From IMG/VR virus record IMGVR_UViG_3300045988_118513: a stretch of 46,064 bases of DNA, one strand, 5' to 3'. Made by a program: the position numbers and the translations under genes. Positions 1 to 46,064 of the stretch are shown piece after piece. The notes under the pieces were generated by a model. It was not told where the DNA came from. It did not search any database and worked only from the letters and a program-made list of their open reading frames with translations. Within the stretch, counting starts at the first letter, position 1, and every line of letters starts with the position of its first letter. Origin of the DNA: a virus.

Positions 1-55
1 ACTATAATTCAATACCAATTACGTCTTAAGACTTAAAGCAACGACAGAACTATAA
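1..55. repeat. 55-nt terminal redundancy (1-55 identical to 46010-46064); the contig closes into a circle
   Basis: Both ends read actataattcaataccaattacgtcttaagacttaaagcaacgacagaactataa. The length equals a common assembler k-mer (55). Confidence 0.9.
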
Positions 56-114
56 GATAGAAACCATGAGCCATAAGATAGAAACCATGAGCCATAAGAT
101 AGAAACCATGAGCT
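52..114. repeat. Tandem 21-bp repeat x3 (ataagatagaaaccatgagcc) plus a partial unit
   Basis: Units at 52-72, 73-93 and 94-114 (last base differs), followed by ataagccataag. Confidence 0.9.
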
Positions 115-610
115 ATAAGCCATAAGTCGTGAACTAGAGAACTTGAGATAGAGAGCTTTAAACACTAGCTTAAGACTTAAGATATATATTTATATATATA
201 CTTGCCCCCCCTACCCCCCAAGGGCTTTTACCCTCTCACTATATAGTCAGTGAGCGAGGAGGGGGTAACTGTTCACTTTTTTCAATAATGAGACGCATGT
301 CACGCGTAGGCTTCTGGTGGGCAGGCCCCAGAATCTGCAGAAACAGGCCAATCGCCCCAAACCTCCTCGCCGAGAGCTGGGGGTGCAGGCTGCGACCAGG
401 GTTGCGAGCCTGGGGAGGAGCGTGTTAGCGTGAGCCGTCAAGCGGTGCGCGGCGTAGCGAACTGGTTGACATGGAAAGCTTGTAACCCGTCGCGGATATT
501 TTTTGCTAGGACCGTGTGGTGATCACACGCAATTCTTGCGAGGTCATAGCCCCCTATTCAGACGCAATTCTTCGCGCAATTCTGAGCGTGTCTAGTCGGT
601 GTGCCCACCT

Positions 611-815
611 TGTATTTAATTGCTGGGTTAATTGACTTGGTTAATTGCTTAGATAGCCGCTTTATTTATCGTAAAGAATTGTTTTTGTAATTGAAGTCAA
701 TTTGCTACTTAATTGTTATGTTGCTATTCGGTTAATATGCTTGCGTAATTGCTGTGTATATGGTATGTACAGTTCTTTATGTCTATTGTGTCACCATTCC
801 ATCAATCGAATTGAC
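611..815. repeat. AT-rich iteron-like cluster, about 9 copies of (T/G)TAATTG or GAATTG
   Basis: TTAATTG at 616, 628, 641 and 709. GTAATTG at 687 and 745. GAATTG at 676 and 808. Variants tcaatttg and gttaatatg also occur. Local GC is far below the rest of the genome and there is no credible ORF. Confidence 0.7.
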
Positions 816-1049
816 AATAACGTCGGCATGTGTTAGCCGCGCGCCCGCGTGCATTTGGGTAGGGGCTAGTCCATAGGTAATGTGATTAGCGTCTCATTTG
901 ATTATTGGCCCTCGCGATAGGTCCTAATCAGCGTTTGACAGTTCGCGGCCGGCGTTCTATGCCGGCGCTTAGTCTGGCCCGGTATTCTGCGGGCGTCTCG
1001 GAGTGTGATTACTTGACATCTCAGCATGCGGCGGCGTTTGGCTGGCCAC

Positions 1050-1079
1050 TTGACGTAAGCCGTGCGGTAGCCGTACGAT
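1050..1079 (+). promoter_or_regulatory. Candidate sigma-70/HrdB-type promoter (TTGACG, 18 nt, TACGAT) upstream of gene block A
   Basis: -35 TTGACG at 1050-1055 and -10 TACGAT (TAnnnT pattern) at 1074-1079. It is one of four TTGAC motifs in 933-1085. Sequence match only. Confidence 0.25.
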
Positions 1080-1330
1080 TGACCCGTCGCCAAACGAGGC
1101 GGCCCGGTGAGAGCGGGGCGCGGGTAGTTTTGTGCGCTGGTTGTTTTTTGTGAATTACAGAGCGGTTAATTTTTCGCCTTTGGCGCGCGCTTTGCCTAGC
1201 GCGGTCACTCACCTGCGATGCGACGGCCCCGCCTGTAGGGGCTGGGGTCGCCGTTAGGTCACACCGTCGTTAGGGCTGGCTCTGAGTTCCCGGCTGGCTT
1301 AATCGGGGGCGCGTGTCGTTATTGGACTAG

Positions 1331-1407
1331 GGGCATCTTTGGTGAGCGTTCGCGCGGGCGTTTAGCAGACGTGGCGCGGGTGGCAGGTCCGATTCCTGCG
1401 ATGCCTA
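1331..1407 (+). ncRNA. Degenerate full-length tRNA-like element (pseudo-tRNA shape, not a functional tRNA call)
   Basis: 7-bp acceptor GGGCATC/GATGCCT. T-arm GCAGG-TCCGATT-CCTGC (1383-1399). Long anticodon-position arm (CGCGC/GCGCG plus CGT/ACG) with 7-nt loop TTAGCAG. D region CTTTGGTGAG resembles the D-arm of the downstream elements. Irregular, 4 nt longer than canonical. Confidence 0.35.
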
Positions 1408-1482
1408 CGGGCGCGCCTAATGGTGGGTGGCGCTTATGGGTTCCCAGAGTGGGGGCCTACTGAGAATGTGAGAGGTAACATC

Positions 1483-1809
1483 ATGGCTATTTCTGAGATG
1501 ATTCGCGACCTTATGGGCTCTGATGTAGAGCCGGGTTTCATGGTTGGCGCAGGTTTGCGCGTTGTGCTCAATTCGTCGGGGACCGGGTACCTGCTCATCC
1601 GCGAGGATCGGACGATTGCCCTTGAGTGGGGCGCGGGCGGTGGAATGGTGAGCGTTACCGCGTCCGACCTATCGCCCTCCGAAAAGCGTGCGATTACGCG
1701 GGTTGTGCGTGTGATTCGCCCGGCGTTCACACCCGATTGGGGTGCGTGGGAGAGGATGTGCCGCCGGGCGCTGGGTTGTCGCGCGATGCTTGCCATGCGC
1801 CCCTTGTGA
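1483..1809 (+). CDS. Hypothetical protein (block A, 108 aa)
   Basis: ORF-track frame 1420..1809 trimmed to ATG 1483, which lies 7 nt after the conserved leader tgagaatgtgagagg (1461-1475). No recognisable domain. Confidence 0.65.
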   Translation: MAISEMIRDLMGSDVEPGFMVGAGLRVVLNSSGTGYLLIREDRTIALEWGAGGGMVSVTASDLSPSEKRAITRVVRVIRPAFTPDWGAWERMCRRALGCRAMLAMRPL

Positions 1810-1842
1810 TTGATCGTAGGGATTGATTCGGGTCCCTGGTTA

Positions 1843-1891
1843 TCCCGGCCCTAGTGGTGGGTGTGAGGTGGGTTCAATTCCCGCGCCGGGA
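1843..1891 (+). ncRNA. tRNA-like element without anticodon arm, copy 1
   Basis: Acceptor TCCCGGC/GCCGGGA. D-arm CCTAGTGGTGGG. Linker TGTGAG. T-arm GTGGG-TTCAATT-CCCGC. Followed by GC. Confidence 0.75.
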
Positions 1892-1941
1892 GCTGGCTAC
1901 CAAGGCGGTGGCCTAATTGAAAGAGGGTGAGAGGTCCGAAA

Positions 1942-2541
1942 ATGATTGACTACGATGAGACGAATCAGACGGCGCGCGAATGTGCTGATTGGATTATGGA
2001 ACAGCTTGGTCCCGAGGTCCTTACCGTTGACGCGTTCTTGGAATTCACCAACGGGTCGGGGTTTGCCCCGTATGACTGGGAAATTGATCGTTGGGTTGAT
2101 GCCTATTTCGAGTGGGCATATTCGCCCGCGTGGCAGCGCATCGTGTGGGAAGCGTGGGACGCGTGCGGACGCCCCGCTACCGAGGAGTTCTATGACCTGT
2201 ATGGCGATGAGGGTGATCCTGAGAATCGCCGTGAGGCGCAGGCGATGAGTCGCATCCTGGCTATTCAGGATATGGTTGGCCGTTTCATGGCGGGCGCGTT
2301 CGCTAGGGCGTGTTTGGCTGCGGATTGGGTGGCTATTTCGGTGAATATGGACGTTCCGCGCTGGTGGGAAGATGAGGTTGAACCTTGGTTCCCTACAGGG
2401 GATGCGTCCGAGCTTCCTAGTGGGGCGTGGCTGATTGATGGTTGCGCTTGGGATTGGTGTGAGGATGGGGACGCTGTTGAGGTGTACCCGTGCGGTTTGG
2501 CGTATCGGCTGGGCGCGGCGAGGCCCCCGGCTGTTGCCTAG
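1942..2541 (+). CDS. Hypothetical acidic, Trp-rich protein (block A, 199 aa)
   Basis: Frame 1927..2541 trimmed to ATG 1942 after leader ttgaaagagggtgagagg. Confidence 0.7.
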   Translation: MIDYDETNQTARECADWIMEQLGPEVLTVDAFLEFTNGSGFAPYDWEIDRWVDAYFEWAYSPAWQRIVWEAWDACGRPATEEFYDLYGDEGDPENRREAQAMSRILAIQDMVGRFMAGAFARACLAADWVAISVNMDVPRWWEDEVEPWFPTGDASELPSGAWLIDGCAWDWCEDGDAVEVYPCGLAYRLGAARPPAVA

Positions 2542-2554
2542 TGGTGTTTGGTTA

Positions 2555-2603
2555 TCGCGGGCTTAGTGGCGAGTTTTAGGCCGGTTCAATTCCGGTCCCG
2601 CGA
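2555..2603 (+). ncRNA. tRNA-like element without anticodon arm, copy 2
   Basis: Acceptor TCGCGGG/CCCGCGA. D-arm CTTAGTGGCGAG. Linker TTTTAG. T-arm GCCGG-TTCAATT-CCGGT. Followed by GC. Confidence 0.75.
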
Positions 2604-2666
2604 GCGGGGGCGTGTGTGGCGTGCGCACGTCCTATCACAGATCAATTGAGAATTGAGGACAAGACA

Positions 2667-3002
2667 ATGATGTTCGTGACTGAGGTTGAAGGCGACGCAC
2701 TGGAAGCTATGCAGGATGCGTGGGATGACGTGTACTCGTTCACGCGTTCGGAGCTTGGCGACGTGCCGGATTGGGCCGACTACGTGAATGCGGAGGGTGA
2801 GCTTTTTACTGAGAGCGAACTTGAAGACACGTTCGCGGATAGGCTAAATGACTGCTATGGCCCCGTTTCCGTCTGCGGATACGAATACGACGCGGGCCGT
2901 GTTCTTAGGGAGGTTGATCCCGTCGCGTTCCGTGAGGGGTTCCTGGATTGGCTTGATGCGCAGCAGAGTGATGGCGAGCTGCGCAGTATTGAGGGCCGGT
3001 AG
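2667..3002 (+). CDS. Hypothetical acidic protein, paralogue family A (PDWA-YV-DG motif)
   Basis: Frame 2616..3002 trimmed to ATG 2667 after leader ttgagaattgagg. It aligns with the products of 3591..3947 and 6211..6561 over AMQDAW...GDVPDWADYVNAEG. Confidence 0.7.
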   Translation: MMFVTEVEGDALEAMQDAWDDVYSFTRSELGDVPDWADYVNAEGELFTESELEDTFADRLNDCYGPVSVCGYEYDAGRVLREVDPVAFREGFLDWLDAQQSDGELRSIEGR

Positions 3003-3009
3003 GTTCTCA

Positions 3010-3071
3010 CCCTTGGCAAGTCGGTTGCGCGCCCTACGTGGGCGTCCTGGGTTCGATTCCTGGGCTGGGGG
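3010..3071 (+). ncRNA. tRNA-like element, variant copy 3, retaining a short anticodon-position hairpin
   Basis: Acceptor CCCTTGG/CTGGGGG (3 G:U pairs). D-like CAAGTCGGTTG. Extra hairpin CGCCC-TACGT-GGGCG (3030-3044). T-arm CCTGGG-TTCGATT-CCTGGG with wobbles. Followed by GC. Confidence 0.55.
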
Positions 3072-3125
3072 CGGGGCAACAATGGTTGTTGCCTGTTCTG
3101 AGAATGTGAGAAAGAGGTTTCTATC

Positions 3126-3479
3126 ATGACTGTTCTGCATGATATTGAGGCGGCGGCGTACGCGGTTCGACACGGGTTCGCGGGTGACATTATCCCGGTT
3201 GCGATCAACTTCAATGTTGTTCGTTTCCCGCGCCCTGAGGGTGGGGACGAATACCGCGTCTATTCGTATCGGACGCTGGTTGCGATTATGACGCGAGCGG
3301 TGGGCACTATTGGCGTGCGTGTTGACATGTGTGCGGACGCGCTGAATCACTCGGTTACGACGTCCCGGCACGTGGCGCATTTTCTGAGCGGCGTGGTGGA
3401 TGGCTACGTGGATTGGGATCGACTTAAGGCGGCGTGTGCGTCGGCTGTTGGTTCTGCGGTCGTTGTGCCCACGGTTTGA
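3126..3479 (+). CDS. Hypothetical protein (block A, 117 aa)
   Basis: ATG 3126 lies 8 nt after leader ctgagaatgtgagaaagagg. The ORF runs intact to TGA 3479. Confidence 0.7.
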   Translation: MTVLHDIEAAAYAVRHGFAGDIIPVAINFNVVRFPRPEGGDEYRVYSYRTLVAIMTRAVGTIGVRVDMCADALNHSVTTSRHVAHFLSGVVDGYVDWDRLKAACASAVGSAVVVPTV

Positions 3480-3487
3480 CGCGGGTT

Positions 3488-3537
3488 TCCCTAGCCTGTT
3501 GGTAGGTGTGATTGCAGGTTCGACCCCTGCCTAGGGA
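3488..3537 (+). ncRNA. tRNA-like element without anticodon arm, copy 4
   Basis: Acceptor TCCCTAG/CTAGGGA. D-arm CCTGTTGGTAGG. Linker TGTGATT. T-arm GCAGG-TTCGACC-CCTGC. Followed by GC. Confidence 0.8.
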
Positions 3538-3590
3538 GCTGATAGCCACGGCGGCTATCTATTCGAGATTTGAGAGTGAGTGTGAATGAT

Positions 3591-3947
3591 ATGGCGACTC
3601 GAATCATGCTCCCGTGTGACGGTTTTTCGCCCGCGTGGGAGTGGCTGAGCGTGTGGCAGTTGGAGGCCCTGCAGGATTGGTGGGGTACTAGTGCCCGGCT
3701 GGTTCGTGAGAGCGTGGGCGCGCCCGATTGGGCTGAGTACGTGGACAAGGATGGTGCGGCTTGGTCCCGTGAGGGATTGCTGGTGCGACTGGTCTTTGAC
3801 GCAATTGACCTGTACGGCGAAACGCATGTCGATACGATGATTAAGGATATCGGCAATGATGGCATGGTCGAGATGCTTGACGGGTGGATTGATGCCCGCG
3901 TGTTTCGCGGTGACCTGGTTCGCCTTGTTGGCGAGGGCGAGGCATGA
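3591..3947 (+). CDS. Hypothetical acidic protein, paralogue family A
   Basis: Frame 3570..3947 trimmed to ATG 3591 after leader ttgagagtgagtgtgaatg. Motif LEALQDWW...GAPDWAEYVDKDG. Confidence 0.7.
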   Translation: MATRIMLPCDGFSPAWEWLSVWQLEALQDWWGTSARLVRESVGAPDWAEYVDKDGAAWSREGLLVRLVFDAIDLYGETHVDTMIKDIGNDGMVEMLDGWIDARVFRGDLVRLVGEGEA

Positions 3948-4294
3948 TCATGTGTGACATAAGTAGGGATGCGCTGAAAACCTTGGTTGAGCGGGCGCGT
4001 GAGGATGAGACGTTCCCTGGCTACTTCCTGTACTGCCAGGTCGGCATTAGCGGCGTGCGATCATCGTACGGATGGGTTGACTGTGACGGTTTTCTGCGCA
4101 CGTGTGATGACTTGGTGGATGAGTATGAGGCCGAGTTAGATCGCGAGGGTGCGAGCCTGGGGCTTGGTTCGGATGAGTTGCTGGGTGGCGCGATGCGCGG
4201 GATTGATCCGACTGGGTTCGATATCGCGGTTGGCATGTACATTGATCGGCTGGTTGCGCAGGGCATGCTAATCCCCCTGTATTACGCGGACTAG
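3944..4294 (+). CDS. Hypothetical acidic protein (116 aa)
   Basis: The ATG overlaps the upstream stop (ATGA), suggesting translational coupling. No domain recognised. Confidence 0.65.
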   Translation: MIMCDISRDALKTLVERAREDETFPGYFLYCQVGISGVRSSYGWVDCDGFLRTCDDLVDEYEAELDREGASLGLGSDELLGGAMRGIDPTGFDIAVGMYIDRLVAQGMLIPLYYAD

Positions 4295-4305
4295 CGGCGC
4301 AAATA

Positions 4306-4354
4306 TCCCGGCCCTGTTGGTAGGTGTGATAAGGGTTCGACCCCCTTGCCGGGA
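4306..4354 (+). ncRNA. tRNA-like element without anticodon arm, copy 5
   Basis: Acceptor TCCCGGC/GCCGGGA. D-arm CCTGTTGGTAGG. Linker TGTGAT. T-arm AAGGG-TTCGACC-CCCTT. Followed by AC. Confidence 0.8.
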
Positions 4355-4456
4355 ACTGGGCGCGTGCCATCCGGCGCGAGCCCCGTCCTGCCCTGCGGAA
4401 TGACGATTGTCTGTAGGGTGGGGCATCATGAGACTAGCGGAAAGTGAGAAAAACTC

Positions 4457-4837
4457 ATGAGTGAACTGAACATTGTCAAGGCGAAGATCAACGGCACTGA
4501 GTACGAGCTCGTGAACATGACGCCGCACCCGGTCACTGTCTACGAGATGGATGGCGCGACCCCCGTTGTGACGGTCCCGTCGTCGGGTATGGTGCGTGTC
4601 GCTGAGACCGTGCGGGTCTGCTGCGAAGGTGAGGGTGAGGTTGCGCTGGTTGATATCGAGCGCGACCCGGATCATATCGAGGGACTGCCCGGCTACAATG
4701 AGGATCGATACGTGATCGTTTCCGACCTCGCCTATCAGGCCGCTAAGCCCCTTGGGCGTGATGACCTGCTGCGTCCCGGCCCCGCGGTTCGCGATGCGCG
4801 GGGGCGCATTATTGGCTGCAAGGGCCTCGCCATCTGA
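4457..4837 (+). CDS. Hypothetical protein (126 aa)
   Basis: ATG 4457 after leader ggaaagtgagaaaaactc. A 10-codon upstream mini-ORF (4427-4459) ends in an ATGA overlap with this start. Confidence 0.7.
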   Translation: MSELNIVKAKINGTEYELVNMTPHPVTVYEMDGATPVVTVPSSGMVRVAETVRVCCEGEGEVALVDIERDPDHIEGLPGYNEDRYVIVSDLAYQAAKPLGRDDLLRPGPAVRDARGRIIGCKGLAI

Positions 4838-4855
4838 CGGCGTAGGGGGGCGGGA

Positions 4856-4966
4856 GTGAGTCTACAAGATGACTGCATGGACCAAGCTCAGCGAATGCTT
4901 GGCGATAGTGCAACTCTAGTCGAGATTGAACAGCTCGCTAAGAAACTGTTCTACGGTGAGGTCTAA
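4856..4966 (+). CDS. Possible small ORF (36 aa, GTG start)
   Basis: Hand translation gives VSLQDDCMDQAQRMLGDSATLVEIEQLAKKLFYGEV. It fills the gap between 4837 and tRNA-like copy 6. It is below the ORF-track size cut-off and the RBS is weak. Confidence 0.3.
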   Translation: MSLQDDCMDQAQRMLGDSATLVEIEQLAKKLFYGEV

Positions 4967-4978
4967 CGACTTTCACCC

Positions 4979-5028
4979 TCCCTGGCCTAATGGTAGGTGT
5001 GAAGGTGGGTTCGATTCCCATCCAGGGA
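4979..5028 (+). ncRNA. tRNA-like element without anticodon arm, copy 6
   Basis: Acceptor TCCCTGG/CCAGGGA. D-arm CCTAATGGTAGG. Linker TGTGAAG. T-arm GTGGG-TTCGATT-CCCAT. Followed by GC. Confidence 0.8.
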
Positions 5029-5079
5029 GCGAGGGCGGCCAAAGCGGGTGCCCGTTTCGAGAGAAAGTGTGAACACATC

Positions 5080-5274
5080 ATGGAAATTACGTTCGACAAC
5101 CAGGCGCTTATTGTAATGGCGCTTGAGGCGCACATTAGGTCCCTGAATGAGGGGCGCGAGGCACTTAACGACACGTACATTAGCGGGGTGATTGATGAGC
5201 GCATCGCCGCTATCGCGCCGGTCCTTGATGCGCTCACATCCGGGGATTACTACCTCGAATTGCAGGAAGTGTGA
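5080..5274 (+). CDS. Hypothetical small helical protein (64 aa)
   Basis: Frame 4990..5274 trimmed to ATG 5080 after leader tcgagagaaagtgtgaac. The longer ORF-track version would read through tRNA-like copy 6. Confidence 0.65.
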   Translation: MEITFDNQALIVMALEAHIRSLNEGREALNDTYISGVIDERIAAIAPVLDALTSGDYYLELQEV

Positions 5275-5292
5275 GCCTGAGCGGTGCGGTTA

Positions 5293-5342
5293 TCCCTAGC
5301 CTGACGGCAGGTGTGGATACGGGTTCGACCCCCGTCTAGGGA
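5293..5342 (+). ncRNA. tRNA-like element without anticodon arm, copy 7
   Basis: Acceptor TCCCTAG/CTAGGGA. D-arm CCTGACGGCAGG. Linker TGTGGAT. T-arm ACGGG-TTCGACC-CCCGT. Followed by GC. Confidence 0.8.
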
Positions 5343-5400
5343 GCGACGGGCAGATGTCACGGTGGCATTGCCTGAGTACATGGAATAGGAGACTGAGGAA

Positions 5401-6078
5401 ATGAGTGGCGACAAGATTGTTCGCGTGACGAATCAGGGTGAGCTGGATGAGGCGTTGAAGGCCGACCCGTCTGATGACGTGGTGATCGTGATTGATTCGG
5501 ACCCTGGCAAGCGCGTTCCGATCTACATTTTCGTGATGGACTCGCGCGGGCATGCGATTGAGGCGCGGGGCGAGTCTCGTGTGGTCGTGTCGAATGGGGC
5601 GCGGCTGACGGCGAGAGGCCGGAGCATGGTTACCGCACGGGATGCGGCGTGCGTGCATGCGACGGACTTTGCACAGGTGCACTGGTATGACAGTTCTACC
5701 GGCACATGCGGATACTATGCGCGCGGCGAGGTGTGGGACACGGCGACCGTCGAAACCCACTCGCTCTGCCCCCTGTTCGCATCCATCAGTGCTGAGGTGA
5801 CGGTGCGGGGCGCTTCCCGCGTGGTGGCGCAGGGTGACGCGTCCGTGTATGCCTACAACCAGGCGGTTGTCGAAATGAGTGGCGACGTTGACGTGACGGC
5901 TTACGGTCAGTCGGTTGTCTACTGTGAGGGCGGCGAGGTGTATGCGCACGAACACGCGACGGTGTACGTGTTGAAGGGTGCGGACAGGGCGAGCGTTGAG
6001 GGTGTGCCGACTGTGGTTGTGCATGACCTTGCGGGTGATACGCCTGTGACGGGTGGGCCGGTCGTGCTTACCGTGTGA
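5401..6078 (+). CDS. Hypothetical repeat protein with 8-residue periodicity (beta-solenoid-like, 225 aa)
   Basis: ATG 5401 after ggaataggagactgaggaa. Runs of octads appear: RVVVSNGA RLTARGRS MVTARDAA CVHATDFA ... RVVAQGDA SVYAYNQA VVEMSGDV DVTAYGQS VVYCEGGE. Confidence 0.75.
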   Translation: MSGDKIVRVTNQGELDEALKADPSDDVVIVIDSDPGKRVPIYIFVMDSRGHAIEARGESRVVVSNGARLTARGRSMVTARDAACVHATDFAQVHWYDSSTGTCGYYARGEVWDTATVETHSLCPLFASISAEVTVRGASRVVAQGDASVYAYNQAVVEMSGDVDVTAYGQSVVYCEGGEVYAHEHATVYVLKGADRASVEGVPTVVVHDLAGDTPVTGGPVVLTV

Positions 6079-6097
6079 CGGGGGTGTTGGCCCTGGT

Positions 6098-6147
6098 TCC
6101 CAGGCTTAGGGGTGAGTGTTTAGGCGGGTTCGATTCCCGCCCTGGGA
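6098..6147 (+). ncRNA. tRNA-like element without anticodon arm, copy 8
   Basis: Acceptor TCCCAGG/CCTGGGA. D-arm CTTAGGGGTGAG. Linker TGTTTAG. T-arm GCGGG-TTCGATT-CCCGC. Followed by GC. Confidence 0.8.
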
Positions 6148-6210
6148 GCAGGTTCGCGACCAGCAGGGTTGCGGGCCGTATTGAAAGCTGAGTGTGAAAG
6201 GTGGTGCCCC

Positions 6211-6561
6211 ATGAGGGATACCAGCAAGTGCAAGACGATGGCGGCGGGCGAGTACATGACGCCCGAACAGGTGGCGGCGCTGCAGGCGTCGTGGGACGAG
6301 GCTGAGTACGTGCTGCGTGACTCGGCGGGCGCACCCGAGTGGGCGCAGTTTATTGACCATGACGGTGTTGCGTACTCGATTGAAGCTCTCGCGGAGGAAT
6401 GGCTGCGAGACGGAGTGGAGGACGGCGAGCTAGGGCCGAAGGAGCTGCTGATTGCGCTTTCCCCGCAGCTCGTATCCAGAATGATCATGGATCACATTAT
6501 CGAGAGGGTTGAAGCGGGCAAGCTGCGCGCGGTCGTTGACTCGCCCGACGAGTGGAACTGA
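6211..6561 (+). CDS. Hypothetical acidic protein, paralogue family A
   Basis: Frame 6169..6561 trimmed to ATG 6211 after leader ttgaaagctgagtgtgaaaggtgg. Motif VAALQASW...GAPEWAQFIDHDG. Confidence 0.7.
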   Translation: MRDTSKCKTMAAGEYMTPEQVAALQASWDEAEYVLRDSAGAPEWAQFIDHDGVAYSIEALAEEWLRDGVEDGELGPKELLIALSPQLVSRMIMDHIIERVEAGKLRAVVDSPDEWN

Positions 6562-6842
6562 TCGTGGATACTGATAGCCCGAATGCGGCATGGTTTAGGG
6601 CCATGAAATGGGCAACCTTGGCAAATGATGTTGACTATGTGCGAGAGAGTCTTGACCTAAAACTGTTCCGGGAGGGCGTTCGCCACAAGCGCGACGAGCT
6701 GGGCGACCGGCTGGGAGACTCCCCCGAGGCGAGCATGGTTCGCGTGCATGCGCGTGCCGCGCTCGGGGCGCTGGATCATCTAGCCAGCTCGCTTGAAAAC
6801 CTGGCGAACCTGATCGACCCAGACGCGCAGGCAGGATCATAA
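6552..6842 (+). CDS. Hypothetical protein (96 aa, GTG start overlapping the upstream stop)
   Basis: ORF-track 6552..6842. An alternative GTG lies at 6564. No domain recognised. Confidence 0.55.
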   Translation: MELIVDTDSPNAAWFRAMKWATLANDVDYVRESLDLKLFREGVRHKRDELGDRLGDSPEASMVRVHARAALGALDHLASSLENLANLIDPDAQAGS

Positions 6843-6875
6843 GTGCAAGATTGAGAAACGGAAGGTAGTGTGAAC

Positions 6876-7400
6876 ATGGCTTGGTATGACAAGCGCGAGG
6901 TCGCAATGATGGTGACCCGCATCATGGAAACGTGGGAACGCCGATACAATGACACGCTCAGCGAGGACGCCAAGTCCGAGGGATGGAGCGTCGTGTACGA
7001 ACCGCCCGCGGACAGGCTGCGCACGCACTCGATGCGCCTCGTCCAGCTCAAGGGAGACGACCCCAAGGATGTTGCGGAGGAGCGGACGTTCCACATCTTC
7101 CACGGCCCCCTGACGGAGACCATCGTGCGCGAGATGCGTGCGAGCGGTAAGTGGGAGCTGGGGCGCGAATGGCACGTGCCCGTGGAAGCCCGATTCGGGG
7201 CGCTCATGTGGCTGAATCGGTGCAGCCCGGCGACGTCGCACGAATTGCCCGACGCGACGGGCGAGTTCTGGCGTGGCCCCAGCGGGGAGCGACAGTACGG
7301 CGACCACGGGCTGACCCTCGGAATCCTGTACGCGAATTGGCTCTCGGCCAAGGTTGCGCCGCGACGTCGCAGGCTCGCGCAGATGCAGACCGTGGCCTGA
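6876..7400 (+). CDS. Hypothetical protein (174 aa)
   Basis: Frame 6870..7400. ATG 6876 follows leader ttgagaaacggaaggtagtgtgaac. Confidence 0.7.
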   Translation: MAWYDKREVAMMVTRIMETWERRYNDTLSEDAKSEGWSVVYEPPADRLRTHSMRLVQLKGDDPKDVAEERTFHIFHGPLTETIVREMRASGKWELGREWHVPVEARFGALMWLNRCSPATSHELPDATGEFWRGPSGERQYGDHGLTLGILYANWLSAKVAPRRRRLAQMQTVA

Positions 7401-7414
7401 CGCCCGCAGGCCCC

Positions 7415-7522
7415 TGGTTTGGTGGGGTGAGCATTCTCGCCGGGGTGACGGCTAGGGAGGTTCTCTACCTCTCTCTCCCTCCCTGGTTTCCACCCTGGCG
7501 GGTGCGCTCACCTCACCAAACC
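7415..7522 (+). ncRNA. Long rod-like imperfect hairpin with a CU-rich apical loop (candidate structured RNA)
   Basis: Three nested helices: 7415-7432/7505-7522 (18 bp, 1 G:U), 7438-7447/7491-7500 (10 bp, 1 G:U) and 7454-7460/7478-7484 (AGGGAGG/CCTCCCT). The 17-nt loop reads ttctctacctctctctc. The strand is assumed from the flanking genes. Confidence 0.35.
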
Positions 7523-7551
7523 AAGTGGGACACACAGAACATCCAAACTTG

Positions 7552-7597
7552 AGGCCCCTAACCCCGCTTGACGCGCGGGCGGGGGCCTTGTTGTAAC
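7552..7597 (+). terminator. Candidate intrinsic terminator (AGGCCCC/GGGGCCT stem followed by TGTTGT)
   Basis: Stem 7552-7558/7582-7588 with inner CCCGC/GCGGG pairing. The interrupted U-tract ccttgttgtaac recurs at 8620-8631. Confidence 0.35.
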
Positions 7598-7616
7598 CGG
7601 AAACGGAGGGCACCCT

Positions 7617-7925
7617 ATGGGTTCCAATGGCGCTTTGAGCGTACGCGCGGTCGCATGGCTGATGACTCTAGTGGCTTTGGCTGCTGGGCTATGGCTGGGC
7701 AGGGGCATTATGCCTGATCGGCCCGCATACTTCCTGGCGGAAATGCAACAGGGCCGCGTGGTCCTGGTGGAGGGCACGCGGTGGAGAACGGACGACTGTC
7801 ACAAAATTACCAAACGGTTCCCGACAGGGATTCTATCGGAGCCGACTGGTGTCGTGGAGGCGGTGACGCCGGAGGGTGTTCACCGTGGTTGGGCTAGGTT
7901 AGAGCCGCAGGATTGTGCGGCCTAG
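7617..7925 (+). CDS. Small membrane-anchored or secreted protein (102 aa)
   Basis: GGAGGG RBS 6 nt upstream of the ATG. N-terminal hydrophobic segment AVAWLMTLVALAAGLWLG. Flanked by non-coding structured DNA, so moron-like. Confidence 0.7.
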   Translation: MGSNGALSVRAVAWLMTLVALAAGLWLGRGIMPDRPAYFLAEMQQGRVVLVEGTRWRTDDCHKITKRFPTGILSEPTGVVEAVTPEGVHRGWARLEPQDCAA

Positions 7926-8031
7926 CGACTGGTCAAGTGGCGCGAAACACATACCACCGCTACGATCTTACCCGTTGTCAGATAATCCTTACTGGCAACC
8001 CTCCCACACAGGGCACAACACAGGAGTGAAC

Positions 8032-8439
8032 ATGACACAGGAGTCCTACGCAGTCACCGCACACACGAACGACCCCACCGCTGCAAACCTCATCCTCGCA
8101 GCAGTGATAGACGAGGCCCGCCGCACAGGCGCACAAGTCAACATCGGTGGGAGAGTACCCGCCCCAAACGGGAGCATCGTCAACGTCAAAGCCGCGCAGG
8201 GTGACCAACTCGAAGACGCGGCCAACATGTTCATCACATGGGCGGAAGCCGCCGAAAAACCCAAACTCATGCACTCTCCGGCCGAGGTGGCAGCCATGCT
8301 CGGCGTATCCGCCCGCACGCTAGGAGAGTGGAGGTTCACCGGGGCCGGTCCCGCGTTCGTAAAGGTGGGGAGCATCGTCCGCTACCCGCACGACGCACTC
8401 ACGGACTGGATGCAGGCGAATCAGCAGACGGTCGCCTAA
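8032..8439 (+). CDS. HTH DNA-binding protein, excisionase/MerR-like C-terminal domain
   Basis: Frame 7915..8439 trimmed to ATG 8032 (AGGAG RBS). The C-terminus SPAEVAAMLGVSARTLGEWRFTGAGPAFVKVGSIVRYPHDALTDWM matches the excisionase-family HTH pattern. Confidence 0.65.
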   Translation: MTQESYAVTAHTNDPTAANLILAAVIDEARRTGAQVNIGGRVPAPNGSIVNVKAAQGDQLEDAANMFITWAEAAEKPKLMHSPAEVAAMLGVSARTLGEWRFTGAGPAFVKVGSIVRYPHDALTDWMQANQQTVA

Positions 8440-8895
8440 ATGCAAGGAAGCCCGCCCCAGACTAGCCTAAGCGCTTTGCGGCGAGTGTGAGAAACCGTCC
8501 AACGGTTCGCCTGGCGGGGCAAACCTGTCAGATGCGCTTGTAATTGGCCTGTCCAGTGCGGGCTTCCCACACAGAACGTTCAACAGAGAAAACAGACAAA
8601 CCAGGGGGGCATGTCAGTGCCTTGTTGTAACAGGCATGAGTGTAGCACTCCATGCGCGTCGTGCGCAACGTCTTGGCCACAACAAGTCCTTCGTCACTGC
8701 CAGGATTGGGGGGAGAGCAAGAATGTTCTCACCCTGGCGGGGCGGGTTGTAAACCAACTCCAATCAGCTCAGATGCACGATTAGCGGATCACTTGCCGGT
8801 TTTCTTGACGGTCGTGTCGGGTTGCAAATTACCTCCGCCCCACCTCAGACGCGCGCCCGACCGGCGCGCAGACAAACAAGAAAGGAATAGTCAGA

Positions 8896-9255
8896 ATGAC
8901 AACAGCAACGATCACCCGCGAACAGCTCAACGAGGCCATCAACGAGTTCGCAAACAAGATCATGGATGCCCTTGGAGCCGCCGTCACAGACGAGGCAGAG
9001 ACGGAGCCTGAACTGGCCGACACTTACTTCAAGGTGATTGACACTGACGACGAGGAGCTCGTGGTGGACGCTGCCAACATCCCCTGCGGCACGCTGGTGA
9101 CGCGAGGAGTGATTGAGTACTTCCGCTACAGCTTGGGAGAGCAGGACAGTAGCTGCTCGTGGATGTGCTACAACGGAAGGCGGCTTACCCCCGAGGAGTT
9201 CGCGGCAGAAATGCGCGCCGCCTCCCGTACTCCCCGCATCGCCCACTGGGGCTGA
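8896..9255 (+). CDS. Hypothetical protein, paralogue family B member 1
   Basis: RBS aaaggaa. N-terminal helix plus central motif NIPCGTLV. Family assigned by eye alignment. Confidence 0.7.
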   Translation: MTTATITREQLNEAINEFANKIMDALGAAVTDEAETEPELADTYFKVIDTDDEELVVDAANIPCGTLVTRGVIEYFRYSLGEQDSSCSWMCYNGRRLTPEEFAAEMRAASRTPRIAHWG

Positions 9256-9264
9256 CCGGGAAGG

Positions 9265-9603
9265 ATGGGTAGCGTAATGGCAGAACCGAGCGGCCATAAC
9301 AGCGGCATGTACCTCACCGCCCGGCTTTTCAGCCAGACGGGCGCCCCAAAAGCGCCGCCGAACGCAGTCACCATCAATGCTGCAGGCATCCCCATCACGG
9401 TTGACCTGTCCACCCTCCCGCCCGGCACGCTCGTTGACAGCTACGCGACGGGAGAGCTTTTTAAGCTCGCGTACGACAGTTGGGTGGCCATGAGGGAACC
9501 TAACGCAGAGTACACGGACGCGGATGTTGCCGCGCACGTTCGCCTCGGATGGGACGCCGACTTGGAGCGGACAGACTTCAACCTCATTCACGTGGGCGAA
9601 TAG
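9265..9603 (+). CDS. Hypothetical protein, family B member 2
   Basis: Motif DLSTLPPGTLV and C-terminal LIHVGE. An alternative ATG lies at 9277. Confidence 0.65.
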   Translation: MGSVMAEPSGHNSGMYLTARLFSQTGAPKAPPNAVTINAAGIPITVDLSTLPPGTLVDSYATGELFKLAYDSWVAMREPNAEYTDADVAAHVRLGWDADLERTDFNLIHVGE

Positions 9604-9682
9604 CCTGCCCCCCGGCGCATGTTTTCTGGCGGAAACCACGCGCCCACACACAGATTAGTTCAATTGGAAGGAAAACAGACAC

Positions 9683-9883
9683 ATGGCATGGATGCTACTC
9701 AGCGTCGGCCTCGCAATCTTCATCGCAGGACTGACGACCGGCCTCATCCTCAAGGAAATCATCGAATGGCACTACGATGCGGGCGGATGGCTTGGCAACC
9801 TGTTCAACATCGTCTGCCTGGCCCTCATCGGCTACCCCGGCGCATGGCTCACGTTCACCCACATCACGGGGGTGGGACTGTGA
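9683..9883 (+). CDS. Small integral membrane protein (66 aa, two hydrophobic helices)
   Basis: Helices MAWMLLSVGLAIFIAGLTTGLIL and NLFNIVCLALIGYPGAWL. RBS ggaagga. Confidence 0.7.
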   Translation: MAWMLLSVGLAIFIAGLTTGLILKEIIEWHYDAGGWLGNLFNIVCLALIGYPGAWLTFTHITGVGL

Positions 9884-10095
9884 TCGACCGCGTCACCGCA
9901 AACAACATCATCCTCCTGGCAAACAAGTACCAGGGCGACATCGTCAACCAGGTCACGCCCGGAGGCGTCGTCCCTCGCATCGTGTTCGGCCACCGCGACA
10001 ACACAGTCAACATCGGAGACCTCATCGGGAACACGGACCAGGGTGGAATCATCGTCCACCGCGAAGGCGCTTACGAGTGGGAGGTGATCGCATGA
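9880..10095 (+). CDS. Hypothetical protein (71 aa, GTG start in a GTGA overlap)
   Basis: Distal part of ORF-track frame 9619..10095. The upstream part of that frame overlaps the membrane-protein gene and looks non-coding (Arg/His/Pro-rich). Confidence 0.55.
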   Translation: MIDRVTANNIILLANKYQGDIVNQVTPGGVVPRIVFGHRDNTVNIGDLIGNTDQGGIIVHREGAYEWEVIA

Positions 10096-10397
10096 CCATT
10101 CACGGGCTTCTCGCGAGCGCGGCGACTGCGCCGCTCGTGCGCATCATCCGCAATCGCACAATGGACACCGTTCTCCAACGCGAAGGCGATGACCCTACAT
10201 GGACGGTCAAGACCAAGAATCTTGACCTGATCCGCGCGCTGGATGAGGTGTGCGCGCAAGGGCGAGGCATTGAACTGTGCCACACGCATGAGCTGGGTGT
10301 CGTGAAGGCCGCAGAGTACGCGGTTGACGATACTCTCCTCACGTCCATTATGGCCGGGCTGGACGACAATCCGACTAGCCCTCCGGCTGCGGCCTGA
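10092..10397 (+). CDS. Hypothetical protein (101 aa, ATGA overlap)
   Basis: Distal part of frame 9777..10397 starting at MTIHGLLAS. The upstream part is low-complexity shadow. Confidence 0.6.
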   Translation: MTIHGLLASAATAPLVRIIRNRTMDTVLQREGDDPTWTVKTKNLDLIRALDEVCAQGRGIELCHTHELGVVKAAEYAVDDTLLTSIMAGLDDNPTSPPAAA

Positions 10398-10481
10398 CAG
10401 GCCGTTAGGGGCGCGTCTAGGGGCCTTAACTGGCTTGTCCTGGGCGCGCCCCTAACCTATTACCGTTTAGGAGAAAACAAA

Positions 10482-10829
10482 ATGAGCGACGACAAGTACC
10501 TGCAAGCAATCAACGAGGCTCAACGCCTCATCACCACGCTACTCAACGACCCTGAGCACGGCAACCTCACATTCAAGGGCATGGGCGGCCTCGATGACCT
10601 GACCATCACAGGCCCGGAAAAGCTGAACAACCTCTCATCGGGAGCAGTACTCAGCATTGACGACGACGAATGGTTAGCACTTAGTCGCCAAATGGGCAAG
10701 CCGCGACAGTGGCAATGCTACTTAGAGGGGCGGCGAATGGCGAGCAAGGAACTATACATCCACGCCCTCGACAACGCAGACGAACTGTATTACATCCACG
10801 ACGGATACACCGTGGGCGCGGACCTCTAA
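10482..10829 (+). CDS. Hypothetical protein, family B member 3
   Basis: RBS aggaga. Motif LNNLSSGAVL and C-terminal YYIHDG. Confidence 0.7.
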   Translation: MSDDKYLQAINEAQRLITTLLNDPEHGNLTFKGMGGLDDLTITGPEKLNNLSSGAVLSIDDDEWLALSRQMGKPRQWQCYLEGRRMASKELYIHALDNADELYYIHDGYTVGADL

Positions 10830-10845
10830 GGAAGGATGAACACTT

Positions 10846-11184
10846 ATGACAAGCATCGAAACCTACCAGGAGCGCATCACCACTATTAAGGCAAGCGTTG
10901 AGGCCCTCAAGGGCGACAAGCCGCTCATCATCAACAACCTGCCAGGAAGGGCACATCTCGTCGTAAATGAATGGGATGACTTTGACTTCCCGGACGGGAC
11001 CGTCATCGCCGGGGACGGGGATCATGTATACCTGCGAGTCCCCCACGGGCTTACCTTCTGGGTGACGTCCAGTCGTGCCGATATTGAAATGGTCCGCTTC
11101 GGCCTCGGCAAGCTCTACAACCACCTGCGCGAGCGAGCGGCGGCGGGCGAACAGTTCCGTATCGTCTACCAGCCGCCCCAGTAA
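10846..11184 (+). CDS. Hypothetical protein, family B member 4
   Basis: N-terminal helix ETYQERITTIKASVEAL and motif FDFPDGTVI. Confidence 0.7.
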   Translation: MTSIETYQERITTIKASVEALKGDKPLIINNLPGRAHLVVNEWDDFDFPDGTVIAGDGDHVYLRVPHGLTFWVTSSRADIEMVRFGLGKLYNHLRERAAAGEQFRIVYQPPQ

Positions 11185-11196
11185 CGGAGGTTTAGC

Positions 11197-11568
11197 GTGA
11201 ACAAAGACATTCCCCAGGCAATCGCCTGCGAAACAATCCTCCAGAGCATCAGCGGGGCTCGCAAGGCCCTGCACGATGCAGCGAACCCTCCAGCGGACAC
11301 AATCAGCATCACCATTCCCGGCCTCGACAGGCCAATCACCGGAGAGCGCAGCCTGCGGCGACTTCCTCCCGGCACAACGATCCACGTCGCCAAGCATGCG
11401 CCAGTGTTGGGCGCAGTGTACGTCCGAGCGTCATCTAGCCGCCCACACCGCTGGACGCGACACGATGGGATACAGGTTACGGGGGTAGATGTGTTCGCAT
11501 CAATCCTCGACGCAATGCGATATGACGGCGTGATCACCCTCCTGTCGTACGGGCTGGACCCACTGTAA
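11197..11568 (+). CDS. Hypothetical protein, family B member 5 (closest paralogue of 14072..14464)
   Basis: GTG start. KALHDAANPP...ITGERSLRRLPPGTTI...DGVITLLSYG aligns along its length with member 13. Confidence 0.75.
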   Translation: MNKDIPQAIACETILQSISGARKALHDAANPPADTISITIPGLDRPITGERSLRRLPPGTTIHVAKHAPVLGAVYVRASSSRPHRWTRHDGIQVTGVDVFASILDAMRYDGVITLLSYGLDPL

Positions 11569-11589
11569 GCAGCCAGAAAGGCAACCGAA

Positions 11590-11895
11590 ATGGATATCAC
11601 GAAAGAAACCCTGATCGAACACATCGAAAACCTGTTCAACAACATTGACGCAGGCGAGCCAACGGAAAGCACGGTCGAACTCACCGCCCTTGGCGCGGAA
11701 ATCAAGCTCAACCTGTCAACCCTGGCATACGGCGCGATTATCCTCCTCGACGGCACCACGTGGTTCAAGGAGGACAGCGACATGTGGACCACGAACGACG
11801 GAGCCGGGATTAGCCAGCTAGAGCTTGCACAAAGTATTCGCGCCGCCAACCCCGGCGACGCCGTATTCCTCTACAACGGCGAGGTTTACAGGTGA
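11590..11895 (+). CDS. Hypothetical protein, family B member 6
   Basis: Motif LSTLAYGAIILLDG and C-terminal FLYNGEV. Confidence 0.7.
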   Translation: MDITKETLIEHIENLFNNIDAGEPTESTVELTALGAEIKLNLSTLAYGAIILLDGTTWFKEDSDMWTTNDGAGISQLELAQSIRAANPGDAVFLYNGEVYR

Positions 11896-12158
11896 CAGAG
11901 CCAATCAAGCTCGACACCCACTACGACTGCACGGCCAGTCATCACATCACGGAACTGCGCGGCCCCGACCATCTTGCCAGCCTCATGCCCGGCACAATCA
12001 TCCTCATGAACGGCTGGGAATACATGCGCCTAACCGGCAATAGAGGGTGGGTGCACATCAACGGAGTAGTCCGGTCCCACGAGGAAACATGGGACCAGAT
12101 TACTGGCCGCAAGCTGGCGGGGTGGAAGATCAGCCTCCTCCACGTCGGCGCAGCATAA
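11892..12158 (+). CDS. Hypothetical protein, family B member 7
   Basis: GTG start overlapping the upstream stop. Motif LASLMPGTIIL and C-terminal SLLHVG. Confidence 0.65.
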   Translation: MTEPIKLDTHYDCTASHHITELRGPDHLASLMPGTIILMNGWEYMRLTGNRGWVHINGVVRSHEETWDQITGRKLAGWKISLLHVGAA

Positions 12159-12179
12159 ACACTTAGAAAGGAAACAAGT

Positions 12180-12536
12180 GTGCAAACCCTAACTGAAACA
12201 CTCAACCGCTACAACAACGCGGACGACGCGCTCCATGAGGCAATGCAGCTGGTCGAACGGCTCGAACTGGAAACTACCCACATCCTCAATCGCAACACGG
12301 AACCAATCACCGTCCCCATCAGCGGGGATACGGTTCGCGAGATTAAAACCCCAGGTGACCTTAGGGGCCTCACTGAGGGGACCGTAATCAGCATTGGGGG
12401 CATCGAATACATGCGAACAAGCTACGCGTATGGCCCGTGGGTCGACTTTCTCGGCAACAAGCGGTCGCACGTCTACGTGTTTCGCTGCATGCTCGATCAC
12501 GTGGACGAGTGCAAGATCGTCCATGAGGGAAACTGA
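12180..12536 (+). CDS. Hypothetical protein, family B member 8
   Basis: GTG start. Motif TPGDLRGLTEGTVI and C-terminal KIVHEGN. Confidence 0.7.
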   Translation: MQTLTETLNRYNNADDALHEAMQLVERLELETTHILNRNTEPITVPISGDTVREIKTPGDLRGLTEGTVISIGGIEYMRTSYAYGPWVDFLGNKRSHVYVFRCMLDHVDECKIVHEGN

Positions 12537-12549
12537 ACGGAGAACGGAC

Positions 12550-12921
12550 ATGACAACACACATCGTGGAAACCGACGCCGAGAAAGCAGCGCGCGCGGCA
12601 GCCAAAGTGGCGTATGAAAACATTCAAAAGGCGCGTCACGCCCTGTACGTAGCGCACAGAGACTGTTGCGCCCCCGTCCCCATCCCCGTAGTGGGAGGAG
12701 ACTATGTGACGCCATCCAATAGGCGCGACCTGGCACGCCTACTCAATGGCACCATACTCCACACGCCGAACGGCCTGTACGTCAAGCACTGGAAATGGTG
12801 GCGAGGCGAGTATGAGAAAATCTCCCACAAGGAAATGTGGGAACGCATTCTCGGCGCTTACGCAGACAGGCCACTCGACGACGACTTTCTTCTGACCCCA
12901 CCCGAGGAGGTAGCACCGTGA
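12550..12921 (+). CDS. Hypothetical protein, family B member 9
   Basis: Frame 12394..12921 trimmed to ATG 12550 (RBS acggagaa). Motif RRDLARLLNGTIL. Confidence 0.7.
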   Translation: MTTHIVETDAEKAARAAAKVAYENIQKARHALYVAHRDCCAPVPIPVVGGDYVTPSNRRDLARLLNGTILHTPNGLYVKHWKWWRGEYEKISHKEMWERILGAYADRPLDDDFLLTPPEEVAP

Positions 12922-13271
12922 ACCTGCAGGAGCAAGCCCAACACCTGAACAGTATTATCAAGTTCCACCAGAACCTCCTGCGTGAGGTCAGGTACGGGGG
13001 GCGCATCACCATCCCTATCCCGCGAGACGACGGAGGGGAGGATGTGCCAATTCGCACCCCACACGACCTTGCAGATCTCCCCATCGGGACGCGCATCGGC
13101 GTGTGGTGGCAAGAGCTCCGAGTCGTGCCGGGCGGCTTAGCCTACCACGGGCATGAGGAAATCGTGTACACGTTTGAGGGGTTTTGGGACGAGCTGATCG
13201 CATGCACAGCCTTCCCTCCCCGTGACGCAGCGGCCATGCCTCGCATCACGCACATGCCCGAACGCAACTAA
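12918..13271 (+). CDS. Hypothetical protein, family B member 10
   Basis: GTG start in a GTGA overlap. N-terminal QEQAQHLNSIIKFHQNLL and motif TPHDLADLPIGTRI. Confidence 0.7.
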   Translation: MNLQEQAQHLNSIIKFHQNLLREVRYGGRITIPIPRDDGGEDVPIRTPHDLADLPIGTRIGVWWQELRVVPGGLAYHGHEEIVYTFEGFWDELIACTAFPPRDAAAMPRITHMPERN

Positions 13272-13290
13272 CCCCCCGATAGGAGGAAAC

Positions 13291-13635
13291 ATGACAGAAA
13301 CCAATACGGCCCTCACGGAGGCCATCGCCAAGTGTGACGAGATCAAAGCCAGGCTGGAAACGCTACGAGAAATGAGCGAGCCTAAGACTGTTCTGCGGCT
13401 TGAATCCATCGCCCGCCCCGGCGATTATCGGGAGCTACAGTCGGCAGGCGATCTGAAGATTGCCACGCCTGGCACAGTCATTGTCGGGCCGCGCTATCGC
13501 TACTTCCGAACATGCGATCCGGCAAACCCCTGGGCCGACAAATATGGCAACCGGATATCAAATGCGATCCTGTGGAACACTCTCATCCGCGCAGTCGATA
13601 GCGGCGCAACATTCAAGTACCTTGTAGTCAACTAG
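13291..13635 (+). CDS. Hypothetical protein, family B member 11
   Basis: Frame 13222..13635 trimmed to ATG 13291 (AGGAGGA RBS). Motif SAGDLKIATPGTVI. Confidence 0.75.
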   Translation: MTETNTALTEAIAKCDEIKARLETLREMSEPKTVLRLESIARPGDYRELQSAGDLKIATPGTVIVGPRYRYFRTCDPANPWADKYGNRISNAILWNTLIRAVDSGATFKYLVVN

Positions 13636-13691
13636 GCCACTAACTGGAAGCTGGCAGACGTCGCAATAAGGTACACAGAACAGGAACAATC

Positions 13692-14060
13692 ATGGAAGAA
13701 GACAACCTCAACAGTATCATCTAGGATATTCTGGAGGAAGCGGCGAACCGTATCCGCGAAGCGCTCGCCGAGAACATGGGGGCCAATAGTGAGGTGACTC
13801 GAAGCCTCACCAAGTTCGACGCCCAAACCGCAGACGGGGACGTGATTGTGCTCGACGCCGAGACAGAGCGAGCGGGCACGCTCATAGTCCTGCTTGGCAA
13901 CGAATGGGTGTGTAAGTACCCTACAGGCCGCTATGGCACCGAGTCGAAGCGGTGGGAATCGTGGGACGGGGAAGTCCGCACTGCGAGCGAGTTTGCCGAG
14001 ATGTGTCGCACCGCGCACACGAACGGCAACACCAACATCCTCATCCATAAAGGATACTGA
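13692..14060 (+). pseudogene. Family B member 12, interrupted by an in-frame TAG at 13722-13724 (the ORF track only reports 13776..14060)
   Basis: ATG 13692 has an AGGAA RBS. Translation reads MEEDNLNSII-TAG-DILEEAANRIREALAENMGANSE... in one frame. Member 10 has LNSIIK at the homologous place, so the TAG sits where it has AAG. ATG 13776 has no RBS. Confidence 0.55.
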
Positions 14061-14071
14061 GGGAGGCGAAC

Positions 14072-14464
14072 ATGGAACAGGATAGCCCTCAGCCCGTAGG
14101 GGCTGACGAGACATTCAGGAGAATGGGCGAAGCTTGCAAAGCGTTGTACGATGCCGCAAACCCGCCCGGCGAACAACTCCAAATCCCCATCCAGGGGATC
14201 GGTGAAACCCTCATCGGAGAGCGGGGACTAAGGAATCTCCCATACGGCACAATGTTGCGCGCAAGCTCCCCGTACCTGGTCGGGCCAAACCTGTATGTGC
14301 GCATCAAGGGCATTGGTAGTCGGCAGTGGGTAAACGGATATGGGCATACACTGTCCAGTCTTGATGTGTTCACAAACCTTGTGAACGAGGTCCGCTTTGA
14401 CGGCACTATCACAACCCTCACCTACGGGGCTCACACCATCGAAGAACTGCAGGCGAAACCGTAA
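14072..14464 (+). CDS. Hypothetical protein, family B member 13
   Basis: RBS gagggagg. Aligns with member 5 (KALYDAANPP...IGERGLRNLPYGTML...DGTITTLTYG). Confidence 0.75.
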   Translation: MEQDSPQPVGADETFRRMGEACKALYDAANPPGEQLQIPIQGIGETLIGERGLRNLPYGTMLRASSPYLVGPNLYVRIKGIGSRQWVNGYGHTLSSLDVFTNLVNEVRFDGTITTLTYGAHTIEELQAKP

Positions 14465-14473
14465 CACACACAT

Positions 14474-14564
14474 GGGGCGAGGCCCCGCGATAACCAGCAC
14501 CAACCAAACCCCACACCGGGGCAAGGAAGGCGCACGGCTATCGCGGGGCCTCGCCCCTTTTCTC
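14474..14564 (+). terminator. Perfect 19-bp inverted repeat (14474-14492 / 14539-14557) followed by TTTTCTC; the right arm alone also forms a compact terminator hairpin
   Basis: GGGGCGAGGCCCCGCGATA ... TATCGCGGGGCCTCGCCCC then tttt. The alternative fold is GGGGC-ctc-GCCCC plus a U-tract. It lies between block B and int. Confidence 0.6.
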
Positions 14565-14630
14565 ATGCCCGCAAAACAGGCAACGTCGTGCTACATTACA
14601 GGCAACACCCCCACGGAAAGGTCACACGTC

Positions 14631-15827
14631 ATGGCTAGGCGAGCGCTCCAACCAGGCGAACTCGGCAACATCACCACCACCAAAGTCAGCAAACAAGGCC
14701 GAGCCTGGACCGTCAACCCGGACGGCACCCACTGGCGGGCAAGCGTCCTCATCGGCCATTGCGGCGACACTCCCAAACGCATCCGCACAATCGCAACCAG
14801 CAAACGCCAAGCCGTAAGGCAATGCGAGGAACAAGCCAAACAACACATTGACGACGCGAAACGCGCGTCAGGCGTCATCACCGGAGCGTCCACGCCACGG
14901 GAAGTCTGGGACGCATACGCGCGGTCGCGTCGCCACCAGGCCCTCGCCCCGGCCACCAGGCGCAACTACGAGACCGCCATAGCCGACAGCCAACATGAAA
15001 ACCCGCACTGGTGGAACCTCCCCCTCAACGAAGCCATCACCGTATCAGCCCTCACCACGCTCTACGACGGGTACGTCGCCAAGCACGGGTGCGGGCGCGC
15101 TAGGACCAGCCTGCGGGCCGCGCTAGGCGTCGCCCTCAAGCTCGCATCCGACGCCATTAACCTGTCCCCATTCCACGCCACACGCCCCACAGACACGCCC
15201 ATCACAAACCCCGTCCGCGCACGACTGGACACTGACCGCATCCTCCCTCCCGAGGAAATGCGCGATCTCGTCACCGCGCTTGAACGGTACGACGCGAAAC
15301 GAATCCCCGAACGAGACGCAGTAGACGCTCTCGTCCTCCAAGCCCACCTTGGCCTGCGAGCGGGAGAGTTGTTCTCTCTCGCGTGGGGCAACATCGACCT
15401 CCGCGAGGGGACCGTGCGCGGCGTCGAATCCCGCAAGACCCACCGCACGTACCCAGATAAGACCCTGCCCGAATGGCAGGCCGACAGGCTGCGTGCCAGG
15501 GCCAAGAAAGCCACCCGCACAGGCAAGGACGTGCGCCTGTTCGACCGGGCACAAGCAACCATGTACCGCGAGTGCCGACTCCTCCTTAACAAGGTAGGCC
15601 ACCCAGGCCTGTCAATCCACGGCATCCGTAAATCCGTAGGCAGCATCGTCTTTGACACTTACGGGGCAAGGGCGGCGGCGGCGTGGCTCGCACACGCTAA
15701 CGTTCAGACCACTATCGCCTATTACGTGAAGCTCGACGGCGCAATGCCGGAAGGCCCCGTCGACCTGCTCAATCGTGGCGAACAGGAAAACAGGCAGCAA
15801 ACAGGCAATGCGCCGTCAGGCGAGTAG
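14631..15827 (+). CDS. int: Tyrosine integrase (398 aa)
   Basis: Frame 14397..15827 trimmed to ATG 14631 (RBS ggaaagg). The longer form would read through the terminator. Catalytic-type motifs: GLRAGELFSLAWGNIDL, HGIRKSVGS and AHANVQTTIAYY. Confidence 0.85.
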   Translation: MARRALQPGELGNITTTKVSKQGRAWTVNPDGTHWRASVLIGHCGDTPKRIRTIATSKRQAVRQCEEQAKQHIDDAKRASGVITGASTPREVWDAYARSRRHQALAPATRRNYETAIADSQHENPHWWNLPLNEAITVSALTTLYDGYVAKHGCGRARTSLRAALGVALKLASDAINLSPFHATRPTDTPITNPVRARLDTDRILPPEEMRDLVTALERYDAKRIPERDAVDALVLQAHLGLRAGELFSLAWGNIDLREGTVRGVESRKTHRTYPDKTLPEWQADRLRARAKKATRTGKDVRLFDRAQATMYRECRLLLNKVGHPGLSIHGIRKSVGSIVFDTYGARAAAAWLAHANVQTTIAYYVKLDGAMPEGPVDLLNRGEQENRQQTGNAPSGE

Positions 15828-15952
15828 ATCAAACCGTTGGGACTGTGCGGGAAACTGGCCTACAAATCATAGTACATCTGGTATTCTCACCTGTGGTTAA
15901 GTCCCGTGCTGAGTGTTGCGAGGTGAGAGCTGATTAGGCGCACGATGGCAAC

Positions 15953-16002
15953 AAAAAAGCCCCCCGCCCCTAACTGCCGGTCAAGCAGCTGGGAGCGGGG
16001 GG
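15953..16002 (-). terminator. Intrinsic terminator for the leftward early operon
   Basis: The minus strand reads CCCCCCGC...GCGGGGGG (8-bp GC stem, 15960-15967/15995-16002) followed by TTTTTT (15953-15958). Confidence 0.6.
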
Positions 16003-16049
16003 AAGCGGGGGAACGCAGAATTAACTGGCACCATTGGAGGCAACAGAGC

Positions 16050-16316
16050 CTAATCCACGCCCCCTGTTCGAGTTGCATAAACCCGAGAATGTGCTAAGCG
16101 ACCAAGCGCTGTTAGCGCCTGCAATTTACAGGCACCCAGCTCGCCGCGCAGGAGACGCAAGCATGCGACCGTATTGTCAAGCGAGTCGTGGCCGCACATG
16201 CGAGCCGACACGACAAGCAACAGGTCAGCCGCCACAATCGCCTCCCTATACTCCTCAACCTCGGCACGCAGGCCACGTTCAATCACGTTGAGACGATCAT
16301 GCACCGGGTCAGTCAT
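16050..16316 (-). CDS. Hypothetical protein (88 aa)
   Basis: ORF track. The start overlaps the upstream stop by 4 nt. It is the last gene before the terminator. Confidence 0.5.
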   Translation of the reverse strand: MTDPVHDRLNVIERGLRAEVEEYREAIVAADLLLVVSARMCGHDSLDNTVACLRLLRGELGACKLQALTALGRLAHSRVYATRTGGVD

Positions 16317-16696
16317 AGGGTCACCTCCAAAGGATAATCGTCCAGGCCGTCATCCAGTGGGCGGCCGTTTAGGAACTCGCACATCTTCCTCACACCGCGA
16401 AACTCCCAACGGCGCACAGTCATCAGCGGCATGCCGAGCGCAGCAGCAACTTCCTCCTGTGTCGCCATGAGGATTAGCCGGTTGCCAATCACGTTTCGCT
16501 CGTCCTGGTCAAGCGCCCAGTAGGCGCGCTGAGCGTCCGCGCACATGGCCATCATGTCACCGCCCTCAGACGGGTCGCGCTTAGCCCTCGGCATGCCATC
16601 CTCAATGTGCGTCTCGGATAGGCTCACGCCCCACCCGCGCTGCTTGTCGAACGCAAGCGGTAGCAGTCTTACGATCATTCCGGGGTCGTATCGCAT
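16313..16696 (-). CDS. DNA-binding protein with sigma-70 region-4-like HTH
   Basis: ATQEEVAAALGMPLMTVRRWEFRGVRKMCEFL resembles ECF-sigma region 4. A GGGGG..AGGAAA RBS is present. Confidence 0.5.
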   Translation of the reverse strand: MRYDPGMIVRLLPLAFDKQRGWGVSLSETHIEDGMPRAKRDPSEGGDMMAMCADAQRAYWALDQDERNVIGNRLILMATQEEVAAALGMPLMTVRRWEFRGVRKMCEFLNGRPLDDGLDDYPLEVTL

Positions 16697-16708
16697 TTTC
16701 CTGACCCC

Positions 16709-17095
16709 CTATCCAAGTTCGTCCACGTCCGCGTCGAAAGCCCACGGAACCTCATGTTCGTGGTGCGCATAGTCGGGATAGGACTTGAACAGCATGTCAG
16801 AAAGGACGTTCACCATCCCCGCCTCTCCCGCGTTATTCCAAGCGCTAGCGACCGTCTGCGCTCGTTCCCAGGCAGTCAGGTACAGCCAGCCCATAACCTC
16901 CTCGCGAGGCACGCGAGAGCGGCGACAGAACCAGTCCATGCCCTTACGGAAAGCCCGCCACAACATAGGCACCTGGCCCGGTACGTCATCCGAAATGGCG
17001 TCCAAGTCAGGCGGCTCCACTGCGAGCAGTTCCCGCACATGGTCAGCCGTCACAGGGTATTCGTCGTTCAGCGAGGGATCAAACCAGTCACGCAT
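16709..17095 (-). CDS. Hypothetical protein (128 aa)
   Basis: Strong RBS GGAAGGGGG 6 nt upstream of the ATG. No domain recognised. Confidence 0.65.
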   Translation of the reverse strand: MRDWFDPSLNDEYPVTADHVRELLAVEPPDLDAISDDVPGQVPMLWRAFRKGMDWFCRRSRVPREEVMGWLYLTAWERAQTVASAWNNAGEAGMVNVLSDMLFKSYPDYAHHEHEVPWAFDADVDELG

Positions 17096-17697
17096 GCCGC
17101 ACCCCCTTCCGTGAGGAGACTATTAACGTCCGTGCCGCGAGGGACCGTCACCCTCACGGCCTGCTGCAGGCTATCCGTTACGGCGTCGGCCAGTCGGTCG
17201 CCCGCCTCGTCCCCGTCAGCCCACACGTACACGCGCTCGCACCCTGAGAATGCGAGGCCCATCCATGGCTTCCAGTAGGACGCGCCCGGCATGCCACACG
17301 CGGACAGGCCACACTCAACGAGACTCAGCGTGTCAATCTCACCCTCAGCAATGTGGGCAACCCTCGCCCCGGCCACACCATTCAGGTTGTAGATATTGAA
17401 CCGCTCACCAGAACGGCTTGTGTATTTCGGCTCCCCGCCGTCAAGGCGACGGAACCTAATCCCCGTCGTCACCCCATCCATATTCATGTGGGGGATAACC
17501 AGGCACCCCTGGTAGGGTTCGTCGCCCGGATACGGGTCACCAGCGTAGCCGAGTCGCGCGGCTTCGCATGTTGCGACGCTGAGACCCCGGCCCTGCAGAT
17601 ACGTTCTGGCCCCATCGGCCTGCTGCTGGTAGTGTGCGGCCCTCGCCGCCAGTTCCGCCACCATCGAGTCCGGTAGCGGTTGCATAACGTTTGGCAT
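17068..17697 (-). CDS. DnaG-like primase, catalytic/TOPRIM part (209 aa)
   Basis: Motifs YLQGRGLSVATCEAARLGYA, LVIPHMNMDGVTTGIRFRRL and AEGEIDTLS...VWADGDEAG (TOPRIM E and DxD). AGGAGG lies 11 nt upstream of the ATG. Confidence 0.75.
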   Translation of the reverse strand: MPNVMQPLPDSMVAELAARAAHYQQQADGARTYLQGRGLSVATCEAARLGYAGDPYPGDEPYQGCLVIPHMNMDGVTTGIRFRRLDGGEPKYTSRSGERFNIYNLNGVAGARVAHIAEGEIDTLSLVECGLSACGMPGASYWKPWMGLAFSGCERVYVWADGDEAGDRLADAVTDSLQQAVRVTVPRGTDVNSLLTEGGAACVTGLIPR

Positions 17698-17929
17698 CTA
17701 TGAAAGACCCTCCTGTTTCCTCCATGATCCAAGAAAGCCAGTCGCCGCCCCGCCCGCACCCGAAACAGTGCCACAGGCCCTTACCCCAGTCGATGCTGAG
17801 AGAGGCGTTGACGTCCCCGTGAAACGGACAGATAATCTTTCTTGAACCATGAGGGGCGTCCACATTGAAGTGGTCCAGCACTGCTTTCAGGCGACCGCCA
17901 TCGCCTGTCCGCGTGTTCCATTCACTCAT
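17537..17929 (-). CDS. DnaG-like primase, CHC2 zinc-finger part (130-aa ORF; its last roughly 50 aa look out of frame)
   Basis: CPFHGDVNASLSI...WHCFGCGRGGD. The ORF overlaps the TOPRIM ORF by 161 nt in a frame offset by 1. Confidence 0.7.
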   Translation of the reverse strand: MSEWNTRTGDGGRLKAVLDHFNVDAPHGSRKIICPFHGDVNASLSIDWGKGLWHCFGCGRGGDWLSWIMEETGGSFIDAKRYATATGLDGGGTGGEGRTLPAAGRWGQNVSAGPGSQRRNMRSRATRLRW

Positions 17930-17978
17930 ATGGACGCCCCCTGTCTGTGTGTTGAATTGGTTCCGTGTAAAGCAGCCC

Positions 17979-18344
17979 CTAGAGGCGCTTCATGAGGCGC
18001 GCGAAATCCTCCAATGTGAGGACCGCGTACGCCTGACCTGTCGGCTTCTGCCTGGCCTTGACGACTGCCACGCCGAACGTGTCCGACTGTGGGATGCCAC
18101 GGTTGTGCGCGTACAGTGCAGACTCGTCCGCCGCCTCGCGCAGGAACTGAGGGAGGCTCACCTGCCCCCGGTTCTTGGCTTCCAGTACGATGCGGGCGTC
18201 CGTGTTCGGGGTGCGCACAACGAGGTCGCCCTCGTCCACGGCCCCCAACTGTCGGAGTGGTTCGACGTCGAGCTGGTTGTCTCGCAGATACTTGCGGACG
18301 TCAGTCTCCCACGCCGTGCCCTTGGCTTTGTTCCTGTTCGTCAT
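17979..18344 (-). CDS. PD-(D/E)xK nuclease, Holliday-junction-resolvase-like
   Basis: Frame 17979..18500 trimmed to MTNRNKAKGTAWETDVRKYL...DEGDLVV...LEAKN (G-x-x-E, D, ExK pattern). An alternative ATG lies at 18362. Confidence 0.6.
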   Translation of the reverse strand: MTNRNKAKGTAWETDVRKYLRDNQLDVEPLRQLGAVDEGDLVVRTPNTDARIVLEAKNRGQVSLPQFLREAADESALYAHNRGIPQSDTFGVAVVKARQKPTGQAYAVLTLEDFARLMKRL

Positions 18345-18447
18345 CGCTTGTCCCACTTCCATTCGTCCCACAGGCCGCGTCCCATCCAGCCGAGAATGAC
18401 GCCGATAATCGCGTACTCTGCGAGGAGGATCATTGTTGATACTGGCA

Positions 18448-18765
18448 TCAGTCGCAATCCCCCCGCATGCACGCTCGGCACCCGAGGCACCGGGCCTCAT
18501 GATCCACTGTCTCCGCGCCCGTCATGTCTTGCACGTCCCGGTCGATCATGCCGACCACAGCGGACAGCTCACGCGCCCCACGCTTCAGGTCCGCCACGTG
18601 CTTTTCCGTGACAGTGAGGCGTAGTCCGTGGTCGAGTCCGGTCATCTCGGTTCGCGCCCACGCTTTCCGCACGTCCCGCAGGTCGGCTAGTATGCGCGTC
18701 AGAACAAGCCCTGTTGCGGCGGGACCCGCCAGAGCTACCACAAGGGCAATCGTTGCTACACTCAT
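18448..18765 (-). CDS. Membrane-anchored hypothetical protein (105 aa)
   Basis: GGAGGAAA RBS. N-terminal helix VATIALVVALAGPAATGLVL. Confidence 0.65.
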   Translation of the reverse strand: MSVATIALVVALAGPAATGLVLTRILADLRDVRKAWARTEMTGLDHGLRLTVTEKHVADLKRGARELSAVVGMIDRDVQDMTGAETVDHEARCLGCRACMRGDCD

Positions 18766-18780
18766 TTTCGTTTCCTCCGA

Positions 18781-18945
18781 TCAGCGCCAGCCGCGCTTCC
18801 GACTAAACCTGACCGCAGCAGTCTCAAGCCGATCAAGCCAGCGCTCCCACCAATCTCCTACCACCTCGAAAAGCAGGCACAGCAAGGGCATCACAAAGTA
18901 GAGCACCACTGATGCGATAATCATCGCGAGCAGAAAAGTCAACAT
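18781..18945 (-). CDS. Small membrane protein (54 aa; below the ORF-track cut-off)
   Basis: Hand translation gives MLTFLLAMIIASVVLYFVMPLLCLLFEVVGDWWERWLDRLETAAVRFSRKRGWR. RBS GGAAGGAAG. Confidence 0.5.
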   Translation of the reverse strand: MLTFLLAMIIASVVLYFVMPLLCLLFEVVGDWWERWLDRLETAAVRFSRKRGWR

Positions 18946-18969
18946 AGACTCACACTTCCTTCCATCATG

Positions 18970-19773
18970 TCACCCGCGCGCCCCGAACCAGGTTCGCGCA
19001 GGGTCACACGTCAAGCCGACATAACGCGACGCAGACGGGTCACAAAAACCATCCCTCTGCTTCACGCACGCGACATAGAACTCCTTGTTAATCGGGTCCA
19101 GTGCGACCGTCAGAGTCAACTCAGGCTTCTCCGACAAGCCATTCTTAATCTGGTCCCTCGATGGGGGCTTCCACGGATTCGACTTCGCATCCAGCGTCTT
19201 ATCCGACGCATGATGCAAAACGATCACCGTCGCCCCCGTAGTACGCGCAAACGCAATCACATCCTGCATGACCCCCATCTGCGCCTCATAATCCGACTCG
19301 CACCCGGCAAAATCCATGAGGTTATCGAATACGACGACCTTCGGGTATTCGTTGTGGAGCATGACGTAAGCGTTAAGCTCATCCTCCACCTGTTCCCACG
19401 TGATCGGGGAACCAAACGACAGCTCAATAGACAGAGACGCCGCCGCCTGTTCGATCTGCGCTCGCCCGTTCGTCGTGCTCATCATGGCTTCAACCTCCTT
19501 GGAGGTCATGCCAGTTGCGATACTTGCTAACCGTACGCCCGCCGTAAACGGGGCCATGTCCGCCGAAAAGTACAGTGTCGGCAAACCCATTGCCGCAACC
19601 CAGAACAGGGCAAACCCTGACTTCTGCGACCCGGAACGGCCAGCAACCATCACCACCTGCCCCCGCCTCGGGGTCACGCCCGCCTCATACAAATCCTTGA
19701 AAGCGGGAACATGGGGGAGTGGCTGCTGGCCGGACACGCCCTTACGGAGGGACTGGAATACATTCAGTCCCAC
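18970..19773 (-). CDS. RecA/DnaB-like replicative ATPase (267 aa)
   Basis: Walker A-like VMVAGRSGSQKSGF and Walker B-like VVVFDNLMDF. GTG start. The size and motifs are typical of actinophage DnaB-like helicases. Confidence 0.65.
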   Translation of the reverse strand: MGLNVFQSLRKGVSGQQPLPHVPAFKDLYEAGVTPRRGQVVMVAGRSGSQKSGFALFWVAAMGLPTLYFSADMAPFTAGVRLASIATGMTSKEVEAMMSTTNGRAQIEQAAASLSIELSFGSPITWEQVEDELNAYVMLHNEYPKVVVFDNLMDFAGCESDYEAQMGVMQDVIAFARTTGATVIVLHHASDKTLDAKSNPWKPPSRDQIKNGLSEKPELTLTVALDPINKEFYVACVKQRDGFCDPSASRYVGLTCDPARTWFGARG

Positions 19774-19781
19774 AGGCTAGG

Positions 19782-20255
19782 TCAGGCCCCAAAATCAGGC
19801 ATCAGGGGTTCGTCATTGAACGACGGCGCGTCAGGGGTGGCGCTCATCTTCGCACACAGGGCATCCGCGAACTCGTTGACCGGCCCCCACGCGGGCTCAC
19901 CCTCCCCAAGGTCCACGGTCGTCCAAAAGTTCTTTCCGCCGGCACCGCTCTCCTTAACGAGTCGGAACGGGCCGACCAGGTTACCAATCTGGCCGTTCAG
20001 AGCACGCGCGATGCCCTTGTTCGCGCCCCACGTCACGCCGAGCATCTCCTCGGGCGTACCCTGCTCGACGTCGGCCTGAGTGTGGAACACCCACGCGTCC
20101 ATCTCAACCTCGTGGCGCGTCCCTTCCTTGCCCTGGAAGTTCGTGGGAACATCGAACGTCACCTTGTGCGGGACGACGAGGATAGCGCGGGCGTTTTCAA
20201 CGTCCTTGGTGCGGAAGTAGCTGGAAGTGTTGGGCATCTTGACGACACGCTGCAT
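19782..20255 (-). CDS. Hypothetical protein (157 aa), possibly ssDNA-binding
   Basis: Frame 19782..20438 trimmed to ATG 20255 (AAGGAG RBS). The acidic-aromatic C-terminal tip NDEPLMPDFGA is reminiscent of SSB tails. The functional call is weak. Confidence 0.55.
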   Translation of the reverse strand: MQRVVKMPNTSSYFRTKDVENARAILVVPHKVTFDVPTNFQGKEGTRHEVEMDAWVFHTQADVEQGTPEEMLGVTWGANKGIARALNGQIGNLVGPFRLVKESGAGGKNFWTTVDLGEGEPAWGPVNEFADALCAKMSATPDAPSFNDEPLMPDFGA

Positions 20256-20392
20256 AGTGTGTTCTCCTTGGTTTCTCACCCCGACTGTTGCAGGGTGCTC
20301 ATGTTTTCTTGTTCTTGTTCTGTGCGCCCCCACCACGGGGGCAGTATCAGCGCGACTAACCGTGTTAGAAACGCGCCTAACGGCCTCGCAGA

Positions 20393-20563
20393 CTAGCCGC
20401 GAGGATTCATGCGGGCCTTCAGCTGGACGCGCCGCCACGCGTCCGCCTCGACCATCACCTCGCTACCGTCCGGCAGTCGCATAGCGAGGTCGTACAATTC
20501 CTCTACAGTCAGAGGAAACTCCACCGGAAGTGCAATCCAATGCTCGTTCATTTCGTAAGCCAC
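20393..20563 (-). CDS. Possible small ORF (56 aa, GTG start)
   Basis: Hand translation gives VAYEMNEHWIALPVEFPLTVEELYDLAMRLPDGSEVMVEADAWRRVQLKARMNPRG. AGGAGG lies 7 nt upstream. Confidence 0.4.
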   Translation of the reverse strand: MAYEMNEHWIALPVEFPLTVEELYDLAMRLPDGSEVMVEADAWRRVQLKARMNPRG

Positions 20564-20565
20564 GG

Positions 20566-21114
20566 TCACGCCTCCTTCTTCGACACGGCCGCGAGCTCAC
20601 GACCCCTGGCCTTCCACACCTCCACGAGGACCGGCTGGTTATTCATCGCCGTCCCGTAGCGACGCCACAACTCGTGCAACGTCGGCACATCCTGCGCGTC
20701 TGCAACCAGGTTGTAGATGTTCTTCTCATTGTCTGAGAGGTTTTCTAGCGGGTCCACCTCGCGGGCCTTCGGACGGTCCGCGTCGCCCTCATGCAGGCCA
20801 AGGTCTACGGGAACGTCGTCCACGATCACCCTTGCGGCAAGCTGGTCCACGACATTCCACTTACCCGTCAGGGCCTTCGCGAGCGACAGCACCGCGTCAC
20901 TCATGGGAACCTTCTCGTGATCCCAGCCCTGCCAGCCGAACGCATCCTCCAATGCGCGCTCAACCGACGCCACGCTCCCCCGGAACACCATCCAGGGCGC
21001 GTCATAGCCGCCGCCAGCCTTCATCGTCACCGTCACCTCGGCCGGGGTATCTACCGCCAGGGCGGTCGCGCGGCCAACGTCATCCCGCCACGGGGACATC
21101 TCCGGGACAGTCAT
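20566..21114 (-). CDS. Hypothetical protein (182 aa)
   Basis: ORF track. The ATG overlaps the Cas4-like stop (TGATG). No domain recognised. Confidence 0.65.
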   Translation of the reverse strand: MTVPEMSPWRDDVGRATALAVDTPAEVTVTMKAGGGYDAPWMVFRGSVASVERALEDAFGWQGWDHEKVPMSDAVLSLAKALTGKWNVVDQLAARVIVDDVPVDLGLHEGDADRPKAREVDPLENLSDNEKNIYNLVADAQDVPTLHELWRRYGTAMNNQPVLVEVWKARGRELAAVSKKEA

Positions 21115-22016
21115 CACGCCACCTCCATGAACTCGACCGGGCCAGTGATCGGCGGAATCTCGCCGCTACGTTCGCCACCAACCGCTGAACAGTACTCTCG
21201 CACGGGACACGCCTTGCACATCATGCCCGGCGACGCGGGGAAAATCCCCGCTTCCAAACCGCGGCCAACGTTGTTCAGCCACGTCTCCACATAGCTATCA
21301 TTCCGGGTAGTCATCGGCACCCAATCCAGCACGTCGCCGTCCATGCCCATCCAGTACGCGGCCTTCACAACCGGTACGCCGGCAGCACGCAACTGCGCCG
21401 CGTAAGCCTTCAACTGCGTCGTAGACTGCGGCGGATTCCCCGTCTTAAGGTCCACCACAAGCAGCTCCCCATTCCCATCAACGAGAATGCGATCAATGTA
21501 CCCGACATACGGATACCCGCCCAGTGGGTGCGACACCTTCAGCTCGATACCAGGAATCGCCTTCCCGTCCGGCGCGTCGAACAGGGCGATCCGATAGTTG
21601 TTAGCGGCGCGCCAATCGATCCAGTTCTGGACCATGATCGGCCCGTAATGCCTGGCCCACTCCTCGTCCTTCTTATTCGGGCCACCGCCCTTACCGAGGC
21701 CTGTCTTAAGGACACGCCCGGACGCGTTGATCGTCGTGCCCGCCTCCACGCGGCGAGCCTTCTCTCGGTCGAACGCGAACGTGAACGCCTTCTCCACATC
21801 CTCATTCAGCAGCGGCGCATGCTTATCCGTAGCGAGGCCAACCTCATCAAGGTCAATAGCCTCAGTCACCTCATGCACCGCCGTGCCCATCATGGTCACC
21901 CAATAGGTCGCCTTGTCCAGACCGTACACGCGAGATAGCCTCCAACGTTCAGCACAATCACTGTACTGTGCGGCGCTGGAATACGACAGTCGGCGGATGG
22001 TCCGCTTCTCGTCCAT
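21114..22016 (-). CDS. Cas4/RecB-family PD-(D/E)xK exonuclease
   Basis: N-terminal Cys (QYSDCAERW), IDRILVD...VVDLKTG core and C-terminal CKACPVREYC cluster. GGGAGGAAG RBS. Confidence 0.75.
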   Translation of the reverse strand: MDEKRTIRRLSYSSAAQYSDCAERWRLSRVYGLDKATYWVTMMGTAVHEVTEAIDLDEVGLATDKHAPLLNEDVEKAFTFAFDREKARRVEAGTTINASGRVLKTGLGKGGGPNKKDEEWARHYGPIMVQNWIDWRAANNYRIALFDAPDGKAIPGIELKVSHPLGGYPYVGYIDRILVDGNGELLVVDLKTGNPPQSTTQLKAYAAQLRAAGVPVVKAAYWMGMDGDVLDWVPMTTRNDSYVETWLNNVGRGLEAGIFPASPGMMCKACPVREYCSAVGGERSGEIPPITGPVEFMEVA

Positions 22017-22124
22017 GCGAGCTTCCTCCCTTCTAATAGGAAACGTGTTGAAAGTGCCCGACCAGATCAGTCGAACAAACGCAACACTACCGCACGGCTA
22101 ACGGAATGTGCAAGCGGAACACGC

Positions 22125-22158
22125 AAAAAAGGGGACCGCGACCTAAGTCACAGCCCCC
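22125..22158 (-). terminator. Candidate intrinsic terminator
   Basis: The minus strand shows an imperfect GGGG..GAC/GTCCCC hairpin followed by TTTTTT (22125-22130). Confidence 0.4.
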
Positions 22159-22181
22159 AAGTGGGAAAACCGAACCTGCCA

Positions 22182-22682
22182 TCACATGCCGAAATGCGCC
22201 TCAGCAGCAGCCACTGTCACGCGCGACAAATCAGCCACAGGCTCGCCATCGTCATCCACAAACGGGTCACGAATCCACCACTTATCAATCCCCTCGCGAC
22301 GAGGAACAAGCACATAAGCATTCGCATCCCAGTCATAATCAACAACCCGGCCCACGCCAAGCGCATGACGCAGACGAATAGCGATGCGACGATTCTCTCC
22401 CGCCACATCCTCACCATGCTCAATAGCCGCCAAAGCGCGCAGGCCAGTACGGTAATGCCCGTTGCGGGGATTCTTGGCCCGAACAAGCCGCGGAGCAGCA
22501 AGCGGATAAGTGCGAACAATGCGCGCTTTGCCCGCGCCCTTCAAGAAACGACTCCACACAGACGCAGACGTCTCAACCCCATACTTCTCACGATACAGGT
22601 CAATCATCTGCTGGTACGTCCACCCCTCGTCCATCAGTAGACGGCGAGCCTCATCCTCGTCCACGACCTTCCGCTGCGACAT
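22182..22682 (-). CDS. Hypothetical protein, possible DNA-binding (166 aa)
   Basis: ORF track, ATG start. The N-terminus DEARRLLMDEGWTYQQMIDLYREKYGVETS is HTH-like. Weak call. Confidence 0.6.
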   Translation of the reverse strand: MSQRKVVDEDEARRLLMDEGWTYQQMIDLYREKYGVETSASVWSRFLKGAGKARIVRTYPLAAPRLVRAKNPRNGHYRTGLRALAAIEHGEDVAGENRRIAIRLRHALGVGRVVDYDWDANAYVLVPRREGIDKWWIRDPFVDDDGEPVADLSRVTVAAAEAHFGM

Positions 22683-22857
22683 CTCGCATCACTCCCCACG
22701 CTTGTTGGTAATTACTGTCGCACGGCAAACATTACCACACTGCAAGCCTAACGCAACACCCAGCACAACACGACCCCCGATGTGCAACAGGTGCGAAACG
22801 ACGAAAACGGCGGGAGTGCAACCAAAAACGGCCACACCCCCGCCAACCTACCGCGCG

Positions 22858-23679
22858 TTAAGCCACGCGGCGAGACAACACGCGCCGCACCGCACGCGCC
22901 CCACGGAATACGCCACCACACGCCTTGCAGCGGAAACACTCAAACACGCTCACAGCAGTCACCGCCTCACCACACGACTCGTACTCAGTGCCACCACACG
23001 ACGGACACGACAACCCCTCACCCTGAGCCCACACGCCAAGGTGGACAGCCGACGACAACCACGGGCGCAAACGGTCGAACAACCGCTCCGTCAACTCGAC
23101 GTCGCCACGGTTGTACGTCTCCATCCGCTGCCACGCATCCCGGTCACCCTCCATGCAAGCAACCCACAACGCATGCCCCTCATGGGAGACCTTATGGCCC
23201 AGGCCCAAACGACTAGCAACGTAATCCAGCTTGTTCGACGGGAACTTGAACTCACGCCGCACCACCGGCAACAAGTCCACGTTCCGATACGGGCCGGGCT
23301 TCCCCAAACCGGCCAACACAAACTCACGGTTCAGATGCTTCACGTCATACTTGATCCCGTTGAACGTAACCAACACGTCGCACTCATCCAGCAGCCGCCA
23401 CGCCGCCTCAACCATCGCCTCATGCCCATCCTTCTCATCGGACCAGAACATCGTCTGCGAGTCCCCGTACCACTTCGCAGCGAAACAAATCATGCGACCG
23501 TCCTCAACGATCTGAGGCAACCCCACGTTCTGATCCCACAGGCCCCACACGTGCGCCACAGTCGGACTGCACTCAATATCCAACGTCAAAATGCGAGCAC
23601 CATTACCCGCATTCACTCGCGCGCCCGACGCGGCAACCGGCGCGTTCACGCGCTCATGCACACTCTTAAGCGACCCCAT
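22858..23679 (-). CDS. DnaQ-like 3'-5' exonuclease with C-terminal zinc ribbon
   Basis: Exo motifs LDIECS, FNGIKYDVKHL and YNRGDVELTERL. C-terminal CPSCGG...CFRCKACGG. Confidence 0.75.
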   Translation of the reverse strand: MGSLKSVHERVNAPVAASGARVNAGNGARILTLDIECSPTVAHVWGLWDQNVGLPQIVEDGRMICFAAKWYGDSQTMFWSDEKDGHEAMVEAAWRLLDECDVLVTFNGIKYDVKHLNREFVLAGLGKPGPYRNVDLLPVVRREFKFPSNKLDYVASRLGLGHKVSHEGHALWVACMEGDRDAWQRMETYNRGDVELTERLFDRLRPWLSSAVHLGVWAQGEGLSCPSCGGTEYESCGEAVTAVSVFECFRCKACGGVFRGARAVRRVLSRRVA

Positions 23680-24013
23680 AACAACAACACTCCCCCCTGC
23701 GATGCGCCGACAAACTCGACCGAGCTACCTCAAAACCAGCCGCACGCAACGTCCGACGCAAACCAGCCGACGACTCCGACGGATCATCCAACGCCCCAGA
23801 AAGCCACTCAGCGTCCTCAGAATCAAGACTGCGAATAAACGCGCCCACCTTGCACGAACGCCGCTCCACAGGCCGCACAGACCCCTCAACGGCCCCGTGT
23901 AGCTCACTCAACCTTGCCGCCACAACACACCACACTCCAAAACAAACAACACACCACGCACACAAGGGGGGCGCAACCACACGGCCACGCCCCCCAAGCA
24001 CGTCAGAACTCAT
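23666..24013 (-). CDS. HTH DNA-binding protein (start uncertain)
   Basis: The C-terminal part CKVGAFIRSLDSEDAEWLSGALDDPSESSAGLRRTLRAAGFEVARSSLSAHRRGECCC resembles small actinophage HTH proteins. The N-terminal part of the 23666..24205 ORF overlaps the upstream gene and is rejected. Confidence 0.5.
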   Translation of the reverse strand: MSSDVLGGRGRVVAPPLCAWCVVCFGVWCVVAARLSELHGAVEGSVRPVERRSCKVGAFIRSLDSEDAEWLSGALDDPSESSAGLRRTLRAAGFEVARSSLSAHRRGECCCYGVA

Positions 24014-24335
24014 CCTCCAACGCGCGCGGCACCTCCGGCACAGGAGGCGCATCCACACCATCAGGCAACAACTCCACCAACGCATGACCCCAACGCCACA
24101 CGCGATGCGCCCAATCCAATGTCGCACGCAACCGACGCCCCAACGCGTCACGCTCCACCTCAAGCGACGCGACGCGCTGCGACAGACCATCAACCTCATG
24201 CTCAAGCCTGTCCACGAGAACCTTCAACGCATCGAGATTATGGTCCGCGCGCTTAGTCACCAACGTCACCACCACGCCGCCAAGACCACCCAACGCCGCC
24301 CACAAAGCGGGCGACGCCAACAACTCGATAACCAT
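24003..24335 (-). CDS. Membrane-anchored coiled-coil protein in the lysis cassette
   Basis: ATGA overlap with the holin stop. TM segment ALWAALGGLGGVVVTLV followed by a heptad-like helix. Confidence 0.65.
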   Translation of the reverse strand: MVIELLASPALWAALGGLGGVVVTLVTKRADHNLDALKVLVDRLEHEVDGLSQRVASLEVERDALGRRLRATLDWAHRVWRWGHALVELLPDGVDAPPVPEVPRALEDEF

Positions 24336-24625
24336 CAGTCCCCCTTAGCGTCAACCTCCGGGCCGTGAGCCGCCAACCACGGCAACCACACGCGCAAAAA
24401 GCCCTCAACCTCAGGCATCGCCATCACGCGCGTCACCGTCGCACACACACCCAACACGACCGCAGCCCAACCAGACGCCTCAGCCGCCGAAATGCCAGCC
24501 TGCGCAAACACCAACGGTGCCAACGCGGCCAACGCAACCACAACCTGCACCACCGTGCGCACCGTCGCGCGCCACGGGAACACCGTCTGCGACGTCAAAC
24601 CCTTCTCGCGCTGCTCATCACTCAT
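24335..24625 (-). CDS. Holin (96 aa, two TM helices)
   Basis: Lies immediately downstream of the endolysin with an ATGA overlap. Helices TVVQVVVALAALAPLVFA and WAAVVLGVCATVTRVMA. Confidence 0.7.
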   Translation of the reverse strand: MSDEQREKGLTSQTVFPWRATVRTVVQVVVALAALAPLVFAQAGISAAEASGWAAVVLGVCATVTRVMAMPEVEGFLRVWLPWLAAHGPEVDAKGD

Positions 24626-25647
24626 GCCGCCTCCTTCACAACACGCAGGACACCCTGATCGTCCTGCTCCAACACCACGCGCCCAACAACCAAACGCCCC
24701 TGACCGTCGAACACGCTACAAGCCCCATCAAGGCGCGTGCGAGCAACACCCGTCACCATCACACCCTGATCGTCCATAAAGTAATGGTGGCCGCCCTCAG
24801 ACAGCCACCCCTTACGCATCACGCCATTGGATTCAAGGAAGTACCACTTGTCCTTGACCTGCTGCCAGCCGGTACGCATCTTGCCATCATCACCAAGATA
24901 GAACCAGCTCTCACCGTCCTGCACCCAGCCAGTCTCCATCACGCCAAACCGCGTGTCATGCGTGGGATGCAAGTAATACCAGGTGCCGTTCTCGATCACC
25001 CAGCCGGACTTGAGCCAGCCCTTCTCGTCCGCGAGGAACCAGTCGCCGTTAACCTGGAACCAGCCCGTCTCCCACGAGCCATCATCCTTGCGGTACCACC
25101 AGCCGTTGCCTTCCTTCACCCAGCCGGGGCCTTCCACAGCACCCAAATGGTCGTACCAATACTGGGCGCGAGACATGTACTGGCCAGCCAGCTCATCACG
25201 CAACGCGGCCGGGCACGCCGTACTAAAAAAGTCCGAATGGGGGAACACGTTCACGCGCCACTCAGGGCGACCAAGCCCATACGCCGCGCAAATAGCCGCC
25301 GTCAAGTGCGCGCCAGAATCCACCGTCGAATCCGAAATAGCCCAGCCAGTAGACGCGCCGCCCACGTTAGCGTGCTCAATACCAATCGACCGGCAATTAG
25401 TGCCCCAATCACCCGCATGATAAGCCGTATCCGAATCATGCACATACTGGCACACGCTACCCTCAGCATCCACATTGTAATGCGCCGACGTACCATTCGA
25501 CACGAAAGCCCCATACACGCCCTGGTGTGACATGCGCACGCCCGCATTATGGTGCAACACCACACGATCCAACGCATAACCGCCACGCCCCTGCGTGAAA
25601 TTGCTCGACCAAATATCGTAATCCGCATTCAAGCTAACGTAATCCAC
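24622..25647 (-). CDS. Endolysin: N-acetylmuramoyl-L-alanine amidase (PGRP/Amidase_2-like) plus C-terminal cell-wall-binding repeats
   Basis: N-terminal motifs VVLHHNAG, AHYNVD and AYHAGDW..NCRSIGIEH. The C-terminus has about 7 repeats of the GW-x-x-x-x-G-x-WYY type (choline/glucan-binding-like). GTG start with a GAAGGGG RBS. Confidence 0.85.
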   Translation of the reverse strand: MDYVSLNADYDIWSSNFTQGRGGYALDRVVLHHNAGVRMSHQGVYGAFVSNGTSAHYNVDAEGSVCQYVHDSDTAYHAGDWGTNCRSIGIEHANVGGASTGWAISDSTVDSGAHLTAAICAAYGLGRPEWRVNVFPHSDFFSTACPAALRDELAGQYMSRAQYWYDHLGAVEGPGWVKEGNGWWYRKDDGSWETGWFQVNGDWFLADEKGWLKSGWVIENGTWYYLHPTHDTRFGVMETGWVQDGESWFYLGDDGKMRTGWQQVKDKWYFLESNGVMRKGWLSEGGHHYFMDDQGVMVTGVARTRLDGACSVFDGQGRLVVGRVVLEQDDQGVLRVVKEAA

Positions 25648-25667
25648 AACAACCCCTTCACACTCAA

Positions 25668-26165
25668 TCAGTCAATCGCCTGCCACAACGCCGGGGCCTT
25701 ATCCGGCGCAAACTCCGCAGACGAATCATGCTCCTTAACACAACGCCACACGCGCCCCACATGCTGACACTGATCCCCCTCACCAACATGCATGCCAGCA
25801 GCCCACGGCTTATGCTCGCCAACAATAACCTTGCCGTCCGCCCCGCACTTCATCCAGCCACGCCAAAAATCCTTCGGCCCCTGCGTAAACGGCGACAACC
25901 ACTGGCCCGACACGTTCTTCCACGTCACGCCATCCACCAGGACGCGCTCTCCTGGACCAATCGTCGCCGTCAAATCCAGCTTCGACACATCCTTCGCAGG
26001 CTCATCCTTCACCGCCTCAGCGAAATCCTGCGCCGCCTTCACAGTCGCCGCCTGCGCCGCCTTCAACGCGTCACGACGAGCAAACTCAACCATCACACTC
26101 TGATACAAAACCATCAGCTCACCATCCGACAAGCCCTGCAACGCTGCCTCAGCCAAAACAGTCAA
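25668..26165 (-). CDS. Tail-associated protein with C-terminal CBM5/12-like carbohydrate-binding motif (start uncertain)
   Basis: The C-terminus PWAAGMHVGEGDQCQHVGRVWRCVKEHDSSAEFAPDKAPALWQAI fits the W..G..Y..GD.V...G..Y.C...H.S...W.P....ALW pattern. A TTG at 26165 or an ATG at 26114 are possible starts. Confidence 0.55.
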   Translation of the reverse strand: MTVLAEAALQGLSDGELMVLYQSVMVEFARRDALKAAQAATVKAAQDFAEAVKDEPAKDVSKLDLTATIGPGERVLVDGVTWKNVSGQWLSPFTQGPKDFWRGWMKCGADGKVIVGEHKPWAAGMHVGEGDQCQHVGRVWRCVKEHDSSAEFAPDKAPALWQAID

Positions 26166-26181
26166 ACAACAACACCCCCAC

Positions 26182-26838
26182 TCACATGCTGATCGGGAAC
26201 GCAACCGTCATAAAACGGTTATACGAACCATCCCTCGTAAACGTCGCAGAACCACCACTAGGGCCGCGACCATAAATGCCCCACTCAACCTGCGGGGCAA
26301 CATTAGCGTCAATAATCCCGAAATTAAACAACGCATTAGACTGCTGGTCCGAACCGCCACTATTAAAAGCCGACCGCACACTACCCGCCGACTTCACCCA
26401 CAAGTACATGTCAACATTCCCCGTCGTGTTAGCCCACCCAGTCACAAACGACAGCACCATGCGCCGATACGGGCGCACCGGAAGATTAGCTGAGTAATAC
26501 TTGTAATACTGACCTGCGCCAACACTATACGACGCGCCAGACGCGTTATACACCTGCGAATCCAACTCAACCTCATTCAAGGCTCTCAACAGCCAGGAAC
26601 CGTCCCCAGCCTTCGACCCATCCGCTTTATACAACTGGCCCAAAATATCCAAATACGCTGGATTAGCCACAGTCGGCGCAACACCATGCTTAGCCATGTC
26701 ATCAATAGCGCCCTTAGCATTAGCCGCAGACGTCGCAACCTGAATCAGCCCAGCACTATTGAAAGCCTTCGCCAAACCCGCCAACAAAGGCTCATTGTAC
26801 TCAGGCAACTTAACGCCCTTCAAGCTATTCTCAGCCAT
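26182..26838 (-). CDS. Minor tail or hypothetical structural protein (218 aa)
   Basis: Frame 26182..26853 trimmed to ATG 26838 (GGAGG RBS 6 nt upstream). The assignment rests on its position in the tail module. Confidence 0.65.
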   Translation of the reverse strand: MAENSLKGVKLPEYNEPLLAGLAKAFNSAGLIQVATSAANAKGAIDDMAKHGVAPTVANPAYLDILGQLYKADGSKAGDGSWLLRALNEVELDSQVYNASGASYSVGAGQYYKYYSANLPVRPYRRMVLSFVTGWANTTGNVDMYLWVKSAGSVRSAFNSGGSDQQSNALFNFGIIDANVAPQVEWGIYGRGPSGGSATFTRDGSYNRFMTVAFPISM

Positions 26839-26862
26839 ATTCAACCTCCACACAATGCCCCA

Positions 26863-28323
26863 TCACAGGGGACACACAAACTCAACCTCAAAACGATAAT
26901 CGCGCACATACGACGTGCCATTTGTCTTAACACCCAACGACACTCGCTCCGACGTCTTAATATCAATCAGACCCGTAAACTGCGGCGTCGAGTACGATCC
27001 AACTGGGGCAATAGCGTACCCATACAAGTCGCCCCAATTAGCATCCTGCGCATCACCACGCAGTAACGCAACCTGAGTCACCGTATCCCATGTGCCCGAC
27101 TGAACACACGCCCAGCCAGACACGCGATAACGGCCCGCCTTCGGCACCAGCACCGAATTGTTATTCACGACCTTGATCTGCGCGCCGCGCGCCGACGTGT
27201 CTGCCCACAACGGGACCTTCAACACGCCGTTCTTCGGGACGCCAATATACGTATTACCCGACACCATACGGTAGTAGGGGGCAGAAAGCAGCTGATCCCA
27301 CGTGATCTTGAAATCACTATTTGAGGAACCCAAAAACCGCCCCTGCAGCCCCGCAGGCGTCAGCTTCACCTCGTTCTCCGCGCCAAAGTAAACCTCCTTA
27401 CGGAACGACACGTTAGGCTGCTTCCCGGCCGGGGCCGACAACTCCACCTCCCCCCCATCGTCAACCACCCGCACCACCGAACCCGTAATCGTTTTGCCAG
27501 TCAAGTTCTCGGCAATCAGGTCCCCCGAGATAACAGCCTTCTCAGCCCGCAACCTCGACACGACCGACTCCTCAAACTTCGCGACCTTCGCGCTCAGCTC
27601 CTTCGATGCGACGATCTTGTCTGCCGTCACCGACCCGCCCGCAATCAGGTTCCCAGTGATCGTCCCGTTCCCCGCAACATGCAGCATGCGCGTCCACATG
27701 TCCTGATCGACGTGAACACTCGACGTCCCCAGGTTGAACTCCACCCAGTTCCGACCATCCCACCTGAACCTGTACTCAACCGCGCCACCCGCGCCGCGCT
27801 GCTCATACACCGCGTTCAACGGCGGCTCCGTGCCAATGTCACGGAAATACGACTTCGGATCCTTCTCCGACGTCGAGAACATGAGCCGCGCATTACTCAC
27901 ATCAGCCTGCGCCCCCTGCAGCGTCGAACGCAACGACGCCATATCCTGCGCCGTCCGCCCGCGAGCCTCCTCCAACTCACGCATCGCCCGTTCAGCCTGA
28001 TCGTGCGCAACCTGCGCCGCATCAGCCACCTCACGCACCCGCTGCCCCTCAGCGCCCGCATACACCAGGCCACCCACAGTCACAGACGGGCCAGCATCCA
28101 ACACACCAGACGGCGCACCAGACGCATCCACCTGCACGCGCACATCCGACCCCGGCTTGAACACGCCGCCACCAGACGGAACATTCACCACGTTCCCCGG
28201 CTCGCCAACCTCCACGCGCACAGTCCCATTCTCGCCCGCGCCAACCACCTTACCCGGCACGCCAGACACCACAGGGGCCGAGCCCTTGGGCGCATCCAAC
28301 CAGAAAGACGCCTTACCAGCCAT
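26863..28323 (-). CDS. Minor tail protein, putative receptor-binding or fibre protein (486 aa)
   Basis: The ATG overlaps the upstream stop. It has a Gly/Val-rich N-terminus, a central coiled coil (AQVAHDQAERAMRELEEARGR) and a beta-rich C-terminus. Lies downstream of Dit- and Tal-like genes. Confidence 0.7.
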   Translation of the reverse strand: MAGKASFWLDAPKGSAPVVSGVPGKVVGAGENGTVRVEVGEPGNVVNVPSGGGVFKPGSDVRVQVDASGAPSGVLDAGPSVTVGGLVYAGAEGQRVREVADAAQVAHDQAERAMRELEEARGRTAQDMASLRSTLQGAQADVSNARLMFSTSEKDPKSYFRDIGTEPPLNAVYEQRGAGGAVEYRFRWDGRNWVEFNLGTSSVHVDQDMWTRMLHVAGNGTITGNLIAGGSVTADKIVASKELSAKVAKFEESVVSRLRAEKAVISGDLIAENLTGKTITGSVVRVVDDGGEVELSAPAGKQPNVSFRKEVYFGAENEVKLTPAGLQGRFLGSSNSDFKITWDQLLSAPYYRMVSGNTYIGVPKNGVLKVPLWADTSARGAQIKVVNNNSVLVPKAGRYRVSGWACVQSGTWDTVTQVALLRGDAQDANWGDLYGYAIAPVGSYSTPQFTGLIDIKTSERVSLGVKTNGTSYVRDYRFEVEFVCPL

Positions 28324-29387
28324 CACACCACCTTCTCTCGCACATCAACGCGCATCGACTGCGCGCCACCAGACAAGTCCATCACCAGGCCAGTCACCGC
28401 CCCAGCAACCGTCTCGCCGTCAGGGGTACGGACCTGCACCAAGTCACCCAAGTCCAGACGGAAGTCCTGCACGATCCTGAACGACCTCACGTCGCCGCCA
28501 GACGTCGCCTCACGCATCGCCCGGTCAGCAGCCGCCACAATCTCATCCTGCGACCCCGCCTGCACCTGCAAAACCTTATGGACAACCCCATACAGGGCGA
28601 CCGAGCGAGGCCCCGCGTTCACCTCCACCGTGTGCGACAAGCCGCCCGCATGAGACCTATCCCCAGAGGTCGAATTGGACACCGCCGTCCACCTGTTCGG
28701 CACCGCGTGCGACGCCTTCCTAGCTTCCGTCAGCAACAAGTCCTCGCCCGAATACGTGGCCACCACGCCGCGCCGCGTCGAATCCACCACATGCAACGCG
28801 TCATCCGCCCCCACGTAGAACCGCAGCCCGTACATGTCAGCGAGTTTCCCTAGCGCCTCGACGCGCTTGTTTCCCCACGACAAGCCGCCAGGAAGAACCG
28901 GATCATCACACTCCAACACGGGAACCAAATGCGGGTAACACAAGCGCTCCACCTCGCGCTTCAATGTCGCCTTCGCATCCGGGGACGTCGGAAACGGGAA
29001 GTCATCATCCACAAGCCGCTGCAGCAGAGAGTATGCCGTCACCTTCACCGGCCCCTCACTGCCGGCATCCCACGTCACCTCCTGCAGCAAGAACGCCCCC
29101 CGGTCCACCGTGAACGGGGACGCGCCCTGCGGCTCCACATGCACCAGCAGCCTAACCACCTGACCGTACGGGGCGAACGGCGACCATTCATTCAGCGGCG
29201 TCCAATCCGGGGACAGGTTGAACGTCAAGCGCTCCTGCGTCTGCTGTCCAGATGACAGCTCCAACTGGCCGGACTCCACTGGCACGTCGTCAGCCAACAC
29301 GACGCTGCCTCGCGTGGACTTCACCGTGCACCACACGCGGCACGGCAACGTCAACACGTCAACACTCAACTCCTCCGGGCTTCTCAC
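28323..29387 (-). CDS. Minor tail protein (Tal / tail-associated position)
   Basis: Frame 28323..29438 trimmed to a GTG in a GTGA overlap with the upstream stop. Assignment is by gene order after the tape measure and Dit. Confidence 0.65.
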   Translation of the reverse strand: MRSPEELSVDVLTLPCRVWCTVKSTRGSVVLADDVPVESGQLELSSGQQTQERLTFNLSPDWTPLNEWSPFAPYGQVVRLLVHVEPQGASPFTVDRGAFLLQEVTWDAGSEGPVKVTAYSLLQRLVDDDFPFPTSPDAKATLKREVERLCYPHLVPVLECDDPVLPGGLSWGNKRVEALGKLADMYGLRFYVGADDALHVVDSTRRGVVATYSGEDLLLTEARKASHAVPNRWTAVSNSTSGDRSHAGGLSHTVEVNAGPRSVALYGVVHKVLQVQAGSQDEIVAAADRAMREATSGGDVRSFRIVQDFRLDLGDLVQVRTPDGETVAGAVTGLVMDLSGGAQSMRVDVREKVV

Positions 29388-30139
29388 TCCACAAACCCCA
29401 CGCCCTTCATCACATCCAGCACCGTCCAGTTCCCCCACTTGCGGCCCTGCGAGATAGCGTCACCCCACGTCGCAGACGGAACAACCTGCCCGTCCAAACC
29501 CCACTCGCCCCTCGGGCCGGTGAAAGGCTGCGCCGTCCACTCGACGTCGATCTGCCGGTCACCCTCGGGAGATAGCCGGTCGTACCGCGCCGACTTCACC
29601 AAAACACACCTGACCCCGTCCACGCCCTTCGCGGGCTGTCCGAGCGAAATCAGCGTCAACCCTGGTGCCTCCAACACGTCCCGCACCTGACGCACCCTCT
29701 CAGGCGCATCCACCACGAACCTCGACGCCCCCGTCAGCTTGCCTCGCTTGAACCGGACTACGCCGTTCTCATACTCGCTCACCTGGTTCTCCCACCGCAG
29801 CGGGTCGCCCGTGTCCTCATACAAGTCCACGAATACGCCCCGCCCCGCCTGGGAAGCAACCTCCGCGCCACCGTCCGGGCACCCGTCAGCCGTCCTCGTC
29901 AACAACACCGGGCCGTACGTGCGACCATCAGACCCTTCAAGCGTGTACTCGACCGCCTCACCCACGGGGGCCAGCACGTATGAGAACACCCACGGACTAA
30001 ACCAGGGGTCCTGCCACCGCTGCTCGATCTTGCACACAAACTTCCCGTCCGCCTTCAATACGCCACCCACGTTAACCGCGAACGTCGGCAACCCCGTCGC
30101 ACGGTGAATAAACCCCTTAAACATCGGCCCCTGAACCAT
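29384..30139 (-). CDS. Minor tail protein (distal tail protein position)
   Basis: Frame 29384..30220 trimmed to ATG 30139 (GGAGGTG RBS). It is the first gene after the tape measure. Confidence 0.65.
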   Translation of the reverse strand: MVQGPMFKGFIHRATGLPTFAVNVGGVLKADGKFVCKIEQRWQDPWFSPWVFSYVLAPVGEAVEYTLEGSDGRTYGPVLLTRTADGCPDGGAEVASQAGRGVFVDLYEDTGDPLRWENQVSEYENGVVRFKRGKLTGASRFVVDAPERVRQVRDVLEAPGLTLISLGQPAKGVDGVRCVLVKSARYDRLSPEGDRQIDVEWTAQPFTGPRGEWGLDGQVVPSATWGDAISQGRKWGNWTVLDVMKGVGFVE

Positions 30140-30234
30140 GCTCAAAACACCTCCAAAAAGGCCCCCAAACGGGCGGCTATGCCCCAACCAGACCATGCCA
30201 GTAGGGGAGTAGCCGCCCACCCATTAAAGGGCCA

Positions 30235-33200
30235 CTACGCACCCATGCGCGCGTACTCGACAACACGCCCATCAGCCACGTCACTAATGAACGTCTCAAG
30301 CTCCGTCTCATCCGACAAGCGCAGACCAAACCTGGCGCCACGCAATGACTCGGGATCAACACGCACCGTCACACGCGAATCCTGCGACATGTCCAACCTG
30401 CCACCATCAAACACGCGCATCCGCACACCCGTACCAGCATCCACTACGCGGCCAGCCATCGCCTCAGCCTCACGCACAGCAGCATCCGCCTCACTACGAA
30501 TACCGCCAGCCAAACCCTGAGGAATAAACTCGCCAAAACGACGGAACACCTTCGACGGGCTGTTAATCTCCAACACGCCACGAGCCGCGCCAACCGTCTC
30601 AGACGCCATACTCACAGCCGCATCGGTAGCCCACCCGGACGCCCGCTCAATACCCTGAGCGAAACCCTCCGGCACGCTATAACCGATCTTACGGAACACC
30701 TTCGACGGACTGTTAATATCAAGCGCAACCTTCACGCCAGACGCCACAGAATCCGCCATCGACCGTGCCGCCGCAATCGCACCCTGCACCCTACTCATGA
30801 GGCCGCTAGCAAACGATGCGCCCGCGTTCACACCCATGCTCCACAACCGGCTCGCAGCCATACTCACGCCAGCCACAGCCTGCGACACCAAGCTCGATGC
30901 CGCCGAATACGCTGCTCCGGCCATCGACCCCAAGGCCGACGCAAAGCTCGAACCGCCCGCATGACCAGGCTGCGCGTAATTCGGCGCGGACAAACCAGAA
31001 TGAGCCTGATTACCGACCATAGTACCCACAATGTAAGCACTCGGCGCAGTCGCGCCGACAGCACCCACATACGCGTTACCGTTCGCCGTGCCCGCCGCAC
31101 TGAACTGCGCCGTCTTACCATTCAGCGTCAACGCCCAGCCATCAGCCGTCTCACTGATCTGCACGCCCGCAGCGGACAAAGCCTTAATCAGCTCATCCGA
31201 CGTCGTAGCGCCAGCCGCCGCCGCCTTCGCGCCAGCATCAACGCCCAGCTGATTCAATGCCCCAACAACGTTCTGCTTCATCGTGTCAAACGATCCGGTC
31301 ACCGCATTGTGGAACTCCTGCAACGCGGGAGTCGCGTTCCACGCCGCGCCCTGCAGCGCCGGACCCAGCCCATTCACCTGGTTCAACAACTCCTGCAAAT
31401 GCTCCTTGCCCGCATCCGACGTATCCGCCAAAGCGTCCTTCAGCTGCTGCAAATACTGAGCGCCCTGCGGCAACTGCGCCAACTGCTCCAACACCTGCGT
31501 GCTGAAACCAGCCGACGCAAGGTCCAGCATGTTCTGTGCAACCTGCGCCTGTGCGTCAACCTGAGCCTGCAGGTTTGACAGCACAGTCTCAACCGACTGC
31601 ACCGCCTCACCATTCGCGTCCCTGGCCGCTGCGCCGACGTCGATCATCGACTGACTCACGCGCTCAATCGCCGCATGCAACCCCTCGGCCTTCTTAGCGC
31701 CAAAACCCCACTGGGTAAAGTTCTGGTCCATCGCCTTACCGAAAGCCGCCGTGTTGTACGCCAAACGCGCCTGATCTGCCTGCATCTTCTGCCACAGCAG
31801 GTCAGTCTGCCCCACCAACAAGTTATGCAACGACTGCTTATCCGTCGCATACCCCATCGAGCGCGCATACTCCTCAAGGCCAGCACGCAAACCAGTCACA
31901 GAATCCAACGCCGAATCCAGCGTCTTATCCCACTCCTGATTAGACGCGCCACCCTTAACAAGCTCCTCGCGCATCTGACGCAACGCCTCAGCCGCGCCCG
32001 CAAAATTGCCTGAACGAGCAATCTCAGCAATGCGATCAAACGCGTCCGAGATATTCACAGCAGCACTTGTCGCGTGAACGTTACCGGCCCCCCACTCGCC
32101 AAGGCCAGCGGAAAGCCAGTTAGCCCACCGGGGGGCCGCGCGGTAGTTCTGCAACGCCAGATCGACGCCGCTACCGCCCTTAAGCCCGATAGGCCCCGCC
32201 TTCTTCGTGACCTCGCTCATCAGAGACGACACCTTGGCCGACGCGCCATCAGCGCCATCTGCGACCTTCGTAAGCGCGTTAGCGAGATCGTTACTCAACG
32301 CGTCCGTCGCCTGGTTAGACCACGAAATCAGGCCACCCAACGCCAAGCCAGCGCCAGCAAGCGCCAGGCCCCACGGGCCAGTCAAGAACGACACCACGCC
32401 AGCCGCCCCCTGAGCGAGCTTGCCCATAGCGCCCTGCGCCTTAGCCGCCACGCCGCTAAACTTGCCGACCCTACTGCCTGCGCCAGCGCCAGCCGCTACA
32501 GCCGCCACCTCACCAGCAGCCGCGCCACCCTCAAGCGCGGACGCGCCCACGCGAGCGGCCGCAAACTTCAACAACGCTTCCTTCGCCGCCAACGAATCAG
32601 CCCGCAGCCCAGACAAAGCGCCAGACAGGGCCTTCACCAGGGACGCTGCAGACGACAAGCCGCGGAAAGCCAGGAACCCAGTCGCCACCGCCTCGACAGC
32701 GCCAGGAATACGAACCAGAGCGTCCAGCAGCTTCGACAACGCCTCAGCGACCGGCGTCGCAACCTTCCCCCACGACTCGATAGCACGACCCAACGCCGGA
32801 CCGCCCCTCTCGACAGCACGAGACAAAGCCGGACCCAAACGTTCTGCAGCGTGAGCCAACGCCTCCATAGCCGCGCCAACCACAGGCGACAAGCCCCTGC
32901 CCAAGGAGCCCATGAACGACATCAAGGACCCGAGGCCCTTCGACACCTTCGACCACACGCCCGCAATACGCGACAAGCCATCCGCCAACCCATCGAACAG
33001 GCTATGGAACCCCTTGTTGAACTCCTTACCACTGAACGACGTCAGCAGGGCCTTCGTGAACTTCCCGCCCACGCGGCCCATCGCCTCGCCAGCCTCAGCG
33101 GCCAGATGCGACCACGAGGAGGCGAACTCGCCCCACACGCCCTTAGTCTGAGCCTTGAAAGCCGCCCAAGCCTCAGACATGCCACGGAACATGCGGCGCA

Positions 33201-35103
33201 AACCAGACTGGAAAGCCGCCCCGTTCACGGCCTTATTCACGGCCTCAAGGCCATCAGCGAACCGCCGCATCGACGCTCCGCCCTCAGCCTCAGCCGCCCG
33301 ATAAAACCCCTTCAAGACGCCGCCAGCACTCCACACGGCGCGGCCAAAGTCCTTGAATGCTTCGATCCCAGCCTGGATACGCGCGTCCAACTCGCCAGAC
33401 GCATCAGCCTTTACCAGCCAATCCGCATACTTGTCCGTAACTCGGCCAATCCATCCGAGCATCCGCTCAAACGTAGCCGACCCGTGCCTCCCCAACACGG
33501 CCAAGACCGTTGCCAGAGAGTCCGAGTGGGAAGCAAGCTCGTCCACGCCCTTCGACGCATGCTCAAACATCTCACCGATGTGCGGCTTGAGAACCTTGTT
33601 GAACGAATCCAGCAAGCTCCCAAAATGAGCGCCCATCGCGCTCGACAAGCGGGCAAACCCCTCACTCATCGCAGGGAAGAAAGACTGGACCAGGCCGTCC
33701 ACGCGCTCAGGCGTGAACCCATCCCAGAACCCCTTCTGGATGCCCTTGTTCATGTCCTTGAACGCGTCAGTCACCCGAGGCAAGTAATCCGACAGGCCCT
33801 TAAATGCCTGGATCAGCGTGTAACCCACAAACCCGGCAGTCACGGCCAAGGTAGGACCAAGCAAGCCAGCAGCCGTCACAGCCTGCGCAATCGCCCCGCC
33901 CAACGTGAGCGTATGCTTCAACAACTGAGTCACGCCAGAACCGGCCACCGCAAACCCGGCCCCCACAGCACCAATCAGCGGCACCATCTTGTCCAGATTC
34001 TTCACCAAGTCCCACACGTTCGACGTCAAATCCTTCGCCAAACGCCAACCCGACATCGCGGCCAACGTCTCCCTGGCGATCACCATCGCCTTGTGGTCAA
34101 TCACCGGACGCAGCTTCACCCACCTGTCGCGGGCCAGCATCGCCAACCGGGCCGCCGCCACATAGCGGGACGAATGATCCAACCCGAGCTTGAACTCCAA
34201 CTCAGTGTCATCCCACTTACGCTTGAAGTGCTTGAGCTTGCGGCCAACCTCCCGCAGCTCATGGTCACTCATGTGCGGCTTAATCTCCAAGTGGAAAGCC
34301 TCGTGCCTGCCGAACGCCCGCTCACGCATCTCATGACGCAGCTTGTCCAACGCCGCGTCGATCCGTCCTGACTTCACGTCGACGTCTGGGTCAACTACGT
34401 ACTTCCAGCCGTGAGCGAACTCTCGCTCCATGCGGGACCGTATTCGACGCAACGCCCCTATGTCATTCAAGTCCTCGTCAACGCGCCACTTCACGCGGCC
34501 TGTGTATTCCTTGTTAAAGAACCCGTCCAGCACGCCGCGCACGCGCTCCTGCCACTGGGAGTCGGGCCGCAACTCAAACTCCACAGGGCCCAACTCGCGG
34601 AACGCCCGGCGCATCTCCTCACCGCGACGCCCATACCACATGCGGAACGCCGACTCCGTATGCCCACGCCAATACGAATCCTCGTCGGAGTGCGGGCCCT
34701 TAAACTTCAGCCGCTTAGCCGCGTCCCGCTTCATCGCCTCCAACGACGCCGACCAATGCCGCCTGATCGTATCCATGTCACCGTCGTAAACCTTCGACAA
34801 CGCGCCAGACTGACGCTCCATCGCGTCATCCAGACGATCAGCCATCGCGCCGATCTTCGCGAACTCACGCTCATCAAAATGGACGCCCATCTGGACATCC
34901 TTCACTGCAGCCTGCGCCCGCTCAGACATCACACGAACGCGCTCACGCAACGCGTTCTCGTCCAACTCGACGCCAACCTCAAGCGGCTGCAAACGCTTCT
35001 CAATCGCATCCAAACGCCGCGACAAGTCACCCCAGAAATCCTTCGTATCCGGCGTGACCTTCACCGCTAGACGCGCAACAACATTACCGGCCTCAGCACC
35101 CAT
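30235..35103 (-). CDS. Tape measure protein (1622 aa)
   Basis: Size, Ala/Gly-rich helical composition, internal hydrophobic segments and position after the G/GT chaperones. It has two INSPSKVFR motifs near the C-terminus. Confidence 0.9.
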   Translation of the reverse strand: MGAEAGNVVARLAVKVTPDTKDFWGDLSRRLDAIEKRLQPLEVGVELDENALRERVRVMSERAQAAVKDVQMGVHFDEREFAKIGAMADRLDDAMERQSGALSKVYDGDMDTIRRHWSASLEAMKRDAAKRLKFKGPHSDEDSYWRGHTESAFRMWYGRRGEEMRRAFRELGPVEFELRPDSQWQERVRGVLDGFFNKEYTGRVKWRVDEDLNDIGALRRIRSRMEREFAHGWKYVVDPDVDVKSGRIDAALDKLRHEMRERAFGRHEAFHLEIKPHMSDHELREVGRKLKHFKRKWDDTELEFKLGLDHSSRYVAAARLAMLARDRWVKLRPVIDHKAMVIARETLAAMSGWRLAKDLTSNVWDLVKNLDKMVPLIGAVGAGFAVAGSGVTQLLKHTLTLGGAIAQAVTAAGLLGPTLAVTAGFVGYTLIQAFKGLSDYLPRVTDAFKDMNKGIQKGFWDGFTPERVDGLVQSFFPAMSEGFARLSSAMGAHFGSLLDSFNKVLKPHIGEMFEHASKGVDELASHSDSLATVLAVLGRHGSATFERMLGWIGRVTDKYADWLVKADASGELDARIQAGIEAFKDFGRAVWSAGGVLKGFYRAAEAEGGASMRRFADGLEAVNKAVNGAAFQSGLRRMFRGMSEAWAAFKAQTKGVWGEFASSWSHLAAEAGEAMGRVGGKFTKALLTSFSGKEFNKGFHSLFDGLADGLSRIAGVWSKVSKGLGSLMSFMGSLGRGLSPVVGAAMEALAHAAERLGPALSRAVERGGPALGRAIESWGKVATPVAEALSKLLDALVRIPGAVEAVATGFLAFRGLSSAASLVKALSGALSGLRADSLAAKEALLKFAAARVGASALEGGAAAGEVAAVAAGAGAGSRVGKFSGVAAKAQGAMGKLAQGAAGVVSFLTGPWGLALAGAGLALGGLISWSNQATDALSNDLANALTKVADGADGASAKVSSLMSEVTKKAGPIGLKGGSGVDLALQNYRAAPRWANWLSAGLGEWGAGNVHATSAAVNISDAFDRIAEIARSGNFAGAAEALRQMREELVKGGASNQEWDKTLDSALDSVTGLRAGLEEYARSMGYATDKQSLHNLLVGQTDLLWQKMQADQARLAYNTAAFGKAMDQNFTQWGFGAKKAEGLHAAIERVSQSMIDVGAAARDANGEAVQSVETVLSNLQAQVDAQAQVAQNMLDLASAGFSTQVLEQLAQLPQGAQYLQQLKDALADTSDAGKEHLQELLNQVNGLGPALQGAAWNATPALQEFHNAVTGSFDTMKQNVVGALNQLGVDAGAKAAAAGATTSDELIKALSAAGVQISETADGWALTLNGKTAQFSAAGTANGNAYVGAVGATAPSAYIVGTMVGNQAHSGLSAPNYAQPGHAGGSSFASALGSMAGAAYSAASSLVSQAVAGVSMAASRLWSMGVNAGASFASGLMSRVQGAIAAARSMADSVASGVKVALDINSPSKVFRKIGYSVPEGFAQGIERASGWATDAAVSMASETVGAARGVLEINSPSKVFRRFGEFIPQGLAGGIRSEADAAVREAEAMAGRVVDAGTGVRMRVFDGGRLDMSQDSRVTVRVDPESLRGARFGLRLSDETELETFISDVADGRVVEYARMGA

Positions 35104-35152
35104 AAACCCCCCTCAACAACAACCCGCGAGGGGGCGAGGCAGACCACCCCGG

Positions 35153-35868
35153 TCACCCAGAAACGAGGTCCACGAACATCTGCCTCACGCCCTTCACGGT
35201 GCACTTCTCCGCCGCAAACGTCTGCTTCACCCCAGGGCGGCCCGGCCACAACACCGGACGCCGCGACTTCCCAAAACCAGTCGCCACCGTATTCACCGAA
35301 ATGTTGTCGAACACGTCAGCCATCAGCGACATCTCCCGCGTCCACCCGCGCAACTCAGGCATCTCCGCCAGAATCGCCTGCGTCCAACAACCATCCGGCA
35401 ACCCGCGCACCAGAGCAAGCAAAAAACGCGGGGACGGGGAACCTCTCTCAATCGCATCCACCAGGTCAATCCCATAGTGAAGTCGAAAGTCAACGTAAAT
35501 CCCCGTCCCCGCCTTATCCAGCAAGCCTGCGACGGCTAGGCTTCCCCCACCTGCGTGCGCTCAAAGTAGAGCGTCACCAGCGTGTCCAGCACAGCCGCAT
35601 CCTCGCCAATCTCATCAAGGAGAGACGCCGCCGCAGACTTATCCTCTGCGACCAGCATCAGCATGTCACGGTAAAACTCCGTCACATCCGTCTGCTCCTC
35701 GCTCACCTTGCGAGCAGCCATCATCTGATTGAACCGCTCACGCTCATCCTTGGTCACGCGCATCAGGCCACGGAACACGACGCCACGAACCACAAGGTTC
35801 TTGTACTTGTTGTTCGCCTCAGCGCGCAGAGCGTCAAGGTCAAGATTCTCGAAATCAATTGCAGTCAT
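35153..35868 (-). CDS. Tail assembly chaperone, GT-type -1 frameshift product
   Basis: The 35153..35524 frame is open upstream to 35560 and is -1 relative to the G frame. The slippery run GGGGGAA lies at 35542-35548, just before the G stop (TAG 35536-35538). Confidence 0.6.
35536..35868 (-). CDS. Tail assembly chaperone (G-type, 110 aa)
   Basis: Frame 35536..36075 trimmed to ATG 35868 (MTAIDFENLDLDALRAE...). It lies between the major tail and tape measure genes. Confidence 0.7.
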   Translation of the reverse strand: MTAIDFENLDLDALRAEANNKYKNLVVRGVVFRGLMRVTKDERERFNQMMAARKVSEEQTDVTEFYRDMLMLVAEDKSAAASLLDEIGEDAAVLDTLVTLYFERTQVGEA

Positions 35869-35903
35869 TACAAGCCTCCCAATAGTGCCACAGTGGTATG
35901 CCA

Positions 35904-35964
35904 GGAAAAGAAAGGGGGTGACCCGTGTAGCCACCCTGGCACCCGCCCTACGCGGGCCACCCCC
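35904..35964 (-). terminator. Candidate terminator or attenuator after the major tail gene
   Basis: The minus strand reads GGGGGTG...CACCCCC (35958-35964/35914-35920) with inner CCCGC/GCGGG pairing, followed by TTTCTTTTCC. Confidence 0.45.
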
Positions 35965-35974
35965 AAAGCCTCGA

Positions 35975-36538
35975 TCAGCCAGCCAAAGACATAACCTCGC
36001 CAATGCCGAGCGTGTTACCGTTCTTGTCCTCAAGGACCTCGAACTTAATCGGCAGAGATGCCAACTCCTCGACACTGTTCACGTCGAAATCGCCGTTAGC
36101 AACCAGGTCCGCCTTACCCGCGTGGATAAAGCAGACGTTGCCCTCATCTTCGACGACGATCAGCAGAGCGCAATGCTCAGCCGTGGGCTTGGACTTCGCG
36201 TACGTGATGCCATCCACCGTCGCAGCGTTAGCACCCAGGTAGCGCTTAATCGACACAGCGTCGAACTGCTCAAGAGAAATCTCAATCGAATACGACACAT
36301 CCGAAATCGACGTGCGCAGCTTCTTCTTCTGCAACGAACCCTTCGTCGTGACGTCACCGCCAGTACGCGCCGCCTTAAACGGATTCTCCGCCGACGTGTG
36401 ACCGATATTCGTCCAGTCCGTCAAAGCAGTCGTCTTGTTTGTCTTGTACGCCGTAAGCGTTGGAGCCTTCGTGTCAACCGGCGCAGTGTAGATCTGCGCA
36501 GTCGCCACGATCATCGTCTTGTTATCGTCCATCGCCAT
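35975..36538 (-). CDS. Major tail protein (187 aa)
   Basis: Frame 35975..36565 trimmed to ATG 36538 (GGTGAGG RBS 5 nt upstream). Assigned by position upstream of the chaperones and by typical size. Confidence 0.7.
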   Translation of the reverse strand: MAMDDNKTMIVATAQIYTAPVDTKAPTLTAYKTNKTTALTDWTNIGHTSAENPFKAARTGGDVTTKGSLQKKKLRTSISDVSYSIEISLEQFDAVSIKRYLGANAATVDGITYAKSKPTAEHCALLIVVEDEGNVCFIHAGKADLVANGDFDVNSVEELASLPIKFEVLEDKNGNTLGIGEVMSLAG

Positions 36539-36561
36539 AACAACCTCACCCTTCCGCACCA

Positions 36562-37047
36562 TCAACGGTGCAATACCACCAGCCGAGCCTGAAACACGAA
36601 ACGCTCCACGCCCACCGGCAAATCCTGATACTGGACCGGGCCAGTGGAATCCGCCCAGTCCTCACGACGACGCGGACGCTCCATCAACTCGAAAGCCTTC
36701 ACGAAAGACTCCCGGCCAGGAACCCGCCTGCCCCGCGTCGCATACTCGCGCAACAACTTGATAATCGACCAGCTAATACGCCACGCAACATCCTCAGCGT
36801 CCAGCCCGGACGCGAACGTGTGAACCTCGAACTCCAACACGTCCACAGCATCGTCCGACCGGATGAACTGGCCTCCCGTCGTGGGCTGCACCTCCACAAC
36901 CATCACGTACGGGAGAGAGTTACCCTCCTCGATGCGAGACCTGCACGTCACCCCGTCAGGCAGGTCCGCCTCCAACCAGGCAGGCAAGAACGCCTCAACC
37001 GTCACATGCCGCCCTGGGTCCAACTTCGACGGGTCAAACACGGCCAC
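36562..37047 (-). CDS. Head-tail joining protein (tail terminator position; start uncertain)
   Basis: The distal part of ORF 36562..37194 is taken. A GTG at 37047 or 37041 overlaps the upstream TGA. The upstream part of the ORF overlaps the neighbouring gene by 160 nt. Confidence 0.5.
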   Translation of the reverse strand: MAVFDPSKLDPGRHVTVEAFLPAWLEADLPDGVTCRSRIEEGNSLPYVMVVEVQPTTGGQFIRSDDAVDVLEFEVHTFASGLDAEDVAWRISWSIIKLLREYATRGRRVPGRESFVKAFELMERPRRREDWADSTGPVQYQDLPVGVERFVFQARLVVLHR

Positions 37048-37393
37048 CAGCCGCAGCTGCAGCCAACGCCCCCACGCCCCTCGCGGGGCCAATGTGAATG
37101 ACCCTCTGGCCGACAATCGTCCCCGAATCGTCAACAATCGGCTTGTACCGTATCTCGCCGCCGCGCCCATACTCGATAGCCGCCGCAGCACCATACCCGT
37201 CCTCGTCGCTCAGGACGATGTACCCGTCAACCCAAGCGACGTACGATTCAATTTTTGAGTGCCCCTGGTAGCGGTGGGCCGCGAGCTTAGCCCGAGCGAC
37301 CGCCGCCCGCTTGTGCGTCTGACCCGCAATCTCGCGCCGCACCTGCGGCATGTGAGACACGATCTTATTCAACCGCTGCTCAGTCACCAGCAT
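37034..37393 (-). CDS. Head-tail joining protein (HK97 gp10-like position)
   Basis: ATG 37393 (MLVTEQRLNKIVSHMPQVRREI...). The ORF-track start at 37417 is a TTG. Confidence 0.55.
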   Translation of the reverse strand: MLVTEQRLNKIVSHMPQVRREIAGQTHKRAAVARAKLAAHRYQGHSKIESYVAWVDGYIVLSDEDGYGAAAAIEYGRGGEIRYKPIVDDSGTIVGQRVIHIGPARGVGALAAAAAGGRV

Positions 37394-37787
37394 GGTTGCC
37401 ACCGGCACCACCACCAATCCCAGCCAAGTTCGACGGCGGACGCGGCTTGCACTCGAACTCCCAATGAGTCGTACGCCTTGTCCCCCGCTTCAACGCCGGG
37501 GGCGCAGCAGCATCCCACTGCTTCCCGTCGAACTCGATCAACGTCCACGCGCCGACGTCCGTCAACAATTCGCCGTCAACCGTGCGAGGCTCCACCAGGA
37601 TCAACGCGACTTCGTTCGTCAGCTGGCCCTTCGCCGCGCCACGGTTTGACCTGATCTGTTTCATCGACATGCGGCACTTGTACGGGCGCTCCAAGTCCGG
37701 GACAGTCACCAGGTTCCCCCTGGCGTCCCTCGCGCGCTTGCGCCCGTACACGATCCCAGTCATGCCCCTGTGTCTACCGACCGCCAC
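37380..37787 (-). CDS. Head-tail joining protein (head closure position)
   Basis: A GTG start shares one base with the upstream TAG (TAGTG), with GGAGGGGGA 6 nt upstream. Confidence 0.55.
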   Translation of the reverse strand: MAVGRHRGMTGIVYGRKRARDARGNLVTVPDLERPYKCRMSMKQIRSNRGAAKGQLTNEVALILVEPRTVDGELLTDVGAWTLIEFDGKQWDAAAPPALKRGTRRTTHWEFECKPRPPSNLAGIGGGAGGNHAGD

Positions 37788-38311
37788 TACAGGTCCCCCT
37801 CGCTCCACTTGAAGCGGGCACCCGGCATCCACCAGTCGCACCTGCGCCAGCCGCGCTCGACATCCCTCGATGTCGGCGCAGTAGGGGAGTGGACGAACGT
37901 GTGAACCACGCTCAACGTCGAATCCAACCCCGCCGCCTGGCGCAACGTCCGCACCTCATCCGGCGTGTAGAACACCGTGCCGGTGCGCAACGCAAGGTCT
38001 GTATACGCCTCGGTCTCGTCACCGGCCCTGGACTGGACCACGGACTCCGACAAGTCCATGTAACGAACACAAGCGTTACGGACAATCGTCTTAACGACCG
38101 GGGGAACGGCGTCCGCCATCCACGACGGCCTGCCATGCAAACGAGCCAAGTTCGACGCATCCCAAATCACCGCCGCCGCCGTATCCTTCTCGTCAGGCGA
38201 CAACGCATACTTGAGGCGCGCCTCCAACTCGGCAACGCTAATCAACATCTCTCGACGTCGCGCCGTCTCAGCCTCACTCGCGGACGGGGACGCTTCCTCA
38301 GCTCCACTCAC
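37787..38311 (-). CDS. Head-tail connector/adaptor protein
   Basis: GTG 38311 with a GAAGGGGG RBS. MLISVAELEARLKYALSPDEKDTAAAVIWDASNL resembles gp6-like connectors. The ORF-track TTG start abuts the terminator. Confidence 0.55.
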   Translation of the reverse strand: MSGAEEASPSASEAETARRREMLISVAELEARLKYALSPDEKDTAAAVIWDASNLARLHGRPSWMADAVPPVVKTIVRNACVRYMDLSESVVQSRAGDETEAYTDLALRTGTVFYTPDEVRTLRQAAGLDSTLSVVHTFVHSPTAPTSRDVERGWRRCDWWMPGARFKWSEGDL

Positions 38312-38327
38312 ACAAACACCCCCTTCA

Positions 38328-38348
38328 CGCAAACGAGGGGCGCGCCCC
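38328..38348 (-). terminator. Candidate terminator or attenuator after the major capsid gene
   Basis: Self-complementary GGGGCGCGCCCC (38337-38348) followed on the minus strand by TCGTTTGCG. Confidence 0.4.
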
Positions 38349-38492
38349 CACGGGTTGACACCTCGCGCACATTAACGGGATGCAAGCCAACCCACGGGGA
38401 CACTACCCCGCGCTCACAGCTGGCCCAGCTGCTCCATCTCAGGGCGGCGGCGGACCGCTCGCCCCCGAGGCCGGAACCACCAGAACAACCCC

Positions 38493-39542
38493 TCAAGCAG
38501 AAACAGCTGCAGTCGTGTGCTTAGAACGCTTGTCCAAGCCAAGAGCCTTACCAACCGCAACCTTGTCGCTGCCCTCAGCAAAGTACTTGTCCGTGCCGCC
38601 CAGCTTGAGCTTCACAGCACGCAGCGCGTACTGATCGTCCGAAATCTTCTCCACACCAGCAGCCTCATCCCAGTACACAACCGGGTCAAGAACCTGCTGG
38701 AAGCCATACCAGGTGTTAACCGTGGAACGCTCCTGCTGGCGCATCGCATCGTAGTCACGCAGCCAGCGCATTGCGATGCCCGAATCAGAAATGCTGGTCG
38801 CGCCCTTCACCGACTCGGGAACATGCGGGGCCGCGTTAAGGAAGATGAACGCGTCACCAACCAAAGCGTAAGCCTCGTCAGCGGGCAAGTCCTCAGACAC
38901 AACGATGTTGAATCCCTTGACCTTGCCCAGAACAGCGTCCGCGAACGCCGTCTCCGCCAGCTTGTCGCCAACCGACGCGGCCTTCACAAAGTCCGCCGAC
39001 TGCAGCAGCGTATCCCAGTCAGAACCCACAACCAGCGTGCGCGAAACCTTCGACGCACCCAGGCGATTCAGAGCACGACGCGCCTCGATAATATCCTTGA
39101 GGACATTGTTCTCCTTCGCGCCAATCTCAACCGTGTACTTGCCCGTCTTGAGAGCATTCACCGCACCGTATTCCAGCTTGCGGGCAACGGCATGCGCCTG
39201 GGCCGGGAGGATCGACGTGCCCCAACCATTAAAGTCGAACTCCCATTCCTCGTCCGTCAGCGACGTCGCAGAATACGCGTTACCGCCGAAGCGCACCGCA
39301 ATCTTGCGTTCCTTGTACGGATCAAGAATCAGTTCCTGCGCACGGTTATTACGCCACTCGTAATCGTGAGCGGGCAGGATGCCCGGAACCTTCACGTTAA
39401 GGGTGTCATCCTTGGCACCCTTAAAGTCCTCGATGCCCTTCTTCGCGAACAGCGTCGGAACAACCAGCTCACGCTCAGTCAGCGCGACCGCCGTCGCCGC
39501 GAGCTTTTCCGGCTTCACCGGGGAATGAACAACAGCCACCAT
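38493..39542 (-). CDS. Major capsid protein (349 aa)
   Basis: Strong GAGGAG RBS. Assigned by position after the scaffold gene, by size and by a terminator-like hairpin downstream. Confidence 0.8.
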   Translation of the reverse strand: MVAVVHSPVKPEKLAATAVALTERELVVPTLFAKKGIEDFKGAKDDTLNVKVPGILPAHDYEWRNNRAQELILDPYKERKIAVRFGGNAYSATSLTDEEWEFDFNGWGTSILPAQAHAVARKLEYGAVNALKTGKYTVEIGAKENNVLKDIIEARRALNRLGASKVSRTLVVGSDWDTLLQSADFVKAASVGDKLAETAFADAVLGKVKGFNIVVSEDLPADEAYALVGDAFIFLNAAPHVPESVKGATSISDSGIAMRWLRDYDAMRQQERSTVNTWYGFQQVLDPVVYWDEAAGVEKISDDQYALRAVKLKLGGTDKYFAEGSDKVAVGKALGLDKRSKHTTAAVSA

Positions 39543-39583
39543 ACTATCTCCTCTACAGACTCAAGAAACCAAACCAGGAAACG

Positions 39584-40162
39584 TCAAATACGAGGCACGC
39601 GACTGCGAACAAACTCGCGCGCGTCAAACTCGCCTTCCGTCTCCTCACCGGGAGCCAAGCCCCCACCCTTGCGAGGCAGACCAGCCGCGCCGCCAGCCGC
39701 GCCCACCAGGGCCGCCAACTCCTCGCACGCGGCACGCATCTCCTCGACCGTGCCGTCCTTGACGAACTCGAACGCCTTACCGGGCAGATTCGGGAACTCA
39801 TCACGCACCTGCTGACGCAAACGCACACGATCAAGCTCCGCCTCAACCTGACGCGTTTTCTCGTCAGCCGCCGACATCGCGGCCTCAAACTCCTCCACCG
39901 TCTTGAGGCCCTTCACCGACTCCTGAACTTCGCGCAACTGAGTGCGATAACGAGCCGCCTCGTCACGCGCCCCCTTCAACTCGCGCTGCGCCCACTCAGG
40001 CAGGTCGTCAACCTTACGAGCAGCGCCATCCTGGCCCTCACCCGCGTCAGCTTCCACCTGCGCCTGCTTCTCTGACTCAACCGGCGCATCCTCGCCGCGC
40101 GCGCCCGGCGCGCCACCCTCAACTGCCTCAGCCTCGTCAGCCACATTCTTCTCGTCCGCCAT
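39584..40162 (-). CDS. Scaffolding protein (192 aa)
   Basis: Frame 39584..40246 trimmed to ATG 40162 (GGGAG RBS). The protein is very acidic and Ala/Glu-rich with coiled-coil character. Lies immediately upstream of the capsid gene. Confidence 0.7.
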   Translation of the reverse strand: MADEKNVADEAEAVEGGAPGARGEDAPVESEKQAQVEADAGEGQDGAARKVDDLPEWAQRELKGARDEAARYRTQLREVQESVKGLKTVEEFEAAMSAADEKTRQVEAELDRVRLRQQVRDEFPNLPGKAFEFVKDGTVEEMRAACEELAALVGAAGGAAGLPRKGGGLAPGEETEGEFDAREFVRSRVPRI

Positions 40163-40248
40163 AACACACTCCCAAAAACAAAGCCCGCGCACGCCACCAG
40201 GACGAACGCGGAACACCATTGAAGCCGCCAGGGCTTCCACCAACACGC

Positions 40249-41109
40249 CTACCGCTTGAACTTGCGGTAGTAGTAACTCCGCCAGCCGGACTTACCCTTC
40301 AAGCCCTTACCGCCGAAATCGTTGTACCAAAGATTCTGCATCTCACGATTCACCGCGAAACGCGACCCCTCAATACTTGACCCCGCAAACAGGGGCAGGG
40401 CGTAACAATGACAATTCGGGTGATAGCCATGTGTCCCATTCGGATGCGACACGTCATGCCGCAACGCCTCATGCTTGCCCGAATACACCGCGCCGCGAGA
40501 CAGTAGCATCGCGCAGAACGCGCACGGCGTGCCCGTCCCGGACACCCTAATCCACGCCTGCCTAGCCGGGTCGCGATCACCCATGTCACGCACCACCGAC
40601 CGGACGCCGCCAGCCGCCGCCTGCTGACCCACGCCAGCCACAACGCCAGACGACACCTCGCCAGCCTCAAGCCGGGCACGCAACAACGCCTGCGCCGCCT
40701 TCACATCCACATCACGCAACGCAGACAAGTTCGACGTCGACTGCTTATCCACCGCAACGCGCACGCCCTCCAACGACGTCGCAGCCAACGCCTTCACCCC
40801 AGCCGCCTCGTTAAACTCACGCACCAAGTCGCCCAGCGTCACCTCGCCGCCCTGCGCGTGACCACGAATAGGGGAGGGGACCGTACGCCCCGTCTGCAAC
40901 GCCCGCAGTAGCCGGTAGAACGCCACACCCAGGACAGCGCCACGATCCCACGGCTCAACCAGCATCTCACCAAACCGGGCCGCAACATCACCGCCCTTGT
41001 CCACCTGCTCCCACCAAGCAGACACATCCTGCACAGTCACCAAACTCAACCGGCCAAGCGACGCCTCGAACGCCTTCAACAAGACCTCTACGCGCTTATC
41101 TGCGGGCAC
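40249..41109 (-). CDS. MuF-like / SPP1 gp7-like head morphogenesis protein
   Basis: The C-terminal motif TPCAFCAMLLSRG...YHPNCHCY fits the C..C...H.NC.C signature. The GTG start shares one base with the portal TAG. Confidence 0.7.
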   Translation of the reverse strand: MPADKRVEVLLKAFEASLGRLSLVTVQDVSAWWEQVDKGGDVAARFGEMLVEPWDRGAVLGVAFYRLLRALQTGRTVPSPIRGHAQGGEVTLGDLVREFNEAAGVKALAATSLEGVRVAVDKQSTSNLSALRDVDVKAAQALLRARLEAGEVSSGVVAGVGQQAAAGGVRSVVRDMGDRDPARQAWIRVSGTGTPCAFCAMLLSRGAVYSGKHEALRHDVSHPNGTHGYHPNCHCYALPLFAGSSIEGSRFAVNREMQNLWYNDFGGKGLKGKSGWRSYYYRKFKR

Positions 41110-42611
41110 TACAGGACACCGCCGTCCAAGGACACAGGCTCACCCTCAACGGGCGTCACAGGCGCATCTAGAGCATCCTGCGCGCCCATCGCGCTAAACC
41201 CCCGGACAGCCGCACCAAAATCAGAACCCAACCGCTCCGACGTCGCCAACTCATCCCAACGATCCAACTGAACCGGCGACACGCCAGGAACCATCTCCCA
41301 CAAACCGCGAGACGGAACCCCAATCTCCCGCAACTTCGACAACGCATCCGCCGTCTGAGACAAAGCAGCCGACTCCAAGTCACGCCACAACACCTCGTTA
41401 TGCTCCCACTGGTCGCGCTCCGCGCGACCCTCTAGCACCATGCCAACACGCAGAGTCCGCTCCCACGACTCACCAAACTGAGTCCGGTACAACTCCAACT
41501 TACGGCGGAACGACTTCTCAGCCGCATTCAACGCGTCAGCCGACAGATTAGCCATCTGCCCCAACAGGAAGTTAGGAGGCGTCTGCGAGATAGCAGAAAA
41601 GTCCTTAATCAGCGCGTCCATCGCCGCGATATAGCCCGACTGGTCGCCAACCGGCAGGGAACCAAACTTGCCATCCGGCGACGAGTTAACCAGGAAATCA
41701 CCAGGCCCCGCCGCGATAGGCTGTCGAACGACCCCACCATCCGCGCCAACCACAGGCATGCCATTCTCGTCCACCGCAACCGCAGGTTCCAAGCCTGTCG
41801 CCCACAGAACGCGATGCGCGCCATGCGACTGCTCAAGCAGCAGATTGAACAACATCTGATTGAACGAATCCTGCCAATGCTTCAACGGAAGCACCGCGCC
41901 CTGCACGCGCCCCTCATCATCCATCTGCGACACAAACCGCGTCACCGGACAATGACCAGCACCACCATGCGCAACCCCAGGACCAACAACCGGCTCGCCA
42001 CCACCGTTAGGCAGAACGACGTCGTAACGGTTGTAACGATCCCACGCGACAGCCAAACCAGGCTTAGGTCGACCATCCGGCCCGAAACCCGGATACCGCA
42101 TCACCGACAACGCAAGAATCGCATTATCGTCCGACAGGGCATCCTCAAACAAGCACACGGTGCGCAGAGCTGACAGGACACGCACGTACGCGCGCCCACC
42201 CTCGCCACGCTCAACCACCGTAAACGCCTGGCCGTACGCCACCGCGCTACGATGCACCTGCGCCTGCTTCGCATCCAAATTGCTCCGCTGCCACAAGTCC
42301 CACTCCGGGGATTCAGACGAACGCTCGCCACCTGCTCTCTGTTCCCCCGAACGAAACCCGTCAACCGCCAACGCCTGCGTCGCAGCGTTCACCGGAATCT
42401 CACACCAATTCTGACGAGCACGACGCATCATGGCCTTATGCTCATCCAGCATGCCCTTGGGCGAGTACGGGTCGTCAAAATCGCCACGCAAATACGCGTC
42501 CGCAACCTGCAGGCCATCATCCCAGTCACGATGCAACACGCGCAAGCCCTCAGCTACGAGAGCTTCCAGAGAATCACCAGCATCAATAATTGCCGCCACA
42601 ACACACCACAC
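41109..42611 (-). CDS. Portal protein (500 aa)
   Basis: Assigned by size and by position directly after the large terminase. GTG start at 42611, or possibly at 42599. Confidence 0.8.
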   Translation of the reverse strand: MWCVVAAIIDAGDSLEALVAEGLRVLHRDWDDGLQVADAYLRGDFDDPYSPKGMLDEHKAMMRRARQNWCEIPVNAATQALAVDGFRSGEQRAGGERSSESPEWDLWQRSNLDAKQAQVHRSAVAYGQAFTVVERGEGGRAYVRVLSALRTVCLFEDALSDDNAILALSVMRYPGFGPDGRPKPGLAVAWDRYNRYDVVLPNGGGEPVVGPGVAHGGAGHCPVTRFVSQMDDEGRVQGAVLPLKHWQDSFNQMLFNLLLEQSHGAHRVLWATGLEPAVAVDENGMPVVGADGGVVRQPIAAGPGDFLVNSSPDGKFGSLPVGDQSGYIAAMDALIKDFSAISQTPPNFLLGQMANLSADALNAAEKSFRRKLELYRTQFGESWERTLRVGMVLEGRAERDQWEHNEVLWRDLESAALSQTADALSKLREIGVPSRGLWEMVPGVSPVQLDRWDELATSERLGSDFGAAVRGFSAMGAQDALDAPVTPVEGEPVSLDGGVL

Positions 42612-42613
42612 TC

Positions 42614-44389
42614 CTAGAACCGGAAGAACGACCCCCCAGCCTTCGCGACCGACCTCGACGCCATCTCCGTCTGATAATCCCGATACGCGCCAAACGCCAA
42701 CATCGCCGCCGCATACATGTCGATCTTCTTCTTCGACTCGCGTCCCGCTTTCATAAACGAGACACCATACGGCGTATCCTTACGCAACACATTCAACACA
42801 TGACGACGGAACGACGCAGCCAACTCACGAGAACCACCATGCGACACCTTCCCATCAAGAATCGCCGCCATAAACGCCTCATGCAGATTCACCGTCCGCT
42901 TACGCGAACCACGCATATCCCACGCAATCGGACCCCTATCCGACGCGCGAGCAACAAGCCGCTCACCATAATCAAGAGTCCACTCATGAATGTACGACTC
43001 CCACAACGCAACGTCCGCATAGAACCCAACAACGTCGTAATCACGGAAACACCTGTGGACCATCGAATCCACGCGCTCACGGTCAACCTCCCAGTCGCCC
43101 GCAAGGTCCAACGGCTTTTCCTCCAACAACAACGGCACCATCAAACCATCCGACACACGGATAGCCACCAGCGCCGTAGAGTCATCCGACTTACCACCAT
43201 CAAACCCGAGCACAATCCTGTCACCGGGCTCCAACGTCGCCTTACGCTCGATACGCTTCCACTCCGCCGACGAGAACAAATTACCCTCAGGCTGCCACAC
43301 CTGATTCAGGTACATGCGACGAGACTCCGACGTCGGACGCGACGGATTCAACACCGACCTCCACGCCTCATCAGCATCACACCACACCGAATCACCACGC
43401 ACCGCGTTATACAAAACCTTGAACACGCGCTCATCCAACGGCGTATCATCCGGGGCCTCCAACGAGTCGTAGAACACGTCAGTCTCCGTCGTCAACCCCT
43501 CCAACGACTTCATGAACGCCTCACGGTCGTCCTCAGCCACGCTACCCTCACCCGGCTTATACGCGTTCGTAATCGCCAAGTAACGCGACTTCATCTTCGT
43601 CGTATTACCCTCAACGGTGTTCTTCAACTTCTGCCCGTTATTCTGAGGAAGCCAGTGTTGCGTCTCATTCAACAATGCGAAAGTACAACGATTACCCTCC
43701 GTCGAACGGAATGCCGACGTCTTAACCTCAATACGAGCCGTGTTATTACAACCGCGCACAATTTGCAGCTTTACATCCGCGCCATACTTCGCACGCATCT
43801 TGTCGCCAACAAGCACATGGAACATGTCGAACGTGTTGCTAGTCTGCTCCTGTTTCAACGCGAAAATCTGTACCAACGCCTGAGGACACCGACGCCCCAC
43901 AGGCTCACCATCAGAACCCCAACCAGCAAACCTCGACGGACCAAACGCTTCAACCAAACACAACACCGCGAGCAGCGGGTCTTTACCCCAACCCTTAATC
44001 CGCTGCAGCACCCCGCGACGTCGGTAAATGAACTTACCCTCATCATCAACCGCATACCACCACAACACGATACGCAACTGCTCCAAGGTAAACTCAAACA
44101 CATCCTGATCCGCACCCAACGGCTCAAGATAGTCCGAACACCACCGGGCAATCTCCCAACCCAGAGTATGCTCAGGCAAAACAAACCGGCCATCCTCGCC
44201 ACGCTCCCACGTCGGCCCATAATGCACCGGCTGGAACCGCTCAAGAATCTCCGCATCAGACAAATCATCATAGGGACCCGCAGGGGGTGCCCCAGCCTTA
44301 TCAACATCGACCAAAACCAGGACACCCCCAACCCCATCAACACACAACGAAAAGGCAAGGGCTGCGCCCCCGGCCAACCGGACAAGCAC
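42614..44389 (-). CDS. terL: Terminase large subunit (up to 591 aa; start uncertain)
   Basis: Assigned by size, by position before the portal gene and after the terS/HNH genes, and by an N-terminal ATPase-type plus C-terminal nuclease-type layout. There are only GTG/TTG start options near the 5' end. Confidence 0.8.
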   Translation of the reverse strand: MLVRLAGGAALAFSLCVDGVGGVLVLVDVDKAGAPPAGPYDDLSDAEILERFQPVHYGPTWERGEDGRFVLPEHTLGWEIARWCSDYLEPLGADQDVFEFTLEQLRIVLWWYAVDDEGKFIYRRRGVLQRIKGWGKDPLLAVLCLVEAFGPSRFAGWGSDGEPVGRRCPQALVQIFALKQEQTSNTFDMFHVLVGDKMRAKYGADVKLQIVRGCNNTARIEVKTSAFRSTEGNRCTFALLNETQHWLPQNNGQKLKNTVEGNTTKMKSRYLAITNAYKPGEGSVAEDDREAFMKSLEGLTTETDVFYDSLEAPDDTPLDERVFKVLYNAVRGDSVWCDADEAWRSVLNPSRPTSESRRMYLNQVWQPEGNLFSSAEWKRIERKATLEPGDRIVLGFDGGKSDDSTALVAIRVSDGLMVPLLLEEKPLDLAGDWEVDRERVDSMVHRCFRDYDVVGFYADVALWESYIHEWTLDYGERLVARASDRGPIAWDMRGSRKRTVNLHEAFMAAILDGKVSHGGSRELAASFRRHVLNVLRKDTPYGVSFMKAGRESKKKIDMYAAAMLAFGAYRDYQTEMASRSVAKAGGSFFRF

Positions 44390-44479
44390 GGCCCCAGATG
44401 CTCCACCTACACCTGGCAGGGTAAGACGCCCTTCACAAAAACACAGGCGCGCCGAAACGCAACCCCATCAACACACAAG

Positions 44480-44563
44480 TACCCGTGGCGGGACTCGAAC
44501 CCGCACGCCCCCAGGGCGCCACATTTTGAGTGTGGTGTGTCTACCCAATTCCACCACACGGGC
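44480..44563 (-). tRNA. tRNA-Leu(CAA): tRNA-Leu (anticodon CAA), type II with long variable arm, no encoded CCA
   Basis: Hand-folded: acceptor GCCCGTG/CACGGGT; D stem GTG/CAC with GG loop; anticodon stem CCACA/TGTGG with loop CTCAAAA; variable arm CGCCC-tgg-GGGCG; T-arm GCGGG-TTCGAGT-CCCGC; discriminator A. Confidence 0.9.
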
Positions 44564-44582
44564 AAAAGATGAACCCCCCAGC

Positions 44583-44602
44583 AAAAACCGCCAGGGGGGC
44601 GG
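44583..44602 (-). terminator. Candidate intrinsic terminator or attenuator between the redoxin gene and the tRNA
   Basis: The minus strand reads CCGCC-ccccu-GGCGG followed by TTTTT. Confidence 0.4.
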
Positions 44603-44738
44603 CCGCGAGGCGAACCCCGCTACCACTAACAAGCTAAACCCCGCCAGTCCCGGAGGACGACGAGGAACTAAAATAACTCCGGCCCGAACCCACACCCCAT
44701 TGTGCAGGCCAGGCCGAATTGTCTACCGGGAACAACCT

Positions 44739-44984
44739 CTAAGCGGTCGTCTCAGTAGCAATAACCTCACGCAAACGGTGAATCTGGAAACCGCCAAACC
44801 ACGACCCCACATCACCCGTAGGGGCCACAACCGGCATCGCACTAAACCCATGCTCAACCAACATCTCACGAGCCGCAGAATCGACACTCACATCAACCGT
44901 CTCATACGAGACGCCCGCCTTATCCAAAACACGCTTAGTCGCCACACAAGAACCACAACCAGGCTTGCTATAAACAACAACCAC
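44739..44984 (-). CDS. NrdH/glutaredoxin-like redoxin (81 aa)
   Basis: VVVYSKPGCGSCVATKRVLDKAGVSYETVDV shows a CxxC thioredoxin-fold signature. GTG start. Confidence 0.75.
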   Translation of the reverse strand: MVVVYSKPGCGSCVATKRVLDKAGVSYETVDVSVDSAAREMLVEHGFSAMPVVAPTGDVGSWFGGFQIHRLREVIATETTA

Positions 44985-45009
44985 TCAACAACCCCCACAA
45001 CAACAACCA

Positions 45010-45549
45010 CTACGCAGACCGCAAACGCTCACGGTAACCATCCAACACACTCACCGACGCCGGAACCACACCAGACTCATCAGGCCGCAACTCAATACCA
45101 GCACGACGACGCTCCGACTCCGACATCCCCAACTTCCCCAACTCCATGTAAATCGTCGCCAAACGCTGCGACGACGGATCGCGCAACAGAGGAGGACGAT
45201 CACGAGTAAACCCCCGAGCCTCACGCTCCGACGGCTTCAACGACGCAGCCTCAGCATCCCAACCAGCACGCAACGCACGAGCACGCACAGCCTCATCCTG
45301 CTGCCGCTTATACGCCGACAAATCCTCACACAGAGAGAACGCCATCTCCCAGTCCGTCTGCTGAAACCAAAACGACTGACCAGACTTCCTAATAGCGTCA
45401 TACATGCGCTTCGCCGTCGGATGCCACTTAGCATCCGCCTTACGCGGCGAAACCCCCATCAACACGCCACCAGTCACATGCTGCGTCCTCGACGGACGCT
45501 GATCCACCAACTCATCCCGACGCGCAGGAACAGGACCACTACGAGCCAT
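45010..45549 (-). CDS. terS: Terminase small subunit (179 aa)
   Basis: The N-terminus MARSGPVPARRDE is typical of the P27-like/actinophage small terminase pattern. It lies between the HNH gene and the terL region. Confidence 0.65.
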   Translation of the reverse strand: MARSGPVPARRDELVDQRPSRTQHVTGGVLMGVSPRKADAKWHPTAKRMYDAIRKSGQSFWFQQTDWEMAFSLCEDLSAYKRQQDEAVRARALRAGWDAEAASLKPSEREARGFTRDRPPLLRDPSSQRLATIYMELGKLGMSESERRRAGIELRPDESGVVPASVSVLDGYRERLRSA

Positions 45550-45979
45550 TCACACCACCCCCACGCAAACCAGGATGCGGCTCCACCCTACGGAACCGAC
45601 CCGCAACCTCACGCCTCATACGAGCCAACGCCACATGCCCCTCGCGCGCCGACTTCAACGCATGATGCTCACGACACAACGCCCGCAAATTACCAAACGA
45701 ATCATCATCACCCGGAACAATATGATCAACATCCGTCGCCGGGGCGCCACACACCGACAACGCGTCTATCTTCCACTGACAACGACCACCATCACGCCGC
45801 AACACAGCCGCACGCCTCGATGACCAATCAGACGGCAACCGACGCCGACGATCCGACCGCGACCAAGCCACAACAACCACCAACCAACAACGACCAAGCC
45901 CCGACCGAGGTCCGACCCAGATCCACCAAGCCGCTAATATACTCGACGCCGAGGCAACGACAACAACAACAAAAACCAA
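45539..45979 (-). CDS. HNH endonuclease (start uncertain)
   Basis: CQWKIDALSVCGAPATDVDHIVPGDDDSFGNLRALCREHHALK shows the HNH motif with flanking Cys. The first roughly 40 aa of the ORF are hydrophobic or low-complexity and may not be translated. Confidence 0.75.
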   Translation of the reverse strand: MVFVVVVVASASSILAAWWIWVGPRSGLGRCWLVVVVAWSRSDRRRRLPSDWSSRRAAVLRRDGGRCQWKIDALSVCGAPATDVDHIVPGDDDSFGNLRALCREHHALKSAREGHVALARMRREVAGRFRRVEPHPGLRGGGVNGS

Positions 45980-46064
45980 TTACGTCTTAAGACTTAAAGC
46001 AACGACAGAACTATAATTCAATACCAATTACGTCTTAAGACTTAAAGCAACGACAGAACTATAA
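45975..46064. repeat. 42-bp direct repeat x2 (45975-46016 and 46023-46064, the latter also present as 14-55) with a 6-bp spacer ttcaat
   Basis: accaattacgtcttaagacttaaagcaacgacagaactataa read twice. It contains cttaagacttaa, which recurs at 169-180. Confidence 0.9.

Follow-up and report, generated by a model that had tools for sequence, protein, structure and literature searches.

Why should a phage operon carry, after almost every gene, an RNA shaped like a tRNA that cannot decode? The question is raised by IMG/VR record IMGVR_UViG_3300045988_118513, a 46,064-nt stretch of DNA (the window) from a temperate phage whose host is human oral Actinomycetaceae. In the first plus-strand operon of this phage, a tRNA-shaped RNA element and a hairpin follow almost every gene, and most of the elements lack an anticodon arm. 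The original prediction, made from the letters alone, had described eight such elements punctuating an operon of small genes; the coordinates given for them all hold, and the array is real and larger than first stated, with a ninth element, downstream hairpins, and a family of copies in related phages. The elements are tRNA-like folds under structural selection on the sense strand. Full-text literature searches found no description of a phage system with such a layout, in agreement with the original remark that none was known, and the conserved combination of element and hairpin in a phage operon appears to be undescribed. The interpretation first offered, which ranged from transcript processing to recombination, is partly supported as a whole.

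Elements, hairpins, and their shared fold

The eight elements first listed are intergenic, and direct reading of the sequence places each 7-33 nt after a stop codon and ∼50-102 nt before the next start, as had been described. In the following list, R1 is a covariance model built from the alignment of the seven standard copies.

1331-1406, + strand: e0, full-length tRNA-like element, array head (fold, relatives)
1409-1435, + strand: hairpin after e0 (MFE fold of the 45 nt downstream)
1843-1891, + strand: e1, anticodon-arm-less tRNA mimic (R1 70.6 bits; fold)
1895-1913, + strand: hairpin after e1, 7 bp, loop AAGGC (MFE fold)
2555-2603, + strand: e2, anticodon-arm-less tRNA mimic, UCGC/GCGA acceptor variant (R1 63.1 bits)
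2607-2633, + strand: hairpin after e2, 11 bp, loop GGCGU (orthologue pairing)
3010-3071, + strand: e3, variant tRNA-like element (fold; relatives; R1 only 9.7 bits)
3074-3094, + strand: hairpin after e3 (MFE fold)
3488-3537, + strand: e4, anticodon-arm-less tRNA mimic (R1 69.1 bits)
3541-3559, + strand: hairpin after e4, 7 bp, loop ACGGC (MFE fold)
4306-4354, + strand: e5, anticodon-arm-less tRNA mimic, then AC (R1 69.5 bits)
4355-4386, + strand: hairpin after e5 (MFE fold)
4979-5028, + strand: e6, anticodon-arm-less tRNA mimic (R1 74.3 bits)
5033-5053, + strand: hairpin after e6 (MFE fold)
5293-5342, + strand: e7, anticodon-arm-less tRNA mimic (R1 68.7 bits)
5343-5377, + strand: hairpin after e7 (MFE fold)
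6098-6147, + strand: e8, anticodon-arm-less tRNA mimic, last of the array (R1 71.1 bits)
6151-6177, + strand: hairpin after e8, 11 bp (MFE fold)

Seven copies (1843, 2555, 3488, 4306, 4979, 5293, and 6098) are readily alignable, measure 49-50 nt, and share one architecture: the acceptor stem has 7 bp, the D-hairpin, which contains GG, has 3 bp, and a linker of 6-7 nt leads to a T-arm of 5 bp whose loop reads UUCGA. That one fold fits seven of the eight copies, as predicted, is borne out by 100% pairing, compared with 31-59% in shuffled and slid controls, and 8 of the 15 pairs have changed on both sides. The acceptor stem is exactly 7 bp with positions -1 and 73 unpaired, the T stem contains an invariant G53:C61, the T-loop reads UUCGA or UUCAA, and the D-loop GG is kept. 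With filters off, R1 scores the seven copies at 63-74 bits (E 1e-15 to 1e-19), the next best match in the 46-kb window at 15 bits, and the reverse strand at element sites at no more than 11 bits. The plentiful compensatory changes and the far higher score of the sense strand uphold the claim that selection acts on a folded RNA; G:U pairs are also common, and on the opposite strand these become A/C mismatches.

Decoding by the elements is impossible, and neither ARAGORN nor Rfam called a tRNA at any of them, as had been expected. At relaxed thresholds, Rfam matched the elements only as T-arm fragments of tmRNA. The single real tRNA called by both programs is Leu-CAA (44479-44563, minus strand).

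Two members depart from this pattern. The ninth element, e0, was absent from the original list and lies before the first gene. Its acceptor stem is 7 bp long and includes G1:U72, its D-loop UUUGGUGAG is stemless, and its long anticodon-like hairpin carries an invariant loop, UUAGCAG; the T-arm is GCAGG-UCCGAUU-CCUGC, and A73-C74 come directly after the element. In relatives e0 is conserved with compensatory changes, and its orthologue is called 'tRNA-Ala(AGC)' by ARAGORN in L001, L003, L023, and L027, with no call in the present phage; Rfam tRNA models give e0 only 15-19 bits, below threshold. The third listed copy, e3, is not degenerate but a conserved variant (L001, L002, L035, and L037): its D-hairpin, GCAA-GUCGG-UUGC, has 4 bp, a further hairpin of 6 bp with a 5-nt loop is present, and the loop of its T-arm is UUCGAUU.

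The family in related phages

The family is conserved across many related phages of oral Actinomycetaceae and comprises ∼190 distinct copies on 86 uncultured-phage contigs, with up to eight per contig. Covariation, which the original prediction had expected to persist as more homologues were aligned, proved strong, with 98.7% of cells paired and double-sided changes in 13 of 15 pairs, a level reached by 0 of 500 shuffles. Scattering as a host MITE was tested by a genome-wide pattern scan combined with the covariance model. The family is not a host MITE because it was found neither in 185,579 bacterial genomes (pattern scan; chance-level single matches, none model-confirmed) nor in GenBank phages.

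Placement is equally regular, with 86% of 256 copies starting 0-40 nt after a sense stop codon (sense ORFs of at least 50 aa) versus 20% for antisense and 16% for random positions. Across the family, pairs 5-7 of the acceptor stem vary freely, and pairs 1-4 hardly change: of 191 copies, 130 have UCCC/GGGA and 26 have UCGC/GCGA. A first pair described as always T:A is indeed present in seven of the eight copies here and, as U1:A72, in 80 of 91 distinct family members, so that only "always" fails; C2:G71 occurs in 87 of 91, C4:G69 in 86 of 91, and G1:C72 variants in 18 of 191 copies. The GC said to follow the element holds for its C, since a purine at 73 and C at 74 are found in ∼99% of copies; the G is not fixed (A73 in ∼40%), and the general form is R73-C74. 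The real tRNA-Leu of the phage also has C directly after it. Upstream, U or A is favored at -1, where C occurs at 2%, and G(-4)G(-3) is common.

A conserved, covarying hairpin stands 3-5 nt after every element. Hairpins of at least 6 bp beginning within 6 nt downstream occur in 91% of 173 distinct flanks versus 62% of shuffles, and the hairpin after e2 is paired in 253 of 253 cells among 23 distinct orthologues, with compensatory changes.

Putative processing by host tRNA enzymes

The elements appear to mimic the upper half of a tRNA, with a 12-bp acceptor/T-arm helix and a D-loop/T-loop elbow, and their 7-bp acceptor, 5-bp T stem, T-loop, and D-loop GG correspond to the features gauged by RNase P, RNase Z, and the CCA-adding enzyme. 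There is about an even chance that they act in cis, as tRNA mimics at which host RNase P and either RNase Z or RNase E cut, and, jointly, that the early polycistronic RNA is split at them into units with protected ends, by analogy with plant-mitochondrial t-elements. No intrinsic terminators were found between the operon genes and no phage-encoded RNA-processing enzyme was detected, which fits a single transcript and processing by host enzymes.

The elements would be transcribed within the first plus-strand polycistronic mRNA of the phage, and host tRNA-end-maturation enzymes would recognize each of them and cut at its borders, RNase P at -1/+1, and either RNase Z or the RNase E of actinobacteria, with its preference for RR|C, between discriminator R73 and C74. 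After the 3′ cut, a compact tRNA-like cap would close the upstream cistron; the cap would have a 1-nt overhang and might be extended by CCA addition. The downstream cistron would have a stable hairpin 3-5 nt from its new 5′ end, so that two protected ends would arise from a single cut and the stability and expression of adjoining early genes would be uncoupled. RNase P cleavage, later or alternatively, would free a ∼50-nt tRNA-like RNA and open the upstream message to decay, and through e0 the first cistron would acquire a processed 5′ end like that of the other cistrons. If cut as proposed, a long phage transcript would become separately stabilized messages by means of host tRNA-processing enzymes.

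Processing, a 3′ cap, and a decoy function, three of the four hypotheses first offered, are all compatible with the data; we favor the first two combined, with cleavage at R73|C74, in the gap that separates the element from its downstream hairpin. This site agrees with the RR|CNU sequence preferred by mycobacterial RNase E (PMC10641625) and with the position after the discriminator at which RNase Z usually cuts (PMC1920247). The unpaired leader and trailer, with U or A and little C at -1, are favorable for RNase P cleavage; leader-trailer pairing is a known anti-determinant (PMC9433436; PMC5602109). Several observations count against processing, including G(-4)G(-3), which is disfavored by E. 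coli RNase P when 3′ ACCA is present (PMC5602109). An RNase P cut would leave an unstructured 3′ tail on the upstream mRNA, some junctions of this operon (3947/3950, 4837/4856, and all genes after 6177) do without an element, and processing alone does not explain the near-fixed acceptor pairs 1-4. C74 also counts against it, because CCA begins with this base and the complete CCA inhibits the RNase Z of B. subtilis.

Plant-mitochondrial t-elements are a tested precedent, as RNase P and RNase Z cuts at their borders make mRNA 5′ and 3′ ends and released t-elements can gain non-encoded C or CCA (Forner et al. 2007; PMC1920247). Like the phage elements, they are non-decoding tRNA-like folds beside protein-coding genes, and their T-arm GGTTCRANYCC is conserved, but they are organellar, scattered, single, non-canonical cloverleaves of ∼74 nt, whereas the phage elements are uniform in length, lack the anticodon arm, stand 7-9 in series, and are hairpin-coupled, with cleavage here predicted. 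In animal mitochondria, tRNA-shaped units at nearly every gene junction of a polycistronic transcript are excised by RNase P and RNase Z; those units are functional tRNAs, unlike the phage elements. RNase P and/or RNase Z cuts at tRNA-like structures also define flanking RNA ends in MALAT1/MEN-beta mascRNA and the MHV68 vtRNA-pre-miRNA, and in MHV68 hairpins follow directly after the tRNA-like unit, but these eukaryotic or herpesviral units keep an anticodon-like arm, are single, and do not lie between protein-coding cistrons. In the phage T7 early operon, structured intercistronic RNase III sites split the polycistronic mRNA and leave stabilizing 3′ structure, although these are long, RNase III-recognized hairpins without tRNA mimicry. 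The tRNA-like domain of tmRNA and the tRNA-like module of the bacterial Y-RNA YrlA are also tRNA mimics, built from acceptor stem, D-loop, and T-arm and devoid of a decoding anticodon arm (PMC4201824). Both are single genes rather than intercistronic repeats; tmRNA has G3:U70, a tag ORF, and pseudoknots, and YrlA has a loop-closed acceptor end and a Ro-binding stem.

Competing explanations

The near-fixed acceptor end bears most on a trans-acting product, an unlikely reading that nonetheless outranks the other rivals. Here the array would yield many ∼50-nt CCA-tailed acceptor-arm mimics early in infection, processing would only release them, and they would titrate or misdirect some host factor that recognizes tRNAs by the acceptor end or the elbow; candidates include GatCAB amidotransferase (or non-discriminating AspRS/GluRS), EF-Tu, the CCA-adding enzyme, and a defense toxin aimed at the acceptor end. 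Conservation at acceptor pairs 1-4 and at the discriminator far exceeds what structure by itself would require, and the first operon, with its 7-9 copies per transcript, is the usual site of takeover and anti-defense genes. In bacteria, U1-A72 with G73 is the mark of tRNA-Asn and tRNA-Gln, and the amidotransferase determinant is U1-A72 (PMC9976931), a resemblance that leaves room for a decoy role. However, such a product requires neither strict one-per-junction placement after stops nor a tightly coupled hairpin, and the G1:C72 and A73 variants exist.

Somewhat less likely still, element and hairpin may be a passive insulator that only blocks 3′ exonucleases, RNase E scanning, or Rho loading, with no specific tRNA enzymes and a shape inherited from a tRNA ancestor. 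In its favor, each intergenic gap, ∼150 nt of untranslated RNA within the operon, is taken up by two stable structures side by side. Yet the MFE z-scores of the elements are unremarkable, and stability as such is therefore not under selection, whereas nucleotides useful in tertiary interactions but not for simple stability (D-loop GG, UUCGA T-loop, and G53:C61) are conserved, as is the exact 7+5 bp geometry with unpaired -1 and 73.

Recombination boundaries for cassettes, the fourth hypothesis first offered, or a tRNA-derived repeat that moves or duplicates along with cassettes, are improbable. Homology breakpoints between phages do fall within 25 nt of an element in 54% of cases versus 17% at random, but they also cluster at element-less junctions (3925 and 4825), as is usual in phage mosaicism, and recombination boundaries thus gain no specific support. 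Compensatory substitutions and G:U pairs indicate selection on sense-strand folded RNA rather than on sequence identity, target-site duplications are absent, copies are absent outside the early operon and from host genomes, and the integrase of the phage, encoded 8 kb away, is of the ordinary tyrosine type. Integron attC sites are likewise structured, sequence-variable repeats in same-orientation arrays after small promoterless genes, but each is an imperfect hairpin that carries R/L boxes and is recombined by IntI in ssDNA form, whereas the phage elements have a tRNA-like fold with G:U pairs pointing to RNA, IntI is absent, and direct reading found no R/L boxes.

Functionless remnants of tRNA genes or attP-type tRNA fragments are very improbable despite clear tRNA ancestry (T-arm, D-loop) and the resemblance of e0 and e3 to intermediate forms with central arms, because pseudogenes would decay rather than keep their pairing by compensatory change, and position, strand, C74, and hairpin are all conserved.

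Two further observations favor the cassette reading: the content of cassettes varies among relatives, and paralogous genes within the array (2667-3002, 3591-3947, and 6211-6561) indicate that cassettes have duplicated. The element was kept in 67 of 84 pairs with only the upstream flank in common and in 35 of 126 with only the downstream flank in common, and H(E|U) was below H(E|D) at three thresholds, a comparison confounded by relatedness and unequal cluster numbers. Element type thus tracks the upstream flank more than the downstream one, which counts in favor of host processing and suggests that the exchange unit is hairpin-leader-ORF-element, the mature mRNA predicted under that reading.

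The array and its fold

The window is a complete phage genome of 46,064 bp, since in two related viral contigs its last bases continue straight into its first bases, and it originates from a human oral metagenome assembly (ENA ERZ989398 / PRJEB6997). The minus strand carries genes for the small and large terminase, portal, capsid, tail, tape-measure protein, and endolysin, together with DNA polymerase, exonuclease, DnaB, RusA, primase, and a sigma-like protein. The plus strand carries, from 1.4 kb on, about 25 small genes of unknown function and an HTH/Xis-like gene. No phage in GenBank is similar at the DNA level, megablast with positions 1400-7000 returned no match, and the large terminase is ∼50% identical to those of Streptomyces phages. 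A close relative is a prophage adjoining glnA-uvrC-rapZ-whiA-gap-pgk, on a contig that encodes a GAPDH with 97% identity to an NCBI protein bearing the name Actinomycetaceae; the host is therefore an oral Actinomyces/Schaalia-type bacterium. In a related prophage (L186, 10001-21170, on an Actinomycetaceae contig), the integrase gene lies 60 nt from the 3′ end of a glutamine synthetase gene, and no tRNA gene was found at the integration junction, so attB is not a tRNA there. The features discussed below are as follows.

1331-1406, plus strand: e0, a tRNA-like element 5′ of the first gene
1843-6147, plus strand: e1-e8, a series of eight tRNA-like elements
3010-3071, plus strand: e3, the variant third copy
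14397-15827, plus strand: tyrosine integrase gene (PF00589/phrog_1), 8 kb downstream of the array
16313-16696, minus strand: small phage protein with sigma-70 region 4 (PF04545, phrog_3512)
44479-44563, minus strand: tRNA-Leu(CAA), in the late operon just upstream of the large terminase gene

The original prediction described an array of eight elements, and all eight intervals hold what was described there, but the ninth, e0, had been overlooked. Seven copies share one fold, as had been proposed: they align easily with MAFFT (alignment A1) and fit a common structure. In it, an acceptor stem of 7 bp is followed by a D-hairpin (3 bp, loop GG), and a linker of 6-7 nt then leads to a T-arm of 5 bp whose loop is UUCGA or UUCAA. 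The elements are uniform in length at 49-50 nt and stand in series seven to nine times. The compensatory stem changes that had been noticed are fully borne out, with 100% pairing across the seven copies and changes on both sides at 8 of the 15 pairs, compared with 31-59% pairing when partners were shuffled or slid. A covariance model built from the seven copies (R1), run with filters off, gave them 63-74 bits, compared with 15 bits for the best other site in the genome and no more than 11 bits for the reverse complements of the element sites.

Consistent with the expectation that these elements would escape tRNA detection, ARAGORN and Rfam called no tRNA at any element in the window and left tRNA-Leu(CAA) as its only real tRNA. 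This tRNA, also carried by relatives, does not encode CCA and has discriminator A followed by C, the same as the tRNA-like elements. In one related contig (L025, 2802-2880), ARAGORN mis-called an anticodon-less element and its upstream flank as "tRNA-Gly(CCC)", and automated annotation may occasionally label such elements tRNAs.

The other two elements depart from this fold. Copy e3, a distinct variant kept in relatives, carries an additional hairpin (6 bp, 5-nt loop) besides its D-hairpin and T-arm. Element e0 has a 7-bp acceptor stem and a T-arm; its D-loop (UUUGGUGAG) has no stem, and the loop of its long central hairpin, UUAGCAG, is invariant. Its orthologues in four relatives are called "tRNA-Ala(AGC)" by ARAGORN, yet an alanine tRNA with A34 is abnormal for bacteria, e0 lacks G3:U70, and it scores 15-19 bits with Rfam tRNA models whose thresholds are 29-47; it is treated here as a tRNA-like element and not as a tRNA.

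Conservation and distribution of the family

Scanning IMG/VR and metagenome contigs for exact patterns and then applying the covariance model recovered 112 and 198 matches; these reduce to ∼190 distinct sequences of element plus flank, which lie on 86 contigs at up to eight per contig. The contigs derive mostly from human oral assemblies and in a few cases from environmental ones, and the family is abundant in human oral metagenomes. In 91 distinct copies, pairing holds in 98.7% of cells and double-sided changes occur at 13 of 15 pairs, in an alignment that was fitted to the model and hence leans toward it; the MAFFT alignment A1 gives the same pattern independently. None of 500 shuffles reached the observed values, and slid partners were paired in 30-59% of cells. 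Placement is equally regular, with 86% of 256 copies starting 0-40 nt after the stop codon of a sense ORF of at least 50 aa, compared with 20% for the opposite strand and 16% for positions chosen at random.

The helix formed by an acceptor stem of exactly 7 bp and the 5-bp T stem is a 12-bp coaxial stack, the helix gauged by RNase P, RNase Z, and the CCA-adding enzyme. All 91 distinct copies have G53:C61, and the D-loop GG and the UUCGA/UUCAA loop are near-invariant in three element alignments (A1, A3, and A5). Together these nucleotides (G53:C61, the T-loop UUCGA, and the D-loop GG) form the tRNA elbow; they add nothing to the stability of a simple hairpin. Acceptor pairs 1-4 hardly change between copies (U1:A72, C2:G71, C or G at 3:70, and C4:G69), and pairs 5-7 and the outer T-stem pairs are free to vary. 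Bacterial tRNA-Asn and tRNA-Gln are marked by U1-A72 with G73, which is the amidotransferase determinant (PMC9976931); the fixed acceptor end may reflect ancestry from a tRNA-Asn/Gln-like tRNA or selection for an identity feature.

The element is accompanied by a hairpin downstream, the two forming a module. In a related contig of lower GC (L014), the same module follows two early genes, with elements at 835-884 and 1853-1902, and one of these genes is homologous to that at 3126-3479 in the window (SVTTSRH motif; the window gene weakly matches DUF8033), which shows that the module crosses host-GC boundaries. The possibility, raised at the outset, that the elements are a host-derived MITE scattered in host genomes found no support: 185,579 species-representative bacterial and archaeal genomes yielded no model-confirmed element, the 62 hits to the one exact pattern scanned being isolated, in unrelated phyla, and close to chance expectation. 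No elements occur in the 10-kb host flank of prophage L186, and BLAST of GenBank with one 58-nt element query (e6) returned no phage copies, with T-arm matches in real tRNAs only. The element is thus phage-specific, restricted to the start of one operon, and no host MITE.

Relation to known tRNA-like structures

The feature is real, strongly supported, and widespread, and it appears new to description and best classed among tRNA-like processing signals. The upper half of a canonical tRNA is present (7 + 5 bp stack, T-loop UUCRANY, G53:C61, and D-loop G18G19), but the four-arm cloverleaf is absent: the 6-7 nt linker replaces the anticodon arm in seven copies, the e3 loop has 5 nt rather than the 7 nt of an anticodon loop, and ARAGORN and Rfam make no call. 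The tRNA-like domain of tmRNA, which comes with a tag reading frame and pseudoknots, does not fit either, with pair 3:70 being C:G (68 copies) or G:C (18) and not the alanine identity pair G3:U70. ARAGORN found no tmRNA, and the only Rfam matches to the elements at E ≤ 10 are 15-17 nt fragments of the tmRNA T-arm, which score 10-12 bits where the threshold is 47.

Bacterial Y RNA (YrlA), whose 5′ and 3′ ends form a Ro-binding stem and whose tRNA-like module has a closed acceptor end, gave no Rfam match at E ≤ 10, and the acceptor ends of the elements are open and continuous with the mRNA. Integron attC sites were rejected because the sole integrase is of the phage tyrosine type, 8 kb away, IntI is absent, and the borders read GGUU/UCCC...GGGA/RC with none of the R boxes sought (RYYYAAC ... 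GTTRRRY). Viral tRNA-like structures, which can be aminoacylated, have a pseudoknotted acceptor arm, and stand at the 3′ terminus of a genomic RNA, were set aside as well, the elements being internal to a DNA-phage operon, with a plain 7-bp acceptor helix and no encoded CCA.

In being non-decoding folds at the sense-strand borders of protein-coding units, the elements resemble t-elements and tRNA punctuation. Their closest functional analogues are the t-elements of plant mitochondria, for which cleavage by RNase P and RNase Z and C/CCA tailing have been shown experimentally (PMC1920247). Other analogues include animal mitochondrial tRNA punctuation, MALAT1/mascRNA, and the vtRNA-hairpin units of MHV68, and the RNase III sites of phage T7 are alike in the logic of cutting an early operon. 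The elements differ from these analogues in being phage-borne, in having no anticodon arm at all, and in being uniform 49-50 nt units repeated seven to nine times, each with a hairpin and an invariant C74. A full-text literature search, with most subscription journals outside its coverage, found no description of such a layout.

Proposed processing of the early transcript and competing readings

Each element has a purine at position 73 and C at 74 (∼99% of copies), with a hairpin 3-5 nt later. In one hairpin class, comprising 23 distinct orthologues, 253 of 253 cells are paired and pairing is kept through A:U, G:C, and G:U exchanges, so the hairpin is under structural selection. Across 173 distinct flanks, a hairpin of at least 6 bp starts within 6 nt downstream in 91%, compared with 62% of shuffles. 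A longer acceptor stem through -1:73 or -2:74 was considered and rejected: there is no covariation, -1 and 73 are not paired in about half of copies, and the U/C at -2:74 is unable to pair. Position -1 is U or A in 85% of copies and avoids C (2%). Leader-trailer pairing, a known anti-determinant of RNase P (PMC9433436, PMC5602109), is absent around the elements. The R73/C74 step fits the usual RNase Z site, 3′ of the discriminator (PMC1920247), and also the RR/C(NU) preference of mycobacterial RNase E (PMC10641625); the phage tRNA-Leu is likewise followed by C.

Intrinsic terminators and sigma-70 promoters between the genes do not exceed shuffle expectation, and no plus-strand gene has a Pfam or PHROGs match to an RNase, CCA-adding enzyme, or RNA ligase; most simply read, a single early transcript would therefore be cut at every module by nucleases of the host. 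That the elements are processing signals for host tRNA-maturation nucleases, as first proposed among four hypotheses, has in our judgement about an even chance of being correct, and we infer all of its enzymatic steps. The geometry suggests that the decisive single cut would fall between R73 and C74, leaving the upstream cistron with a compact tRNA-like 3′ cap and starting the downstream cistron just before the hairpin. A 5′-proximal hairpin is a classical protection against 5′-end-dependent decay, and e0 would provide gene 1 with a 5′ end of the kind that the other genes have. From the substrate features checked (12-bp helix, elbow, unpaired -1/73, and R73), a cut by RNase P at -1/+1 would also be expected; it would free a 50-nt RNA and uncap the upstream message, possibly serving as a timer.

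Linkage between elements and their flanks is weakly in favor of the upstream flank and is consistent with this unit. Module pairs with only the upstream flank in common carry the same element in 67 of 84 cases, and those with only the downstream flank in common in 35 of 126. At the cluster level, H(E|U) is lower than H(E|D) at three thresholds, a comparison confounded by relatedness and unequal cluster numbers.

Several other readings can be weighed, and those of processing signal, decoy, insulator, recombination boundary, and remnant are not mutually exclusive. A trans-acting decoy RNA would account for the many copies and for an acceptor end that hardly varies, but not for the strict cis placement or the coupling of hairpin to element, and is unlikely. 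A passive structural insulator, which leaves the conservation of elbow nucleotides and the exact helix length unexplained, is a rather poor prospect. It is also quite doubtful that the spacers are themselves the payload, in which case excised, CCA-tailed 50-nt mimics of acceptor and elbow would sequester or misdirect a host tRNA-reading factor while doubling as processing signals. Each early transcript would then release seven to nine mimics with a tRNA-Asn/Gln signature (U1:A72, purine-73), with candidate targets being an acceptor-end-targeting anti-phage toxin or the GatCAB transamidosome, which Actinomycetaceae without AsnRS/GlnRS would need.

Recombination boundaries, another of the initial hypotheses, or a selfish repeat are improbable. 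Although 54% of inter-phage homology breakpoints lie within 25 nt of modules compared with 17% at random, breakpoints cluster equally at gene junctions without elements, so the test does not discriminate, and what the substitutions preserve is an RNA fold, not an identical sequence. Remnants of a tRNA or attP in decay are contradicted by the covariation and have almost nothing to recommend them.

If the elements are processed as the host-nuclease reading holds, they would be, as far as we could find, the first tRNA punctuation in a phage, and the first in a bacterial transcription unit, using dedicated non-decoding mini-tRNAs. Phages would then use the essential, hard-to-evade tRNA maturation of the host to tune the ratios of early messages and how long they last, and the ∼50-nt element with its hairpin would offer a compact natural part for multiplexed transcript processing in Actinobacteria, comparable to engineered tRNA-gRNA arrays. 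The fixed acceptor-end sequence points to possible RNA decoys against tRNA-reading host factors or defenses. Owing to its abundance in human oral metagenomes, the family is open to experiment with Actinomyces or Schaalia lysogens and to study in existing oral metatranscriptomes.

Three genes within the array region (2667-3002, 3591-3947, and 6211-6561) are paralogous, sharing the motifs EALQD-W...G-PDWA-YVD-DG and, at the C-terminus, D-I...G-L; they have no Pfam match, the first alone matches unannotated PHROGs, and no match to a family of known function was found. Cassettes thus duplicate, which may explain the multiplication of modules. Purine-rich leaders (GAGAATGTGAGA or GTGTGAA) stand just 5′ of many plus-strand starts (for example, 1462-1473 and 3100-3111), where the classical GGAGG is absent; GAGAATGTGAGA as a common leader motif was dropped, being exact before genes 1 and 4 only and not enriched when two mismatches were allowed.

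The protein with sigma-70 region 4 may change which promoters the host RNA polymerase uses during part of the cycle. The non-coding region joining both genome ends contains a 21-bp unit (ATAAGATAGAAACCATGAGCC) repeated 3.2 times at 97% identity (52-119), followed by (AT)9 and the C-rich tract CCCCCCCTACCCCCC (182-200 and 205-222), and may be an origin, packaging, or regulatory region. Upstream of e0, direct reading of the plus strand from 470 to 1100 reveals TTGACA/TTGACG boxes at ∼470, 813, 936, 1014, and 1050, and TTAATTG occurs four times with a period of ∼13 nt at 616-715, the only four copies in the genome, compared with 1.7 expected genome-wide. These sites resemble a cluster of early promoters together with operator or iteron sequences.

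Follow-up and report, generated by a model that had tools for sequence, protein, structure and literature searches.

What a temperate phage gains from a run of small, related genes beside its integrase is the question raised by positions 8896 to 14464 of the IMG/VR virus record IMGVR_UViG_3300045988_118513, a stretch of 46,064 nt that was analysed whole and is referred to below as the window. An initial annotation, made from the sequence alone, had described the run as 13 homologous + strand genes next to the integrase. The features of the locus, with the family genes named m01 to m13 in order, are the following.

8032..8439, + strand: HTH gene of excisionase type (135 aa), immediately upstream of the array locus (PHROG 66 'excisionase and transcriptional regulator', E 4e-9)
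8440..8670, no strand given: noncoding, ultra-conserved element that separates the xis-like gene from m01
8896..9255, + strand: m01, 119 aa; leave-one-out E 2.8e-8; pairs with m12; dN/dS 0.45-1.0
9265..9603, + strand: m02, 112 aa; leave-one-out E 5.8e-6; hhalign to the other family members 96.7%
9683..10397, + strand: variable slot with three non-family ORFs, 9683-9883 (66 aa), 9880-10095 (71 aa) and 10092-10397 (101 aa)
10482..10829, + strand: m03, 115 aa; leave-one-out E 1.7e-7; linked to m08
10846..11184, + strand: m04, 112 aa; with m10 the weakest of the family; leave-one-out E 0.005, ahead of every other non-training ORF; with orthologues, hhalign gave 96.4%, E 1e-9
11197..11568, + strand: m05, 123 aa, GTG start; 36% identity to m13; leave-one-out E 3.6e-14
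11590..11895, + strand: m06, 101 aa; leave-one-out E 1e-8; hhalign 95.6%
11892..12158, + strand: m07, 88 aa, GTG start; 4-nt overlap with m06; domain alone; leave-one-out E 3.5e-9; AlphaFold pLDDT 86
12180..12536, + strand: m08, 118 aa, GTG start; structure reference (AlphaFold pLDDT 94.2, pTM 0.80); 25 orthologues
12550..12921, + strand: m09, 123 aa; leave-one-out E 2.2e-8; hhalign 97.4%
12918..13271, + strand: m10, 117 aa, GTG start; 4-nt overlap with m09; one of the two weakest members; leave-one-out E 0.024, still the top non-training ORF; hhalign 96.4%, E 1.4e-9
13291..13635, + strand: m11, 114 aa; link to m08 at 1e-8; leave-one-out E 4.3e-10; allele swapped relative to L001 (58% identity)
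13692..14060, + strand: m12, interrupted by an in-frame TAG (13722-13724), 122 aa in relatives; leave-one-out E 1.2e-6
14072..14464, + strand: m13, 130 aa; pairs with m05; leave-one-out E 3.6e-7; only in the lineage of the window and L001
14474..14566, + strand: 22-nt inverted repeat (14474-14495 / 14536-14557), then TTTTCTC; terminator-like by inferred function
about 14631-15827, + strand: tyrosine integrase (PF00589 on the L001 orthologue; start codon set from the translation)
15845..15890, no strand given: conserved block with the probable attP crossover, the junction lying just after ..AATCATAGTACATCTGGTAYTC

The 13 family ORFs were confirmed on the + strand, with the same starts as in the initial annotation. 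Each is preceded by a Shine-Dalgarno-like motif and has the codon GC pattern of coding sequence (GC3 0.64-0.77 > GC1 > GC2); the long - strand ORFs of the region have a different, non-coding-like pattern and were taken as shadows. Within the run, neighbouring family genes are separated by 9-21 nt or have a 4-nt overlap, except for a 56-nt gap before m12 and the interrupted stretch after m02. Together they amount to 4,521 nt, or 9.8% of the window, and their span to 12.1%, values that correct the earlier estimate of about 11% of the genome. A further correction concerns m12, in which a nonsense mutation (CAG->TAG) interrupts a frame that is intact, with CAG, in relatives. In the window, m12 is either a pseudogene or encodes a truncated 94-aa product from an ATG at 13776.

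Homology among the products was assessed against a background of the 486 six-frame ORFs of the window. Direct phmmer links joined m05 to m13 (1e-23) and m08 to m11 (1e-8), with further links between m07 and m08, m03 and m08, and m01 and m12. Iterative HMM searches recruited exactly the 13 members and no other ORF. In leave-one-out HMM searches, each omitted member ranked directly behind the 12 training members and above the 473 other ORFs, with E values of 4e-14 to 6e-6 for 11 of the 13, the exceptions being m04 and m10. Profile-profile comparison by hhalign, with orthologues added, of five members (m04, m10, m02, m09 and m06), the two weakest among them, with the rest of the family gave 95.6-97.4% (E 1e-8 to 1e-11). 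All 13 genes are homologous members of one tandemly expanded family. As noticed at the outset, the alignment of m05 with m13 extends from end to end, and their identity is at the upper end of the 13-36% identity found among paralogues of the array. The three small genes that interrupt the run had been called unrelated, and none of them was recruited in the six-frame family searches; ORFs 9880-10095 and 10092-10397 gave no family HMM match (E > 0.5). ORF 9683-9883 is, by eye, hydrophobic and membrane-protein-like.

Comparison with relatives showed that copy number varies from 9 to 14 with gene order conserved, and that cassettes are gained, lost and replaced by other alleles. Between phages that elsewhere show 94-100% identity, the swapped alleles of m05, m06 and m11 have a dS of 0.46-0.80. 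In L010, L011 and L013, the slot at 9683-10397 holds a short helix-less family member instead, and in P0182 the first 33 aa of the third interrupting ORF are found again, joined to an m03-like core. In the family, gene-wide dN/dS is for the most part 0.3-0.9, and highest in m01 (up to about 1), compared with 0.05-0.23 in conserved neighbours (HTH_17, g7617, integrase and replication genes); orthologues in more distant relatives are 41-80% identical for the family and mostly 82-96% for these neighbours. None of the 5-column alignment windows exceeds a dN/dS of 1 (highest value about 0.8), and the ratio falls to 0.2-0.3 at the conserved hairpin. The dN/dS analysis proposed earlier reveals fast evolution relative to the neighbours without any alignment window above 1; relaxed constraint and positive selection are both compatible with such values. 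Fast evolution is not confined to the array. The array is a birth-and-death multigene family whose 13 genes are tightly packed and include one with a nonsense mutation, and its variable copy number, swapped alleles and high dN/dS fit the conflict interface that had been suggested.

A near-neutral expansion, with duplicated accessory ORFs of little or no function hitch-hiking in a recombination hot spot, would agree with the high gene-wide dN/dS, most of all in m01, with the nonsense-mutated copy and with the frequent cassette loss. We nevertheless consider it very improbable, as ORFs are intact in relatives down to 41-60% identity, all 25 orthologues of m08 are exactly 118 aa long, the hairpin has a low dN/dS, cassette order is conserved, and ribosome-binding sites and the coding GC3 signature are found in all copies. 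Moreover, the paralogues are far older than the clade, yet retained.

Each family gene encodes one alpha/beta domain of ~65-75 aa, in most members preceded by a helix of ~35 aa. The order in AlphaFold models, of which those of m08 and m07 are listed above, is strand-strand-helix-strand-strand-strand-helix-strand. The three-part layout first described is real but not universal: the N-terminal helix is absent in m07 and short in m02, and the C-terminal h-h-H/Y-x-G ending occurs in nine of the 13 members. Only G67, in the G-T motif, and W87 (m08 numbering) are invariant in the 13-member alignment. Because conservation is limited to this Gly, this Trp and a hydrophobic core, and no set of polar residues is conserved, the domain is read as non-enzymatic, and it is probably a binding or adaptor module. 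Nine members are acidic (pI 4.0-5.7), and no signal peptide or membrane segment was seen by eye in the family proteins. Searches of Pfam, PHROG, NCBIfam and PADLOC returned no match, structural comparison covering the PDB and BFVD found no PDB fold match for the confident models, and no homology to known anti-defence, defence or toxin-immunity proteins was found. The label ORFan is apt insofar as the family has no annotated domain and no counterpart among solved structures; it is inapt insofar as the domain is not isolated, recurring as repeats in giant phage proteins and in other lineages.

The family profile, searched against 1.84 billion representatives, yielded 26 matching proteins, 470-3,731 aa long, in each of which 2-8 stretches match (E 4e-14 to 8e-4). 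In the giant proteins, 1,100-3,700 aa long, a core module of ~65 aa is tandemly repeated 4-21 times. An HMM built from these repeats alone detected 4-21 copies in every protein of at least 470 aa and, when searched back on the window, its best 8 of 486 ORFs were all family members. Alignment of the family with the repeats by hhalign gave 94.6% (E 6.7e-8) over 59 columns, the whole domain; single repeats match weakly (single-domain E 1e-5 to 1), significance being reached only in summed and profile-profile scores. Judged by these profiles, the domain of the small genes is the repeat unit of the giant phage proteins. Effector domains are found on repeat proteins as well: NUDIX in P0127, NUDIX and ADPrib_exo_Tox in P0130, and ADPrib_exo_Tox in P0154, the ADP-ribosyltransferase domain being terminal in two repeat-bearing proteins. 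HExxH and P-loop motifs were noticed by eye in giant proteins.

All three giant-protein contexts examined place the gene in the head module, just downstream of the portal gene. P0130 is preceded by a 78-aa ORF and, before that, by a portal gene (phrog_776, E 2e-95); P0151 is found two genes downstream of Portal_Mu and ahead of a Mu-like protease; P0154 comes after terminase, portal+NUDIX and, directly, Phage_Mu_F, and is followed by an 86-aa ORF and an ADP_ribosyl_GH (ADP-ribosyl glycohydrolase) gene. The core domain also occurs solo or arrayed in other phage lineages, with arrays in two. In another temperate phage, P0205, with two repeats, is found among small + strand genes divergent from the lysogeny module (integrase, weak Peptidase_M78 match), a position read as a putative early operon. 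The giant-protein loci match the phage-type polyvalent proteins and MuF toxins of the literature, for which injection together with DNA has been proposed (PMC5512222, PMC5576092). The repeats could alternatively be pure structural spacers or packaging elements, which would weaken the inference of host-target binding.

The head-module position of all three giant proteins would also fit a reading in which the 13 proteins are themselves virion-associated, packaged in the head like T4 internal proteins or acting as chaperones or spacers for head contents, and the N-terminal helix could then serve as a targeting or oligomerisation element. This seems improbable to us. The head genes of this phage, namely terS (45013-45549), terL (42614-44389) and portal- and capsid-size ORFs at 38.5-42.6 kb (our own assignment), are on the strand opposite to the array and separated from it by no less than about 24 kb. 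In addition, copy-number variation of 9-14 and a dN/dS of 0.3-0.9 are rare for structural proteins, and neither m07 nor the helix-less members have an extension at the N-terminus.

Flanked by the excisionase-like gene on one side and the integrase on the other, the array belongs to a temperate Actinomyces phage. The L001 orthologue of the xis-like gene carries PF12728 HTH_17 (dN/dS <= 0.17). The noncoding element at 8440-8670, judged by eye in eight sequences, has ~95% identity or more along about 230 nt and is still highly conserved with three further relatives, whereas the flanking proteins are only about 50-94% identical. It has a closing stem (8446-8455 / 8558-8567) and no Rfam match, and an exact 23-mer of it occurs in 12 IMG/VR contigs, the cross-checked ones being of the same clade; it may serve the array as a leader, a regulator or an ncRNA. 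At the other end, the inverted repeat and T-run at 14474-14566 would terminate the array ahead of the integrase. Beyond the integrase, L005 and L010 change over to shared non-phage sequence, indicating a probable attP crossover in 15845-15890. The non-phage flank of L005 holds the 3' end of glnA, then uvrC and purT, and the 3' end of glnA in Actinomyces is where the phage integrates. The array thus lies at the int-adjacent prophage end, bracketed by hairpins, a position where prophage-expressed genes are found too.

This position invites a moron-like explanation, in which the array is an insulated unit expressed in the lysogen that protects the host from superinfecting phages, for instance by binding or competing with repeat-bearing effectors injected by such phages, or that alters host physiology. 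Bracketing by the conserved upstream element and the downstream inverted repeat with T-run would suit an insulated unit. Since the domain is also present in head-module effectors of other phages, solo copies could be competitors or decoys, and immunity proteins in polymorphic-toxin loci are, as is generally known, typically tandem diverged small paralogues. We regard this explanation as possible but rather doubtful: the array follows, on the same strand, an excisionase-like gene that should be silent in the lysogen, and a promoter search at the array gave nothing convincing, promoter-like matches being at chance level. P0205, moreover, lies in what is read as an early lytic operon, and the relative L002, in which the integrase has been replaced, keeps all 13 genes, a weak argument given that L002 diverged very recently.

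Tentatively, and with confidence somewhat short of even, we favour the array as a repertoire of diversified binding modules that would act in host takeover or anti-defence. Each paralogue would be a soluble, mostly acidic cytoplasmic binder with its own specificity, and the repertoire would be aimed at host proteins, most likely, as infection begins, those of defence or other targets of host takeover. Such timing would agree with the arrival of the module in head-packaged effectors of other phages, or from an early operon. The N-terminal helix would be an optional accessory, possibly for oligomerisation. About a tenth of the phage genome is taken up by the 13 fast-evolving copies; given that their domain is also repeated within giant toxin-bearing phage head proteins, they are probably target-binding modules in phage-host conflict.

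Among known systems, SUKH/Imm immunity arrays consist of small, non-catalytic, strongly diverged paralogues that stand in tandem within a conflict locus, and they have the same layout as the window array, which differs in having no adjacent toxin gene. The family matches no Pfam model, Pfam being a collection that we take to include SUKH/Imm models and LPD families, and in this it differs from both. Clusters of anti-defence genes (anti-CRISPR and similar) with an associated HTH regulator usually consist of unrelated genes; they resemble the array in being small, mostly acidic, fast-turnover phage proteins beside an HTH gene, with content varying among close relatives, and differ in that the array consists of 13 paralogues without detected homology to known members. 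T4 IPI* and P1 DarA/DarB are head-packaged anti-restriction proteins and share with the giant repeat proteins the putative strategy of protein delivered with DNA, whereas the small window proteins have no sequence similarity to them and could share packaging only putatively. DarB is cited in PMC5512222. In contrast with MuF polymorphic toxins (Jamet et al. 2017, PMC5576092), the 13 window proteins have no MuF domain, toxin domain or adjacent toxin and lie between xis and int, outside the packaging module; the giant repeat proteins, on the other hand, share the locus logic of those toxins, being located downstream of portal, in one case directly after a MuF gene, with two ending in ADP-ribosyltransferase and one of these, P0154, followed by the 86-aa ORF and the glycohydrolase gene. 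The LPDs of polyvalent proteins differ from the present domain, with its 4-21 tandem copies per protein and its 9-14-gene arrays, in that no comparable internal repeat is described in the portions of PMC5512222 used here. They resemble it in being small uncharacterised globular modules that occur both inside very large multi-effector phage proteins and stand-alone in phages, and several LPDs are known in solo form (Iyer et al. 2017, PMC5512222).

All 13 small-protein ORFs listed in the initial annotation at 8896-14464 (m01-m13, plus strand) were recovered. Each is preceded by a Shine-Dalgarno-like motif and has the codon composition of a coding sequence (GC3 0.64-0.77 > GC1 > GC2), while the long antisense ORFs across the array follow a different pattern and were taken as shadows. 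Within the run, the genes are mostly separated by 9-21 nt or overlap by 4 nt, giving the array the appearance of a single operon. In m12 there is an in-frame TAG at 13722-13724, where the close relatives L001 and L004 carry CAG and encode an intact 122-aa protein. Judged from the sequence, this nonsense change has either made m12 a pseudogene recently or shortened its product to 94 aa.

Homology between the 13 products was evaluated with the full set of 486 six-frame ORFs from the window as background. Searches with single sequences linked m05 to m13 (1e-23) and m08 to m11 (1e-8), with further links m07-m08, m03-m08 and m01-m12, and iterated profiles recruited precisely the 13 family ORFs and none besides. 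In a leave-one-out design, every omitted member ranked 13th of 486, next after the 12 training members and above the 473 other ORFs; m04 and m10 gave E values of 0.005 and 0.024, and the remaining 11 members lay between 4e-14 and 6e-6. When orthologues were added, hhalign matched m02, m04, m06, m09 and m10, which include the two weakest members, to the rest of the family with 95.6-97.4% probability. The proposal of the initial annotation that the array is one homologous family is thus confirmed, by profile-profile comparison as well as by rank. Only two residues are invariant in the family alignment: the Gly within P-x-G-T and, some 20 positions further on, a Trp.

The three ORFs that interrupt the run between m02 and m03 had been regarded as unrelated, consistent with our results: all three stayed outside the set gathered by the six-frame searches, and the second and third do not match the family HMM. 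The third was considered as a hidden family member and rejected (E 0.59). Its N-terminal 33 aa (10092-10190) are 61% identical to the N-terminus of the homologous protein P0182, the remainder of which is an m03-like family domain; on sequence grounds, this looks like a gene fusion or an N-terminal module swap inside the array.

The window has the appearance of a complete actinophage genome of ~46 kb, with the structural genes on the minus strand and replication genes continuing on the same strand to ~16 kb (Pfam matches on L001 orthologues). The arm of small plus-strand genes runs from ~1.4 kb to the end of the integrase at 15827, and the operon-like array is situated between an excisionase-like gene and that integrase.

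Main features of the window
8032-8439, plus strand: excisionase-like helix-turn-helix gene
8440-8670: noncoding element of ~230 nt, between the excisionase-like gene and m01
8896-14464, plus strand: array m01-m13, with the three interrupting ORFs at 9683-10397
10404-10456: 18-nt inverted repeat (89% complementary, 17-nt loop) between the third interrupting ORF and m03
14631-15827, plus strand: tyrosine integrase
15845-15890: probable attP crossover, just downstream of the integrase gene
16316-16696, minus strand: gene for a 127-aa candidate phage regulator that has a sigma-70 region 4 helix-turn-helix; attP separates it from the integrase
42614-44389, minus strand: large terminase, at most 50% identical to Streptomyces phage terminases
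44479-44563, minus strand: tRNA-Leu(CAA), between the two terminase genes
45013-45549, minus strand: small terminase
Among the structural genes, minus strand: 1,622-aa ORF of tape-measure size

None of the genes scanned was identified as a classical repressor. Positions 1-1000, where the start of the plus-strand arm meets the terminase end, form the lowest-GC stretch of the window (47% vs about 60%) and may hold the genome ends or an early promoter region.

In the related loci L005 and L010, phage sequence ends just past the integrase gene and gives way to shared non-phage sequence. The flank of L005 (about 12480-19400) carries the 3' end of glnA followed by uvrC, purT and a yvcK-like gene, and L005 is itself a contig of an 'uncultured Actinomyces sp.' genome. 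We therefore conclude that this is a temperate phage of Actinomyces whose integration site is the 3' end of glnA. A near-identical relative (L002), on a 91-kb contig that is probably a two-copy concatemer, has three small minus-strand ORFs in place of the integrase (L002 13780-14760) and keeps all 13 family genes.

An AlphaFold model of m08, built from a 133-sequence family alignment, has a pLDDT of 94.2 and a pTM of 0.80. It predicts a 34-residue N-terminal helix followed by the order strand-strand-helix-strand-strand-strand-helix-strand. The model of m07, a member naturally devoid of the long helix, gives the same domain (pLDDT 86) with the same element order, both models being derived from family alignments. 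Foldseek searches of 350,542 PDB chains returned no match for either model (best E 0.9 for full m08 and 1.6 for helix-less m07; all TM-scores ≤0.33). Among all PDB sequences, the family profile ranked PsaE, an SH3-like barrel, first at E 0.16, and Foldseek found no SH3-like match with m08 or m07.

Annotation searches were likewise negative. No Pfam family was matched at E ≤ 1 by the ten members scanned (m01-m10), PHROGs and NCBIfam scans of members gave nothing credible, and none of the 13 members matched the PADLOC models of anti-phage defence proteins. Megablast of the region and tblastn of m05 found no match among 50,697 GenBank phages. Matches in BFVD are uncharacterised proteins of uncultured siphoviruses, several per virus, plus weak actinophage ORFans. 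One homologue, P0044, is labelled 'arginine repressor' in nr; this name is not supported, as ArgR is absent from the PDB-sequence profile search at E ≤ 10 and from the matches listed in both Foldseek searches of the PDB.

The initial annotation had described the family as an ORFan fold. This description does not hold, as the same domain is also the repeat of giant phage proteins. Run through filter-only HMMER against 1.84 billion representative proteins, the 13-member profile gave 89 matches, 26 of them 470-3,731 aa long and each containing 2-8 stretches that match the profile core (E 4e-14 to 8e-4). An HMM built from these stretches only (consensus ..SVEDLDALPVGTVVTDGDGSTYTKTEDGTW..) detects 4-21 copies per protein of at least 470 aa and, run against the 486 ORFs of the window, places family members in all of the first eight positions. 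The family and 28 of the repeats align in hhalign with 94.6% probability (E 6.7e-8) over 59 columns, which take in the complete domain down to its final helix and strand. With a single-repeat profile, nothing was found among 5.8 billion proteins at E ≤ 1e-5, because one repeat is too short. No Pfam family was matched by the repeat regions of ten large proteins, one giant protein (P0139) had no match in plasmid and phage records, and the only name attached to any giant protein is one 'NUDIX' label.

Several giant proteins carry recognisable effector domains:

P0127: NUDIX
P0130: NUDIX and ADP-ribosyltransferase (ADPrib_exo_Tox)
P0154: ADP-ribosyltransferase (ADPrib_exo_Tox)

In other large proteins, HExxH and helicase P-loop motifs were recognised by eye. 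In each of the three contexts examined, the large-protein gene belongs to the head module and comes shortly after the portal gene; one of the three directly follows a separate Phage_Mu_F gene and stands ahead of an ADP-ribosyl glycohydrolase gene. The family domain accordingly serves, in multiple copies, as a building block of head-module proteins that bear effectors. For the small proteins of the array, a packaged or structural role is less likely than the binding function discussed below. In the phage that encodes P0154 (L029 3038-5677), the portal protein is fused to a NUDIX domain, with the MuF, P0154 and ADP-ribosyl glycohydrolase genes downstream. P0205, with two repeats, is encoded among small plus-strand genes divergent from the lysogeny module of another temperate actinophage (an integrase and a weak Peptidase_M78 match), a position that we read as an early operon.

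Related loci were taken from ENA, IMG/VR and GTDB genomes. Cassette order is the same across these loci, and copy number, a point raised in the initial annotation, does vary between relatives, from 9 to 14.

Family members per array
Window, L001: 13
L005: 11
L008, L009, L011, L012: 9
L013: 12
L010: 14

The genes m12 and m13 are confined to the lineage of the window and L001; other lineages have additional m01-like and m07-like copies. Gene content of the m02-m03 slot differs between phages and in some includes a helix-less family member. More distant lineages carry 6-7 members in a prophage, downstream of an HTH_17 gene (L015, L016), or 3-5 members within 3.4 kb (L014, 47% GC). A profile search of 5.8 billion proteins yielded 212 small homologues; among the 120 listed, all are orthologous to five members and lie on 45-47-kb metagenome contigs.

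Paralogues share 13-36% identity and orthologues 41-99%, indicating that most duplications are older than this phage clade. Between the window and L001, most cassettes are 94-100% identical, while m05 (73-74%), m06 (69%) and m11 (58%) are distinct alleles with dS values of 0.46-0.80. At the sequence level, this indicates that cassettes are exchanged by recombination. Gene-wide dN/dS is mostly 0.3-0.9 in the family (range 0.14-1.06), 0.22-0.41 in two upstream genes of uncharacterised function, and 0.05-0.23 in the excisionase-like gene, the conserved neighbour g7617, the integrase and replication genes (0.33 for one divergent integrase allele). Along the domain, it falls to 0.2-0.3 at the conserved hairpin and peaks at 0.7-0.8 in the strand that precedes and surrounds the D-L-x-x-L-P motif, just after G-T-V-I and after the Trp; no 5-column window of the domain alignment exceeds 1. 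These data describe one fast-evolving family of a new small domain with variable copy number. A near-neutral expansion of the array, to which the upper end of the gene-wide range might point, is less likely than the binder repertoire discussed below.

The noncoding element at 8440-8670 is clade-specific, with about 95% or more identity in 8 sequences and high conservation still in 11, far above the adjacent array genes and equal to or above the excisionase-like gene. It comprises a 10-bp closing stem (8446-8455 / 8558-8567) and a nearly invariant A/C-rich stretch (8569-8603) followed by a hairpin. RNAalifold finds the closing stem plausible, at a level of variation too low to show covariation. 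The element has no Rfam match and was ruled out as attP because the phage-host junction adjoins the integrase gene; a role as a regulatory leader or as a novel small RNA is conceivable. The inverted repeat at 10404-10456 may act as a terminator or attenuator within the array; consensus scans for promoters and terminators were at chance level overall. An integron-like array was rejected, with no attC-type or recurrent repeat family in spacers of mostly 9-21 nt or 4-nt overlaps. The same holds for a diversity-generating target: the longest direct repeat in 8400-14700 is only 31 nt at 71% identity, and no Pfam family of the reverse transcriptase kind was found on the genes of related loci.

Hairpins bracket the array, which is positioned at the end of the prophage. 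Both points are in line with the main alternative, which we consider clearly less probable: a unit expressed from the prophage that would shield the lysogen, perhaps through competition with effectors of other phages that bear the repeat. The formats in which the domain occurs and its evolutionary pattern favour a repertoire of host-protein binders serving anti-defence or host takeover, which our analysis suggests as the most likely function, at slightly less than even confidence. Conservation limited to structural residues suggests a non-catalytic binding or adaptor module. The domain would act at the onset of infection, judging by its formats: the giant proteins, whose genes neighbour the portal gene, are proposed to be injected along with the DNA, while P0205 lies in a putative early operon.

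On a bolder and more tentative reading, an undescribed, widespread phage domain would occur in three formats: small proteins with one or two copies, tandem arrays of 9-14 genes, and effectors of the NUDIX or ADP-ribosyltransferase kind that are delivered from the capsid and fused to 4-21 repeats. The array would then be a repertoire of specific binders that exchanges cassettes. Each binder would neutralise its own component of host defence or, in the lysogen, an effector of a rival phage, with the ultra-conserved upstream element governing expression of the array.

The family connects small accessory genes of temperate phages with portal-adjacent giant effector proteins, proposed to be injected, which have been studied separately. 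Should the domain prove to be a programmable binding module, the array would be a natural inhibitor library against Actinomyces host or defence proteins, and the same domain would account for a large part of what is unannotated in the giant polyvalent proteins. The system lends itself to direct testing, since the proteins are small, predicted to be soluble and confidently modelled, and both an integrated prophage and the host genus have been identified. To our knowledge, multigene families this large are rare in 46-kb phages, and we know of no annotation of the family or the repeat, within the libraries searched or elsewhere.

Phage-type polyvalent proteins and MuF toxins have been proposed to be packed into the head and to reach the host together with the DNA (PMC5512222; PMC5576092). 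The giant repeat proteins resemble them in architecture and gene position, and the accessible text of both reports holds no description of the repeat. Unlike a MuF toxin/immunity pair, the array showed no toxin-like or MuF domain among the neighbours scanned (excisionase-like gene, three small ORFs and integrase). The family differs from LPD-type domains in that no described LPD model in Pfam was matched by the ten members or the ten repeat regions, but is like them in occurring both inside large multidomain phage proteins with effector domains and in solo forms. That polyvalent phage proteins and solo proteins have domains in common is an already known general theme; new are the domain itself and its amplification, as tandem repeats within one protein and as multigene arrays.
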